Part shown: one piece after another, positions 1-64,000 of the stretch
Layout: each line of letters opens with the position of its first letter
How positions within the stretch are numbered: position 1 is the stretch's first letter
NCBI GenBank assembly: GCA_964482725.1
Contig: CAYZYT010000007.1
Span: forward strand, 19,875-83,874
Reading direction: 5' to 3'
Length of the DNA: 64,000 nt
Origin: an uncultured bacterium
Lineage (GTDB): Bacteria; Omnitrophota; Omnitrophia; Omnitrophales; Aquincolibacteriaceae
Made by a program: the position numbers and the translations under genes
The notes under the pieces: generated by a model
What the model was told of the DNA's origin: nothing
Databases searched by the model: none
Seen by the model: the letters and a program-made list of their open reading frames with translations, nothing else

Positions 1-1931
1 ACAACAGGCTCGATGATGTCATCACGGAAGTCAAAGCAGGCTCCGGGACCGAGGTCGTTCTTTATTCCTCCGGGAGTGGCCCCGGCGCAGATCTTACTGA
101 AACCTACCTTGATTCGACCTCGACCGGTGCGTCCAGTCATTATTATGCCGTGCTGGGTAAGGGCACGGTCGGAAGCGAGAATTATGTGATCGGCAGGAGC
201 GGTAATGGGAGTACGAGAATGCTCGCGGGATCCGGGAGTGTCTATCCTCTTAATATCTGGACGAACGAGGATAACACGTTTGTTCGTTACGTCGCGCCTG
301 TCGTCGGCCCGATCGTCGATGGAGGCACCCAGGGCGTGGATGCAACTTTGAAAGAAATTTTTACGATCCTTCCTAATGTCCCTGTGGAGAAACCCTTGCC
401 GCCTGTGATCATTGAAGATTGGACGGGGGATGGAACTGCGGATCAGGGCGCCACGGATTTCAAAAAACTCATTGGGGATATTCCGACGATTCCGGTGACA
501 GAACCGATCGTGCTCCCGCCCAATCCGGTTGTGGAAACCGAGGTTTCGGATACCGAAACCGATGCGGTCGAGATCCCCGACCTCAATGAGGATGTGGATG
601 ACGGTGATATTTCTTTTACCGAAGAATCCTCCACGGGGCGCGAGCCCGTTCCTGTGAAAACGGACGACGAAACTGCGGGTGCGAAGACCTCTGAGGGTGG
701 AGAGACTAAGAGCGCTACCTCCGAAGAGGAGAGTGCTGTTTCGAAGGATGACGGAAAAGGTCCCCAGTGGCGCGATGTTCCGGTCACGGAAGCTCCCAAT
801 ATTAATGATCCGAAGAAATTCCTGACCGATGTTCGGGTGCTTGAAGGGACCGTGTACGTGCTCGATGGTTCCAACATCATGTCTCTTTTGGGCCGCGGGG
901 AGTCGATGAGAGTTCATTATAAAAAATCGCAGACCCGAGATCTCAGGCCCAAAGCGAAAGATCAAAATCAAAACAGCCGCAAGGAGTTGAAGCTCTTCCT
1001 TAAGGCGGACACGCAAAGTTCGATCGAGACGCTCACGCAGGCGCTCGGAAAGATCGATTCCGGGAAAGGTCATTTCAATGTGCTTCGCGGCCTCGTGGGT
1101 GAAATCCATGAGAGCGACGTGAAGCTCGCCGCGCTCTCCAAAGCGAGCATTCTCGGTCTTCGCGTAACGGCCGATCCGAAAGCCGAGGCGCTGGCAGAGA
1201 CCGAAGGCGTGGTCCTCCGTCTTTACAGCAGCATTCCGGAGGCGGTTGAGGCGCTTGGAAAAGTCATGGAAGGGACCCCGGAGCTTGTGGAGTCGAGGGC
1301 CGAGGCTGGAAACAAAACCCTGCCGGAAGAAACACCCTCGGTGAAAGGCGCGAAGAAAGAATCCACCCCCGCATCGGTGCCGGTGGCGAAGGATTCGGCT
1401 CTGGATGCGGCTGTTTCCGCAGTGACAAAGGCGTTCATGGGATCGGACGCCGCAGAGTCCCTTTCTGAGGAACCCGAGGTTTCGGCGATGTCCGAGGCGG
1501 GCATGAAGCCGGCGACGCCTGTGGTGATGGGGCGCATGGAGAACGGAACGCGCTACGGAACGCTCCGTAAACCCGGCAAGGACGTGTTTGTAAAATGCCG
1601 GGGAGGGACCTGGATGCCGGCGAAGGACGGCATGGTGATCTTGCCGGGGGATGAAGTGAAAACTGCCGCCGTCGGGTCGGTCGAAGTGGTCTTGGATGGC
1701 GGAAGGGTCGGTCGTGTTGAGATCAAAGAAGGCAGCCGTTTTAGAATTGAAAAAGCTGAGACCGATCCTGTGACGGGCGATATGACCACATTGCTGGATC
1801 TTGCGATCGGGAAGATCCTCGTGAAGGTGGAATCTCTCAAAGGTAATTCCAGGTTCGAAGTCAAAAGTCCGACGGCCCTTACCGGGGTTCGTGGCACTAT
1901 CTTTGAGGTGACGGTGAAAGAGAAAGCATAA
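1..1931 (+). CDS. 5'-partial protein with C-terminal FecR-like domain (acidic, low-complexity central region)
   Basis: Frame open from window start through ORF 150..1931 with no stop; C-terminal ~110 aa (GDEVKTAAVGSVEVVLDGGRVGRVEIKEGSRFRI...GVRGTIFEV) resembles FecR/anti-sigma sensor domain; upstream part D/E/T/S-rich. Confidence 0.55.
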   Translation, partial: NRLDDVITEVKAGSGTEVVLYSSGSGPGADLTETYLDSTSTGASSHYYAVLGKGTVGSENYVIGRSGNGSTRMLAGSGSVYPLNIWTNEDNTFVRYVAPVVGPIVDGGTQGVDATLKEIFTILPNVPVEKPLPPVIIEDWTGDGTADQGATDFKKLIGDIPTIPVTEPIVLPPNPVVETEVSDTETDAVEIPDLNEDVDDGDISFTEESSTGREPVPVKTDDETAGAKTSEGGETKSATSEEESAVSKDDGKGPQWRDVPVTEAPNINDPKKFLTDVRVLEGTVYVLDGSNIMSLLGRGESMRVHYKKSQTRDLRPKAKDQNQNSRKELKLFLKADTQSSIETLTQALGKIDSGKGHFNVLRGLVGEIHESDVKLAALSKASILGLRVTADPKAEALAETEGVVLRLYSSIPEAVEALGKVMEGTPELVESRAEAGNKTLPEETPSVKGAKKESTPASVPVAKDSALDAAVSAVTKAFMGSDAAESLSEEPEVSAMSEAGMKPATPVVMGRMENGTRYGTLRKPGKDVFVKCRGGTWMPAKDGMVILPGDEVKTAAVGSVEVVLDGGRVGRVEIKEGSRFRIEKAETDPVTGDMTTLLDLAIGKILVKVESLKGNSRFEVKSPTALTGVRGTIFEVTVKEKA

Positions 1932-1934
1932 AAT

Positions 1935-2022
1935 CGGACTACAGACTACAGACCACAGACTGGAGACTACCGCACAAAGCCCTCGATTTAAGTTTCAGTC
2001 TCGGGTCTCTCGTCTCTCGTCA
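1935..2022. repeat. GAGAC/GTCTC heptad palindromic element (REP-like), copy directly after stop codon
   Basis: gactacagac-tacagac-cacagac-tggagac ... cagtctc-gggtctc-tcgtctc-tcgtc; left arm of NNgagac heptads, right arm gtctcNN heptads; same family at 36516-36568 and 3x inside giant ORF. Confidence 0.6.
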
Positions 2023-2093
2023 AGAAAACACCCCCGAGAACCGATAATGGTTGATGTAGGGCTTCTATCATTCTTCATACATGGAAAAGGATT

Positions 2094-3569
2094 ATGAAAA
2101 AACACCCGCAGCTTTTTGAAGTGAATGCCTTCTTCTTTATCTCCCGAATGTCCAAGAAATATGGGCGTCCTCTGACGCTCATGACCGTCCCGGCTTCGGA
2201 GTGGAAATCCTTCGCGGAACAGGGGTTCGATTATCTCTGGCTTATGGGGGTTTGGGCCCATAGTCCCGGGTCGGCCGAGCATGCCGCCAAGGAGCCCGGT
2301 CTTTGTCGTGCCTATGATCTGATCCTTCCGGGCTGGAAGCGCGAAGATGTGACGGGTTCTCCTTATGCCATTTTTGGTTATGAACTCGATCCTTATCTTG
2401 GCCGGCCGGAGGAATTGGCTCAGCTCAAAATGAGACTGAACGGCATGGGGCTTGGCCTCGTGCTGGATTTTGTGCCCAATCATCTTGCCTTCGATCATCC
2501 CTGGACCCTGGAGCGTCCCGAACTTTTCGTGTCCTGCCGCCCGGAGACCTTACACGCCCATCCGGAATGGTCTTTCATTACTGCTGACGGTAAAAAGATT
2601 GCGCACGGCCGGGATCCTTATTTTGCGCCGTGGATCGATACCGCGCAGATCAATTTCTGGTCTCCCCAAGCGCGCGAAGCCTGGCTCACCGAACTTCTCA
2701 AACTCGCAAAGGTCGCTGACGGAGTGCGTTGCGATATGGCCATGCTCGCGTTAAACGATGTTTTTCAAAGTGTGTGGGGCGACCATATTTCGGACACAAG
2801 GCCCTACACGGAATTCTGGGAGGAAGTGATCCCGGAAGTGAAAAAGATCGCGCCGAATTTTATTTTTATCGCGGAAGTCTACTGGGACATGGATTGGCCG
2901 CTCCAGCAACTGGGTTTTGATTTTACTTACGACAAGCGTCTTTACGACCGGATGTTCTTTGATTCCGCGACCTCGGTGGCCGATCACTTGAACGCGGAAC
3001 CGGTTTATCGCGATAAATGTCTTCGTTTTATCGAGAACCATGACGAAGAGCGGGCGACGGTGACCTTTGGAAAACAGAAATCCAGAGCCGCGGGGATCAT
3101 TGCGGCCACGGCTCCCGGACTCCGGTTTTTTTATGACGGACAATTGGAAGGACGAAGGATACGCACTCCCATTCATCTGCGGCGAGAGCCCCAGGAGCCC
3201 GTGGATCCCGTGGCGGTCGCGATCTACCGGCGACTTTTGCGTTTTATCAAAGGCCCCACGACTCACGAAGGGGAATGGACGCTCTTGCAGACCCAACCGG
3301 CCTGGAGGCAAAATGAGAGCTACAATGCGGTTCTCGCGTACCTTTGGGGCTATGGGATGGAGTGGAAACTCGTCGTGGTCAATTATTCCATGATCCGCGC
3401 GCAGGCGTCCATCCGGTTACCGGAATTTCTGAGCCGGCAATGTTTCATCCAGTTCCGGGACGTGCTGACCGACAAGGTCTACGACCGGACCGGAGAAGAA
3501 CTTCTCCAAAGAGGATTTTATGTGGACCTCCCGCCCTGGCAGGCCCACCTATTCGAGTTCAAGGTCTAG
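2094..3569 (+). CDS. glycoside hydrolase family 13 (alpha-amylase family) protein
   Basis: GH13 conserved regions visible: DFVPNH (I), GVRCDMAMLA (II, GxRxDxA), FIAEVY (III, catalytic Glu), FIENHD (IV). Confidence 0.8.
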   Translation: MKKHPQLFEVNAFFFISRMSKKYGRPLTLMTVPASEWKSFAEQGFDYLWLMGVWAHSPGSAEHAAKEPGLCRAYDLILPGWKREDVTGSPYAIFGYELDPYLGRPEELAQLKMRLNGMGLGLVLDFVPNHLAFDHPWTLERPELFVSCRPETLHAHPEWSFITADGKKIAHGRDPYFAPWIDTAQINFWSPQAREAWLTELLKLAKVADGVRCDMAMLALNDVFQSVWGDHISDTRPYTEFWEEVIPEVKKIAPNFIFIAEVYWDMDWPLQQLGFDFTYDKRLYDRMFFDSATSVADHLNAEPVYRDKCLRFIENHDEERATVTFGKQKSRAAGIIAATAPGLRFFYDGQLEGRRIRTPIHLRREPQEPVDPVAVAIYRRLLRFIKGPTTHEGEWTLLQTQPAWRQNESYNAVLAYLWGYGMEWKLVVVNYSMIRAQASIRLPEFLSRQCFIQFRDVLTDKVYDRTGEELLQRGFYVDLPPWQAHLFEFKV

Positions 3570-3616
3570 CCCTTCCCCCAATCGCATTTCACACCCGCCA
3601 GAAATTTTAAGAGCAA

Positions 3617-3985
3617 TTCCAATGCGGTGAGGCACGCTCGCGAGACGGAGCGGGCATGGTGGCTGACAGGAGTCGCCTCTCGACAACGGCTGTTCATCCG
3701 CTCCTGTCCCAATACCTATCAATTTTAACGAAGGTGAAATTGGGGCTGCCCTGATTACCTGTTGATTTATATTTGAGAATCAGGGCTGCAGCGGATGCCA
3801 GCCTGCGCTCTCGCTGATGGGACCTGCTCTTTTGAGCAGGACCAAGCTCCCATCAGCTCCGAGAGCTGTCTCGATGCGACTCCTGTCTGCCGAGTGAAGT
3901 CGAACGCGCGAGCGAAGATCGCCTCGCTGGGGCGATCTGAGCGATGACGAAACGCATTGGAATTGCCCATTGGCTGACCAGAGAT
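3617..3985. repeat. ~350-bp structured intergenic repeat, copy 1 (family A)
   Basis: Shares modules with 20328-20665: caatgcg..gag.acgctcgcgagacgga.cgggca.ggtgg; gctctc.ctgatgggacctgct...caggacc...tcccatcagctccgagagctgtctcga; tcccaatacctatcaattttaacgaag.tgaaaattggggc; gcgcgagcgaaga.cgcctcgctggggcgatctgagcgatgacga..cgcattgg; long imperfect hairpins. Confidence 0.7.
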
Positions 3986-4080
3986 GTATCCGCCACTAAA
4001 ACCGCGCTTGGAGTGTGGCGGGTTGTTTGCTAGACTGTCCCGTCTGCAATATTAACTTATCAATTTTCCCGGGAGATAAA

Positions 4081-6579
4081 ATGGCTACTGCGAAAAAGAA
4101 GGATGAGCGAAAAGAGAATCCGGAACTTTGGCACCTGGAAACTAAGGACATGACCAAAGACGGATTGAAGGAATCTTTCAGCGCCAGTCTCCACTACGGC
4201 CTTGCCAAGGACCGGTTTACCGCCACCTCTCACGATAATTTTATGGCGCTCGGGATGTCCCTGCGGGACCGGCTGGTGGAACGATGGATCCAAACCCAGC
4301 AGCGCTATCACGTGAAGAACCTCAAACGCGTCTATTATCTTTCTCTGGAATTCCTGATCGGCCGTCTTTTGGGAAATTATATTTTGAATCTCGGACTGTG
4401 GGACCAAAGCCAAAAAGCTCTCGAGGAATTCGGGCTCGATCTTGAAAAAGTCCGTGAGGAGGAGGTCGACGCGGGGCTCGGGAACGGTGGCTTGGGACGC
4501 CTGGCCGCGTGTTTTCTGGATTCGATGGCGACGCTCGGGATCCCCGCGCATGGGTACGGGATCCGCTATGACTACGGGATCTTCAATCAAAGGATCATCA
4601 ACGGCTATCAGGTGGAATCGCCGGATGAATGGCTCAAGCACGGGAATCCCTGGGAATTTGCCCGCCCGGAATACTCTCAGAAGATCAAGTTCTACGGCGC
4701 GACGAACATGTACCATGACAAAAAAGGCCGGCTTTGCGTTGAGTGGGTGAATGCGCAGAATGTTCTCGCGATGCCCTACGACACTCCGGTCCCGGGGTAC
4801 AAGAATAATGTCGTCAATACCCTTCGCCTCTGGTCCGCAAAAAGTTCCGAAGAGTTCGATCTCCAGTATTTTAATGACGGGGATTACGAGCGCGCGGTTT
4901 ACGACAAGATGTTTACGGAAAATATTTCCAAGGTTCTTTACCCCAATGACGCGACCTCGATGGGCAGGGAACTGCGTCTGAAACAGGAATATTTCTTTAC
5001 CGCAGCGTCGATCGCGGACATCATCCGCCGTTTCAAAGAAGATAATACCCTTTTTAAGGATTTCCCCGAGAAAGCGGCGATCCAGTTGAATGACACACAT
5101 CCGGCGCTTGCGATCGTGGAGTTCATGCGCATTCTTTTGGATGAAGAACAAATGGATTGGGATCTGGCTTGGGACCTCACGGTCCGGACTTTCGCCTACA
5201 CCAATCATACCGTGATGCCCGAGGCGCTTGAGTGTTGGCCTGTCGCGGTATTCGAAAAGCTTCTGCCCCGTCACATGCAGATCGTCTATGAGATCAACGA
5301 CCGGTTTCTGAAGGAGCTTTCTGCGGAATATCCGGGCGACTCGGACCGGCTGCGGCGGATGTCCCTGATCGACGAAGGCGGCGGGAAAAAGATCCGCATG
5401 GCGTACCTCGCGATCATCGGCTCTCATTCCGTGAACGGGGTTTCCGAACTGCACAGCACGCTTCTCAAAGAGCAGCTCTTCAAGGATTTTTATGAGCTGT
5501 CGCCGGAAAAGTTCAACAACAAGACCAACGGGATCACGCACCGCCGGTGGCTGATGAAGGCCAATCGGCCGCTTTCCGCGCTTATCACAGGAACGATCGG
5601 GGAAGGCTGGGAGAAGAACCTCTACGAACTGGAAAAGTTGGTGCCGCACAAGGGCGATCATCTTCTCAGGAAAAAATGGCAGCAGGTGAAGCGCGACAAC
5701 AAAAAGCTGCTCGCGGATCTGATCTTCAGGGAAACGGGTGTCCGGGTCAATGTCGATTCCATGTTCGACGTCCAGGTCAAGCGTATTCACGAATACAAAC
5801 GCCAGACCCTTTTCATCCTCTATGCGATCTCCCAATACCTGAAGCTCCGGGAGAATCCGGGCGCCTCCATCACCCCGAGGACGTTCATTTTTTCCGGGAA
5901 AGCGGCCCCGAGCTATTTTCTCGCGAAACTCATCATCAAATTCATCAATAACGTGGCGAATGTGATCAATCACGACAAGGTGAGCAAGGAGAAGCTTACG
6001 GTCGTCTTCCTTGAAAATTACCGCGTTTCCCTGGCCGAGAAGATCTTTCCGGCGAGCGATCTTTCCGAACAGATCTCGACGGCGGGGACGGAAGCCTCCG
6101 GGACGGGTTGCATGAAATTCATGATGAACGGGGCTTTGACCGTGGGGACCTATGACGGGGCCAATATCGAGATCGCCGAAGAGGTGGGGGAAGAAAATAT
6201 TTATATGTTCGGCCTCAAGGCGCAGGAAGCGCTGAAGCTGAAATGTGAGGGCTATGACCCTCAGCGTTTCATCCGGGAGTCCGCCGGCTTGCGCCAGATC
6301 TTTCAGATGATGCGGAGTAATTTCTTCTCACCGATGGAGCCGGGCATCTTTGACCCGCTCGTTCACAATCTGAGCGTGGACGATCCGTTCATGGTTTGTG
6401 CGGATTTTGAATCCTATTGCGCCATTCAGGACAGGATCTCGGAAGATTATCAGGATCAGGATCAGTGGACCGAGAAGGCTATCCTCAATATGGCGAAATC
6501 GGGGAAGTTCTCCAGCGACCGCACGATCGCCGAATATGCCAGGGATATTTGGAATGTCCCAACGAACCAGTCTAAGTGA
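4081..6579 (+). CDS. glgP: glycogen/maltodextrin phosphorylase
   Basis: Full-length alpha-glucan phosphorylase homology; PLP-site region EASGTGCMKFMMNGALTVGTYDGANIE; start chosen at ATG 4081 with gggagataaa RBS (track ORF begins at 4015). Confidence 0.9.
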   Translation: MATAKKKDERKENPELWHLETKDMTKDGLKESFSASLHYGLAKDRFTATSHDNFMALGMSLRDRLVERWIQTQQRYHVKNLKRVYYLSLEFLIGRLLGNYILNLGLWDQSQKALEEFGLDLEKVREEEVDAGLGNGGLGRLAACFLDSMATLGIPAHGYGIRYDYGIFNQRIINGYQVESPDEWLKHGNPWEFARPEYSQKIKFYGATNMYHDKKGRLCVEWVNAQNVLAMPYDTPVPGYKNNVVNTLRLWSAKSSEEFDLQYFNDGDYERAVYDKMFTENISKVLYPNDATSMGRELRLKQEYFFTAASIADIIRRFKEDNTLFKDFPEKAAIQLNDTHPALAIVEFMRILLDEEQMDWDLAWDLTVRTFAYTNHTVMPEALECWPVAVFEKLLPRHMQIVYEINDRFLKELSAEYPGDSDRLRRMSLIDEGGGKKIRMAYLAIIGSHSVNGVSELHSTLLKEQLFKDFYELSPEKFNNKTNGITHRRWLMKANRPLSALITGTIGEGWEKNLYELEKLVPHKGDHLLRKKWQQVKRDNKKLLADLIFRETGVRVNVDSMFDVQVKRIHEYKRQTLFILYAISQYLKLRENPGASITPRTFIFSGKAAPSYFLAKLIIKFINNVANVINHDKVSKEKLTVVFLENYRVSLAEKIFPASDLSEQISTAGTEASGTGCMKFMMNGALTVGTYDGANIEIAEEVGEENIYMFGLKAQEALKLKCEGYDPQRFIRESAGLRQIFQMMRSNFFSPMEPGIFDPLVHNLSVDDPFMVCADFESYCAIQDRISEDYQDQDQWTEKAILNMAKSGKFSSDRTIAEYARDIWNVPTNQSK

Positions 6580-6589
6580 AATTCTAACA

Positions 6590-6734
6590 GGCTGCTAAAA
6601 ACAGTACTCGCGTCATTCTGAGCCCCGGAGTTTCCGACCCATTCGGGTCGTAGACCCGGTGGGAGGGCGAAGAATCCCGATGAGAGATCCTTCACGATGC
6701 TGCGCATCGCTCAGGATGACGAAGTTTTTAGCAG
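6590..6734. repeat. ~113-bp palindromic element with 11-bp terminal inverted repeats (family B, copy 1, MITE-like)
   Basis: Core cgtcattctgagc...ccgacccattcgggtcg...gaagaatcccgatgagagatccttc...gctcaggatgacg (ends mutually complementary), flanked by ctgctaaaaac / gtttttagcag; near-perfect reverse complement of 8368-8480. Confidence 0.75.
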
Positions 6735-6939
6735 TTTCCTAAACAAACTCGAGACATAAAATTTTAAAATCCGAAACGCGGGTTTAGTCTTTGAGTTTTG
6801 AACATTTGAATTTGTTTAGGGTTTAGTGTTTCGTGTTTAGGATTTGACGCAATAACGGCCCCGCCACCTGTGAAGTGGCGGAGCTTAGTACATAGCCATC
6901 TGGTTTCTAAGTACTATGTGCCATGCACCATGTACTGCT

Positions 6940-8268
6940 TTACGACTTATTCCTTCCCCCCAGTTGCCGGATCCCCGTGACGCTGAAGAAAAGTTCCAGG
7001 CTCGATATTTGTTGCGCCACAAGCCGTACTTCCCGGAATTTTTCGGAAAGAATGAAGTGCGACAGGAATCGCAGTACTCCCGAGATCAAAAAGACGGTCA
7101 GGATCGCGGATCCCCGGAACGGTAACACGCGTTCGACAAGAAATCCTCCCGTCGCGGCACCCAGAAAGATCGCAATGCCCGTGATGACGGCGAAGTAGCT
7201 CAGGCAGCGGATCCTCTTACCGGAGCTAACGGCTTCGTAGATGAAATTCAGTGCGCAGAGATTGAAACCTCCCCACACGAATCCGGAAAAGATCTCCACG
7301 CAGATCAGATAGGCGGGGAGGGGCGAGACCATCCAGAGCAGCGGGATCGCTGGGATGAGCAGGCTTGTGAGTTTGAGGATCTTCGCGTTTCCGACCGAAT
7401 CCGCATGCCTTCCCCATATCGGAAAGGAGAGAAGGCCTGCGGCGACAGACGTGAAGCGGATGGCCATAAAGAGAAGATAATTAAAGTGAAGGTCGCTGAG
7501 CATGTAGACGCTGAAGAAGGGCGCGGCAAGGTTCGTCGCGAACATAATGCTTGCGACATAGAATACGAATTTCACGAAATTACTTTGCCGGAATCTCCGG
7601 AGGAACATGAAGAACGTGAAGTGGCTTTCCGGTGTTTTAACGACCGGAAGATCCTGCATCCGCGCCATGAGTCCCGCGGAAAGGAACCGGGCCAAGGTGG
7701 CGACCGCGACGAGGATCACAAAACCGGCTGCTTGAAGATGCCCCTGATAGCTGAAAAGAAGCGCGCCGCCCCAAATTGTGCCGAGCATGCCGGCGATACC
7801 GACGAGCCTTGAGCGCCATCCGAAATAGCGGCCCCGTTCCTCGGCCGGAAGATAATCGCTCGTCAGGCTGCCCCAGACCGTGCTGATGACGCTTCCGAAG
7901 GTCCGGAAAAAGGTCACACATACGATAAGGACCCCGATCCTCCAGGAGCCGGTTAGGCACGGAAGAAAAGCGATCGGAAGCAGGCAAAAGGCTTGCCCGG
8001 CCGCGCTGCTCACGAGAGAGCGGAGCCGGCTGCCTTTCATCAGGTCCACCCACTTCGAGGTCCAAAGCTGGAGGACGGAGCTGACGAGGGTTGGGACGGC
8101 CACGAGGAACGCGATCTCGGCCGGGGTGGCGCCGAGAAAAAGAGCCAGAGGAATGGAATAATCATCGGCGAGGGACTGCATGACGCTCGCGGGGAGGCCT
8201 TCCTTCCAGGAGATCTGAAGGCTCTTCAGGTAAGGATTTTCTCTGAGTTGTGCGAAGATTTTTTCCAT
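6940..8268 (-). CDS. MFS family transporter (12 predicted TM helices)
   Basis: Hydrophobic 12-TM profile, MFS loop motif WGRHADSVGNAKILK; start placed at internal ATG 8268 preceded by gaggggg RBS because the ORF-track start (8373) lies inside the inverted repeat element. Confidence 0.7.
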   Translation of the reverse strand: MEKIFAQLRENPYLKSLQISWKEGLPASVMQSLADDYSIPLALFLGATPAEIAFLVAVPTLVSSVLQLWTSKWVDLMKGSRLRSLVSSAAGQAFCLLPIAFLPCLTGSWRIGVLIVCVTFFRTFGSVISTVWGSLTSDYLPAEERGRYFGWRSRLVGIAGMLGTIWGGALLFSYQGHLQAAGFVILVAVATLARFLSAGLMARMQDLPVVKTPESHFTFFMFLRRFRQSNFVKFVFYVASIMFATNLAAPFFSVYMLSDLHFNYLLFMAIRFTSVAAGLLSFPIWGRHADSVGNAKILKLTSLLIPAIPLLWMVSPLPAYLICVEIFSGFVWGGFNLCALNFIYEAVSSGKRIRCLSYFAVITGIAIFLGAATGGFLVERVLPFRGSAILTVFLISGVLRFLSHFILSEKFREVRLVAQQISSLELFFSVTGIRQLGGRNKS

Positions 8269-8354
8269 GACGGTGGCCCCCTCTGTTATCGGCAAGAACA
8301 AAGCCTTTAATGAGCTTGCGAGCGCATCTCTTCGCATGGGGATTCCACGCAAAC

Positions 8355-8495
8355 TGTTGAAAAACTTCGTCATCCTGAGCGATGCGCAGCATCGTGAAGG
8401 ATCTCTCGTCGGGATCCTTCACCCTCCCACCGGGTCTACGACCCGAATGGATCGGGAACTCCGGAGTTCAAAATGACGCGAAGGGTGGTTTTTAA
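8355..8495. repeat. family B palindromic element, copy 2 (inverted relative to copy 1)
   Basis: cgtcatcctgagcgatgcgcagcatcgtgaaggatctctcgtcgggatccttcaccctcccaccgggtctacgacccgaatggatcgggaactccggagttcaaaatgacgcg = reverse complement of 6609-6721 with few mismatches; flanked by gttgaaaaac / ggtttttaac. Confidence 0.75.
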
Positions 8496-8597
8496 CGGTA
8501 TGTCTGATGCAAGGGCGCTATCGTTTTTGTGGGGCGTGGTGTATACTTTCCGTAGTCATTGCTTCTTCCTCGAAGTTTGTCAGCCAGTGGGGTGAAA

Positions 8598-11500
8598 ATG
8601 AAATTGGATGGCGGGAAGCACCTGGTGGATGGGAAATATTCCATCAAAGACTTGGTAGATCTGGAAGAGTTAAGAGCTCTGTTCCAGAGTTTTACCGATG
8701 CCATGGGCTTTACCATCGGCTTTTTGAGCACTCCCGAGCTTGAGATCCTCATTGCCACAGGATGGCGAAAGATCTGCACCCAATATCACCGGAACTGTCC
8801 CCTCGCCGCAGAAAGATGCCGAATCAGTAACGCCAGGCTTGTCCGTCACTGCAAACGCCCCGGCCAGATCATTATTGAAGCTTGCGAGAATGGACTCGTG
8901 GATTGCGCGACTCCGATCATCATCAAAGGTAAAAAGGTCGCCATTCTCGCGACCGGCCAAGTACTTCTCAAGCCCCCCAATATCGAACATTTCAGAAAAC
9001 AGGCGAAACTCTATGGCTGCAACAAGGCCGCCTATCTCAGAGCCCTGAAAGACGTCCCCGTTATTTCCCCCAAAAAACTAAAGCAAGCCACGCGATTTCT
9101 TGGCCAATTGGCGCATACGATCATCCAGATGGGATATGCCAGCCTTGAGGAAAAGGAACGTAGCGAATTGTTGTCGCGCGAGATCCATCAACGCAAAAAT
9201 TTGGAAGAGGCATTACGAGTCAAGAACCGTGCCTTTGACATATCTCTGGCGGCCACGAGTATTGCCGACACGAGGGGCGTTATCACCGAGGCTAACGATG
9301 CGTTCCTTCGGGCTTGGGGCTGCCGGAGCCGTGGGGAGGTCATCGGCAAGCCCCTAGCGCATTTTTTAAATGATCCGAGAGAGGCTACAGCCATTTTCCG
9401 GGCTCTTAACAAACAGGGGCGATGGGAGGGAGACTTTATAGCGAAGAAGAGAGACAGATCAACATTTATTGCGCACACTCAGGCGACGGCCGTATTGAAT
9501 GAGAGCGGTAAATTGATCGGATATCAATCGGCGGTAGCAGACATCACCGAGCGCCAGAGGGCGGAGGAATCCCTTCAGGAAAGCGTTAAGGATTGGAGGG
9601 ACACATTCGATGCGGTCAATGATGCTGTGTGGCTTCTCAGCCTGGATGGAAGGATCCTTCGGGCCAACAAATCAACCCGTTCGGTGCTTGGGAAAAAGCC
9701 GGAAGAGATCCTTGGGCGCCGTTGCTGTGAAGTGGTCCATGGTTCCCGAATACCTCCCATCGAATGCCCCTTGCATCGTATGCGGAAAAGTCGTCAGCGT
9801 GAATCCTGGGAATTTCAGGATTCGAACCGTTGGTTCCGGGTCACAGTCGATCCTATCTGGGATTCTAAAGGAGTCCTGATCGGGGCTGTTCATATCGTTA
9901 GCGATATTACAGCCCGCAAAGAAGCGGGAGAAGCGCTTCTGGCGAGCGAAGATCAATACCGGAATATTTTTGAGAGCTCCCAGGATGCCTTGATGACGCT
10001 GGAGTCTCCTAGCTGGAAGTTTACCTCGGCCAATACGGCCATGCTGCGGATGTTCGGGGCAAAAAATGCCGCGGAGCTTTTTTCTCATGCTCCTTGGGTT
10101 CTTTCTCCCAAGCTGCAGCCGGATGGGCGCTCTTCTGCCAAGAAGGCCAAGAAAATGATCCAAATAGCGATCCGCCAAGGTTCTCACGCCTTCGAGTGGA
10201 CGCACCGACGGATTGATGGAACGGCGTTCCCCGCCGAAGTTCTCTTGACGAGAGTGGTTAAGGACAAGGACAAGGACAAGGACATAGTATCCCTCCAGGC
10301 AACGGTCAGAGATATCACGGCGCGCAAAAAGTCGGAGGAGGCTTTGCGGGAGAGTGAAGAAAAATTTCGTCTTATGTTCAACACATCGGCTGCCGGGATG
10401 GCGATGTGCAACATGGACGGTTCTCTTGTCGAAGTGAACCAGGCTTATTTAGATATTATTGGCTATACGCGCAAAGAAGCCCTGAGACTTAGCTATTGGG
10501 ATCTGACGCCGAAGAAGTATGCCAAGGATGAGGCCCGACAACTTCGCTCCATGGAATTGACTGGAAAATACGGTCCTTATACGAAGGAGTATATTCGAAA
10601 AACAGGCGAGCGGGTTGACGTGATGCTCACCGGGGCCGTTGTGACGGGGGCGGATGGGGTGAAGCGTATCTGGTCGCTTGTGGAGAATATCACCGAGCGC
10701 AAGCGGTCGGAGGAGCTGTTGAAACAGCGTGAGGCCTACTTGACAGCCATTGTGGATAACCAGTCCGGGATGGTCTGGCTGAAGGACAAGGAAAGCCGGT
10801 TTCTGGCCGTGAACCAGGTATTCGCCAAAATGGCCGGCAAGAAAAAGCCCGAGGATGTGGTGGGGAAGACCGATCTTGATTTCTGGCCTCCCGAAATGGC
10901 TAAGGGATATCGGGCCGATGACCGGAAAGTGATGCGAAGCCGAAAATCTGTCTCGGTGGAGGAACTCATCTCCGAGAAAGGCGTCGCTCGGTGGCATGAG
11001 ACTTTCAAGACCCCTGTTTTTGACTCGGACGGAAAAGTGATCGGGACGACCGGCTATGCCCGGGATATCACGGAGCGCAGGCGTGCAGAAGAGGCTCTTC
11101 AGGAGAGCGAAAAACGCTTTCGCGTTGTGGTAAATAATTCGCTCGATCTTGTTTACCGGCGGAACATCCAGACCGGCCGGTATGATTTTTTTAGCCCGGC
11201 GGTCAAGAAGACGCTCGGTTTTTCATCAGAAGAATTGATCGGCAAAAAACTGAGCTTTGCCACAAGTCGGATTCATCCCGAGGATCTCAAGGTGATAATG
11301 CCTGTGCTGAAAAGAGCCCAGGCCGGCCTTCAGAGGAGCGGTATCGTCGATTATCGATGCAGACACAAAGATGGAACTTATCGATGGCTTTCTGATCGTT
11401 TTACGATCGTTGATGACGCGAACGGACGGCCCTTTTATTGGGTAGGGGTTTCTCGAGATGTTACCGCTGCCAAGGTGTCGGCCGAGGCGCTGAGGAAAAG

Positions 11501-13295
11501 TGAAACCGAGAAAAAACTAGTTTTAGACAATATCCCGGACCTGGTTGTTTATCAGGATACAAAAAACAAAATCATCTGGGCGAATTCCTGCACCGCGAAG
11601 GCCTTCGGTAAAACTGTTGGGGAACTGAAGGGAGCCACTTGTTATAAGGCGTTTTATAACCTGGATCGGCCATGCGCCGGATGTCCTGTCAACAAGTGTA
11701 AAAAAACGGGTCTTTTGGAGCAAATGGAAATGGTTTCTTCCGATGGCAGATGTTGGATGATCTCCGGCAGTCCTGTTAAAGATGCGTCCGGTACGGTGGT
11801 CGGTATTGTAGAAGTAGCCGTCAATATTACCGATCGCAAAAAAGCGGAAGAAAGATTGCTCTTCGTAAATAAAGCGATCGAATCTGTCAATGTTGCGATC
11901 GGGATCTCGGACGCTCAGGGGCATCATTTTTATCAAAACAAGGCTCTGTCCGATCTATTCGGATACGCAACAGCCCAAGAACTGGATGCGGCAGGGGGGG
12001 GATCGAAGGTTGTTAAGGATCCCAACGTGGCCAAAGAAATGTTCAGCACTGTTCATAAAGGAAGATCCTGGGCAGGTGAGTTGGAGATGGTAACGAAAAA
12101 TGGGCGTGTATTTCCTGCCTATGAACGTGCGGACGCCGTAAGAGACAGCAAGGGAAATATCATGGGACTCATTGGAGTCATAACCGATATTACCGAGCGA
12201 AAACGGGCTTTGGATTCTCTCCGGGAGCACAGGCACCAATTGCTGCAGGTCATTGATACTGTGCCGCACATGATCTTTGCGAAAGATCAAAAAGGCCGGT
12301 TCCTTCTTGCCAATCGCGCAGTTGCAGAAGCCTATGGAAAGGAACCGAAAGATCTTATCGGTGTTCGGCATCAGGATGTTCACAAAGATCGTCAGGAGAT
12401 GAAGGAATTCTTTAAAGGTGACCGGGAGGTTCTGTCGTCCCTTAAACCCCAACTCGTTGCGAATGAGCCCTTCACGGACAGCCGGGGCAATAGGCATATT
12501 CTTCAGACGATCAAGATCCCTTTTAAAATGATCGGAATCAAAGACCCTTGTATCCTGGGAGTGTCGGTCGATGTGACGGAACAAAAGAAGGTCGAAGAAT
12601 TCCGTAACGATATTGTAAGGACGGTGTCCCATGAGCTTCGCACACCTCTTTCGATCGAGAAGGAAGGGATCAGTCTTCTCGTGGATGAGATGGTGGGCCC
12701 AGTGAATGCGGAGCAAAAGGAGATTCTTGAAACGGTGATGCGGAGTATCGATCGCCTGGCGCGCATGATCACAAGTCTTTTGGATATCTCAAGTATCGAG
12801 ACCCGGAAGATCCATCTTTTGCAAAAGGTGACGAATCTGGTGGATCTCGTGAATGATGTGGCGTTCGAGTTTAAAAAGCGCGCGGAGGACAAAGGCATTG
12901 AACTCGGCGTAAAAGTGCCAAGGCGTTTGGTGCGGGTTTTTGTGGATGGGGACAAGCTCCTGCAGGTTTTGAGCAATTTGGTGGATAATGCCATCAAATT
13001 CACTCCGAAGGGCGGGACGGTGGGGATTGCCCTCAATGTAATGAAGAATTCCGTGGAATGCGAGGTTCGGGATACCGGGATCGGGATTGCTCCCGAGAAT
13101 ATGGGAAAACTGTTTGAAAAATTCCAGCAATTTTCAAGGAAAGCCGGGCCCGGGGAAAAAGGGTTCGGTCTTGGGCTTTCAATCGCCAAGGGGATCATTG
13201 AATTGCACGGAGGCCAGATCTGGATCAAAAGTGAACTCGGCAAGGGAACTCAGGCGACCTTCTCACTGCCGCTCCATCAGACGGAAGGGGATTGA
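8598..13295 (+). CDS. sensor histidine kinase with N-terminal PocR-like sensory domain and ~9 PAS/PAC domains
   Basis: N-terminal PocR-like region; repeated PAS signatures (ITERKRAEE.../DITERKR... boundaries); HisKA H-box VSHELRTPL; HATPase_c G-boxes RDTGIGIAPENMGKLFEKF and GFGLGLSIAKGIIELHGG; ATG 8598 with ggggtga RBS. Confidence 0.85.
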   Translation: MKLDGGKHLVDGKYSIKDLVDLEELRALFQSFTDAMGFTIGFLSTPELEILIATGWRKICTQYHRNCPLAAERCRISNARLVRHCKRPGQIIIEACENGLVDCATPIIIKGKKVAILATGQVLLKPPNIEHFRKQAKLYGCNKAAYLRALKDVPVISPKKLKQATRFLGQLAHTIIQMGYASLEEKERSELLSREIHQRKNLEEALRVKNRAFDISLAATSIADTRGVITEANDAFLRAWGCRSRGEVIGKPLAHFLNDPREATAIFRALNKQGRWEGDFIAKKRDRSTFIAHTQATAVLNESGKLIGYQSAVADITERQRAEESLQESVKDWRDTFDAVNDAVWLLSLDGRILRANKSTRSVLGKKPEEILGRRCCEVVHGSRIPPIECPLHRMRKSRQRESWEFQDSNRWFRVTVDPIWDSKGVLIGAVHIVSDITARKEAGEALLASEDQYRNIFESSQDALMTLESPSWKFTSANTAMLRMFGAKNAAELFSHAPWVLSPKLQPDGRSSAKKAKKMIQIAIRQGSHAFEWTHRRIDGTAFPAEVLLTRVVKDKDKDKDIVSLQATVRDITARKKSEEALRESEEKFRLMFNTSAAGMAMCNMDGSLVEVNQAYLDIIGYTRKEALRLSYWDLTPKKYAKDEARQLRSMELTGKYGPYTKEYIRKTGERVDVMLTGAVVTGADGVKRIWSLVENITERKRSEELLKQREAYLTAIVDNQSGMVWLKDKESRFLAVNQVFAKMAGKKKPEDVVGKTDLDFWPPEMAKGYRADDRKVMRSRKSVSVEELISEKGVARWHETFKTPVFDSDGKVIGTTGYARDITERRRAEEALQESEKRFRVVVNNSLDLVYRRNIQTGRYDFFSPAVKKTLGFSSEELIGKKLSFATSRIHPEDLKVIMPVLKRAQAGLQRSGIVDYRCRHKDGTYRWLSDRFTIVDDANGRPFYWVGVSRDVTAAKVSAEALRKSETEKKLVLDNIPDLVVYQDTKNKIIWANSCTAKAFGKTVGELKGATCYKAFYNLDRPCAGCPVNKCKKTGLLEQMEMVSSDGRCWMISGSPVKDASGTVVGIVEVAVNITDRKKAEERLLFVNKAIESVNVAIGISDAQGHHFYQNKALSDLFGYATAQELDAAGGGSKVVKDPNVAKEMFSTVHKGRSWAGELEMVTKNGRVFPAYERADAVRDSKGNIMGLIGVITDITERKRALDSLREHRHQLLQVIDTVPHMIFAKDQKGRFLLANRAVAEAYGKEPKDLIGVRHQDVHKDRQEMKEFFKGDREVLSSLKPQLVANEPFTDSRGNRHILQTIKIPFKMIGIKDPCILGVSVDVTEQKKVEEFRNDIVRTVSHELRTPLSIEKEGISLLVDEMVGPVNAEQKEILETVMRSIDRLARMITSLLDISSIETRKIHLLQKVTNLVDLVNDVAFEFKKRAEDKGIELGVKVPRRLVRVFVDGDKLLQVLSNLVDNAIKFTPKGGTVGIALNVMKNSVECEVRDTGIGIAPENMGKLFEKFQQFSRKAGPGEKGFGLGLSIAKGIIELHGGQIWIKSELGKGTQATFSLPLHQTEGD

Positions 13296-13299
13296 AATT

Positions 13300-13680
13300 A
13301 TGAGCGAGCCGAAGAAGAAAAAGATCCTTTTCATTGAAGATGAGCCGGATCAGATCGTAATGATCTCTCTCAGGCTTGAAAAGAACGGCTATGAAGTGAT
13401 CTCTTCCCTCGACGGCGAGGAAGGTGTGGAGATGGCCAAAAAGGAAATGCCAGATCTTATCCTGGCGGATGTGATCATGCCCGGGATCGACGGTTTTGAG
13501 GTCTGCCGCCGGCTTCGCAAGGATCCCGCGACAAAACATATTCCCATTATTTCCACGACTGCCGCGGGTGCGGACGATGTGGAGCATCAGTGCCTTACGG
13601 CCGGGGCCAATGACTGTGTTCGTAAGCCTTACGATTCTTCGGATCTTCTTATGAAGATCAAGCGCCTGATCAAAAAATAA
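13300..13680 (+). CDS. single-domain response regulator (CheY-like receiver)
   Basis: KILFIEDEPDQ...LILADVIMPGIDGFEVCRRLRKD...KPYD: receiver-domain Asp pocket, phospho-acceptor Asp and Lys; ATG 5 nt after kinase stop. Confidence 0.85.
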   Translation: MSEPKKKKILFIEDEPDQIVMISLRLEKNGYEVISSLDGEEGVEMAKKEMPDLILADVIMPGIDGFEVCRRLRKDPATKHIPIISTTAAGADDVEHQCLTAGANDCVRKPYDSSDLLMKIKRLIKK

Positions 13681-13838
13681 TCTGTGGATCCAGGGGGCCT
13701 GTCGCCCGATTTTCAAGAAGGGGGCTCGTAAGGCGCTGCAACTTCGATAGGCGCTGTCAAGTTGCGGGATAGTTCGCGGGCTAGGACGATGCGGTTTTGA
13801 AGTTACGGTGTCTCATTCTCGGAGGAAGATGTACCGGT

Positions 13839-14555
13839 ATGAAGTCCTTGAATAGCAAGCTACTCATTAATGCGCTGGCCAGGATCAGTGACGCCGTCAC
13901 GTCGGACCTTTATGTGGACGAGATCCTGAAGCTGATCGTCACTGTGACCGCGGAGGTCATGAGCTCCAAAATCTGCTCCCTGATGCTTCTGGATAAAAAA
14001 ACTCAGGAGCTTGCGGTCAAGGCCACCCAGTCTGTCAGTGAGTTCTACAACACCAAGCCCAATGCCAGGATCGGGGAGGGCATCGCCGGCCGGGTGGCTC
14101 AATCCGGAAAATCCATCACCGTGTTGGATGTGAGAAAAGATGCGCGCTATCTGAATCAGGCGATCGCGAAAAAAGAGCACCTTTGTTCGCTTCTGAGCGT
14201 GCCGCTTATTTTTAAAGGGAATGTGATCGGGGTTCTGAATTGCTACACCGTGAAGCCGCACCGGTTTGGCCAGGGGGAAATACGCATTATCCGGTCGATC
14301 GCGAGCCTGGCTGCGATCGTCATCGAAAATTTCCGGCTGGTGGTCGAGTCTCAGGCGATCCAGGAAGAACTGGAATCCCGAAAGGCGATCGAGCGCGCCA
14401 AGGGCATTCTGATGAAGCGGGAGGGCTTGAGCGAGCAGGGGGCTTACAAGCTCATCCGGAAGTACAGCATGGATAAGCGCAAGAGCATGAAGGAAGTGGC
14501 GGAGGCGATCCTCTTAAGCGAGGAAATGCAAAAGATCGCGTCCAGCAAGGAATAA
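13839..14555 (+). CDS. GAF domain + ANTAR domain RNA-binding antitermination regulator
   Basis: GAF-like N-terminus; C-terminal ANTAR signature ELESRKAIERAKGILMKREGLSEQGAYKLIRKYSMDKRKSMKEVAEAIL; ATG 13839 after ggaggaag RBS. Confidence 0.8.
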   Translation: MKSLNSKLLINALARISDAVTSDLYVDEILKLIVTVTAEVMSSKICSLMLLDKKTQELAVKATQSVSEFYNTKPNARIGEGIAGRVAQSGKSITVLDVRKDARYLNQAIAKKEHLCSLLSVPLIFKGNVIGVLNCYTVKPHRFGQGEIRIIRSIASLAAIVIENFRLVVESQAIQEELESRKAIERAKGILMKREGLSEQGAYKLIRKYSMDKRKSMKEVAEAILLSEEMQKIASSKE

Positions 14556-14683
14556 GAGCCTCAAAGAAGCTGGCCTTCTGATCCCGCCGAGGCGGGAGAA
14601 GAATCTAAAGTAAGATCCTTCCCCCGCCCTTTAAAGCAGGGCGTGCTCAGGATGACGGGGCTTTTAGGTTTCTAAGATCGGGA

Positions 14684-14711
14684 TTGGCAATCAGAGCTTC
14701 TGTGCTATAAT
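14684..14711 (+). promoter_or_regulatory. candidate sigma70-type promoter of the gdhA leader
   Basis: TTGGCA (14684-14689) - 16 nt - TATAAT (14706-14711). Confidence 0.4.
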
Positions 14712-14812
14712 TCCGTCGCCGAGTACCGAGTGCGTGCGCGGCGGAAAGAAAGAAAGCCGGCGTTCGAAGAAGAATCCGGTTTCCTTTTGATCCGGCAGTC
14801 CGGGATAATGAC

Positions 14813-14854
14813 GTCCTTTTTGGCAGGTGTTTCTGCTGAAAAGGACTTTTTTTT
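14813..14854 (+). terminator. intrinsic terminator inside gdhA 5' leader (candidate attenuator)
   Basis: gtccttttggcagg-tgtttc-tgctgaaaaggac followed by T8; 75 nt upstream of gdhA ATG and ~100 nt downstream of the candidate promoter. Confidence 0.55.
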
Positions 14855-14928
14855 GTCACAAGCGTTCTGTTGTCGCGCACGGGGCGGCGGCATCTTGATC
14901 GTTCAAACGTCAAAAAAGGGGTAAACCA

Positions 14929-16293
14929 ATGGCGAAAAAAGTTGAAAATCTGGCAGAGAAAGAGATCAACGCGTTCATGAAAAAAGTGAGTGCGAGAAAT
15001 TCCGGCGAGAAGGAATTCCTTCAAGCGGTCCGGGAAGTGGTGGAGTCCGTAACGCCTTTTATCGAAAAGAATCCCAAGTATAAGAACGCGAAGATCCTGG
15101 ACAGAATGGTCGAGCCGGAGCGTGTGATCATGTTCCGCGTTCCCTGGATCGATGACAAGGGAGAAGTCCAGGTCAATCGCGGGTTCCGTATCGAGATGAA
15201 TAGCGCCATTGGTCCTTATAAGGGCGGTCTTCGTCTTCACCCGAGCGTGAACCTCGGTATTTTGAAGTTCCTCGCATTCGAGCAAGTGTTCAAGAACAGC
15301 CTCACGACGCTTCCCATGGGCGGCGGCAAGGGCGGTTCGGATTTTGACCCCAAAGGGAAATCCGATAACGAAGTCATGAAGTTCTGTCAGAGTTTCATGC
15401 TGGAGCTTTCCCGTCATATCGGACCGGATACGGACGTTCCGGCCGGCGATATCGGCGTGGGCGGCCGCGAGATCGGTTTTATGTTCGGCCAGTACAAAAG
15501 GATCCGCAATGAGTTTACCGGTGTGCTGACGGGCAAGGCCCTGAACTGGGGCGGCAGTTTGATCCGTCCCGAAGCCACGGGGTATGGCTGCGTGTATTTC
15601 GTCCAGGAGATGCTGAAGACCCGGAAGATGACGTTTGCCGGGAAAGTCTGTACGGTGTCCGGTTCTGGGAACGTTGCACAATATACCGTCGAGAAGCTCA
15701 ATGAGCTCGGCGCGAAAGTCGTGACCCTCTCGGATTCCGAAGGGACCATCCACGATCCGAAGGGGATCGATGCGAAGAAATTGAAGTTCGTGATGGAGCT
15801 TAAGAACGTGAGACGCGGACGCATCAAGGAATACGCTGAGGAATTTGGCTGCGAATATCTCCCGGGCCAAAAACCCTGGAAGGTGAAATGTGACGCCGCG
15901 TTCCCGAGCGCCACGCAAAACGAGATCAACGAAGCGGACGCGAAGGCTCTTGTGAAGGGCGGTTGTATCGCGATCGGGGAAGGCGCGAACATGCCGAGCA
16001 CGCCGGAAGCCATCGCGGTGTTCCAGAAAGCCAAGATTCTCTACGCCCCCGGAAAAGCGGCGAATGCCGGCGGGGTGGCGACATCGGGCCTTGAAATGAG
16101 CCAGAACAGCATGCGGTTGCGCTGGTCCCGTAAAGAGGTCGATGAGAAACTTCACAACATCATGATCTCGATCCACGAGAGCTGCGTGAAATACGGCCAG
16201 GAAGACGGAGGGTATATCAACTACGTCAACGGCGCCAACATCGCAGGGTTCGTGAAGGTCGCCGATGCGATGATCGATCAGGGGGTTGTCTAG
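14929..16293 (+). CDS. gdhA: NADP-specific glutamate dehydrogenase
   Basis: GDH signatures KGGLRLHP, LPMGGGKGGSDFDPKGKS, full-length 454 aa. Confidence 0.9.
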   Translation: MAKKVENLAEKEINAFMKKVSARNSGEKEFLQAVREVVESVTPFIEKNPKYKNAKILDRMVEPERVIMFRVPWIDDKGEVQVNRGFRIEMNSAIGPYKGGLRLHPSVNLGILKFLAFEQVFKNSLTTLPMGGGKGGSDFDPKGKSDNEVMKFCQSFMLELSRHIGPDTDVPAGDIGVGGREIGFMFGQYKRIRNEFTGVLTGKALNWGGSLIRPEATGYGCVYFVQEMLKTRKMTFAGKVCTVSGSGNVAQYTVEKLNELGAKVVTLSDSEGTIHDPKGIDAKKLKFVMELKNVRRGRIKEYAEEFGCEYLPGQKPWKVKCDAAFPSATQNEINEADAKALVKGGCIAIGEGANMPSTPEAIAVFQKAKILYAPGKAANAGGVATSGLEMSQNSMRLRWSRKEVDEKLHNIMISIHESCVKYGQEDGGYINYVNGANIAGFVKVADAMIDQGVV

Positions 16294-16316
16294 GCCTGAG
16301 GCGAAGTTCAAAAAAA

Positions 16317-16348
16317 CGGGGCCCCTTCCGGGGGCCCTGTTTTTTTTG
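16317..16348 (+). terminator. rho-independent terminator after gdhA (A-run/T-run, possibly bidirectional)
   Basis: aaaaaaa-cggggcccc-ttcc-gggggccctg-tttttttt. Confidence 0.7.
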
Positions 16349-16487
16349 TTGGACAAATGATACGACAATGGTATCATTAAGGCATGAACCCCGTTAGATC
16401 TCTGAATCAAGCGGTAGGAGAGATCTTCCGGGAGAAGGTGGCCAGCGATGTTGTTTTGCTTTTTGAATCCATAGGAGATCTAACGGG

Positions 16488-16946
16488 GTGAAGCTCATCA
16501 CGCGAAACACAGATTATGGGATGCGGGCCCTTTGCTATATTGCGAAGCAGGGTCGTGAATCCGTCTCGGCCACTGAAATGGTGGCGGTGCTTAAGATCCC
16601 GAGGCCATTTTTGAGGAAGATCCTCCAGACCTTGAGCTCTGAAGGCCTGCTGCGGTCCGTCAAAGGGCAGGGGGGCGGTTTTTCCCTGGCTCTCCCCGCG
16701 GAAAAGGTCCTGCTTACGGACCTGATCAAAATCTTTCAGAATACGATCCAGCTGAACGAGTGCGTGTTCAAGAAAAAATTATGTCCGAACCGGAGCACGT
16801 GCGTGCTGAAAAAAGAGATCGACTCGATCGAGCAGGATGTGCTTAAACGTCTGCACGGGATCTCGATCGCTTCATTAATTGCCAGGAATACGGAACGTCC
16901 GGAGAAGAAAGGGGGATCTTATGGCCATGGTTCATCCGGCCGCTGA
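16488..16946 (+). CDS. Rrf2 family transcriptional regulator (3-Cys, Fe-S type; NsrR/IscR-like)
   Basis: N-terminal wHTH typical of Rrf2 (MKLITRNTDYGMRALCYIA); C-x5-C-x5-C cluster ECVFKKKLCPNRSTC; GTG start after aacgggg; 3' end overlaps next gene by 26 nt. Confidence 0.75.
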   Translation: MKLITRNTDYGMRALCYIAKQGRESVSATEMVAVLKIPRPFLRKILQTLSSEGLLRSVKGQGGGFSLALPAEKVLLTDLIKIFQNTIQLNECVFKKKLCPNRSTCVLKKEIDSIEQDVLKRLHGISIASLIARNTERPEKKGGSYGHGSSGR

Positions 16947-18621
16947 AACGCGGTTTAAGGGACTTCCGATCAGCCCGGGGGTCGCAGTAGCTCGCGTGTG
17001 TCTTTTTAATGAAAGCCGCCATGTAAGTCTTCCGGTCGCGGATGTGACGGACAAAGAGGTCCGGAGCGAGGGAGACCGGTTTCGGAAGGCGATCACAGTG
17101 GTGCGGGAAAAACTGTCGATCCTCATCAAAGAAGTGGATGCACGCGTCGGGAAGGCTGAAGCGGGGATCTTTACGGCCCAAAAAATGCTTCTCGAGGACC
17201 CGACCTTGATCGAAAGGATCACCGATCACATCCGGAGCAAAAATTTTAATGCCGAAAAAGCCGTGATCAGTTCGCTGGACTATTTCGAGGAACAGCTTGC
17301 GAAGGTGGACAACGAATATCTCAAGGAGCGCGCCTCGGACGTCGGAGAGGTCAAACGGCGGCTCCTGGATGCTTTGGCGAATCTGAACCCGTCTTTCCAG
17401 TGTCAAAATGATGCGTTCTGCGTCAGGGGAAAGAACCGGATCGTGATCGCCCAGGAGTTGACGCCCAGCCTTACGATGGAGCTCAACACGGACTCCATCC
17501 GGGGATTCGTGACCGACCGGGGAGGCGTGGCGTCGCACGCCGCTATTTTGGCCCGTTCGCTCAGGATCCCGGCCGTGAGCGGTATTCCGGGGATTCACGA
17601 CATGATCTTTTGCGGGACCGAAGTGCTTGTGAACGGGGACACCGGAGAGGTTGTGATCTGGCCGAGCAAGAAAACGCTTTCGCAGTATCCGGATCTTCGG
17701 CTAGCGGCGGCCGAAGAGATCCCGGCGGTTGCGCCTGTGGCGGGGCTCAAAGTGTTCGCCAATCTGAGCCTTGCCAAAGATGTGAAGGAGGCTGTGGTGC
17801 ATGAGGCGGAAGGGATCGGGCTTTACCGCACCGAGTTCGAATTCTTTTCGGCGGGGAAGATCCTCAGTGAAATGGAACAATACAGTCTTTATCTAGAAGT
17901 TCTGAAGGCTATGAAAGAAAAATCGGTCTATTTCAGGATGCTGGATTTGGGAGGCGACAAGACCGCTGATTTTCTCAAACTTGAAAAGGAGCAAAATCCC
18001 GCGCTGGGTTTGCGCGGGAGTCGCCTCCTTCTGGGGCACCCGGAGCTTTTTAGAAGCCAGGCCAGGGCGTTGGCCCGGGCTTCAGTGCACGATCGCGTTT
18101 ATGTGATGTATCCCATGGTGATCGATATTGTGCAATTTCGGAAACTGAAAAAAGCCTTCGAGGAAGCGACCGAGGATGTCCCGCAGGGCGAGATCAAACA
18201 TGGATTGATGTTTGAAGTTCCTTCGGCCTGCCTGGATGCGGAGGAGATCCTTCGGGAGGCGGATTTCGGGAGCATCGGGACGAACGATCTGATCCAGTAT
18301 CTTTTTGCCGTGGACCGGGACAACGAATTTGTCGCGTATGACCACCATCCGGACCGGAAGGCGTTTTGGCATCTGATCCATCACGTCGCGGCCGCGGCGA
18401 AGAAGCACCGGAAGCCCTTGTCGGTGTGCGGGGATCTGGCCAGCCACCCGGAATATGCCCGTCATCTGATGAAAGAGGGGATCCGCGCCGTGAGCGTGGC
18501 CCCGCGGGCCATCACGGGTCTCAGGATCGCGATCAAGAATAAACCAAAACTTTCAAAGAAAAATCAACGGGGAAGTCTTCTTAAAAATACTTTCCCGATT
18601 ACAAAAAAAACGAGGAGATGA
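16921..18621 (+). CDS. ptsI: phosphoenolpyruvate-protein phosphotransferase (PTS Enzyme I-like, PEP-utilising enzyme)
   Basis: Phospho-His region GGVASHAAILARSLRIPAVSG, PEP-binding motif FGSIGTNDLIQYLFAVDRDN; no HPr/EII genes nearby. Confidence 0.8.
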   Translation: MAMVHPAAETRFKGLPISPGVAVARVCLFNESRHVSLPVADVTDKEVRSEGDRFRKAITVVREKLSILIKEVDARVGKAEAGIFTAQKMLLEDPTLIERITDHIRSKNFNAEKAVISSLDYFEEQLAKVDNEYLKERASDVGEVKRRLLDALANLNPSFQCQNDAFCVRGKNRIVIAQELTPSLTMELNTDSIRGFVTDRGGVASHAAILARSLRIPAVSGIPGIHDMIFCGTEVLVNGDTGEVVIWPSKKTLSQYPDLRLAAAEEIPAVAPVAGLKVFANLSLAKDVKEAVVHEAEGIGLYRTEFEFFSAGKILSEMEQYSLYLEVLKAMKEKSVYFRMLDLGGDKTADFLKLEKEQNPALGLRGSRLLLGHPELFRSQARALARASVHDRVYVMYPMVIDIVQFRKLKKAFEEATEDVPQGEIKHGLMFEVPSACLDAEEILREADFGSIGTNDLIQYLFAVDRDNEFVAYDHHPDRKAFWHLIHHVAAAAKKHRKPLSVCGDLASHPEYARHLMKEGIRAVSVAPRAITGLRIAIKNKPKLSKKNQRGSLLKNTFPITKKTRR

Positions 18622-18624
18622 TCT

Positions 18625-20301
18625 ATGGGAATGTTCTGCTTTCAGTGCGAACAAACATCTAAAGGAAAAGGCTGCGACGTGAAGGGAGTTTGCGGGAAAA
18701 CGCCCGAGGTTGCGACGCTTCAGGATCTTTTGGTCCACGCGACAAAAGGGATCGCTATTTATGCGCATTTGGCTCGCGAGATCGGTGTGAAGGATTCGGC
18801 GGCGGATCATTTTGTGATCGAGGGTCTTTTTGCGACTGTGACGAATGTGGATTTTGATCCTAAAAGGCTTCAGGAGACGCTCCTGCGCGCTTATGCGATC
18901 AAGGAAAACATCAAAAAGCTTTTCCTGGACGCCTATAAAAAGAAGGTCGGGCATGATTTTGACGGGGAGCTTTCGGCCACGGCGTATTGGAAACCTGCAG
19001 ACAGTCTGGCGGGACTTGAAGAACAGGGAAGCAAGGTCGGCGTTCTCTCCGACAAAACATTGAATGAGGATATCCGGAGCCTTCGCGAGCTTCTTCTTTA
19101 CGGGCTCAAGGGGATGGCGGCCTATGCGGACCACGCGTATGTGCTGGGTCGGGAGGATGATGAGGTCACGGCGTTCTTCCATAAAGGGTTGCGCGCACTT
19201 ACCGACAACAGTTTGACCGTTGATGATCTTGTGGGGCTGAACATGCAGTTCGGGATGGTGAATCTCAAATGTCTCGAGCTTCTGGACAAGGCGCACACCG
19301 ATCATTTCGGGCATCCGGTGCCGACGGGCGTATCACTGGGTGTGAAAAAAGGGCCTGCGATCCTGGTGTCGGGGCATGATCTGCTCGATCTGGAACAGCT
19401 TCTTCAGCAGACGGAAGGCAAGGGTGTGAACATTTATACGCACGGCGAGATGCTGCCGGCGCACGGGTACCCGGGCCTTAAAAAATACAAGCATCTTGTC
19501 GCCAATTACGGCGGCGCGTGGCAGGACCAGGCCCAGGAATTCGACGCGTTTCCGGGTGCGATCCTCATGACCACGAATTGCATCCAGCAGCCGCGCGAAA
19601 GTTACAAGGGCCGGATCTTTACGACGGGTCTTGTGGCGTGGCCGGGGGTCGAGCACATCAATCCCGTGAACGGGAAAAAAGATTTTTCGGCGGTGATCAA
19701 GAAAGCGATCGCGGCCGGCGGTTTTTCTCAGGACATTCCCGCGAAGAACATCGTGGTCGGGTTTGGCCACAACGCGGTGCTGGGGGTTGCGGACAAGGTC
19801 ATTGGCGCAGTGAAAGCGGGACAGATCAAACATTTTTTCCTGGTGGGCGGATGCGACGGCGCGAAGCCCGGAAGAAATTACTACACGGAATTTGCTGAAC
19901 AGGCGCCTAAGGATACGGTGATCCTGACGCTTGCGTGTGGCAAATATCGTTTTAACAAGCTTGAGTTCGGGGATATCGGCGGCATCCCGAGACTTCTCGA
20001 TATGGGGCAGTGCAATGACGCTTATTCTGCGATCCAGGTAGCGGTCGCGTTGGCGAAAGCTTTCGGTTGCGGCGTGAACGATCTGCCGCTTTCGATGATC
20101 CTTTCCTGGTACGAGCAAAAGGCGGTCTGCATTCTGCTGACGCTTTTGGCGCTTGGGATCCAGAATATCCGGATCGGGCCTTCGCTTCCGGCGTTCGTCA
20201 GTGCGAACGTGCTCAGCGTGCTTGTCGAGAAGTTCAACATCAAGCCCGTGACCACGGCCAAAGAAGACCTCGCCGCGATCCTTGGGACTGTAAAAGCCTG
20301 A
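18625..20301 (+). CDS. hcp: hydroxylamine reductase / hybrid-cluster protein
   Basis: N-terminal Cys cluster MFCFQCEQTSKGKGCDVKGVCGKT, full-length 558 aa HCP architecture. Confidence 0.9.
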   Translation: MGMFCFQCEQTSKGKGCDVKGVCGKTPEVATLQDLLVHATKGIAIYAHLAREIGVKDSAADHFVIEGLFATVTNVDFDPKRLQETLLRAYAIKENIKKLFLDAYKKKVGHDFDGELSATAYWKPADSLAGLEEQGSKVGVLSDKTLNEDIRSLRELLLYGLKGMAAYADHAYVLGREDDEVTAFFHKGLRALTDNSLTVDDLVGLNMQFGMVNLKCLELLDKAHTDHFGHPVPTGVSLGVKKGPAILVSGHDLLDLEQLLQQTEGKGVNIYTHGEMLPAHGYPGLKKYKHLVANYGGAWQDQAQEFDAFPGAILMTTNCIQQPRESYKGRIFTTGLVAWPGVEHINPVNGKKDFSAVIKKAIAAGGFSQDIPAKNIVVGFGHNAVLGVADKVIGAVKAGQIKHFFLVGGCDGAKPGRNYYTEFAEQAPKDTVILTLACGKYRFNKLEFGDIGGIPRLLDMGQCNDAYSAIQVAVALAKAFGCGVNDLPLSMILSWYEQKAVCILLTLLALGIQNIRIGPSLPAFVSANVLSVLVEKFNIKPVTTAKEDLAAILGTVKA

Positions 20302-20327
20302 ATAGGCATCGCTGGGCTGCAATAAAA

Positions 20328-20665
20328 TCCCAATGCGAAGAGGTACGCTCGCGAGACGGAACGGGCACGGTGGCGGGCAGGAATCGTCCCTCGACACCGG
20401 CCGTTCACTCGCTCCAGCGGCGAGTGACAGCCTGAGCTCTCACTGATGGGACCTGCTAGCAGGACCCATCTCCCATCAGCTCCGAGAGCTGTCTCGAGAC
20501 GATTCCTGCCCGCCGAGTGAAGTCGGTCCCAATACCTATCAATTTTCACGAAGTGAAAATTGGGGCAGTCCTTGTTTACGATCAAGAGAAAAAATGACAA
20601 GGACGGCGCGCGAGCGAAGAGCGCCTCGCTGGGGCGATCTGAGCGATGACGAGGCGCATTGGGAT
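20328..20665. repeat. ~350-bp structured intergenic repeat, copy 2 (family A)
   Basis: Same modules as 3617-3985 but with the tcccaatacctatcaattttcacgaagtgaaaattggggc module relocated downstream of the long hairpin. Confidence 0.7.
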
Positions 20666-20795
20666 TGAAAGGTATGTTCTGTGGAAGGGAATCCGTTTGA
20701 TATGCGAAGGATTCCGTGATGTAATACAGCGCAATTTTTGGGACCCTCGCGGGGATACGACGTGGGGGTTTTTCTCTCTTAATAAAGGCGGAACT

Positions 20796-21593
20796 ATGGA
20801 ATCATCCCAATACAAATATATTTATGGGCCTGTTTCTTCCTGGAGATTGGGTCGTTCGCTTGGGATCGATCCGATCTCTTCCTTCCAGAAGATATGCACC
20901 TTTGATTGCGTGTATTGCCAGGCGGGGAGGACCGAGGTGCTCTCCAACAAACGTGAAGTTTTTGTCCCCACGGAAGTCCTGATGCATGAGCTGCGTTCCG
21001 TGCCTGATATTGCGCTCGACTATATCACCTTCGCGGGGAACGGCGAGCCGACGCTTGCGAAAAATCTCGGAGAAATGATCCGCGGGATCAAAATGTTCCG
21101 TACGGAGAAGATCGCGGTGATCACCAATGCCTCGCTGATCAACCGCACGGATGTGGCGGAAGACCTGTTGCTTGCGGATCTTGTGGAAGCCAAACTGGAC
21201 GCGTCCTCGGCCGGATCCTTTCAGTCGGTCAATCAACCCATGCCGGAGATCCTCTGGGAAGATATCGTGGAGGGGCTCAAGGCGTTCCGGAAGGTTTATC
21301 ACGGGCATTTGACCTTGCAGGTTATGTTCGTCGCGAGCAACAAGTCGTGCGCTGCGGCCCTTGCGAAGATCGCTCACCAGATCGGTCCTGAGGAAGTCGA
21401 GATCAACACACCTCTCCGGGCTTGTGCCGTGAAGCCGCTGTCGATCGGGGATATGGAAGAGATCACCGCGATCTTCCGCGGGATCTGCGGCGGCGCGATC
21501 AAAGTGCGAAGCGTCTATGAGGCGAAACGGGAGAAAAGCCTGCCGTTCTGCCAGCCCTCGACCGAGAGGCGGCGCGGGAAAGAGAATCCTTAA
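20796..21593 (+). CDS. radical SAM domain protein
   Basis: CxxxCxxC motif CTFDCVYCQ near N-terminus, glycine-rich SAM motif FAGNGEPTL; ATG 20796 (track ORF starts in repeat at 20646). Confidence 0.7.
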   Translation: MESSQYKYIYGPVSSWRLGRSLGIDPISSFQKICTFDCVYCQAGRTEVLSNKREVFVPTEVLMHELRSVPDIALDYITFAGNGEPTLAKNLGEMIRGIKMFRTEKIAVITNASLINRTDVAEDLLLADLVEAKLDASSAGSFQSVNQPMPEILWEDIVEGLKAFRKVYHGHLTLQVMFVASNKSCAAALAKIAHQIGPEEVEINTPLRACAVKPLSIGDMEEITAIFRGICGGAIKVRSVYEAKREKSLPFCQPSTERRRGKENP

Positions 21594-21653
21594 GCCGTAT
21601 TGCCATTGGCCGTAAAAAAAAGTAAACTGAGCACCTTTCGGAGCCATCATTAT

Positions 21654-22622
21654 ATGAAAGATCTTCCAAACGACGTGACAACGCAAGAGCTTCTCCGCCA
21701 GATCGCTCTTCTCAAGAAAGAGCGTGAGGCCGTGATCCTGGCGCACAATTATCAGCCGCCGGAGATCCAGGACCTTGCTGATTTTACCGGCGATTCGCTT
21801 GAGCTGAGCCGTATTGCGGCCAAAACTCCCGCCAAAGTGATCGTCTTCTGCGGCGTTCAGTTCATGGGGGAGACTGCCGCGATCCTTTCTCCCGATAAAA
21901 CCGTACTTCTGCCAGTCCTGGAAGCCGGCTGCACGCTGGCGGATTATGCAACGGCGGAGCGGCTCCGCGAGATGAAAGCGAAATATCCGGAGGCCGTGGT
22001 GGTGACCTACGTGAATAGCTCCGCCGAAGTGAAAGCGGAAACGGATATTTGCTGCACCTCCGCCAACGCGGTCCAGATCGTCGCTTCGATCGATTCTAAC
22101 CGGCCGATCCTTTTTGTGCCGGATTATAATTTAGGGCATTACGCGGCCAAGATGACAGGGCGCAGTGTGATCTTGTGGGATGGCTGCTGTCCGACGCACG
22201 CGCTTCTTTCAACCTTTGCCATCGCGAAGGCGAAGAAAAAATGGCCGGAAGCCCAAGTGATCATGCACCCGGAATGCAAGCCTGAGACTCTGGAACTGGC
22301 GGATTTTGTGGGAAGCACCTCGGGGATGCTCAGCTATGTCAAAACACAACCTGCGGGAACTTCTTTTATTGTCGGGACCGAGGTCGGGTTGCTTCACCGG
22401 CTTCAAAAGGAGAATCCGGACAAGGTGTTCCATGCGGCTTCGGACTATCTGATCTGCCCGATGATGAAGATGACGACCCTCAAAGATGTGAAGAACTCGC
22501 TTGAAAAGATGCAGTATGTCGTGAAAGTTGAAGCGTCTGTTCGTTTGCGTGCGAAAGCCGCGGTCGACGCCATGCTCGAATATACCGGCGCGGCTGCGAA
22601 AGTTGTGAAAAAAGAATCCTGA
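21654..22622 (+). CDS. nadA: quinolinate synthase
   Basis: NadA-typical N-terminus (AVILAHNYQ), conserved Cys residues, ~322 aa. Confidence 0.9.
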   Translation: MKDLPNDVTTQELLRQIALLKKEREAVILAHNYQPPEIQDLADFTGDSLELSRIAAKTPAKVIVFCGVQFMGETAAILSPDKTVLLPVLEAGCTLADYATAERLREMKAKYPEAVVVTYVNSSAEVKAETDICCTSANAVQIVASIDSNRPILFVPDYNLGHYAAKMTGRSVILWDGCCPTHALLSTFAIAKAKKKWPEAQVIMHPECKPETLELADFVGSTSGMLSYVKTQPAGTSFIVGTEVGLLHRLQKENPDKVFHAASDYLICPMMKMTTLKDVKNSLEKMQYVVKVEASVRLRAKAAVDAMLEYTGAAAKVVKKES

Positions 22623-22627
22623 AAAGC

Positions 22628-22690
22628 GCGTCATTCTGAGCGAAGCGAAGAATCTCGAAAGGAGATCCTTCACTCCGTTCAGGATGACGG
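22628..22690. repeat. short nested-hairpin element related to family B ends
   Basis: gcgtcattctgagcgaagcgaagaatctcgaaaggagatccttcactccgttcaggatgacgg: outer stem gtcattctgagcg/cgttcaggatgac, inner stem gaagaatctc/gagatccttc; sits between nadA stop and ilvD start. Confidence 0.5.
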
Positions 22691-22717
22691 GTATTATTCT
22701 AAGGGCCTGGGGGAACA

Positions 22718-24493
22718 ATGAGAAAAGCTGTAAATCCTGGAATCGAAGCTATTCAAAAACACGGAAGCCGCGTCGTTGGGGAAGGCATGCATATGCTGCC
22801 GGCGGCGGGGCTGATGGTGGCTGCCGGGGTGCTCGGGACCGTTGCCGACCGGAAGAAGAAATTTGTGACCGTGATCAATTCCTATACGACCCATATTCCG
22901 GGCCATGTTCATTTAAATGTTCTGGGCGAAAAGCTTGTCGCGGTGCTTAAGGCCAAAGGTTACAACGTTTGGTACGCGAATATCGGCGCGGCGATCTGCG
23001 ATGGGATTGCTATGGGCCACTTTGGGATGAAGTACTCGCTGCCTTCCCGCGAGCTGATCACGGATCAGATCGAAAGCATCATTGGCGCGCATCCTTGCGA
23101 CGGGTGGATCGGGATCGGCAATTGCGACAAGATCGTGCCGGGGATGATGAACGCCATGGTGCGCTTGAATATTCCCTCAGTCTATGTGAGCGGCGGGCCG
23201 ATGCTCGCGGGGCAAAAGAATACCGATCTCATTACGATCTTTGAGGGCGTGGGGAGCGAAGCGGCCGGCAAGATGTCCCCGGGCCAGCTTGAGGAGCTTG
23301 CCAATACCGCGTGCCGCACTTGTGGCAGCTGCGCGGGTATGTTCACGGCCAATTCCATGAACTGCCTTGCGGAAGCGATCGGCTTGGCGCAGCCGGGCAA
23401 TGGGACGATCCCTGCGGCCGCGTGGACCGATTCGAAAAAAACGGCTTGGGTCATCAATCCGGAACGTATCAAGCTGGTCGAACAGGCGGCGGATACTTTG
23501 GAGAACGCGCTTCTCAATAATATTCGTCCGCTGGATATTGTGACGAAAGCCTCGATTGATAATGCTTTTATCCTGGATCTTGCGATGGGAGGCTCCACGA
23601 ATACGATCCTCCATACTCTCGCGCTGGCTTGTGAGGCCGGGATCACTTATCCCATCAAACGTCTCAATCTCCTTGCGAAGCTTACGCCCACGGTCTGCAA
23701 AGTGTCGCCGTCGCGTCCGGAAATTCATTTGGAAGATGTGCATCGAGTGGGCGGTATCCCGGCCATTCTTAAGGCTGTTGAGATGAAAGGCGGGACGCTT
23801 TTGGATCTTGATATCAGGACGTGCCTGGGCAATCTTCGGGGTGTGGTGGAAAAGGCGCCTGATCCGGACGGCGATATCATTCGTTCCGGGGAGAAGGTCT
23901 TTTCGAAGGAAGGCGGACTCGCGGTTCTTTATGGCAATATTGCGCCGGAAGGTTCGGTGGTGAAGACTGCGGGGGTGGATAAAGATATGATGCAATTCAC
24001 CGGACGGGCGAAATGTTACGACTCTCAGGAAAGTGCGCTCGCGGCGATCTTGAAAGGCAAAGTGACGGACGGCGATGTGGTGGTGATCCGGTTCGAAGGT
24101 CCGAAAGGCGGGCCCGGGATGCAGGAGATGCTTTCACCGACCTCGGCTTTGAAAGGACGCGGTATCAAGGCAGCGCTGATCACGGACGGTCGTTTCTCCG
24201 GCGGAACGCGCGGGCTTTGTATCGGACATATTTCTCCGGAGGCGGCTGCCGGCGGGCCGATCGCGATCATCAAGAATGGTGACATCATCAAGATCGATGC
24301 TTGGAAAAGGACGATGGATGTGGAGCTCCCGGCCAAGGAGATCAAAAAAAGGCTTTCCAAGCTCAAGCCATTCACGCCCAAGGTCACGGGCGGATGGCTC
24401 GGACGATATGCCCGCCATGTCTTAAGCGCTCACACGGGCGCCGTGATGGATAACGTGGTTCTCAATTCAAACAAGAAAAAAGGGAGATCCTAA
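22718..24493 (+). CDS. ilvD: dihydroxy-acid dehydratase
   Basis: IlvD/EDD family signatures [31 protein letters not shown], 591 aa. Confidence 0.9.
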
Positions 24494-24494
24494 A

Positions 24495-24983
24495 ATGATC
24501 AGTAAGAAAATGACCGCACTTTTGAACGACCAGTTAAACTTCGAAATGCACTCGGCTTATGTTTATCTCGGGATGGTTGCCTATGCTTCTTCTCTCGGTC
24601 TGAATGGGATCGCCGGTTGGTTCAGGATCCAGGTGAAGGAAGAACTGGAGCATGCCGGGAAATTTTTCGGGTACATTCAGCAGCAGAGCGGCGAGGTTGA
24701 ACTCAAGGATATCGCAGCAAGCAAGCTGGAGTTTGCGACCGCGGCATCGCTTTTTGAGGAATCCCTGAAGCATGAGAGGAAAGTCACCAAAAGGATCCAG
24801 GACCTCACGGCTGCGGCCAAGAAAGAGAATGACTATTCGACAGATTCTTTTCTTCTTTGGTTCCTGAATGAGCAGGTTGAGGAAGAGGCTCAGCTCACAG
24901 ACATTCTTCAGAAGCTCGCGATCGGCGGCAAAACCGGAAATTCGCTCCTGATCCTTGACGGGATTCTGGGTCAAAGGAAATAA
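24495..24983 (+). CDS. ferritin-like iron storage protein
   Basis: Four-helix-bundle ferritin pattern (E...EEELEHAGKF...), 162 aa; ATG overlaps ilvD stop. Confidence 0.75.
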   Translation: MISKKMTALLNDQLNFEMHSAYVYLGMVAYASSLGLNGIAGWFRIQVKEELEHAGKFFGYIQQQSGEVELKDIAASKLEFATAASLFEESLKHERKVTKRIQDLTAAAKKENDYSTDSFLLWFLNEQVEEEAQLTDILQKLAIGGKTGNSLLILDGILGQRK

Positions 24984-24997
24984 AGGGAGGAGTTCCG

Positions 24998-26191
24998 ATG
25001 AAAGCGATCCCGATTGCGGAGAATATCTGGTGGGTCGGAGCGATCGACTGGCATGCCCATCATTTTCACGGGCAGACTTTTACCACGAAGCGCGGCACGA
25101 CTTATAATGCCTACCTGATCCTGGATGAGAAGATCACGCTGATCGATACGGTGTACGGTCCTTTTGCGGAGGAAATGCTCCAGAGGATCCGCTCCGTCAT
25201 TCCGGTCGAGAAGATCGATACGGTGATCGTCAATCACATTGAGCCGGATCACTCCGGTGCTTTGCCCTCCTTGGTCAAGCTTTGCCCGAGTGCCAAACTC
25301 TACGGAAGTGCGCGAGCGGGACAGGGGCTGGAACGCTATTACCAGCAAAAATTCAATTTCCATGCGGTGAAAACCGGCGACAAATTAAGCCTCGGAAAAA
25401 GGACGCTTAATTTTATCGAGATCCCGATGATCCATTGGCCGGATAGCATGATGAGCTATCTCTCGGAAGACCAGATTCTCTTTTCCAACGACGCCTTCGG
25501 CCAGCATTACGCGACGAGCGAACGTTTCGATGACGAAGTGCCGCAGGAGACTCTCATGGAAGAAGCGGGGAAGTATTATGCCGGCATTTTGTGGCCCTTC
25601 AGCCATTTGATCGGCCAGAGGCTCTCGGAGATCGAAAAGATGGCCATCCCCATCAAAATGATCGCGACCTCCCATGGCCTGAGCTGGCGGAAAGATCCAG
25701 GAAAGATCATTCAGGCTTATAAGCGCTGGGCCACGAATGCGACGACGCCGAAGATCGTGGTGGTCTATGAAACGATGTGGGGCTCCACCGCGAAGATGGC
25801 GCAAAAGATCGTGGAAGGGATAAACGACGCCGGGGTGAAATACGAACTTTATGACATGGCGCAAGCGGATCGCACCGAAGTGATCCACGATATGCTCGAT
25901 GCCAAGGCTTTTATCGTCGGTTCCTCGAACCACGATAGCGGCATTCTCCCGAACATGACCTCGTTTATGGAAATGCTCAAAGGCCTGCATCCCAAGAACC
26001 GCATCGGTTGTGCCTTTGGTTCTTACGGATGGTCCGGGATCGCGATCCAATCGTTGCAGAACACGCTCGCCGCAGCGGGGGTGGAGATCGTCCAGCCGTT
26101 GCTTTCGGTCGTTTATGCCCCCGATGAAGCGCAGCTTGCGGCTTGTTATGAACTCGGTCAAAAAATGGCGGAACTCGTTCTTAAAAAATAA
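24998..26191 (+). CDS. flavodiiron protein (metallo-beta-lactamase fold + flavodoxin; O2/NO reductase)
   Basis: Diiron site HxExDH (NHIEPDHSGA), flavodoxin-like C-terminal half, 397 aa. Confidence 0.85.
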   Translation: MKAIPIAENIWWVGAIDWHAHHFHGQTFTTKRGTTYNAYLILDEKITLIDTVYGPFAEEMLQRIRSVIPVEKIDTVIVNHIEPDHSGALPSLVKLCPSAKLYGSARAGQGLERYYQQKFNFHAVKTGDKLSLGKRTLNFIEIPMIHWPDSMMSYLSEDQILFSNDAFGQHYATSERFDDEVPQETLMEEAGKYYAGILWPFSHLIGQRLSEIEKMAIPIKMIATSHGLSWRKDPGKIIQAYKRWATNATTPKIVVVYETMWGSTAKMAQKIVEGINDAGVKYELYDMAQADRTEVIHDMLDAKAFIVGSSNHDSGILPNMTSFMEMLKGLHPKNRIGCAFGSYGWSGIAIQSLQNTLAAAGVEIVQPLLSVVYAPDEAQLAACYELGQKMAELVLKK

Positions 26192-26202
26192 TTGATCATA
26201 AG

Positions 26203-26232
26203 GGACGGTTCTCCCGCCGAGAACCGTCCCTG
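26203..26232. repeat. 30-bp perfect hairpin element gggacggttctc-ccgcc-gagaaccgtccc
   Basis: 12-bp perfect stem; near-identical copy at 36780-36809 inside the sufD reading frame; both followed by tgag; no T-run so not a classical terminator. Confidence 0.5.
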
Positions 26233-26250
26233 AGAAGCAGGATGTGAACT

Positions 26251-26745
26251 ATGGAAACCTTGGATGCTCTCGCGAAGCGCGCAAGTGCCCGCGACTACAT
26301 GAACCAGCCCGTTCCCAAAGACATGCTGGAAAAGCTCGTCGATGCGGGACGGCGTGCGCCGAGTGCCCGGGCGGTGGAGCCCTGGGAATTCGTGGTGATC
26401 ACGGAGCGAGCGACGCTCGACAAGCTCGCAGGGATCATCAGCACCGGAGTGTTCCTCAAACAAGCGACGGCCTGCGTGGTGGTTTTCTGCCAAGACACAA
26501 AATATTATCTCGAAGATGGTTCCGCGGCGACAGAGAATATCCTTCTCGCGGCCACAGACCTGGGGCTGGGCACCTGCTGGATCGCGGGGGATAAAAAAGA
26601 ATATTGCGAAGAAGTCTCCAAGCTCCTTGGTGCTCCCGCGCACCTCAAGCTCATCAGTCTGATTTCGGTCGGCTGGGCCGTCCGCGAACCCAAGCAGCGC
26701 AAACGCCGCACCCTCTCCGAAGTCCTCCACTGGGAAAAGATCTGA
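26251..26745 (+). CDS. nitroreductase family protein
   Basis: N-terminal RRSxRxY-type motif (KRASARDYMNQPV), 164 aa. Confidence 0.8.
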   Translation: METLDALAKRASARDYMNQPVPKDMLEKLVDAGRRAPSARAVEPWEFVVITERATLDKLAGIISTGVFLKQATACVVVFCQDTKYYLEDGSAATENILLAATDLGLGTCWIAGDKKEYCEEVSKLLGAPAHLKLISLISVGWAVREPKQRKRRTLSEVLHWEKI

Positions 26746-26904
26746 TCGCGTAGGGGGGAAGGCTTTTCGCGAGGTCTTTTACGCCCGACAGAAAAGAGAT
26801 GCAAAGGGGGGGGATTTAACGTATAGTACCGCATCAAAAATGATGTCCCCCTCTGGGGCGCTTCGTTCTGGGGGGCGTGCAGCATAACAGGGAGATTCAC
26901 CGTA

Positions 26905-27105
26905 ATGGCAAAAGGTAAAGTGAAGTGGTTCAATAATCAAAAAGGTTATGGATTCATCACGCCTGAGAATGGCGCCGATGTGTTTGTCCATCACACTGCG
27001 ATCCAGGGCGAAGGCTATAAGTCTTTAGAAGAAGGTCAGGCCGTGGAGTTCGAGATCACCCAAGGTCCTAAGGGCGATCAAGCGGTCAACGTCGTCAAGG
27101 CGTAA
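26905..27105 (+). CDS. cspA: cold-shock protein (CspA family)
   Basis: [34 protein letters not shown]; RNP1/RNP2 motifs; long 5' UTR typical of csp genes. Confidence 0.9.
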
Positions 27106-27118
27106 AAGTCCGTAAAGT

Positions 27119-27154
27119 CCAGGGCCCGGTTTTAAAGCCGGGCCCTGGTTTTTT
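27119..27154 (+). terminator. rho-independent terminator after cspA
   Basis: ccagggcccgg-ttttaaag-ccgggccctgg-tttttt. Confidence 0.75.
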
Positions 27155-27248
27155 ATCCCTTGGTTCAGAATCAAATTCCTCCAGTTTTCACTCAGAAATT
27201 TTCCTGAAAAGCCGGGGCTCTCGTTCTGGCTTTTTCAATTAAGGACCT

Positions 27249-29102
27249 ATGACGACCCAGAAAAGACGTAAAGATGTCCGGAATGTCGCTATTGTCGCTC
27301 ACGTTGACCACGGCAAGACCACGCTTGTCGATGCGCTTTTAAAACAGAGCGGTGCTTACAAGTTCGAGGAAGGCGAATCCACGATCATGGATTCGAACGA
27401 CCTGGAACGCGAGCGCGGCATCACGATCTTTTCCAAGAACGCCTCCTTCCGTTACAAGGATGTCCAGTTCAATATCGTTGATACCCCCGGCCATGCGGAT
27501 TTCGGAAGCGAAGTCGAGCGCATTCTTAAAATGGTCGATGGGGTGCTTCTGTTGGTCGACGCCTATGACGGGCCGATGCCTCAGACCAAGTTTGTTTTGA
27601 AAAAATCCCTCGCCCTGCATTTAAAACCTATTTTGGTGGTCAATAAGATCGATCGGGCGAATTGCCGTCCGCACGAAGTGGCGGACATGACCTTTGATCT
27701 TTTTTGCGAATTGAACGCGACCGAAGAACAGCTGGATTTTCCGATCGTTTACGCTTCGGGACGGGAAGGTTGGGCTGCGCTGGACCTTGAGGATGAACGC
27801 AAGGATATGACGCCGCTTCTCGAGACCATTTTGCACCGCGTGCTGCCGCCGATCGCCGATCCCGAACAGCCATTCCAGATGCTTGTGACCATGCTGGATT
27901 ATGATAATTATGTCGGGCGTATTGCGATCGGACGTATTGCTCATGGACAGATCCGTTATGGTGATTCCATGGTCGTGGTGAAACATGGAGGGGAAGTGAT
28001 CCGCGGTAAGGTGACCAAGATCCTGAAGTATCAAGGACTCAAACGCATTGAGGCTCAGGACGCGATGGCGGGGGATATTATCTCGATCGCCGGGATCGAT
28101 GATATCAAGGTGGGAGAAACGCTGGCCGATCCGAACAAGCCTGAGGCGTTGCCGACCATCAAGATCGATGAGCCGACGATCTCTATGAATTTTTCACACA
28201 ACACCAGCCCCTTGGCTGGAAAAGACGGCGGCCGGTTCCTGACCTCCCGCCACATCCGTGACCGGCTGGCGCATGAAGCCATGATGAATGTCGGCGTGAA
28301 GGTGGAAGAAGTGGAAGGCGGGGAGCGCTTTAAGGTTTCCGGACGAGGAGAGTTGCATCTTGCGATCCTGATCGAGACGATGCGCCGCGAAGGCTATGAG
28401 CTGGAGGTTTCGCCTCCCAAAGTCATTGTAAAAACGATCGAGGGAGAACTCTACGAACCTGTGGAAGAAGTCACCATCGAAGTGGATCCCGGCTATCAGG
28501 GTTCTGTGATCGAAGCTCTAGGGAAACGTCGCGCTGAGATGAAGCATATGGCCATGAGTGCGGTAGGGGGAACGGTGCGTATGGAATTTTTGGTCGCATC
28601 ACGCGCGCTCCTGGGTTTCCGCAACGAATTCATGGTGATGACGCGCGGCACCGGGATGATGTATCAGAATTTTTTTGAATACCAGCCGTTCAAGGGTGAA
28701 ATGCCTGAGCGTCAATCCGGGGTGCAGATCTCCCAATTTGACGGCAAGGCGGTCGCCTATTCGCTTTGGGGTCTCCAGGAACGCGGGGAGATCTTTGTTC
28801 AACCCGGTACGATCCTATACGAAGGGATGATCATCGGCGTGAACAATAAAGGCCATGACCTGGTCGTGAACGCGATCCGTGAGAAAAAGCAGACCAATAT
28901 GCGCTCCTCCGGCGCCGATGAAGCGATCCAGCTGATCACCCCCAGGGAAATAACCTTGGAATTTGCCCTCGAGTTCATCGAAGAGGACGAGCTTGTGGAG
29001 ATCACGCCGAAGAATGTCCGGCTGCGTAAAAGGTATCTGACCGAGAACGAGCGTAAGGCGATGGCGCGTGTGGCCGTGGGCAAACGCCTCGGTTCGTCTT
29101 AG
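27249..29102 (+). CDS. typA: translational GTPase TypA/BipA
   Basis: G1 [11 protein letters not shown]3 [13 protein letters not shown]4; 617 aa. Confidence 0.9.
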
Positions 29103-29134
29103 CTCGAACTATCCAAAAAGAGAAAGGAAAAGCT

Positions 29135-29743
29135 ATGAAAAAATGGTTCCTGCTTTCTTATTGTCTTCTTCTTGCGGGATGCGCGTCGCAAGCTCCCCAA
29201 GTTGTCCCGGTTGCGACACCGGTTCCAGTGACGAACGTCGCTTCGACACCAACCCCTGAAACAGCAAAGGATGACACTATCGTGAAGATCAAGATCGAAA
29301 CCACGCTGGGAGATATTTACGCGGATCTGTATGAAGCGGAAGCGCCGAAGACGGTGGAGAATTTTGTGACGCTCGCAAAAAAAGGTTTTTATGACGGGAT
29401 CATTTTTCATCGCGTCATTCCGAATTTTATGATCCAGACCGGTGATCCGACAGGCACGGGCATGGGCGGGCCGGGGTATCAGTTTAAAGATGAGTTTTCA
29501 AGCAAGCTGCGTCATGACAAACCGGGCGTGCTTTCCATGGCGAATTCCGGGCCCAATACCAATGGCAGTCAGTTCTTTATCACGGAGGTTCCGACTCCTC
29601 ACCTCGATAACCGTCATTCGGTCTTCGGTCAGGTGACCGGAGGGATGGACGTGGTGCTCGCGATTGCCAACGCGCCTCGAGACCGACAGGACAAGCCGGT
29701 TACGAAGATCGCGATGAATAAAGTCGTCGTCCTTTCAAAATAA
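29135..29743 (+). CDS. peptidyl-prolyl cis-trans isomerase (cyclophilin type), lipoprotein
   Basis: Lipoprotein signal [16 protein letters not shown]; cyclophilin core [25 protein letters not shown]...[14 protein letters not shown]. Confidence 0.85.
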
Positions 29744-29753
29744 TGTTTTAAAA

Positions 29754-29793
29754 GGGACAGTCCCCGTTTTTGCTGGGGGCCGTCCCTTTTTTT
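29754..29793 (+). terminator. rho-independent terminator after PPIase gene
   Basis: gggacagtcccc-gtttttgct-gggggccgtccc-ttttttt (10/12 bp stem). Confidence 0.6.
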
Positions 29794-29806
29794 GTTCGGG
29801 GGGATC

Positions 29807-31060
29807 ATGCTGGAAAGATCCTGGGATGTTGTGATCGTGGGAGCGGGACCGGCGGGTCTTATGGCGGCGATCCCTTGTGCCGGAGCCGGGCTCCGGACCT
29901 TGGTGCTCGATGGCCGCGAGACGATCGGGGCGAAGCTTCTTATCTCCGGCGGCGGCCGTTGCAATGTGACGAATCTTAAAGTCAGCGAAAAGGATTATCA
30001 GTCCGGCGAACCTCGGACTGTCCGCAATATTCTTCGAGCTTTTCCTTCGGAACGCACGTTGGCATTTTTTAGAGCCTTCGGTGTGGAAATGGTCCTCGAG
30101 GAAGGGACGAAATACTTTCCAGAGAAACAATCCGCGAAAATTGTCCTCCAGGCCTTGCTTCAGGCTTCCATCCGCTCCGGTGTCGTGATCGGAAAGGGAA
30201 AAAAGGTCCAAGCCGTTTCCAAGGAGCGCGGGATCTTTCGTGTCTCCGGAGAGGGCTTTGAATATTTCTCTAAAATACTCGTGATCGCGACCGGGGGTTT
30301 GTCGTACCCGGAGACCGGGAGCGACGGTTCCGGCTACTCTCTCGCGAAAGCATTGGGACATTCGATGGTTCCGACCACTCCGGCTCTTACGCCTCTCATC
30401 ACGGATGACCCTGCGTGGAAAAGCCTAGCGGGGATTACCCTGCCGGTCGAGCTTTCGATCCATGCGAAGGGAAAAAGGATCGCTCACAGTGGCGGTGCGT
30501 TGCTTTTTACCCATATCGGATTCAGCGGACCCGCGGTGCTTGATATCAGCGGACCCTGGCTCCGGTGTGAAGCGGAGCACAAAGATCTTTTCGCGAATTT
30601 TCTTCCTGCGTTCCGCGAAGCGGATCTTTTGACGGAATGGGCGAGTTTAGTCTCGAGGTGCCCAGATCGGAGCTGGAAGCGGGCCCTTATGCAATATTTC
30701 CCGGAACGGCTCGTGGAGGTCCTTCTTGGAAAATGCGGTATGGATTCCAGGAAGCGGCTCGATCAAATTTCTAAAAAGGAAAGGGAATCCTTTCTTCGTT
30801 CGCTTTTCCGCTATCCGGTCAAGGTGACGGGTTCTCAAGGGTATGAAAAGGCCGAGGTCACGGCCGGCGGGGTGGACCTCCGGGATGTCGACGCGAAGAC
30901 CCTGGAGTCCCATGTGTGCGCCAGGCTTTTTTTTGCAGGAGAGATCCTGGACGTGGATGGACGCATCGGTGGGTTCAATTTCCAATGGGCTTGGGCGAGC
31001 GGGACTGTCGTCGGTCGGGCGATCCTGCGAGGATTATCAAGCGTCCCGGTTCCCGCATAG
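29807..31060 (+). CDS. NAD(P)/FAD-dependent oxidoreductase, HI0933/BaiN-like flavoprotein
   Basis: Rossmann GxGxxG at N-term (VVIVGAGPAGLMAA), GGGRCNVTN motif typical of HI0933 family; ATG 29807. Confidence 0.75.
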   Translation: MLERSWDVVIVGAGPAGLMAAIPCAGAGLRTLVLDGRETIGAKLLISGGGRCNVTNLKVSEKDYQSGEPRTVRNILRAFPSERTLAFFRAFGVEMVLEEGTKYFPEKQSAKIVLQALLQASIRSGVVIGKGKKVQAVSKERGIFRVSGEGFEYFSKILVIATGGLSYPETGSDGSGYSLAKALGHSMVPTTPALTPLITDDPAWKSLAGITLPVELSIHAKGKRIAHSGGALLFTHIGFSGPAVLDISGPWLRCEAEHKDLFANFLPAFREADLLTEWASLVSRCPDRSWKRALMQYFPERLVEVLLGKCGMDSRKRLDQISKKERESFLRSLFRYPVKVTGSQGYEKAEVTAGGVDLRDVDAKTLESHVCARLFFAGEILDVDGRIGGFNFQWAWASGTVVGRAILRGLSSVPVPA

Positions 31061-31245
31061 AACGGGTTGAAAAGCAGGGCAGCCCTCCTGGGGGGAAAAT
31101 ATTGAAGACCCGTCGATCAAGCCGCCTTGCGTTCCGGCCGTTATATAGGAACACGAATGTCATGGCCAGCGCGTGTTTTTATGAGTAGATTATGGACGTA
31201 AGAACTACCGCCCTCATGGATCGAACAATTTAAACGAGGTCTTTC

Positions 31246-32733
31246 ATGAACCCCGTTAGAAACCAAAATTTTAAAATGTTTCATATCAACAAACTATCCG
31301 TGGAGGGTATCGTGACCTGGCGAAGACGTGTGAAGTTGGGGGCCGTTTCTAACGGGGTGAAGAAAAAAATTTTTTCCTTTCTGGCGTTCCTTTTCGTCCT
31401 TTCTTCGGTCGCTTATGCCGCCGAGGAGCTTCCTCCGCTCCCCAAGGGCCCGATGATCCTCACAAGCGCTACGCCGGCGATGCAATCCGCGGATTACTGG
31501 ATCAAACGTATCCCTGGTGCGGAAAAGCCCATCAAGACGATGGACCAAATGAAACATTTCAACGAAGAGATCAAGAATATGGTGCCCGAAAATATTGATG
31601 TGCTTAAGCTCGACAAGAGCCGTCCGGGTAAGGCCGTCAGCGATCAACTCCAGCTTGAGTACGACACGCTCAAGAACCGCAAGCTTTTTGATGAGAACGA
31701 TAAAGTCGTTCCCAAGAATTTCTTTGAGGACGAGATCAAGCCGCTTGTGCAGATCCCCCAGGTGCCGTCTAAAATCAAAGTAGTGTGGGGGGTGGCGACG
31801 CGAGCCACTTCGGTACGCGCGATCCCGACCATGGTGAAGATGATCGAAGGCAAGGGAGATGTCGAGTTTGACCAGTTGCAATATACGTTGATCAAGCTTT
31901 GGACGCCGGTGGCGATCTATCATCAATCCAGCGACGGGAAATGGTTCTATATTCAAGCCCCGTACGTTCGGGGGTGGGTCAAGTCGAAGGATATCGCGAT
32001 CTTTGAAGGTCGGGAAGAGCTTAAGACGCGTCTCAAGTCCGGAAGTTTTCTCGTGGTGACCGGGGAAAGCGTGCGTGTGTTCCGGGATGCGGGATTGAAA
32101 GATGTTTTTCAGCGGCTGAGCATGGGAACCGTGATCCCGATGGCTTCTTCCAAGTTTCCCGATGGACCCTATCCTGTGTGGATGCCGTACCGTAAAGAGG
32201 GCGGGGATGTTGGGCTTACAAAGTGTTATATCAGCCGGAAGAGCGATGTGACCAAAGGCTTCCCTGTCTACAGTCAGGCGAATGTGATCCGCCAGGCGTT
32301 TAAGCTTTTGGGCCAGCGCTATGGTTGGGGCGGGCAATACAACGGCCGCGATTGTTCGGGATTTACCCATGACGTTTTCTTGAGCTTGGGCGTTGACCTG
32401 CCGCGTGATTCGAAACAACAGGCCATGGTCGGAACGCAGCTGGGGTATTTTGAACCTTTCCAGAATGACGCGGAAAGAAAAGCAGCCCTGAGGTCCGCGC
32501 GACCCGGGATCACGCTTATGAAGATGCCGCATCATCAGATGATCTACCTCGGGACGGTGAACGATCAGTTCTACACCATCCACTCGACTTGGGCCGAGCG
32601 TACCGGCGACGACCGGCTGGCGGACGAAAAGAACCGGATCAATCAGGTGGTCGTCTCTGACCTGGAGCTGAACGGCCGTTCCTATGTGGGATCGCTCTTT
32701 GACCGAATTGTTTCTATCAATGAGGTTGACTAG
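31246..32733 (+). CDS. secreted SH3-domain + NlpC/P60 family peptidoglycan endopeptidase
   Basis: C-terminal NlpC/P60 catalytic region YGWGGQYNGRDCSGFTHDVF...H; signal peptide KKKIFSFLAFLFVLSSVAYA suggests true start at GTG ~31354. Confidence 0.7.
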   Translation: MNPVRNQNFKMFHINKLSVEGIVTWRRRVKLGAVSNGVKKKIFSFLAFLFVLSSVAYAAEELPPLPKGPMILTSATPAMQSADYWIKRIPGAEKPIKTMDQMKHFNEEIKNMVPENIDVLKLDKSRPGKAVSDQLQLEYDTLKNRKLFDENDKVVPKNFFEDEIKPLVQIPQVPSKIKVVWGVATRATSVRAIPTMVKMIEGKGDVEFDQLQYTLIKLWTPVAIYHQSSDGKWFYIQAPYVRGWVKSKDIAIFEGREELKTRLKSGSFLVVTGESVRVFRDAGLKDVFQRLSMGTVIPMASSKFPDGPYPVWMPYRKEGGDVGLTKCYISRKSDVTKGFPVYSQANVIRQAFKLLGQRYGWGGQYNGRDCSGFTHDVFLSLGVDLPRDSKQQAMVGTQLGYFEPFQNDAERKAALRSARPGITLMKMPHHQMIYLGTVNDQFYTIHSTWAERTGDDRLADEKNRINQVVVSDLELNGRSYVGSLFDRIVSINEVD

Positions 32734-33286
32734 GGTGTCTCGGAAATATTGGCTCCTGTTGTTTGTTTTAATTCTGATCCTGCCAGGTAGTTTTCTCGTT
32801 GCTGAAGAAGTTGCAATGCCTTCTAAAGGATTTTCGCTCCAGCCCTCCAGGGATTGGATCGAATTACCGCTCCCGTTCCAGGGCGTGGTGGTCTCCTATG
32901 GGAAAAAAGGGACTTTAGCCACATTCCATATCACGGAGAGAGATCTCGGGGGTGTTAGAACTGTTGAACAGTTGAAATGGGAAGATCTCTTTAGCCCGGA
33001 ATTCGGGTCGATCGATATCCGTACCCAGAGCACGACCCTCCTGGGGGGTGAAAAAGCAAGGTTTTGCATTTATACGCTGAAGCCGGGCGAGTTCAAGAAA
33101 ACCATGGAAGGTAAACTTCCGGCCAAGTACATCAATTATGTCCTGATCCACCAGGGAAAGCTTTTTTCTATCACGTTTAAAGATACGGAAGACGGGTTTT
33201 CTTTATCCTATCCTTCGTTTCTTGCCGCGATCCGAACGCTTCGGTTCGATGCGTCGAAACCACTACCTCAAAGGAAACTGACATGA
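32720..33286 (+). CDS. hypothetical exported protein
   Basis: ORF with N-terminal hydrophobic segment RKYWLLLFVLILILPGSFLVAEE; overlaps NlpC/P60 stop; no recognisable domain. Confidence 0.4.
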   Translation: MRLTRVSRKYWLLLFVLILILPGSFLVAEEVAMPSKGFSLQPSRDWIELPLPFQGVVVSYGKKGTLATFHITERDLGGVRTVEQLKWEDLFSPEFGSIDIRTQSTTLLGGEKARFCIYTLKPGEFKKTMEGKLPAKYINYVLIHQGKLFSITFKDTEDGFSLSYPSFLAAIRTLRFDASKPLPQRKLT

Positions 33287-33669
33287 CATTCCAAGAATTT
33301 CTCAATAGCATTCAAACGATAAGAATCGAAGAATCGCGCGCTCAAACGAATGAGTATTTTGAGGCCGTGATCGCCAAGGAAGGTCTCGACGCTTTGCATA
33401 AGATCTTGGCCCAATATTTCGGGCCGCCTATAAAGCCCGAAGGGAGTGCCCCTTCTTTGAAAGTGAAATATATCGCTGCCCCCTACGGAGGAATACGCAA
33501 GGAGCAGACGATGTATTTTCACAAAACCGGAGATCATGCTGAATGCGCTCTTCTCTGGCCATGGGGAAGTGGTGCTCGTATCACGATCAAGGTCAGTCAG
33601 TCCAAGGAGGCTGGTTCGGAGAGAAGCTTTAGTAGGTTTTTTAAAAAACTGTTCTCCTTTAAGTTTTAA
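33283..33669 (+). CDS. hypothetical protein
   Basis: 128-aa ORF, coding-like composition, start overlaps previous stop (ATGA); no recognisable domain. Confidence 0.4.
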   Translation: MTFQEFLNSIQTIRIEESRAQTNEYFEAVIAKEGLDALHKILAQYFGPPIKPEGSAPSLKVKYIAAPYGGIRKEQTMYFHKTGDHAECALLWPWGSGARITIKVSQSKEAGSERSFSRFFKKLFSFKF

Positions 33670-33785
33670 GAGCGTCTCAACCTGTTTATTCGCAATAGCT
33701 TACAAAAGGAGTTTTTTTGAGCTCTAACTGGACAAAAACAGTCTGGTTTGTTATACTTCACGCATTCCTAAAAGAATAGAGATCT

Positions 33786-34247
33786 ATGAGATATACCACG
33801 AAGACAGAATATGGAGTGATTTGCCTTGCGCATATGGCCAAGAAACCTTGGCCCGGGGCGAGTATTGCTAAAGAGATTGCCGAGCACGAAGGATTCTCTG
33901 TGAGCTTTACGGAGAAGATCCTGCAGGGTTTGAGGCGGGCCGGTATTGCCACCTCTCAACAGGGGAACAAAGGCGGGTGGACCTTGACCCGTCCCTCCAC
34001 CGAGATCACCCTCAAAGAGATCATCGAAGCTTTGGAGGGAAGCACGTTCGAGGCTTTTTGCGACATCAAACACCGGAAAAGCATTGTTTGTACTCATTTT
34101 TCATTATGTAAGCTGAAGCCGGTTTGGTACAAAACCCAAAAAACGCTGGATGAGCTTTACCAGACGATCACACTCCAAATGATCGCTGAAGATGCGATAA
34201 GCCTCCCAAAATTTGAACTGGGAGTTGTCGCGGAGAAGAAGTCATGA
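33786..34247 (+). CDS. Rrf2 family transcriptional regulator (IscR/SufR-like) heading the suf operon
   Basis: Rrf2 wHTH ([18 protein letters not shown]), Cys ligands C92/C101/C107 region [20 protein letters not shown]; stop overlaps sufB start. Confidence 0.75.
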
Positions 34248-35680
34248 CTGACGCAGAGTCTCTAATCCCCAAGGATTACGCTTACGGATTTGTGACCCCG
34301 GTCGAATCGGATGCCGCACCGCGCGGCCTGAACGAGGGTACGATCCGTTTCATTTCCAAAAAGAAAAATGAGCCTGCCTTTATGCTCGAGTGGCGGCTCG
34401 CCGCTTATCGCGAATGGCTCAAGATGAAAGAGCCGGACTGGGCAAGCGTCCTTTACCCCAAGATCGATTATCAGGACATCATCTATTATTCCGCGCCGAA
34501 ACAAAAAAAAGACGGTCCCCAGAGCTTGGCTGATGTCGATCAGGAAGTCCTCAAGACCTATGAGAAACTCGGGATCCCGCTCGAGGAGCAGAAGATCCTT
34601 GCGGGGGTCGCCGTCGATGCGGTTTTTGACAGTGTCTCGGTCGCGACGACCTACAAAGCGAAGCTCAAGGAATACGGGATCATTTTTTGCTCTTTTTCGG
34701 AGGCGGTACGGGAGCATCCGGAACTGATAAAAAAATATCTGGGTTCGGTGGTGCCGGTGAAGGATAACTTTTTTGCGGCGCTTAATTCTGCGGTCTTTAG
34801 CGACGGCTCTTTTTGCTATATCCCGAAGGGGGTGCGCTGTCCAATGGAGCTTTCCACTTACTTCCGGATCAATGCCATGGATACCGGACAATTCGAGCGG
34901 ACCCTGATCGTCGCCGATCAAGGGAGTTTTGTAAGCTATCTTGAAGGCTGCACCGCGCCGATCCGCGATAAGAACCAGCTTCACGCCGCGGTGGTGGAAC
35001 TCGTGGCCCATGAAAAGGCCTCGATCAAATATTCGACGGTGCAGAATTGGTACGCCGGAGACAAGGAAGGCAAGGGCGGTATTTATAATTTTGTGACGAA
35101 ACGAGGACTCTGTGAAGGCGCGCATTCCAAGATCTCCTGGACGCAGGTCGAAACCGGCTCCTCGATCACATGGAAATATCCGAGCTGCATCCTTCAAGGG
35201 GATCACTCGGTCGGAGAATTTTATTCCGTAGCCGTCGTGAATAACCACCAGCAGGCCGATACCGGCACCAAGATGATCCATCTCGGGAAAAACACCAAAA
35301 GCACGATCATTTCCAAAGGTATTTCGGCGCGCTTCGGCAAGAACACCTATCGAGGCCTTGTGAAGATGGTGCCGAAGGCCGTGGGCTCTCGCAATTACAC
35401 GCAATGCGATTCGCTTTTGATGGGGGACCGCTGCAGTGCGAACACATTCCCCACGCTGGAGGTGAGTAACCGGACTTCACGGGCCGAACATGAGGCTACG
35501 ACCTCAAGGATCAACGAGGACCAGCTCTTTTATTGCCGGCAGCGCGGCATGTCCCAAGAGAATGCGATCTCGATGATCGTGCACGGATTCTGCAAGGAAG
35601 TGTTCAAGAATCTGCCGATGGAATTTGCCGTTGAGGCGCAGAAATTGATGAATGTGACGCTGGAGGGAAGTGTTGGGTAA
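34244..35680 (+). CDS. sufB: Fe-S cluster assembly protein SufB
   Basis: Full-length SufB homology, 478 aa, conserved C-terminal beta-helix region. Confidence 0.9.
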
Positions 35681-35770
35681 AGGACGCATGGCGCAAGCCA
35701 CACGCCACACGAAGCTTTCCTCTCTGGGGCAGGTGGCTTTGTGGCTCGTGGCCATAATTAGGGAGACATT

Positions 35771-36514
35771 ATGTTAGAGATCAAAAATTTACATGTCAGC
35801 GTTGAAGGTGTCGAGATCCTGAAAGGGATCGATCTTTCGGTCAAGGCCGGAGAGGTGCATGCCATCATGGGGCCGAACGGCTCGGGAAAAAGCACGCTTA
35901 CGCGTGTCCTGGCCGGTCATCCGTCGTATGTCGTGACGCAGGGGAGCGCGACGTATGAAGGGAAAGACCTTTTTCAAATGGCGATCGAGGACCGGGCGCG
36001 CCAGGGAGTTTTTCTCGCGTTCCAGTATCCGATCGATATCCCGGGCGTGAATAACGCCTATTTTCTAAAAGCCGCCGTGAACGAAACCCGGAAAGCCAAA
36101 GGCCTTGAAGAACTGGACGCCATGGAGTTCCTGGAATTCCTCAAAGAGAAAATGAAACTCGTGGAAATGGATGAGAGCTTCCTCAATCGTCCCGTGAACG
36201 AGGGTTTTTCGGGCGGCGAGAAGAAACGCAACGAGATCCTCCAATTGGCGGCGCTCTCGCCCAAACTCGCTATTCTGGATGAAACCGATTCGGGATTGGA
36301 TATCGATGCCCTGAAGATCGTCTCGGAAGGTGTGAACCGTTTACGCAATCCCAGCCGCTCATTTATTCTTGTGACGCATTACCAGAGAATGCTCAACTAT
36401 ATTGCGCCGGACTATGTGCATGTCCTGATGGGCGGAAAGATCGTCCTGTCGGGCGGCAAGGACCTCGCTTTCAAACTTGAAGAAAAAGGGTATGAGTGGG
36501 TGAAAGGAGACTAG
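35771..36514 (+). CDS. sufC: Fe-S cluster assembly ATPase SufC
   Basis: Walker A GPNGSGKSTL, ABC signature FSGGEKKRNEILQ, Walker B AILDETDSGLD. Confidence 0.9.
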   Translation: MLEIKNLHVSVEGVEILKGIDLSVKAGEVHAIMGPNGSGKSTLTRVLAGHPSYVVTQGSATYEGKDLFQMAIEDRARQGVFLAFQYPIDIPGVNNAYFLKAAVNETRKAKGLEELDAMEFLEFLKEKMKLVEMDESFLNRPVNEGFSGGEKKRNEILQLAALSPKLAILDETDSGLDIDALKIVSEGVNRLRNPSRSFILVTHYQRMLNYIAPDYVHVLMGGKIVLSGGKDLAFKLEEKGYEWVKGD

Positions 36515-36515
36515 G

Positions 36516-36568
36516 GACTACAGACGAGAGACCGGAGACTCTAGTCTCTTGTCTCGGGTCTCAAGTCC
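36516..36568. repeat. GAGAC/GTCTC heptad palindromic element between sufC and sufD
   Basis: gactacagac-gagagac-cggagac tcta gtctc-ttgtctc-gggtctc-aagtc. Confidence 0.6.
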
Positions 36569-36577
36569 AGTGCAACT

Positions 36578-37861
36578 ATGACTCAAGCTATGGAACCATA
36601 CATGAAAGCATACGAGAGCCTGACGGCGGGCCGCAAAGCCGAGCCCGCGTGGCTTCTCCGTCTGCGCGATGAGGCGATGGCTTCGTTCACGGCCAAGGGA
36701 TTTCCCAATACGGCGGATGAAGCCTGGCGGTATACGGATGTGACGGCGATCCGGGAGGGATGTTTTAATAGGGACGGTTCTCTCGGAAGAGAACCGTCCC
36801 TGAGTGATATGTCGAGAAGGTTCCAAGAAGGAGTTGAGATCCTGGATATCGCTGAGGCCCTTGTGAAATTTCCGGAACTCCTGCAAAAATATCTGGGCCA
36901 GTATGCGGATCCGGAGAAAAATTCTTTTACAGCTTTGAATACGGCGTTTTTCCAACACGGAAGTTTTGTCAGGATCTCCGCCGGCGTCACTTTAGACGAA
37001 CCGATCGAGATCGTTCATTCCGTCGCGCCGGACCGGAAAGGTTTTGTCTTCCAACCGCGGACGCTTATTTGGGTGGAAAAGGGCGGCAAGGCATGGGTTC
37101 GCGAGATCTACGAATCGACGGGAACGCAGCCCTATTTCACCAATGCTGTGACGGAAATTGTCCTCGAGGAAGGCGCCCGTTTGGAACATAGCAAGGTCCA
37201 GCGGGAGTCTCCGGGAGCTTTTCACATCGCGATGACGCAAGTGGCCCAGCGCCGCGGGAGTTCATTCACTTCGTTCGCGCTGTCGACCGGCGCCCGTTTG
37301 ATGCGCAATGACTGCCGCGTGACGTTGGCGGAGGAAGGCGCCTCTTGTGAGCTGAACGGGCTTTATCTGGGGGACAAGGAGCAGGTGCTGGACCAACAGA
37401 CCTTTGTGGATCATCAAAAACCGGACGGCAAAAGCGATCAGTTCTTCAAGGGACTTTTGGCCGGGAATTCCCGGGGAGTTTTTCGCGGGCATGTCATGGT
37501 GCGTCAGGACGCCCAGCGGACCGACGCGCATCAGACCAACAAGAACCTGCTTCTCTCGGATACCGCGAAGGTCGATGCCCAGCCGCAGCTTGAGATCCTG
37601 GCTGATGACGTCAAATGCAGTCACGGCGCGGCCGTCGGCCAGCTTCAGGAAGACGCCCTTTTTTATCTGCGCTCACGGGGGATCGGTGAGACGGAAGCCG
37701 GGCGCATGTTGGCTCAGGGGTTTGCTCGGGAAGTGATCGAGCATTCGAGCCTGAGTTTTATGAAGGAAGAATTGACGAAACTAATGAATGAAAAGCTGGA
37801 AAAACAATTTTGTTCGTGCAACGGTCAACGATTGACGGTCAACGAAGAGCCTTTGCGTTGA
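36578..37861 (+). CDS. sufD: Fe-S cluster assembly protein SufD (carries in-frame 30-bp hairpin insertion)
   Basis: SufD family (EAWRYTDV..., C-terminal beta-helix); 36780-36809 gggacggttctctcggaagagaaccgtccc encodes RDGSLGREPSL in frame. Confidence 0.85.
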   Translation: MTQAMEPYMKAYESLTAGRKAEPAWLLRLRDEAMASFTAKGFPNTADEAWRYTDVTAIREGCFNRDGSLGREPSLSDMSRRFQEGVEILDIAEALVKFPELLQKYLGQYADPEKNSFTALNTAFFQHGSFVRISAGVTLDEPIEIVHSVAPDRKGFVFQPRTLIWVEKGGKAWVREIYESTGTQPYFTNAVTEIVLEEGARLEHSKVQRESPGAFHIAMTQVAQRRGSSFTSFALSTGARLMRNDCRVTLAEEGASCELNGLYLGDKEQVLDQQTFVDHQKPDGKSDQFFKGLLAGNSRGVFRGHVMVRQDAQRTDAHQTNKNLLLSDTAKVDAQPQLEILADDVKCSHGAAVGQLQEDALFYLRSRGIGETEAGRMLAQGFAREVIEHSSLSFMKEELTKLMNEKLEKQFCSCNGQRLTVNEEPLR

Positions 37862-37910
37862 TCTTTGCTCGTTGTTCGTTGACCCGATTTTAAAATGATG
37901 AGGCCATAAA

Positions 37911-39149
37911 ATGGATCCATTGCCGATAAAAGCACTCGATGTCGAACAAATAAGAAAAGACTTCCCGATCCTCGGGGAGCAGGTTTACAGCAAGCCGCTT
38001 ACGTATCTGGATAATGCCGCGACGACGCAGAAGCCCAGGGCCGTGATCGATACCCTGACGCAGTATTATTCCAAGGAGAACGCCAATATCCACCGGGGCA
38101 TTTTTTGCCTGAGCGAGCAGGCAACCAAACGTTACAAGAGCGCGCGCCACAAGGTCCAGGAATTCATCGGAGCGGCCTCGGACAAAGAGATCGTTTTTGT
38201 GCGCGGGACCACGGAGGCGCTCAATCTCGTGGCTCATTGTTATGGCCGGACTTTTCTTAAAGCGGGAGATGAGGTTCTCATCACCCACATGGAGCACCAT
38301 TCCAATATCGTTCCTTGGCAGATGCTTGCGGAACAGATCGGGATCAAACTCAAGGTGGCTCCCATCAACGATCAGGGAGAGCTCATGATGGATGAGTTCC
38401 AGAAACTTCTGACGGACCGGGTGAAATTCGTGTCCGTGGTCCACGTCTCGAACGCGCTGGGGACGGTGAATCCGGTGAAAGAGATCATCCGGTTGGCGCA
38501 CGCGAAGGGCATTCCCGTGATGGTCGATGGCGCGCAGGCGGTGGCGCATACTCCCGTGAATGTCCGGGACCTCGACTGCGATTTTTATGCTTTTTCCGGG
38601 CATAAGCTTCTCGGGCCGACGGGGATTGGCGTTCTTTACGGGAAAAAAGAATTTCTGGAAAAGATGCCGCCGTATCAGGGGGGCGGGGACATGATCCGTT
38701 CCGTGAGCTTTGAAAAAACGACCTACAACGACCTGCCCTATAAATTTGAGGCTGGGACGCCGCATATTGCCGGGGTGATTGGGTTGGGCGTGGCGATCGA
38801 TTACATCTCAGACGTTGGGCTTAGCCAGATCGAGACGTATGAACAGGAGCTTTTGAAGTATGGGACTGAAAAGCTTTTGCAAGTCCCGGGACTCCGTCTG
38901 ATCGGGACCGCGAATCATAAATCCGCCATTCTTTCTTTTGTGTTGGGTGATGCGCATGCGCATGATATCGGGACGATCCTGGATCGCCAGGGGATCGCGA
39001 TCCGCGCGGGCCATCATTGCGCCATGCCCGTGATGGAGCGTTTTAATGTGCCGGCCACCACGCGCGCTTCGCTTGCTTTCTATAATACGCGGGAGGAGAT
39101 CGATCGCTTGGTCGCGGCGCTTCATGAGGTGACGGAGGTGTTCCGGTGA
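37911..39149 (+). CDS. sufS: cysteine desulfurase SufS
   Basis: PLP-Lys region FSGHKLLGPTGIGVLYGK, active-site Cys loop RAGHHCA; 412 aa. Confidence 0.9.
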   Translation: MDPLPIKALDVEQIRKDFPILGEQVYSKPLTYLDNAATTQKPRAVIDTLTQYYSKENANIHRGIFCLSEQATKRYKSARHKVQEFIGAASDKEIVFVRGTTEALNLVAHCYGRTFLKAGDEVLITHMEHHSNIVPWQMLAEQIGIKLKVAPINDQGELMMDEFQKLLTDRVKFVSVVHVSNALGTVNPVKEIIRLAHAKGIPVMVDGAQAVAHTPVNVRDLDCDFYAFSGHKLLGPTGIGVLYGKKEFLEKMPPYQGGGDMIRSVSFEKTTYNDLPYKFEAGTPHIAGVIGLGVAIDYISDVGLSQIETYEQELLKYGTEKLLQVPGLRLIGTANHKSAILSFVLGDAHAHDIGTILDRQGIAIRAGHHCAMPVMERFNVPATTRASLAFYNTREEIDRLVAALHEVTEVFR

Positions 39150-39183
39150 ATGTTGTTACGCCGTTTCTCCGATGGAACCGATC

Positions 39184-39222
39184 CAACCTGCCAGGTCAAC
39201 CTGCCAGGTCAACCTGCCAGGT
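39184..39222. repeat. 13-bp direct repeat x3 (caacctgccaggt)
   Basis: Three perfect tandem copies between sufS stop and sufU start; followed by tggatgg partially complementary to the unit. Confidence 0.5.
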
Positions 39223-39243
39223 TGGATGGGCCGAGGGGGTCCG

Positions 39244-39699
39244 ATGAGCGGGGATATCCGGGAGCTCTATCAGCAGATGATCATGGACCACAACAAGAAC
39301 CCGAGAAATTTCCGCGGGATGACGGACGCCGACCGGGGCGTGGAGGGCTACAATCCTTTGTGTGGTGACCACTTCAAGGTTTACTTGAAAATGGAAGGGG
39401 ACCGGATCAAAGATATCAGCTTTGACGGGTCAGGCTGTGCGATATCGAAGTCCTCGGCTTCGATGATGACTGCGGCCCTCAAAGGTAAAACGCGCGAGGA
39501 AGCCAAGGCTCTTTTTGAAGAAGTTCACAAGATGCTCTCTCGTGGGATCGGCGAGCCGTTCGATGCGGCGAAGGTCGGAAAGCTTGCGACGCTCGGGGGT
39601 GTGTGTGAATTCCCATCGCGCGTCAAATGCGCTTCGCTGGCGTGGCATGCTATGCTCGAAGCCCTGGAGCCGACGGGGAAGCAAATAACCACAGAATAG
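39244..39699 (+). CDS. sufU: SufU/IscU-like Fe-S scaffold / sulfur acceptor
   Basis: Conserved Cys in NPLCGDHFKV, GSGCAISKSSASMM, KCASLAWHA; ATG 39244 after gagggggt RBS. Confidence 0.8.
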   Translation: MSGDIRELYQQMIMDHNKNPRNFRGMTDADRGVEGYNPLCGDHFKVYLKMEGDRIKDISFDGSGCAISKSSASMMTAALKGKTREEAKALFEEVHKMLSRGIGEPFDAAKVGKLATLGGVCEFPSRVKCASLAWHAMLEALEPTGKQITTE

Positions 39700-39777
39700 A
39701 TAAAATAGGATGGCGGAAGGCGGATGGCGAAAAAACGGTTTTACTCCCTCCTCCATCCGTCATCCTGAAGAGAGCCT

Positions 39778-40101
39778 ATGCCAGAAAAAACTTTAGACGA
39801 CCAGATCTGGGACCAGCTTCGCCTTTGCTACGATTATGAGATCCCAGTCAATATCGTGGAGTTAGGGCTCATCTATGGCTTCAAGGTGGAAGATCTTCCG
39901 GAATGCGGGAAGTCGGTCGAAGTCCGCATGACATTTACAAGCCCCATGTGTCCGATGGGGGACCTTATCAAGAAAGACGTTGAACGCCGCGTTGAGACTG
40001 TGCCCGGCGTCAAAAAAGTCTCCGTCGAGATCGCTTTTGACCCTCCCTGGGATCAATCCCGCATGACCGAAGCTGCGAAGCTTCAGCTCGGTTTTTTGTA
40101 A
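39778..40101 (+). CDS. sufT: DUF59 / SufT-like Fe-S assembly protein (MIP18 family)
   Basis: IVELGLIYG...TSPMCPMGD pattern typical of DUF59; 107 aa; last gene of suf cluster. Confidence 0.75.
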   Translation: MPEKTLDDQIWDQLRLCYDYEIPVNIVELGLIYGFKVEDLPECGKSVEVRMTFTSPMCPMGDLIKKDVERRVETVPGVKKVSVEIAFDPPWDQSRMTEAAKLQLGFL

Positions 40102-40275
40102 TCTCTTCCCCCAACCCAGGCCCGGGTCTCCCTAGGGCTTTAACGCCAAGGCAATTTTTCGACACATGTCATTGATTAAAGATGCTATATCCTGCCATGA
40201 ATAGGGGATGGATTTCCCAAGACGTTTCAAATAGACATTTTTGATAAAAAACTCGAAATTTTTAGGCTCTCGCCC

Positions 40276-40304
40276 TTGCTTTCCAAGGGTTCATCAGTTA
40301 TATT
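40276..40304 (+). promoter_or_regulatory. candidate promoter of giant gene in AT-rich leader
   Basis: TTGCTT - 17 nt - TATATT in the only strongly AT-rich stretch of the window (40200-40397); aggatga RBS 8 nt before ATG 40398. Confidence 0.3.
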
Positions 40305-40397
40305 TTTTACAACTTTCTAAACATTAAAAAAAATAAGATAAAATCCGTTTCGAAATCAAAGAAATAAAATCTGTTTTCCTAAAGGATGAGCCGCTGA

Positions 40398-43300
40398 ATG
40401 AATTCAAGTAAGCCTATCAAGTCGTTCATTGCTGCGTTTACAGCCTTCACCTTTTTCTTCACCGGCCTGGGCATTTCACCCAACGCTTTTGCTTCGGGGG
40501 GTGCTTCTCTTGCCCCCGAAGTGTCTCTACCTTATCAGGTTAAGCTGGATCAAAATCTTCGTGTCACCATTCCTCAAGAATTAGGCAAACTCGAAAATTT
40601 TAAAATGGGCCAAGGGCCCGCCATCTTCCATATCCAGGACGCGCACGGTCATTACGAAGGCCAGCAGAAGATCCGCCAACTCCTTGGATTTCTGAGCAAG
40701 ACCTACGGGGTCAATACCGTGCTCGTGGAAGGAAGCGCTTTCCGGCTCAATTCCGAAAAGATCAACTTTTTCCCCAAAGATGTGAAGAAAACGCTTGCCG
40801 TGAATGAAGAGTTTACCCGTCGCGCGTGGGTTTCGGGGGCGGAGCTTTTTCTTTTAGACAGACTACAGACAAGAGACCAGAGACAAGAGACTAAAAATAA
40901 AAATTTAAAACCAGCTTTAGGTCTCCAGTCTCCAGTCTCCAGTCTCTGGTCTGGCGGCGAAGCCGCCGAGGCGCTCGGAATTGAGAATGCGGAGGCGTAT
41001 CGCTCAAACGGCCGGTCGTTCGTGAATGTCCTCACGGAAAAACAAAAGACGGAACAATTCCTCGCGGACATGAATATGCAGATCGAGCGTCTTGCGAGCC
41101 ACTCCCTTAATAAGGAGCTCCGCGACTTTCTCCGTCGGGTCGAAGGTTTCGAAAAGAATCAAGTCCCGCTTGATACCTGGCTTGCCAATCTGAAAACGGA
41201 AGCGGCGAAGAGCCTTGAGATCGATCTCGCGTCACCCGCTCACCAGCTTGATTGGCCGATGCTTGTGCGTATCTACAAGATCCAGGAGCTTTCTTCTAAG
41301 CTGGATCGAAAATCTTTCCCCAACGAGAGGGACGCATTCCTTAAAGCGATTCGGAGATTCCTACCTTCGAGGACTACAGACCCGAGACCCGAGACCCGAG
41401 ACCAAAACCAAGATAAAGTCTCCAGTCTCCAGTCTCCAGTCTCCAGTCAAATCGAAGCGTTGCTTCGTAACGATTCGATGAGTCAGCAGTTGCCGGATCC
41501 GGAGACAGGGTTGCTTTTTGAAGATATGGTCAAGCGCCTTCCGGAAAATTTCAATTATGAGGCGTTCCCGAACGTCCGAAATTTTATCGGAACACTCCTT
41601 CTTCGGAGCGAACTTAAAGCAGATCGCTTGATGAGGGAAGTCCAGAAGCTTTCGGAGACCCTCACCGCCAAATTGATCCGTAATAAGGAAGAACAAAAAC
41701 TCGTCGCGTTGCTCGCCGACCACCGACTGCTGCAGAAGCTCTTTGCGCTGGAGCTTACGCCGGCGGATTATGAAATAATCCGCGGGGAACGGCAAACGGG
41801 CAACGGTGAACGTGAAAACATAGAGCCGTCAGAAATCATTCGCCGATTTAGCGAATTCGTTCCCCGTTCCACGTTCCCCGTTTCCCGGGTGAAGTCCGTC
41901 CAATTCTCCCATGTTGCTGAATTGGATCATCTATTCGATGCAGCCATGAAGTTCTACTCCGGCGTCAAAGCCCGCGACGGAATGATGGAAACGAGAATCG
42001 AGGAACGCCTGAAAGAGACCGGCGCGACCAAGGTCGCCGTGATCACCGGCGGTTTCCACAGCCAGCCGATGCAGGATCACTTCATTAATAAAGGATATTC
42101 CTACGCGCTTATCACTCCCAAGCTCTCCGGGGCTGACGAAACGGGCCGCGACGGTTATCTCCAAGCCGCGCTTGCGAGCATTCTCCCGGCGCAAAACACG
42201 TACAAAAATCCCTTCATTTTTACGACGGCCAATCCTGCGGGTGACGGCGCGTCGCTCGCCGGCGTCAAAACGGCCGTGACGGATGTCCTGCAGAAACTAG
42301 TGGCTGGCGGTGCTCTTTCGAGTGCGGACGCCAGGGGCGTGACGCGTAAATTGGCGGGAAAAGCAGACCAGACCACAGACCAGAGACCACATACTGCAGC
42401 CAATGCTTTAAGTCTCCAGTCTCCAGTCTCCAGTCTCAAGTCCGACGTGGGCCGCTCCGAAGCGCGGATGGATCTTCGCGGCGATGCTGAAGAGATGCTG
42501 AAAAGTCTTAAGGTCAAGCCCGGCACGGACGGAGCTTCGGTGACATTTACTTTTGAAGGTGAGTTTCCGGACAAACCGAGCCCGATGTCCGTGACGTCGG
42601 CTGCGGAACTTTTTGATCTCTTTCAAAAGTTACAGGAATTCGGGATCCTGCCTTCTGATCCTGATGTGTTGATGCTCATCGGTCCCGGGGAAGTGGTGGA
42701 GGCGGAGGAGGGGCACACTATTACGATCAAGCCCGACCAGTGCATGGTGGTTTTTAAAGGAGGGACTGAGGCCACGGTCATCCAATGGCAGGATGCCTAT
42801 GGCATCAAGCAGGTCCTGCAAAAGATCATTTTGTGGTTGGGGGCTTCTTCTGGTCCCAAGGTCACTGTAAAACTTAGATCCGCCGCTGCCGCGCCGGCCA
42901 TTCCCGTCGCAGCACCCACCGTCGGAGCCAACAAACTTCAGCTCAAAAAAGAGGTTCCTTCGCTCAAGAACCTTTCGCCATTCAAAAATCTATTCGGAGG
43001 TCTGAAATCGCTCGGAGAAGCGCAGATCATTTCAGAAGCCCCCGTTGCAATTCGAGATGCCGCGAGGATTCTTGGGACTTTATCCCAGAAGTTTTCGTTC
43101 ACGGCTCTTGGGTTCGTCGAAGCTTCAGGGAATCTCGCCGATCCTTCCAAGGTTGCGTGGCTGCCGACCCTGGGGAATCCATCGGCAGGAGAATTGATGC
43201 AGAATCTGAGCGTTACTGCCTCCGGCGGGAACGCGGATGCTCTTTGTGACGTTGTCATCGCACCTTATAACGGAGAACGATTTGGTTCGCAATCCGGCAA

Positions 43301-46300
43301 CATGCTTTTTCTTCTCCCGCAGCGCTCCGAGGTCCGTCTGGAAAATGCCGGGCCGGTGAAGGATCTGGAGGCGATCAAAAAAGAGATCCGGTCAGCTTTG
43401 GAGGCAAATGATGCCGCCCACACGTTCAAACTTTTCGGGATCACGCTTCTCGCCGGGACTCACGTCGCGGATTTCGACGCGCGAGTGGCTCAAATGGATT
43501 CTTCGCATCTGGCCGCGTGGCTTGACGCTATTTTGCCGGTTCTTGAAAAGGTGGCGTCAAAGGTTGTGGTGCACGTTGGGTACGATGACCATGGCTCAGG
43601 GAACGCGGATGTAAAGCTTTGGATAGCTCTAATGAGTCTGAAAACCCAACTTAATAAAGCGAGGGCGGCCGAAGCGCCTCTGGCGCAAGGGACAAAAACC
43701 GCTCCAGCAGCTACCGCCGTACGCTCGGAAGCGCGGGCAAAGAAGGTTGGGGTTGTTGTTTCCGTGCGGATCGCGGTTGATCTTACGAAATATGACCGCA
43801 GAACCTTGGTCCGGGATGTTGCACTCCGGGAAATTGAAGAAAAAGTTGGCGCCAGGGCCGCGGATGATTATTTGTGGCGTGTGAGATTTTATTTCAACAA
43901 TGATGGCAGTAATGACGTTCGAGAGTTGAGGACTTTCGTTTCGTTGAACGCTTTGAAAGAATGGCTGAGACCATCAAGACGTACGAGATCAAATCTTACG
44001 ACGCTTGATATCGAAGGACTACCAAGCATCTATGCGCCTGCCGTCCGCTCTGAAGGGCGTGGGCCGCAGGAATGGATGCAAGAGGTCGACGCACTGACAG
44101 AACAGTTTTCTCAAAAATTTCAAGAGTCTCAGGCTTCCGGATCCGCGGAATTAGCGTCGCTGGAAGACCGGCTTGAGGATATCGAAAAAATTCAAGGGAG
44201 AATGAGAGTTCTTTCCCTGGTGATCCCGAGAGAGGTTGTGGCGATCGAGAGAAGAATGAAAGGCGAGCCTTCCAAAGAAGATTTCTCTGCGGGACTTGCG
44301 GCGCAGCGCCCATCGCTTCGCGATATGACTCGCGAAATGGAAGCGCTTTACGAAAAAGCGATTGCTCTCAACAGTGTCGAGACAGATTCCGTGAACCGGT
44401 TTCCGATCGCCCCTGTTTCCGTGGCCGGGCATTTCGTCTTCTTGGGTGGGCCCCTGGGGAGCTTGTATACGGCACTCAATAACGCCCGTGCGGAAGTGCG
44501 GACACAGGAAACCCATTACCGGAACACGACCGCGGAAGGGAAGATGCTCGAGATCGTTCAGAAAGCGGCGGGAAGTGAAATTCTTTTGGATGGAGCCAAT
44601 GTTGGGGATTGGAAACGGAATCCCGGCCTCAACGATGGCAACGACAGGATCGTTTTCGGGGACTTGCAGGTTGAAGATCATAATGTCACTGTTTTATTCG
44701 ATCCCTCAGCTATGGCGGAAGGCAAACAGCCTTGGCTTGTGTCTGTAGATGGGGATGACCACGCGGAAATGACGGCGCCGGTGGTGAATGCCGTTCAGGC
44801 TTTTATCAAACAGTCGATCGTGTCCGTGGAAACCTCTCAAGTCGCGGCTCCGGCCATCGAAAAAGAACAGCCGGTGGCGCCTGCCGTCGTGACCCCTGCG
44901 GTAGAAAAAATTGCAGCGGCTGTTTCTGCTGTGCCGGTGGCGCCGCGGGTTTCTGGGCGTATCAGTTTGCCGAAAGAAGTGAGACCTGTGGGCAGCCCGG
45001 TGGCGAGTATCAAGCTGGGCGCTGCGTTAAAACAATTTGAGGCCGAAAGCGCTGCTGCCGCAAATGATCCTAAAGCCGTAGAAACGCGGCGTCTTGCAGC
45101 GGAAGTTGCGGCAAAGGCAAAGAACGCGCAGATGCTAATCGGCAAAAGCGGCGGTGCTCAAAAACCGGCGCAAATACGCCGGGGCGGATTGATCGACAGA
45201 CTTCCCGGGTTGCCGGAGCGCGAACAGGCCCGGAATGTATGGCCGGCATTTGAAAATTTTTATACGAGACTTCTCGCCGAAGGTCAGGCGGAGGCATTAC
45301 TCAAGCTCCTGAAGGAAACGGAACAATATACGAAGACACGGACCCGCGCGACTTTTATCGCTGCGGGGATCGCGGCGGTTGTGATCTCGCTTTCGTGGCT
45401 TATCACGGGCGTCGGAGTGGTGACCATGATGGCGTCGTTTGTGTGCGGCGCCGGAGTTCTCGGAACGGTCTGGTTCTTCAATAATAATGTTCCCGATCTT
45501 TTGCGTTTGACCGGTAGTGGTGTGGTGGCGTTGGTGCCACTCTTCCAGAAGGCGGTTGACGACGTCAAAGCGAGGGAAGCCAAGCTCGCGGGCCGTGGGC
45601 CCCAGCCGGCAGCCAAGGGCACGGAAAAAGATGAAGAATCGGGTTCGTTCGGCAAACAGCTTTCAGATCTGGCCGCCCAGGCAACCGATGCGAAAGTTTG
45701 GGACAAAGGTGTGATCATCCCGAAACTTGCGGAAGTCATTGCCGGTGTTCCGGAGTTGACCGGTACGCAAATGCCGGTCCAAACGACGCTTGGGAAAACC
45801 CAGCCCGAAAAAACTCCGAATGGCATGATATCCAAGGGAACTCAAGGCCGTTCGGAGGTTAGGGCGAATACGGTTCCAGCCGCATCGGAAGAAGCCCTGC
45901 GGAATGAATTACAACAGATAGAAAGACAATTAGAACAGATCCAGGACCGGCAGGTTCAAGGGGAGGACGTCGGCTTGGCACGCGAAGATGTTCTCGCCCT
46001 TCAAGGACAGCGCGCAGCGATCCTGGAAAGTTTGGGGCTTACCACTCGTTCCGAAGTTCGGCTGTCGCCCGTTCAAGAACGGAAATTCCAGCAGGCGTTG
46101 CGGGATCTTCAGGCGAAGTGGTGGGACGGGAGCTTCAATGATCATGGCGCGGGACGCAAAATTGCTGCCGCCATCCTTCTTGGCGAGCTCAAAGATCCCC
46201 GGGCCGTTCCGGCATTGACGGAAGTTTTAACGGATGAATACGAAAAAGTACGTCGCGCCGCGGCCTCAGCGATCGAGTTGATCAATAATAATACTGAAGT

Positions 46301-49300
46301 GCTGAACAATGAACTCCGGAGGATCGAGCAGGCGCTGGGTCAGATCCAGGACCGGCAGGTTTTGGGTGAGGATATCGGCTGGGCACGAGAGGATGTTCTG
46401 GCGCTCGAAGGTCAGCGTGCCGTGATCCTAGAACAATTGGAACAGGCAAATCGTTCGGAAACGCGGAGAGGGCAAGAAGTTTTGCCCAAGATCGATCCTA
46501 CAAAAACGATCGCCTGGAGAGAACTCAAGGAACTCTCATCTCTGATGCAGAGGGAAGCAATATCCATGAGAGGTATGTTCGAGGCGGATCCGAATCGTTT
46601 CGATAAGTATTCCGTCCGGTTGGGCGATGATTTTCTTCTGGATTATTCGAAGAATCGGATCGACGGGCATGTTATGGCGGCGCTCATGAATCTTGCGGGG
46701 CAGACACGTTTGCAGGACGCGATCGAGTTGATGTTCACGGGCGCGAAGATCAACGAAACTGAAAACCGAGCGGTGCTCCATACCGCGCTCCGGGCTCCGG
46801 CAGATGCGGTGATCGAAGTGGACGGGATGAACGTTGTGCCGGACGTGCATCAAGTGCTTCAGCGGATGAAGAAATTCACGGACGATGTCCGTTCGGGCGA
46901 ATGGAAGAGTTACACCGGCAAGCGTATCAAGAATATCGTCAATATCGGAATCGGCGGTTCGGACCTCGGCCCGGTGATGGCCTACGAAGCGCTCAAGAGT
47001 TACAGCGACCGGGATCTGACGGTCCGTTTCATTTCAAACGTCGATGCCACGGACTTTGCGGAAAAGACCCGCGATCTCAAACCGGAAGAAACACTTTTCA
47101 TTATTGCCTCCAAGACGTTTACGACACAAGAGACCATGACGAATGCCGGAACGGCTAAGGCCTGGTTTCTGAAGAGCGGCGCGAAAGAGGAAGATGTCGC
47201 GAAGCATTTTGTGGCGGTTTCCACGGCAAAGGAGCTCGTCAAAAAATTCGGGATCGATACGGCGAATATGTTCGAGTTCTGGGACTGGGTCGGCGGTCGC
47301 TATTCCGTGTGGTCTGCGGTCGGTCTCCCGCTTATGTGCGCGATCGGTTATGAAAATTTCCGTGAGTTTCTGGACGGTGCTCATGAAATGGACCGTCATT
47401 TCCGGACCGCGCCTTTCAATCAAAATATTCCCGTGATCCTCGCGCTCCTCGGGATCTGGTACAACAATTTCTTTGGCGCCCAGTCGCAGGCGATCCTGCC
47501 TTACGATCAATACCTTAACCGTTTTGCGGCTTATTTCCAGCAGGGCGATATGGAGTCGAACGGAAAGAGTGCCGGCCGCGACGGCAAGCCCGTCACGCAT
47601 CAAACCGGTCCGATCCTTTGGGGCGAACCCGGGACGAACGGCCAGCACGCCTTCTATCAATTGATCCACCAGGGGACGAAATTGATCCCGGCCGACTTCA
47701 TCGGTTTCGCGAATTCCCTGAACCCGATCGGAGATCACCCCGAAAAACTCGCAGCCAATCTTTTTGCCCAGACCCAGGCGCTGGCGTTCGGTAAAACAGC
47801 TGACGAGGCGCGCGCGGATCTTGTTGCGGAAAATGTGAAAAAGAAAGCGAAGGGTGAAAAAGAATTAACTGCCGAAGAGATCGAAAGTCTCATTCCTTTC
47901 AAAGTATTCGAAGGCAATAAACCGACCAATACGATCCTTGTCAACCAACTGACGCCGCGGACGCTCGGGGTGCTTGTCGCGATGTATGAGCACAAGATCT
48001 TCGTGCAGGGCGTGATCTGGAATATCTACAGTTTTGATCAATGGGGGGTCGAACTTGGTAAAGCGCTGGCGAGCGGGATCCTGCCGCAGCTTGCTCCGAG
48101 CGCCGAAGTGAAAGGGCAAGATAGTTCAACCTCCGGGCTGATCGGTGTTTGGAAGAAAATGAGCGGTCGTTCTGAACTCCGTGGGATCATCGCTTTGCGT
48201 CATCGGCTGAAGAGCCTCGTGATGGTTTCTGCGGCGGCGGGGATGATGGGTTTTTCCGGATGCGCGACTCATAATGTCGGGACGCAGGCGCCCAGGTCCT
48301 ATCCGCCCGCCCCTAGTTATGATTATCGGCCCTTATATAAAAAGCCGATTTTGCCAAAGACCCAAGTTCCTAAATTTAATTTCAAACAGAATGCCAATCC
48401 GCCCGCTTTTCGGCCCCTAAGGCCCGTCGCCCCCATGCCGAAGATGCCCGCGGCGCGTTATCGTTCGGAGACGAGAGATTTAGAGCTGGAGAGACTTCTT
48501 GCAGCAAGAAAGGAAGTGCAGGATGTTGCGCGTGAGCAGCTTTCCAATCCCAAATTGATCGAAGCGCTGAAAAAACGAGCCGCACGGGAAGGAAAGGTTT
48601 TTCAGGTACCCTCCATGTCGCGCCGTTCTGAACTGCGAGGCAATGTTGAAACCCGGGATCCGGATCTTGAGAGATTGATCGCGGCAAGGAAGGCCGTGCA
48701 GGATACTGCGCGTGAGCAGCTTTCAAATCCAAAATTGATCGAAGCCTTGAAACAAAGAGCCCTTCGAAAAGGAATTGTTTTTTCGGAGCCTGTCTTTTCT
48801 GCAGTTCTGATCATCGGACTAGGGTTGGGCGCAGTCTCAGCGGCGCTCGCTCAGGCGAGTGTTACAAATGAAAACGCCGCCCTGACCCACCGGCCGAATT
48901 GGGCCGAATTCATGGCCACCTCGGATAGAAGTGATGTTGCGACGACGTTGGTGAAGTTTACCCGTGCCGGCGAAGAATGGGCTCGAAAACGCGGCAAGAC
49001 AGTGGACTATACGCCGGCATTTTTGGAAACGATGAAAGAAAAGATCAGAAAAGGGGAGATTCGCGACTCCCAGGAACTCTACAACCTGGTCATTCGCTGG
49101 GTCGAGCACAACGCCGTTCCCTCGGGCAAAGCCACTCGATCGACACGTACAGGTGCCGCAAGCAGCACGGAAGAGCGCAGCGAACTTCTCACTGCCCCTG
49201 AAAAAGGAACTGCAGAAAGTGCTGAGAGTGGCGGCGAAGCCAACACCGTGCGTGCCGAGATCCGGAATGTGGATGAATTTACGGGTAAGTTGCTCGAAGA

Positions 49301-52300
49301 GACCCAGCTTGGAGCAGAAATGCTTGCTTCCGAACTCAATGACGCGGTGTTGTTCGAGAACCTGGACACCGCTATTCAGCGCGCGATCGAACAAGTGCTC
49401 GGCGAAATGGATCAGAGCCCGGATCATGCCGCGGATTTTTACATAAGAGATCGCGATAATATTATTTCCAATCTCGAATCCCGCTCCGAGAATCGTCTGA
49501 TCGCAGGAGTGGCCGAGAAGGGAATGTCCTTTGAAGAGGTTCGCGAGGTTTCGCGCGCCCGCCGGAAAAAAGCGGCGTGGCAAGGAGGCATCCAATGGTG
49601 GCCGAAGGTCAGTGCCTTTCTGGGAGGCAATATTGCTTCCGCAGGGAATCTCGTTGCGCCATTGGCTGAAGAATCCGTCTATCAAGGTTCTTTGGACGTA
49701 CGTTCCGAGGCCCGTCTGTACAAAAAAGCCTGGGCCCATGTGACCGCGGTGACGTCTTCGGCCAAAGGGTTGAATCCGCTCTATGCGGTGATGACGGCGG
49801 CGGTGATCGGGGTTTCCGGATGTGCCAATTATCAAGGGGGGCTGTTGCACTCACTCCGGCATAATCCGCCGGCCAATATTCCCGATTATCGTAACCACTA
49901 TAGTCCTCCTCCCTATTATCGCGCTCCCTATGTTCCTAAGTCTCATTTTAAGCCGCCCGTTATTCCCATAAGACCGGTGCCCTCCGGGCCGAACCGTTCA
50001 GAGGTTCGAAAGTCTGTTGTTGGGAATAGCTCCAATCCGGTGGTTTCTCTCTGGGGCCTTGACACTTTTGACAGCCAACAGGGGTCGGTTCTGACCGCCA
50101 TTAATTCTGAATTTGTATTCCCGGGAGATTTCCAATTGCAAGCATCTCTTTTGGCGGATTATTCGGTGATTGAGGAGCTTCACCAGGGTTCCTTCAAGGC
50201 AGGGGATAAACAATATCATTTGGTGGTCGATGTCGGAGAGTCGATCGCAACTTTAAGACTTTCATTGGATGGAGAAATGAGGCTGACCGGCTGGAAATGG
50301 CTCAAAGATATCAGGTCCGAAGTTCAGGATTTGGCGCGTCACCCTTATGGGCTTTTAGCGGAAGTCAATGAAAGTCTGAGACGGCAGAATATCCCGGAGG
50401 TCAAACAGGAAACGACGCAAATTTACGGGCAGCAGCTCATCCATGGCGTCGAAAGCATCTTGGAAAAATTCCGTGGAAAACCCTTTACCGGCATTACCTA
50501 TCAACAAGTCGCCGGACGGTCGGAAGTGCGAACCGTAGGCTCCTCCGCGGAGGAATTGGACCGGGCGATCGATGCGGCCTACGTGAAAAAAAGACAGCTT
50601 GAATCGAAAGTCGGGGAAGCCAGGAGAAACTATGAGTCCTCGTACTGGCGGGAAACGGATGCCCGGCGCAGGGAAAATCTTCGCGATGGGGATCGGGATC
50701 TCGAGCAATTGAAAGATGAAACGGACAGCCTCCGTGTGACCCGCGACTCTCTGCAAAAAGAGCTGGAAACCGTCACGATCCAGATCCGGCGGTTGCTGGA
50801 CGAGAAGCATCCCGTGAAACGCTCGGAAGTGCGGGAAACGACGAAGCAGGCGCTGATCAGGGTCAATGCTGAAATGGAAGGGCTCGATCGATTGATCTCG
50901 GAGCTCACAAGAGCCCCGGAGTCGGCGGACAAGGACGAAAGGCTTGAAGCGCTGAACGCAAGTTATGACGAGCTTGAAGAAAAACGGCAGCACCTCGCGC
51001 GGCTAGGAGTGATCAAAAAAGCCTGGGCCCATGTGTCAGCCGTGACTTCTGCAGCCAAGGGACTCAATCCTCTCTACACGGTCGGGCTGGCAATTTTTGA
51101 ACAATGGTTATGGCATCCCCGAAGCCTCACGCTCGCTCAGGCAGCTCATGTCGAGCAAGCCGCATCGATGGAAGCGCGTTTGGATACCCTCCGGGCATTG
51201 GGCGCGAACCCGGGCCTGGGCTATCAGCGATTTGTTTATCATTTGATGCGCGCCGAGTTATCGCCTTCCGAGTGGCGCCGTTTTGACCGCGCTTTGATGT
51301 GGGAAGTTGATGCTGAGAAAAAGGTAGCGTCTGTACGTTCGGAACTGAGGGGTGGGAAAAACATTGCGGGAATGTTGAAACAAAAAGGCCTGGATGACAA
51401 CGAGATCCGTCTTTTGGCGGCGGCCGTTCTAGTCAGTGGGGGGAGAGGGAACCTCAGTCAGGCTGGGGTCATATTAAAGAATACGAATACTCTTCCGGAG
51501 GTGACTCCGGAGATGCTGGTGGCTTTCCAGACGCTCATGTCCCGTCCGGAAGATATGCGGGCGGTATGGCTGAAGCTTGATGACCAGCTCCGATTTTCAC
51601 ATGACATCGAGGCTCTTTATTTTCAAGACGAAAATCTCGGCGCTGCACACCGTTTAATGCATAAGGCACAGGTTCTTATCGATGTTTTTCGGGCCCTCCG
51701 CGGAGAGATTTCGTCCATGGGCAATCGTTCTGAAATCAGAGCCGAAGTTGATCCCGAGACGGCGGCGAAGATCGCGGATCGCTGGAAAAAGATCCGCTAC
51801 ATGGAAACGGACCCCGAGGGCGTGAAGCTCAAGGCCGAAGCCGAAGAAAAGGGCGAAGGTTTCCTGAATAACGCCCAGGCGACGATCCGTAAAGTGGCGG
51901 CTCAGATCAAGCTCGATCCGAAGATCCTTGAAAAGCTTTTGCAGTTCACCAAAGTCATTCGTGTCAAGATCCCGCTCACCCTCGATGAGGGCGGGGAGAC
52001 GCAATATATTGACGGATTTCGGATCGGCCACGCGCCCTATCGCGGGCCCTACAAAGGCGGCATCCGTTTTGCGATCGGCGTTGTGGAAAATATGATCAAG
52101 GCCCTCGCGACAGAAATGAGCGTCAAGAACGCTATTGCCGGGCTTCCTTACGGTGGCGGCAAAGGCGGCGTTGCGATCGATCCGAAGTATTTGTCGATCA
52201 AAGAACTTGCGCGTCTGACCCGCGGCTATGTGGAGCAATGCCTGAAGCAGGATCCGAACGCGTTCGGGGCGCTCCTGGATGTTCCGGCCGGAGATATCGG

Positions 52301-55300
52301 AACGACTTCCCGTGAGATGGGCTGGTTCGCAGATGAATTCCTGCGGATCAAGGGTTCGGATCTTTTTGATACGGATGGATACCGGGACTTCCTCGCAAAA
52401 GGGGATGAAAAGGGAAAGCCTTACGACGAAACCGGAATGCCGCGCCTTCAATTCTATATGAAGGAATACTACGGCAAACGGCATATCGACATGAGCGAAG
52501 GATCTCTCATCGCGACCGTGACGGCCAAACCCGAAGGAAAGGGCGGTGCTGTGGGGCGTACGCCGGCGACCGGCCTTGGTCTTTATTATGTGACGCGGGA
52601 TGCGCTGAAGATCTACGGGGATCGCCTCGGGATCGGTGCGAGTGTCGCGCAGCAAAGAATCGCCGTCGAAGCGTACGGGAATGTCGGAAGTTACGCCGCG
52701 CGGAGCTTTTTTGATAACGGCGCCAAGGTCATGGCGATCAAAGAATTTATCGGGAGGCCGGTTGCAGTTGTCGCCACAACGGATCGCGGTATGGATCTGA
52801 ACAAACTCGACAAGCATCTGGCCGAAAAGAACGCGGACGGCACATCGAAGAAGAACACGGTCCTGACTTATGTGGAAGCGCATCCTGAGGACGCGCGCCT
52901 GGCTACGATCGAGGGGTTCTGGTCAAGCGACGTTACGGTCCTCGCCCTTTGCGCCAAAGAGAAAACGGTCAATAAAGAGATCGCCGCGCTTATCAAGGCA
53001 AAGATCATTTCGGAAGGGGCCAACGGGCCGCTTGAGAACGACGGATCCGAACAGATCCTTCTGGATAAAGGCGCGATCATTCTTCCGGACGTTGCCACCA
53101 ACGACGGCGGCGTGGCATTCTCCTCCCTCGAGTGGCGGGCGAATAATATCGGCGAATCATGGCCGGAGGTCGCGGGGAACGGTCTGATGGAAGACAAAGT
53201 CGTAAGTGCCTTCTATGATATTTCCAGGGTCTCCGAATCCCAGAAGATCACGCTCCGTGAAGCGGCCTACCAGATCGCGATCAGCAAGATCGTGGACGCG
53301 ATGCTCGCGGCGGATCCCGAACTGGGGAATCTTTTTGATGAAACACATCCCGCTTATGTGATGGATGCCGGGGCGAAGCGCTGGCGGCCGGAGACCTGGC
53401 AGGAGCTTCGTCAGATCGATTCGCGGAAGGCGAAGGCCGCTCTGATCGATCGGGCCGACGAGGTCATGAATAAAAAGATCGATGAGATCGTTTCGGAAGC
53501 GCTCCGTGACCTTCCCTCAAAACGGGGCAGTGTGATCCTGATCGGCGGCCCGAGGGCTGCCGGGAAACCCATGCTGGGTGCGAACATGTTGGCGAAACTT
53601 CGTGCCCGGGGGCTCAAGGCCAGCATTCTTGATATGGATAATCAAAGGATGGATGATCTGACCAACGTTCTCCGGGGAAAGAAAGTTCCTGTTCTTCTCG
53701 AGGACGGGTCGCGGGACGGGGATCTCCAACTCGGCACAGATGAAATATTGATCGTGAATGGCTATTACGCTTTGGGCGACGAGATCCTCCGGAGGATCCA
53801 TGCCATCCAAGGAAAAGCATTCCCCCTCATTGCTTACAGCTCCCCGGACATTCTTCTTTCTAATAACTGGGCGCTGACGGCTTACGATGTCCGGCTGATG
53901 CGCGATACTCTGAGCGGCCTTGTGGTGGGGGAAGAAATGAGTGTCCAGGAAGTGATCCGCCGGTGGCAGCTCCAGCGCGTTTCGGAAACGGAAGCTGTCT
54001 TTGCGACCTGGAAGAACGCCAAGCGTGCGATCAACACCTATTTACCTTACGAATTACCTTTCCTGAAATCCCTGGTGGGGCCGCTCATCAAGATCGCGAT
54101 CGCCCAGGAATCCCGGGAACCCGGGGATGACGGGTATACGCTGAATGTCCTGCGTCATCTCGACAGCCTCTTGCGCAATGTCGAAGGCTGGGACGTTTCC
54201 CTGTTGGAAGGTCATCATGATTCCGTATTGTGGGAATACGTCCAGCGCTATGTACCGAATGGCACGACCGGGGTTCGTTCCGAATTGCGCGGCGGGGCCG
54301 ACCTGACCCGCGAAGCGAAGCTCGAGCAGTATTCCTGGAAGTTCCTCGGCCATGTTTGGGGCGTGACATTGTCGGGATTGGCTTTCGCGGCCGGAATATT
54401 TTACGCGGCCGAAGCTTTGGGATACCTCTCGGTGGCGGGACAAATTTTCTCCGAATTGTGGGCCGCTGGATGGGTTTTGGGTTATTCCATGATCATGGCC
54501 CTCGTCGGTGGGTTCGGCGTTTCTTATTTTATCCGGTTGTATCAAGAAACAAAATCCGGGGCGCTCGCGGAACTGGCACAGGAAAGACTTGCGGCGGATC
54601 TGGAAAGTGTGAAGGACCGGATTACGAAGGAACTTTCCCGCTATCCTTCGATCCCGCAGCGTTTCACAGCAGGATTTCAGGCTGTCCGTAATGACTTATC
54701 TCAAGCGGATCAGGTCATCAGCTATCTCGAAGCCTTGGTGGGGGATCTTACGACCTACGGAGAAAAACATCCTTCGGACGCAAAGGACGCCTGGGCCACC
54801 TGTGATGTCCTCGACAGGATCGCCGAAGAACTTTCTTTTTATCCGGATTCTTCGCGCTCGGAAATCCGGTCGAAGGAAGACTTTGCAGCCTTCGTAGATA
54901 AGTTTTTGAAACGTTCGGAAATCGTCAAAGAACTTGATGGTGTGGAACTTACGCTTCGTGCCATCAAAGAAATGGCGCAGGAAGCCATTCCGGACGACAA
55001 GATGACTCGTGTTGTGAGCGATGTGATGCTCCGGGCGGCAAAACAGGATGGATTGAAGCAGCCGCTTATTCATAAGGGTTTGAAAAATGCCTATCCCAGG
55101 AACTCCCAGCGCGGAAAACGGGTCATGGCAGAGACCCTTGCCGAAGCCTTTTCGGTCGCTCTTTCAGGCAATGATCCGTACGATGTCCGGGAAGCTCTGA
55201 CGGTTTTCCGGCGGGCGCTCACGGCCTATTCGAAGGAAACGGGCAGTTTTTCAAGTGGACAACAAGAAGCGGCAAAGACCTTGGCTGCGCAGCTGGGGAT

Positions 55301-58300
55301 CAAGTGGGACCGGATCCGAAGCCATGGGCTTTTGGCTTTTGATATGCAGAAAACACTTGTCGAGCGCAAAGAGATCCTGACCGATGGGTTGAGGGATGGT
55401 CTTATATGGTTGCTCTCGGAAGGGGTTCCTGTCGTAGTCATTTCGGCCAATTCGCGCGAAGAGATCTGGCAACAACTTATGGAGCCGATTCTCAAAGAAC
55501 TCCGCGCCCGGAATAAACTCTCTGTCATCGAAAATATGCTTGTCTATGCCAATAGCGGGACGTCGAAGTACTGGGTCGACAGTATGGGCGAGCGGCACTT
55601 GGATGTTGGGTTCAGTAAACAGTTCATGATCGGGCAAGAGGTCGAGCGGGCGATTCAGGAGGGGCTTAAAGATCTAGCCGTGAGGGGATTTTTTATCCCC
55701 CCAGCGGAGTGGCCTGCTTTCCGGGATCTTTATGAGAGGGATAAAGTTAAAGATGGCCTGGAAACGGAATTTCAGTTCCCCTGGATGGGAAAAAATATTT
55801 CACGAAGTGCTTATGAACCTTCCATCGTCCAGCGTTTAAAAAATGAAAAGATCGTCCAGGCCCCTTATATCATCCGCCGTGGACTTTTGGAAGGGGACGG
55901 GGATCAGCGCGGGACCGCGCTTGCGATCCGGCAGTTCTTGCCCGGCCAGCGGGAAAAAGCATGGCATTCCTTGGAGGAATTGTTACCGGCACGTTTGGGC
56001 GCTTTGGCGTCACAGTTCGCACTGCGCGGGGGAGGGGTATCGACGATCGATCTCTCCAATAAAAACGCGAATAAGGCCATGGCTTTTCGCGATGCCGTTG
56101 GATTTTTTCAGAAAAAGGGTCGCCGGGTGGACTTCCATGATGTTGTCTACCACGGGGATGAGGTTTGGAGGGGTTCCGAGGGAACCGCGGCGAAGAACCG
56201 CGGGAACGACATGATCATGCTCGAAAATGATTTTGACGGAGATCCGGGATACAAAAAATTTCAAGTGGTAGCTTTTAATCCGAATCCTCCCGAGGGGCTT
56301 TCTGCCGAGTACCAGACCCGCACCTCCTACATCGGGGGGGAGCAGCGCGGTGTGGAACTTTATCTTGGGTTGCTGAAGCAATCGGTTGAAAACCTCCGCG
56401 AGAGGAGCGGCGAAGCGGTTCCCGTACGCTCCGAGGTAAGGGGATTTGTGGCGCTCGCGGAAAATGCGCTCAAGAAGCGTTGGATCAGTGAAGCGGCTCT
56501 TGCCAATATCCGTTCATGGTCCGGGCCGGAATATGCCCGTGTGCATGGCCAGTTGGATGAAGAATTAAAAGCGGCGGGACAGGATCCGAAGGCTTGGTCG
56601 AAGATAAACGACGCGTGGTACACGAAGGTTGCGGTTGGTACGGCCGGAATGCGCGGAACCCTGGGGCTTGGGACGAACCGGATCAGTGAATACACCCTCG
56701 GTTCGCTTATGATGGCCCATGCGCTTTCCGTGAACGATCCCGCTTATACGCAGATCATTGAAGAAAATTATCCGGAGTTTCGTGCGAAGGATCTCCATCG
56801 CGCGGTCGTGATCGGCGGGGATTCTCGCTATGGTTCCTATGATGCTCAAACGAAAAAACCGGGCCGCCACATCAAACTCGAAGCGCTTATCAATGTGGCG
56901 TTGGGTATCAAAGCCTATGTGTTCAAGAGTCCCGCCTCTACGCCCCAGTTGGCATGGGCCGTTCATGAACTCGACGTTGAGCCCACGGACCTGCTTGTTT
57001 CGGGCTCCATGAATACTGCCAGCCATAATCCGCTTACCGATAACGGGAATAAACCCTACAAGATCGACGGGTCGCAGTCTACCGGGGTATTTTCGGAGCT
57101 TATGGCGAAAAACCTTTCGAATGCCGGCGTTACCGCTCTGAATGCCCTCACCTATGATGGCTTGAGCGTTCTGGAGAATGTGGACGAGGCTTTTGCGCGC
57201 GCCGTGGCCAAGGGCGATATCCGCTGGGTCGGCGGGACGGACGATGATTCCTATGCGAAGGATGCGTACCATGCGGATGAGCTCTTCGTTCAGCGCGAGC
57301 TTCAGGAAGCTATCCATACGATCAACGGGATTTTTGATAACGCAAAGATCGATCTTGGAAATTCCAGGATCGTGATTTCGCCGCTTTTTGGCGTGTCACG
57401 GCACATCCTGAAAAAGATCATTAAAGCTCGCGGCCTGAGCGAAGACCAGATTGTTTGGGTCGAGGATGAACCCAATCCCGATTTCCCAGGAGTGAAAGGC
57501 GGCAAGCCGAATCCCGAGGAACCGAAGGCGCGCCTGGCCGCTCTCCGCAAAGCCGTAGAAGTGAATGCCGACCTTGTGCTTTGGACCGATCCGGACGCCG
57601 ATCGTCCCGCGGTCGCTGCCAAGAAAGATCTGACAAAGAAAGCTGTTTCGACTGACGATTACGTTTCATTTAACGGCAACCAGCAGCTGGCGATCCTGAT
57701 CGATTATCTTGTCCGCGAGCTGAAGTCGCTTGCGGCGGGGCACTCCCTGGCCGATGACGAAACGCGGACTCATCTGGCGCGCCAGGCCGCCGTGATCATG
57801 TCCAATATAGGGAAAACGTTCGCAGCATTCAGTCTTGTTTCGGCCGACCTTCCGAAGATGATCGCGCGAAATGCCGGGATGGAAGTCGTGGGAACACTGG
57901 TCGGCTTCAAATATATCGGCGACCAGATCGAGCTTCGTTCCAAAATGATCCAGAAGCTTGCCGGGATCACCGAGACCGAGTGGCAGGGTCTGAGCAATTC
58001 ACGGAAGCTCGAATTGGGACTTCAGTATTCCCAGGCCTTTATCTTCGGCGGTGAGGAGTCGCTTGGCGCTCTTTCAAGCGACGGGCCGCATGACAAGGAT
58101 GCGCTCGCGGGAGTGATGTGGTTTGTTGAGATCATGGGCCGTCTCCGGAAGGACGGACTTACGTTGAATGATCGCCTGACGGAAATTTATAAGACGTACA
58201 GCTATTTCTCCGAGCGCTTTCCGATGCTCGAAAAAGGCAAGACTTATGCCGGGGTTGATCTTAGCGAAGACGAGGCCACTCAGGTCATTAAGGCCGAGAA

Positions 58301-61300
58301 GGGCCCGAGTATCATGAATTTCTTTCGTGCGACGCCGCCCCGTGCCATCGCGGGCAAGAAAGTCATTGCGATCCTCGATATGCTGGCTCAGACCGCAAAG
58401 GATGTAGACGGGAATCTTCTCTTTGATGCGGATCATCCAGGCGGTTTAGTGACGCCTCAAACAGCCGGGATACCGGAATCATTTCGGAGTGCATTGTCCC
58501 AGATCCAAGTACCGGCGACGATTCATCCGGCAAACAAACATCTTTTGCGGGGGATCTATTCTTTCCGGCACAAGCCGGTTCCGGGTTCGTCGGGTGCAGG
58601 GGAAGCGCTTCCCAGGGAAGCTTTCATCCGCCTACTGCTTGAGGACGGCTCGATCGTGACGCCGCGGCCTTCCGGGACGGAGCCGAAGCTGAAATTTTAT
58701 ATTCTGGGGCGCGGTCTTTATGAAAATAAAGCTGCGGTGGATGCCTGGGTCGAAGCCGCGTCAAAAGAGCTCGATGCGATCGGCGACGGGGTCGCCAAGC
58801 AGCGTTTTCCTGAAAGATTTACGGCGCGGGCAGAAACGAGCTCAACCCTGAGCCTGAAACGCTCAGGACTTCGCGGGAAATTCGACGCACTCATGGAGAT
58901 GAATATTTCGTCGCTTGACGATACGCGGGATCCCACCATGAAGCAACTTTGGAATGCCGTGCGGAAAGCCATGAATCGGGATGAAAGTGTCCGGCGGAAT
59001 ATTGCGGATGCGAACACGGCTAACGATAGCGTCAGTGCCGCCAAGGCAACGGAGCAGATCTCTCGGGCCATGGACATGGCCTTGGACGCGCAGAAGGCGG
59101 CAGCGGTTCAGGAAGGAAAACGCGTTTTCGGGGATAGGAGCACTGTTGCGAGTATGGCCGCAGTGGTAGCGATCGCACCTTTTGTGATGTCGCCGGTTCT
59201 TGCCGTGATGGTCGAGATCTTGGGAATTTACTCTTTGGTGGACTTGCTCTCGACCGGTTCCCTCAGGTGGAAGCGGAAAGGGTTAAGCTTGAACGATGTC
59301 GAATACTATAAACCTTTGATCCGGCTCGCGTTCGAACGGACGGAGAGCCAGATCATCGCTGAAGCTACGGAGAAGGCTGCGCGTAGCGAGATTCGGGACG
59401 GCGCTGCGGAACCGGCGAAAACCACCGTTTCTTCTGAACCGGCCGTCCAACCTGCTGAAAAAGTGGTAGCGCCGGTGGTCGAAAAAACTCCGGAAGAGAA
59501 GAAGCCCGCGGTTGTTGCGGCGCCTGTTGCGGCGAGCGAACAAAATGCTGTTTCAGGCAATTTACCCTACCTCGTAGCCGCAATCACCGGATTGACTATC
59601 CTTGGGGCGCTTGCCGCCGTCGCCTTGTATGCACTTGAAGGCGAATCGACCCATGACAAGTTCGTGAAGATTTCTGTGGCGGTAGTTTGTGCGTTGGTCG
59701 GTGCAGGTGGGATTTTTGCGGTGCTATTCGGGGTTGCTTCCTTGGATTTTATGAGGAGCTCTCGTGGAAATTCTTCTAGGAGTCCGCTCGAGCTTGCAGA
59801 GAGTGAATCCCTACGATTGATCAAGAAAGTGGAATCCAAGATCCGGCCTGAACAAAATCGGCTTGAGGCTATCACAAAGCATGCGATGACAGAAGCGGCC
59901 GCCGCAGGAGATAAAAAGAAGCAGCCGGTCGTGGAATCGAGCGAAACGCTGCAGTTGCGTGCCAAGGTTGAGGCCCAGGAAGAAGTAGCAAGACAGATGA
60001 GGTCAATCGCAGAGGAATACAAACAGTTTGAAATTTTGAGCTCGCGGGCCGTCAAAAAGCAGCAGCCTCAGATCGATGCTGTGACTCAGAAGATCCGGGC
60101 GCTCTATGAGCCGTGGGCTGCCGAAGAGGCCAAGAAGGTGAGTGCCGCTGCTGCCAAGCGATCCGAAATCCGTCAAACCTCTTCATCGGATCCGGAAGCG
60201 ATCCAGGCCTTGGTTGAAAGGATCGGGGATCTTGAAAGCCGTTATGAAAAACTGAAAAGCCAGAGCGGGCATGCGGCCCAGCGCGAAGTCCGTCGAGTTA
60301 AAAGAGAGCTGGATCAGGCGAGGGCAAGTCTTGAACGGACGGAATCATCCGTTGGTCGCTCCGAGGTTCGCCAGGATGATGAAAAAGAGCTTCGGGAACT
60401 GCGTTCCCGATGGGATGAGCTTATGCAGAGCAAGGTGCATACCTGGAGAGTTGCGGCAGAGCTTAGTCAGGTCCAGGCAAAGATCTCCGCGATCCTGGAT
60501 TCTCAAAAGGCCAAAGTCAAGCAGGTCATCGATCTTGAGATCGTTCCGGAGTTGATGAAAAGAATCTCGGACATGGAAATGGCGGTTCGAAAACAAAGGC
60601 TGGATGAATCGACGACGCTTGAAGTGATAAGTCTCTTGGGGACACGGGTCGAAAGGGTCTATGCGGCGATAGCTCCCGTGGCCGTTTCCCGTGGTTTGGA
60701 TCCCTTGGGCATGTTGCGGTTCTTTTATGGGATGGCCCCGACCCACGAAGATCCGAATAAGAAATTCATGGATATTTACAAGGCGTTTTTTATGGGAGAT
60801 CGAGAAAAGATCAATGCTCTGAGCTTTCAAATCGTCGGCTTACCCATCAGGGATATGGATACAGCCCGTGAGATTTTTGGAGAGAAATTCTCGCCGTGGA
60901 TCGCTGCCTTGCTCGAGTTGCCCAAGGACATTTTTGAGCGCAAGTTCGTTCAACAGACGAGTGAAGGATCTAAGGAGCTCGACGGCCGGATCGTCGCCCT
61001 GGCAAATTTTCTGCAGCACATGACCGCCTTTTATCAGGGGAGCCACCGGGAGGCGCTTCTTGCGGAAGCTGGGATGCTTTTGACCGCATGGGACGGCTGG
61101 GCCAATCCCTCCAGGGTCATTCCCGTGGCGCCTCAGACACTTCAGGTTGGGGGGCTTCAGGTCATCCAACATTCCTATTACAGATCGCCGGGCGTTACCA
61201 TAGACAACAAGCCGGTCTCTCAGGCAAATAAGCGGGCGGAGATTCGCGCAGAAGTGCTCGCCGCAACCACTTCTCTTCCGTTGAGCCGTGAAGTTGTGGT

Positions 61301-63173
61301 GGGCGTCGACATGGAAGAAAGGTCGTATGCGGTTCTTCCGGTGAAGTTCGATCTTCCCTCCGATCAGGTGATGGCGAATCTGTCTCAGACATTGCCTCTT
61401 GAGGCAAGGCCGCTTGCCTTTACCAAGAACCCGCAAGTGCTCTTTAAATCTTCCGGGATGCGGGGGGTGTGGAGTTCGGTGGCGGGTCTTCTTTTTGAAA
61501 ATACTCGAGCTGATCAGAAAACAAAACTGCTGGTTCTTTTTCCCGAGGAGACTGAAGAAAAGATTCGCGTATCCCTGCCGCCGGAATTCTTGAGGGGTGT
61601 AACCCTCGTGGCGCATTCGGCTTTCGCTAAACTGGCCGGGATCGAAGACCGCGGGGCAAGAGGAAAGTTCGCGCGGATCACGATCGCGCTGCGGTCCGAA
61701 AACAGGGCGCTGCCTGCGCCCGAGATCAAATGGTCCGCTGATGAGCTTGAGGGATTCTCACCCAACGTCACTGAACAGCACAAGGCTGCTGAAGCGATCA
61801 AATATTGGACGCCAAAGTTTTACATCTCCGGTGCCCCCGATGTGGAAACAGCCCGGATGGCCCTGGAAAGATTGGACAACGCTCGCTACGAGCGCCAGCT
61901 CTTGCTTGCCGCACATCTTTTGAAGGCCATGGCTTTGGAGAAGATCGGGCCCAGTATCAATCAACTTAATGACGGAGATCTGTCCAAAGTGATGATCGTT
62001 CTCGAGGACGCTCTGAAAGAGGGGACCCGTCGGCAGCTTCTTCAGAGAAAGGGCGAGGGATGGGGTTCCTATGATCAATTGGAACTATTGGCCAAGAGTC
62101 CGGCTTATCTTAAATCGGTTTTAAGAAAACTCAGTGAAGTCTACGCCCGTGATACGCAAGGGAAGGGCTTTGCGTCGAGAGCTGAAGCCCGCTTTGTTCC
62201 GGAGGCTGTTTTAAAATCGCAAACCATGGTGTCGGTGCCGGTCACCGTGACGGATGCTGACCGCGGCATGGCGACTTTCAATGAAGTGCGACAGATCTAC
62301 ACGGACGTGACATACGATGAGACGGCGGTTGAAAAGGTCACGCGCTGGTTCCGGGCCGGGATATTGCCTCTCAGAGTGGCTTTATCGGTTTCCTACACCA
62401 AAGCGCTTGCGCTTCTGGAACGCCTTGGCATTCGGCGGGAAGAAGTCTTGAAACTCGCGGATCGTCTGACGCCGGAAGATATGAATCTGCTTGAAACGAT
62501 CAGTGCTCGGAGTTTGGCGACCTTCCAGGATCAGATCGGAAAGACCCTTGCCGGTGGGGCCGTGTTTATGGACGCTGAAGGACTTATCAGTTTTGCCCGA
62601 AATGACAGTGTCGGTTTTTATAATATGCTGAATGAACTTGCCACTGAGAAAAAATCGGATGCTTCGGCTCAAAAACCTCTTTTGACCGCAGGCGATGCCG
62701 GGACGGCCGGGCGAATCGTTCAGTGGCTGCTCAATAAGAATTCAGGCCTTACGCTGGAGAAAGCGCAGATCCTAAATCTGTTGGATCAGGTCCTTGAGAT
62801 TGCGCCTGTAAAAGAGAATCAAACTGTCACGATTAACGAACTCGCTGCCGCAAGGTTGGGCGGCATGGTTTCGGTTCTTTCTTCGCAGGATATGCTCGCG
62901 GGTCTTAACGGGGGCGCTAATTTTGCTTTTAAAGATCGTTTGGCCAAGGAAAACGTGAAACTTGTGTTGCGGTCGCTTCTCGGGAGGATGAGGGCGCTGG
63001 CGGCTCAACTCGAGGGTGCTTCCGCGATCGACCGAGTGAAGCTCCTTGAGGAGTTCAACACGCGTCGTGTGGGCGGTCTCAAGAACGCCCAGGGAGGATT
63101 TGTTTTTGATAATATCCTCTTGCTTGCCCAAAGTTTTCTTGCCCAGGAGAAAGCTATCGCGAAGTCCGCGTAA
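40398..63173 (+). CDS. giant 7,591-aa multi-module protein: signal peptide, internal TM segments, HEAT repeats, and intact PGI, GDH, P-loop kinase-like, HAD-IIB-like and phosphoglucomutase modules separated by recurrent RSE[VILAT]R motifs
   Basis: Single uninterrupted frame of 22,776 nt with uniform codon usage; canonical catalytic motifs of three enzyme families in the same frame (see module features); N-terminal signal peptide [16 protein letters not shown]. Confidence 0.8.
45880..46465 (+). other. HEAT/PBS-lyase-like repeat region with a tandem internal duplication (giant ORF module)
   Basis: [32 protein letters not shown]; duplicated segment shares identical 21-mer cagatccaggaccggcaggtt at 45939 and 46341. 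Confidence 0.55.
46466..48166 (+). other. glucose-6-phosphate isomerase module (giant ORF)
   Basis: [56 protein letters not shown] - catalytic His/Lys/Glu context conserved; bounded by RSETR (46451) and RSELR (48167). Confidence 0.8.
51739..53330 (+). other. Glu/Leu/Phe/Val dehydrogenase (GDH-like) module (giant ORF)
   Basis: YKGGIRF (catalytic Lys), [14 protein letters not shown], Rossmann [10 protein letters not shown]; begins right after RSEIR (51724). Confidence 0.8.
53500..54000 (+). other. P-loop NTPase, uridine-kinase/PRK-like module with atypical Walker A (giant ORF)
   Basis: [27 protein letters not shown]...ILDMD; Walker A ends GKP rather than GK[ST]. Confidence 0.45.
55320..56240 (+). 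other. HAD-IIB (Cof/SPP/MPGP-like) phosphatase-fold module with non-canonical motif I (giant ORF)
   Basis: motif [11 protein letters not shown] (DxQxT instead of DxDxT), motif [13 protein letters not shown]; lies between RSEIR (54852) and RSEVR (56426). Confidence 0.5.
56600..58800 (+). other. alpha-D-phosphohexomutase (phosphoglucomutase/phosphomannomutase) module (giant ORF)
   Basis: GTAGMRG, catalytic Ser loop TASHNP, metal loop DPDADR, sugar loop GGEESLG, phosphate loop [10 protein letters not shown]; follows RSEVR (56426). Confidence 0.8.
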
Positions 63174-63331
63174 AGCCGTATACCGTGCAGCGTATGTCGA
63201 ATGTCTTCCTTTTGTGACATACGATCTTCGATATACGACATGCGGTCGCGCACTAAGTCCTTTCCATTCCACAGCTTCATTGCTAAAATACTTCCTCGAT
63301 TCGTAACCTATTGGGTAAAAGGAAGATAGCA

Positions 63332-64000
63332 ATGTTTCCATCCGTCAGAGAACAACTCGAGGTTTTTAAAGAGAATCTTGTCGAGCTTATTTCCGAGCGT
63401 GAGCTGACGGCGAAACTGGAAGTCTCCTTCAAGAATAAATGTCCTCTTCGCATCAAATACGGAGCCGACCCGTCGGCGCCAGATCTTCATCTCGGCCATA
63501 CCGTTCCTCTCCGCAAGCTGCGTAGCCTTCAGGACTTAGGGCATACCGTTGTTTTTATCATTGGCGATTTTACGGCACGCATTGGGGATCCTTCCGGGAA
63601 ATCCGAGACTCGGCCGATGCTTTCCGAAGAACAGGTCCAGGCGAATGCCAAGACCTATCAGGAGCAGGTGTTTCGCATTCTCGATAAAAAGAAGACCGAG
63701 GTCCGCTACAATTCCGAATGGCTGGGGACGATGAGTTCCGCAGATTTTCTAAAACTTACGGCCCAATACACGGTGGCGCGGATCCTCGAGCGTGACGATT
63801 TTTCAAAGCGCTACAAGGCGGGGGAGCCCATCGCGATCGTGGAACTCCTTTATCCGTTGATGCAGGGGCATGATTCGGTGGAGATCGAGTCGGATGTCGA
63901 GATCGGTGGCACCGACCAGAAGTTCAATCTGCTGGTGGGGCGCGAACTGCAAAGGATTGACGGACAGGAGCCGCAGATCGTGATGACATTGCCTCTGATT
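63332..64000 (+). CDS. tyrS: tyrosine--tRNA ligase (3'-truncated by window end)
   Basis: HIGH motif PDLHLGH, class I TyrRS N-terminal domain; ORF runs off the window. Confidence 0.85.

Follow-up and report, generated by a model that had tools for sequence, protein, structure and literature searches.

How does the same short palindromic repeat come to stand both directly behind genes and, in frame, within a giant gene? The question arises in the window (the whole stretch of 64,000 nucleotides analyzed here, from an uncultured member of the Omnitrophota), where an earlier note, made from the sequence alone, had placed five GAGAC/GTCTC elements. All five are found at those positions, two immediately past stop codons and three read in frame within the giant open reading frame (ORF), and the intragenic and intergenic copies belong to one DNA repeat family. 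The heptad unit consists of a 5-nt core and a 2-nt variable spacer, and two inverted tandem arrays of it surround a loop. The GAGAC/GTCTC family is real but too narrow a description, as the class has many cores across phyla: the five are a subset of 11 heptad-periodic hairpins in the window, which carry at least five different cores and comprise six intergenic copies, one copy across a stop codon and four in frame. The motif GTCTCNNGTCTCNNGTCTC, with no more than one mismatch, has 15 matches vs. 0.00 expected from 100 shuffles. Self-similar runs number 11 at period 7, two at period 6 and none at periods 5, 8, and 9. TRF finds the window arrays at period 7 with 77–100% matches, and each has its reverse-complement partner within about 55 nt. 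RNA folding of the GAGAC/GTCTC hairpins is clearly better than that of shuffles in four of the five (z = −2.8 to −6.2), the copy at 1935 being weaker (z = −1.4). Identical arms recur in dispersed copies, e.g., (GTCTCCA)n at sites 1–3 of the giant gene, and an outer GGACTAC heptad, with CTAC inside it, is common to four of the five; the leader gactacagac, described for all elements, is likewise present in four and not a universal feature. The loops of the five are unrelated to each other, and their spacers and unit numbers differ too.

The first GAGAC/GTCTC hairpin (1935..2022) begins 4 nt past the stop of ORF 150..1931, with arms of about 5 and 3.5 heptads and a loop of 26 nt. The second (36515..36568), of 4 + 4 heptads with a 4-nt loop, occupies the sufC-sufD gap immediately past the stop codon. 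Other cores make up the remaining copies outside the giant gene. A CCACACG/TGTGGC hairpin (35688..35755) occupies the sufB-sufC gap, a CAACG/CGTTG hairpin (37818..37884) runs across the final codons and the stop of sufD (37859-37861), a GGATGGC/CCATCC hairpin (39706..39765) lies 7 nt past the stop of a NifU-like gene, and a CGTATAC-type hairpin (63177..63237) lies 3 nt past the stop of the giant gene. A weak and uncertain copy 3' of the glycogen phosphorylase gene (6738..6845) consists of a period-7 array of GTTTAGG type whose inverted partner is only partial. Intergenic hairpins fill four gaps of the suf operon, starting 0–10 nt past the stop codons. The view that the intergenic copies are REP or terminator hairpins does not hold: their loops are unique, and the T runs of an intrinsic terminator are missing 3' of the right arms. 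A terminator consensus scan of 33500-43000 reported no heptad hairpin and gave a total count equal to that of shuffles. Across the whole window, Rfam at gathering thresholds yields no match, and a search for tRNA and tmRNA genes finds none. The resemblance of the core to a type IIS (GTCTC) recognition sequence is incidental, as the earlier note had allowed for, and a restriction-modification link is rejected: outside the elements there are 97 GAGAC/GTCTC sites vs. 95 expected, rank 297 of 512 pentamers.

The giant gene is one uninterrupted ORF on the forward strand (40398..63173, 7,591 aa), and it is read through three GAGAC/GTCTC copies in frame with exactly the translations given in the earlier note. 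A conserved N-terminal module of about 600 aa and unknown fold is followed by PGI, GDH, PGM, and HEAT domains. A PDB fold search with this module returned no significant match (best E-value 0.18); an erythromycin esterase ranked 34th, which is not significant. The four in-frame hairpins all lie in the initial 2,047 nt, the first 9% of the gene (P = 6.5e-5). Site 1 is a GAGAC/GTCTC insert of 96 nt (32 aa, residues 155-186) on the forward strand; the element had been placed at 40858-40953, and the extent of the insert is corrected here to 40860..40955. Site 2 (41372..41448, forward strand, approximately residues 325-350) has the arms (AGACCCG)x3 and (AGTCTCC)x4. Site 4 (41783..41880, forward strand) lies between sites 2 and 3 and has AACGG/CCGTT arms (residues 462-472 and 488-496) enclosing a conserved 15-aa segment, which makes up the 52-nt "loop." Site 3 (42364..42442, forward strand, residues 656-682) is a GAGAC/GTCTC hairpin in a disordered stretch past the conserved module. 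In the predicted structure, low-pLDDT, non-regular segments (173-187, 326-345, 491-495, and beyond 595) coincide with the inserts. This agrees with the linker role first suggested for them, and the in-frame hairpins are predicted to sit in loops and linkers tolerant of insertion. The peptide that they encode is short and hydrophilic (ETRDQRQ... / ...SLQSPVSS). Since 7 is not divisible by 3, three or more heptads in tandem present their unit in each of the reading frames in turn. A heptad free of stop codons thus leaves all frames open, and translation passes through any copy with a total length divisible by 3.

Presence/absence differences among homologs of the giant gene were found, as the earlier note had proposed to look for. 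The insert at site 1 is missing from 10 of 11 aligned homologs, which confirms a frame-keeping addition, the part of the original reading of a miniature palindromic repeat inserted in frame that stands. At the codon position of site 2, orthologs carry AGAC, GTACGG, GGATGG, GGGACTC, or CCACA families, or nothing; AGAC-type arms occur there in orthologs of 50% to 100% identity, other families in others. At site 4, three different families, in the window and in the relatives L130 and L138, enclose one and the same conserved coding segment in complementary arms. A further relative, L135, differs from the window in family at site 4 and at the intergenic 39706 site, where it has a CACAA/TTGTG heptad hairpin instead. 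The left arms of L138 are decayed at sites 1 and 2, one 14-nt-periodic right-arm variant is present at two sites each in L001 and L134, and many orthologs are without any of the elements. Empty orthologs contain nothing that corresponds to the loops of sites 1 and 2, and a general rule that the loop is the native target sequence is true only at site 4. Outside the Omnitrophota, two Peribacteria IleRS genes are reciprocally filled and empty at their sites. Judged from these alignments, the in-frame copies are lineage-specific additions, old at some sites; the heptad family at one site can evidently be swapped for another, and hairpins evidently persist long at particular sites. Outside genes they stand in short gaps directly past the 3' end of a gene, and within genes in loops or linkers that permit insertion.

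How the arms evolve can be seen between the window and L135 (85% aa identity). In the left arm of site 2, the three units are all AGACCCG in the window and all AGACCAG in L135. Site 3 differs by a 12-nt indel that keeps the frame. Arms have 7 mismatches in 182 positions and flanking coding DNA 188 in 1642 (Fisher p = 0.0009), an approximately threefold slower divergence; the loops, with 7 in 58, change at the flank rate. On this comparison the arms clearly change in concert. Their threefold slower divergence may reflect selection on them, because conversion without bias is not expected to slow substitution.

Over 100 genomes from about ten phyla share the GAGAC architecture, with more than 119 loci in all. 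In a set of 125 GAGAC elements, arms have 2–7 heptads and agree in length within ±1 heptad in 75%, loops have a median length of 15 nt, and complementary spacers are seen in 35% vs. 6% by chance. In other genomes, 44 of 115 arrays have a reverse-complement partner, vs. 11 in the control. Elements across phyla are depleted from long open frames, yet about a quarter lie deep inside such frames. Pfam confirms nine in-frame cases in other phyla, and the proteins with a domain on each side of the copy include IleRS, SecA, Lhr, Mfd, CoaBC (two genomes), a DAO/GCV_T oxidase, and an FGGY kinase; an unrelated large ORF of the Omnitrophota (L108) holds three more in-frame copies. The purine-rich arm is almost always 5', in AGAC-type pairs by 5:0 plus 5:0 and for other cores by 24 vs. 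4; scans of viral contigs with the two arm orders gave 4 vs. 5 matches, numbers too small to be informative about polarity. Of 29 in-frame copies, 25 fold more stably as antisense than as sense strand (p = 1e-4), and a selected mRNA hairpin in the coding copies is rejected on this ground. Within 16 other multi-locus genomes the loops are unrelated to each other, as in the window (mean local score 5.1 vs. 4.1 in the control). In Anaerolineae CHL7, a GAGAC hairpin lies at the center of a larger palindromic repeat at two loci (L061 and L070).

We consider it probable, if not by much, that these are DNA-level heptamer-repeat hairpins which grow by slippage, have their arms homogenized and are tolerated in frame. 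As part of this explanation, they are best read as neither ancestral coding sequence, since site 1 is missing in 10 of 11 homologs and the IleRS sites are reciprocally filled and empty, nor whole transposed units, since the loops are unrelated, target duplication and target motif are lacking and the window holds no transposase, RAYT, or nickase. Slipped-strand mispairing would lengthen or shorten the arrays in 7-nt steps, and intramolecular template switching (quasi-palindrome correction) would keep the two arms complementary. Short-tract ectopic conversion would homogenize the arms of different loci; with the homology confined to the arms, loops would stay unique and arm divergence would slow. 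Within genes, selection would wear down the sense-strand hairpin and prefer hydrophilic codons. For the seeding of new copies, microhomology of the left junction with GAG/GAA codons may be one hint. We infer each of these steps. Slippage and template switching alone do not account for the strong arm-order polarity, and the explanation leaves unaccounted for both the same pentamer core in distant phyla and the switch of a site to an unrelated heptad family. Site 4, where three families enclose the same segment, looks like structure conservation and would count against it, and the outer GGACTAC heptad in four of five copies suggests common descent of the copies.

Of the alternatives, ancestral low-complexity coding repeats, i.e., ordinary protein linkers by chance encoded by repetitive DNA, are extremely improbable. 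In-frame translation, the disordered segments and the age of site 2 within its clade would agree with them. They are refuted because the same DNA units occur in non-coding gaps, homologs lack the repeats or hold unrelated heptads at the same codon, and the same element lies in unrelated proteins of other phyla; the period of 7 nt, not a multiple of 3, and the reverse-complementary halves also speak against them. By the terms of the earlier note, its reading would fall if the repeats were common to every homolog and lacked counterparts between genes; the reverse is seen in both respects. A non-autonomous palindrome of MITE or REP type, mobilized in trans (e.g., by RAYT or an IS200/IS605-type enzyme) and surviving within genes only as in-frame copies, is an unlikely source. 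Dispersed copies with identical arms, presence/absence polymorphism among orthologs, the shared outer heptad, the doubled arm variant of L001 and L134 and the larger CHL7 repeat all point to mobility, as does the close parallel to the in-frame integration of Rickettsia RPEs (PMC10969869). Mobility of whole units is contradicted by loops unique to each copy even within a genome, though loops evolve no faster than flanks, by spacers and unit numbers that vary between copies, by relatives with unrelated families at the same sites and by the native, ancestral coding sequence between the site 4 arms. Neither filled and empty sites nor the flank profiles of 125 copies show a target duplication, target motif or sharp ends; the profiles contain only a heptad signal fading into the flanks. 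The copy alignment called for by the earlier note to define ends and target-site duplications delivers neither, with the limit that short duplications could escape at such fuzzy boundaries. The absence of a transposase, RAYT, or nickase from the 64-kb window agrees with this as weak evidence, and the MITE-like whole unit of the original interpretation is not supported.

Site 4 also bears on selection for a structure whose sequence is replaceable as long as a heptad hairpin stays at that position. The structure would be either RNA, as an intercistronic stabilizer or processing site of REP type, or DNA, as arrays of 7-bp protein sites comparable to the heptad operators of omega/RHH proteins. We hold this to be doubtful. 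It would explain arms about three times more conserved than neighboring coding DNA while loops are not, three families forming arms around one coding segment, changes of family without change of position (site 2, site 4, and the 39706 gap), the filled suf gaps 0–10 nt past stop codons, the confinement of the four in-frame copies to the initial 9% of the giant gene (P = 6.5e-5) and the constant polarity of arm order. The weaker sense fold of 25 of 29 coding copies is opposite to what an mRNA hairpin predicts, and the many orthologs without elements, the decayed left arms of L138, and the lack of an Rfam match or a terminator-type T tail also tell against it; with several families per genome, the protein-binding version needs several specific factors. 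More speculative, and decidedly improbable in our estimate, is de novo writing, in which a widespread bacterial activity would extend both 3' ends at a break, or at a pair of staggered nicks, by 7-nt units in tandem, giving after joining (H)n, filler or native segment, and (reverse complement of H)n. It would jointly explain the purine-first order, the unique loops and the missing target duplications, and also arms internally uniform yet differing in spacer and arms around a native coding segment at site 4. In-place family replacement fits as well, provided that palindromes already present break easily. On this view the elements would be scars of repair by an unrecognized templated-addition process in about ten phyla, tolerated even in essential genes.

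If the preferred explanation, slippage-grown and homogenized heptamer hairpins, is correct, an easily overlooked repeat architecture, in which a heptad with a pentamer core forms two inverted arrays, is general among bacterial genomes, from Omnitrophota to Chloroflexota, Acidobacteriota, Planctomycetota, and CPR bacteria. "Selfish DNA inside genes," known mainly from Rickettsia RPEs, would then reach many phyla and another kind of element. The elements repeatedly become parts of proteins, including IleRS, SecA, Mfd, and CoaBC, and are a source of new linker peptides; for annotation, they produce spurious antisense ORFs and odd low-complexity segments. The strict 7-nt period, purine-first polarity, slow arms and in-place turnover point to an unknown generating or maintaining mechanism. 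To our knowledge, the excess of heptanucleotide repeats in bacteria, long noted, has no accepted explanation, and the heptad hairpins give it a concrete, comparable substrate.

As a class, heptad hairpins appear to be undescribed. The literature found on heptamer repeats in Chloroflexi, Gemmatimonadetes, and Planctomycetes consists of ecology papers, and two papers on Omnitrophota giant genes make no mention of palindromes, hairpins or heptamers. Like REP and REPIN sequences (PMC3116915, PMC3733652), the elements are short, imperfect, highly repeated palindromes that form hairpins just 3' of genes in operons. REPs are conserved in sequence, bear a GTAG or CGTC tag, are without 7-nt tandem periodicity, extragenic and mobilized by RAYT, whereas the elements here have unique loops, no conserved flank tag across 125 copies and no RAYT in the window; with four copies in frame they are not extragenic, and membership is not supported. 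With MITEs they share small size, inverted-repeat ends, a non-coding origin and occasional in-frame intragenic copies. MITEs possess common internal sequence, target-site duplications and termini defined by a parent IS; none of these features is found here, and this class is not supported either. PARCELs (PMC2996958) are likewise DNA palindromes translated within genes and open on both strands, but they are longer coding units for an amphipathic motif, with no heptads and no intergenic hairpins. As in Rickettsia RPEs (PMC10969869), palindromic repeats lie in frame in unrelated, often essential genes at fold-compatible positions, and also in non-coding DNA. RPEs have a whole-length consensus of about 100–150 bp and are confined to Rickettsia; the elements here measure 50–110 bp, have only heptad cores in common and unique loops, and occur in many phyla. 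Heptanucleotides are the most abundant class of long SSRs in bacteria (Mrazek, 2007, as cited in PMC4679880 and PMC4692102), and GGGAATC arrays of Xanthomonas form 70–75 convergent inverted pairs (Rehm et al., 2015, PMC4692102). The elements match such inverted pairs of heptameric SSRs, and cyanobacterial STRR heptamers, in their 7-nt tandem units and two close arrays in convergent inverted orientation, in many dispersed copies, perhaps in a mostly intergenic placement, and in a conserved position with a length that varies between relatives. Unlike the Xanthomonas arrays, their cores, GAGAC and others, are not G-rich and have no G-quadruplex potential; in points not raised in PMC4692102, they span about ten phyla, are built of 5 + 2 core and spacer and often lie in frame.

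The five GAGAC/GTCTC hairpins of the earlier note, inverted tandem arrays of 7-nt units (a 5-nt core and a variable 2-nt spacer) around a loop, are present at the coordinates claimed in the window sequence: two are intergenic (copy A at 1935; copy B at 36515, between sufC and sufD) and three (40860, 41372 and 42364) lie within a giant gene, a single unbroken ORF (40398..63173, 7,591 aa) in the ORF listing, whose translation matches exactly the peptides quoted for them. With at most one mismatch, GTCTCNNGTCTCNNGTCTC occurs 15 times in the window against 0.00 expected from 100 dinucleotide-preserving shuffles, and 11 self-similar runs have period 7, compared with two of period 6 and none of periods 5, 8 or 9. 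Inverted-repeat and tandem-repeat searches and inspection of intergenic gaps yield 11 heptad-periodic hairpins of at least five cores. Besides the GAGAC copies, these are AACGG/CCGTT (41783-41880, a fourth in-frame copy), CAACG/CGTTG (37818-37884, overlapping the sufD stop), GGATGGC/CCATCC (39706-39765), CCACACG/TGTGGC (35688-35755), a CGTATAC type (63177-63237, 3 nt past the giant-gene stop) and a weak GTTTAGG type (6738-6845). Circularly permuted, the GTTTAGG unit (6814-6845) reads TTTAGGG, the plant-type telomere repeat, probably by coincidence. In the suf operon (Rrf2-sufB-sufC-sufD-sufS-nifU), four of the gaps between genes each hold a different heptad family, whose element starts 0-10 nt past the preceding stop codon.

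Predicted RNA folds of the elements consist of 5-bp stem blocks with 2x2 internal loops between them; the three GAGAC hairpins inside the giant gene and copy B have z-scores from -2.8 to -6.2, copy A being weaker (-1.4). The intergenic copies had been likened to REP or terminator hairpins; the terminator likeness is not borne out, as no T run follows the heptad hairpins of the window and none of them is picked up by a consensus terminator scan of 33500-43000. An Rfam scan of the window returns 0 matches, and no transposase, RAYT or nickase is encoded within the 64 kb. The similarity to a type IIS recognition sequence is incidental, as had been suspected, because outside the elements GAGAC/GTCTC occurs at the expected frequency (97 observed, 95 expected), with neither avoidance nor enrichment.

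Other repeats share the window. A second, unrelated palindromic family, GTCATTCTGAGC ... GCTCAGGATGAC, occupies two intergenic regions (6600-6720, with a larger insert in the loop, and 22629-22690). At 39178-39230, the very start of a NifU-like ORF (39172..39699), three perfect copies of the 13-nt unit CAACCTGCCAGGT form a near-perfect palindrome. The long intergenic regions 3570-4014 and 20302-20645, the latter holding a 25-nt inverted repeat (20372-20396/20490-20514), are predicted to fold very stably (-0.44 and -0.46 kcal/mol per nt) and could represent further repeats or structured RNAs, though Rfam matches neither.

In the giant protein, an N-terminal module of about 600 aa, which matches no Pfam family and no PDB fold significantly, precedes PGI, GDH, PGM and HEAT domains; homologs of the protein's first 833 aa are nearly all from Candidatus Omnitrophota. 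The protein (window 40398-63173) is of a multi-enzyme type (PGI at aa 2082-2582, Glu/Leu/Phe/Val dehydrogenase, phosphoglucomutase, HEAT), and in other Omnitrophota the module is joined to C-terminal regions of quite another kind (PAS/HATPase; isocitrate lyase/PEP mutase). All four in-frame copies, here sites 1, 2, 4 and 3 in gene order (40860, 41372, 41783 and 42364), fall within the first 2,047 of 22,776 nt (P = 6.5e-5 under random placement). The AlphaFold model of the module has pLDDT 75-90 except at residues 173-187, 326-345, 491-495 and >595, which match sites 1, 2, 4 and 3, respectively.

Site 1 is a 32-aa insert lacking in 10 of 11 homologs (12-sequence alignment). When the content between conserved protein anchors is tabulated for 13 distinct ortholog loci (L-numbers), site 1 is filled in the window and in L135 (85% aa identity), decayed in L138, short in L141, of the GAGTTCG family in L137, of AGAC type in the distant L002 and empty in six other orthologs. 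At site 2, where the insertion point agrees within about one codon, AGAC-type arms occur in the window, L135, L136, L138 and L141 (50-100% identity), GTACGG in L001 and L134, GGATGG in L130, GGGACTC in L139 and CCACA in L137; L133, L132 and L002 are empty. At site 4, the window, L130 and L138 each have complementary arms, of a different family in each of the three, on either side of a shared conserved coding segment, KPSxxxxRF; L001, L134 and L135 have a compact GTACGG hairpin directly after it. The presence/absence comparison proposed in the earlier note thus finds sites 1 and 2 filled in some orthologs and empty in others. Since occupancy differs, and unrelated families stand in the same place, ancestral coding repeats are ruled out as the origin of the intragenic copies. 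On these alignments, the in-frame sites are old and recurrent, with a changing occupant family. Relative to empty alleles, the element replaces a few native codons, its left junction falls at a Glu codon (GAR) of the empty alleles, and no target duplication is seen. The claim of a palindromic repeat inserted with the frame kept stands in that sequence has been added, in frame, relative to most homologs; it fails in that the element is not copied as a whole unit.

Between the window and L135, DNA identity is 86% outside the elements. Arms carry 7/182 mismatches against 188/1,642 in flanking coding DNA (Fisher p = 0.0009), whereas loops (7/58) change at the flank rate. At site 1 the arms are nearly identical and the differences lie in the loop; at site 2 the left-arm units read AGACCCG in one and AGACCAG in the other, in parallel in all three, a concerted change; site 3 shows a 12-nt indel that keeps the frame. 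At site 4 a segment of ~150 nt is replaced entirely and L135 there is like L001/L134. This mosaic (window 41760-41900, L135 2840-2960) includes the normally conserved PSxLxxRF, and its sequence suggests a recombination patch with hairpins at its borders. The intergenic hairpin at 39706 is GGATGGC in the window and a CACAA/TTGTG heptad hairpin in L135, at an unchanged position.

Inverted heptad arrays are a DNA-level repeat class. A scan of one genome per species with GAGACNNGAGAC-N(4-34)-GTCTCNNGTCTC gives at least 119 loci, about 17 being expected by chance (own calculation from pattern information content). The matches listed, whose phylum proportions and totals are not estimates, include Chloroflexota, Gemmatimonadota, Acidobacteriota, Planctomycetota, Verrucomicrobiota/Kiritimatiellia, Bacteroidota, Actinomycetota, CPR Peribacteria, Proteobacteria and Omnitrophota, with isolates having complete genomes among them; about 100 of 125 GAGAC elements in these matches have at least three heptads in an arm. 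The matched loci are also rich in heptad arrays of other cores: 282 runs have period 7, whereas each other period between 4 and 12 has 8-50, and 44/115 arrays independent of the search pattern have an inverted partner within 100 nt (control, 11). In Anaerolineae CHL7, two oppositely oriented loci (L061 3640-3750, L070 6865-6975) carry a GAGAC heptad hairpin in the middle of a larger palindrome, GGTCATAAACTGACATTTTCAGT ... ACTGGAATGTCACTTTATGACC, possibly a composite element judging by sequence.

Long open frames are depleted of elements (the frame spanning an element has a median length of 740 nt, that spanning a random position 1,236 nt), yet a subset lies deep within genes, and the hairpins are tolerated in frame within loops of real proteins in many phyla. 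In-frame copies with Pfam domains on both sides occur in IleRS, SecA, Lhr helicase, Mfd, CoaBC, a DAO/GCV_T oxidase and an FGGY kinase. The IleRS copies of two Peribacteria differ in position, so that each gene is filled where the other is empty, and the CoaBC copies of two Acidobacteriota are each in the Flavoprotein-DFP linker. Another contig from Omnitrophota, L108, consists of a single open frame of 5.8 kb in which three GAGAC hairpins are read in frame, its protein being unrelated to that of the window by BLAST. Besides heptad hairpins, the Peribacteria IleRS genes (L067 1219-6030, L020 1142-5119) hold one or two His_Phos_1 (histidine-phosphatase) domains within the synthetase.

As 7 and 3 have no common factor, three heptads run through all three frames, and the arms of the intragenic GAGAC copies are stop-free in every cyclic frame on both strands. 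Spurious antisense ORFs arise for this reason (120-145 aa over in-frame hairpins at 41361-41795, 40703-41071 and 42155-42574, all on the minus strand), and heptad elements can seed spurious gene calls. GAGACTG would give ETGDWRL; the observed GAGACCC and GAGACCA units give Arg, Asp, Glu, Gln, Pro and Thr. The antisense RNA fold is the stronger in 25/29 in-frame copies from many genomes (binomial p = 1e-4; several, from window and L135, are orthologous and not independent), which means that wobble-type mismatches are C·A on the mRNA. Such asymmetry is in keeping with an mRNA hairpin that has eroded, or with hydrophilic codons being selected, and speaks against a selected mRNA structure in coding copies.

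In the 125 GAGAC elements, arms have 2-7 heptads and differ by at most one unit in 75%, the median loop is 15 nt, and spacer dinucleotides are complementary in 35% (6% by chance). Alignment of copies, which had been proposed as a check, finds neither defined ends nor target-site duplications; flank profiles show only a fading heptad signal, hence no target motif or sharp terminus. Loops diverge no faster than flanks, yet are unrelated between copies, even those of one genome. The purine-rich arm is 5' in 24/28 compositionally asymmetric pairs with other cores, on either strand, and in AGAC-type pairs found independently of the search pattern (5:0 in other phyla, 5:0 in the window; all modest counts), with no reversed AGAC-type pair among those found. 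This polarity needs explanation because the reverse arm order would form a hairpin equally well.

The hairpins are lineage-specific and long-lived at certain sites, with arms evolving in concert, and are replaceable in place and not copied whole. On the reading we favour, with moderate confidence, arrays would grow by slippage in 7-nt steps, intramolecular template switching would uphold the complementarity of the arms, and short conversion tracts could homogenise arms between loci, which would leave loops unique. Mobilisation in trans of a MITE- or REP-like element would account for identical arms and for outer heptads common to copies; the unique loops and the lack of duplications, target motif and sharp ends argue against whole-unit transposition, and we consider it unlikely. 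A selected structural element is equally improbable: arms are conserved, as is position while sequence is replaced, but sense-strand folds are weak and the element is often absent or decayed.

Slippage, template switching and conversion do not explain the purine-first polarity, the reuse of one core across phyla, the switch to an unrelated family at a site or the arms around native sequence at site 4, nor that arms diverge 3-fold less than flanks, unless there is biased conversion or selection on the arms. If heptads were written de novo where DNA is broken or carries staggered nicks, most of these features would be covered, but this is less probable still than the other two alternatives.

Among the long SSRs of bacteria, heptanucleotide repeats are the commonest class (Mrazek 2007, as cited in PMC4679880 and PMC4692102). 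In Xanthomonas, GGGAATC arrays are described as forming convergent inverted pairs, with no mechanism given (PMC4692102), and Rickettsia RPEs are the classical palindromic insertions in frame (PMC10969869); REPINs/RAYTs (PMC3116915) and PARCELs (PMC2996958) are further comparators. Our literature search found no account of GAGAC-core heptad hairpins, of their cross-phylum spread, of their arm polarity, or of copies read in frame within housekeeping genes or giant ones.
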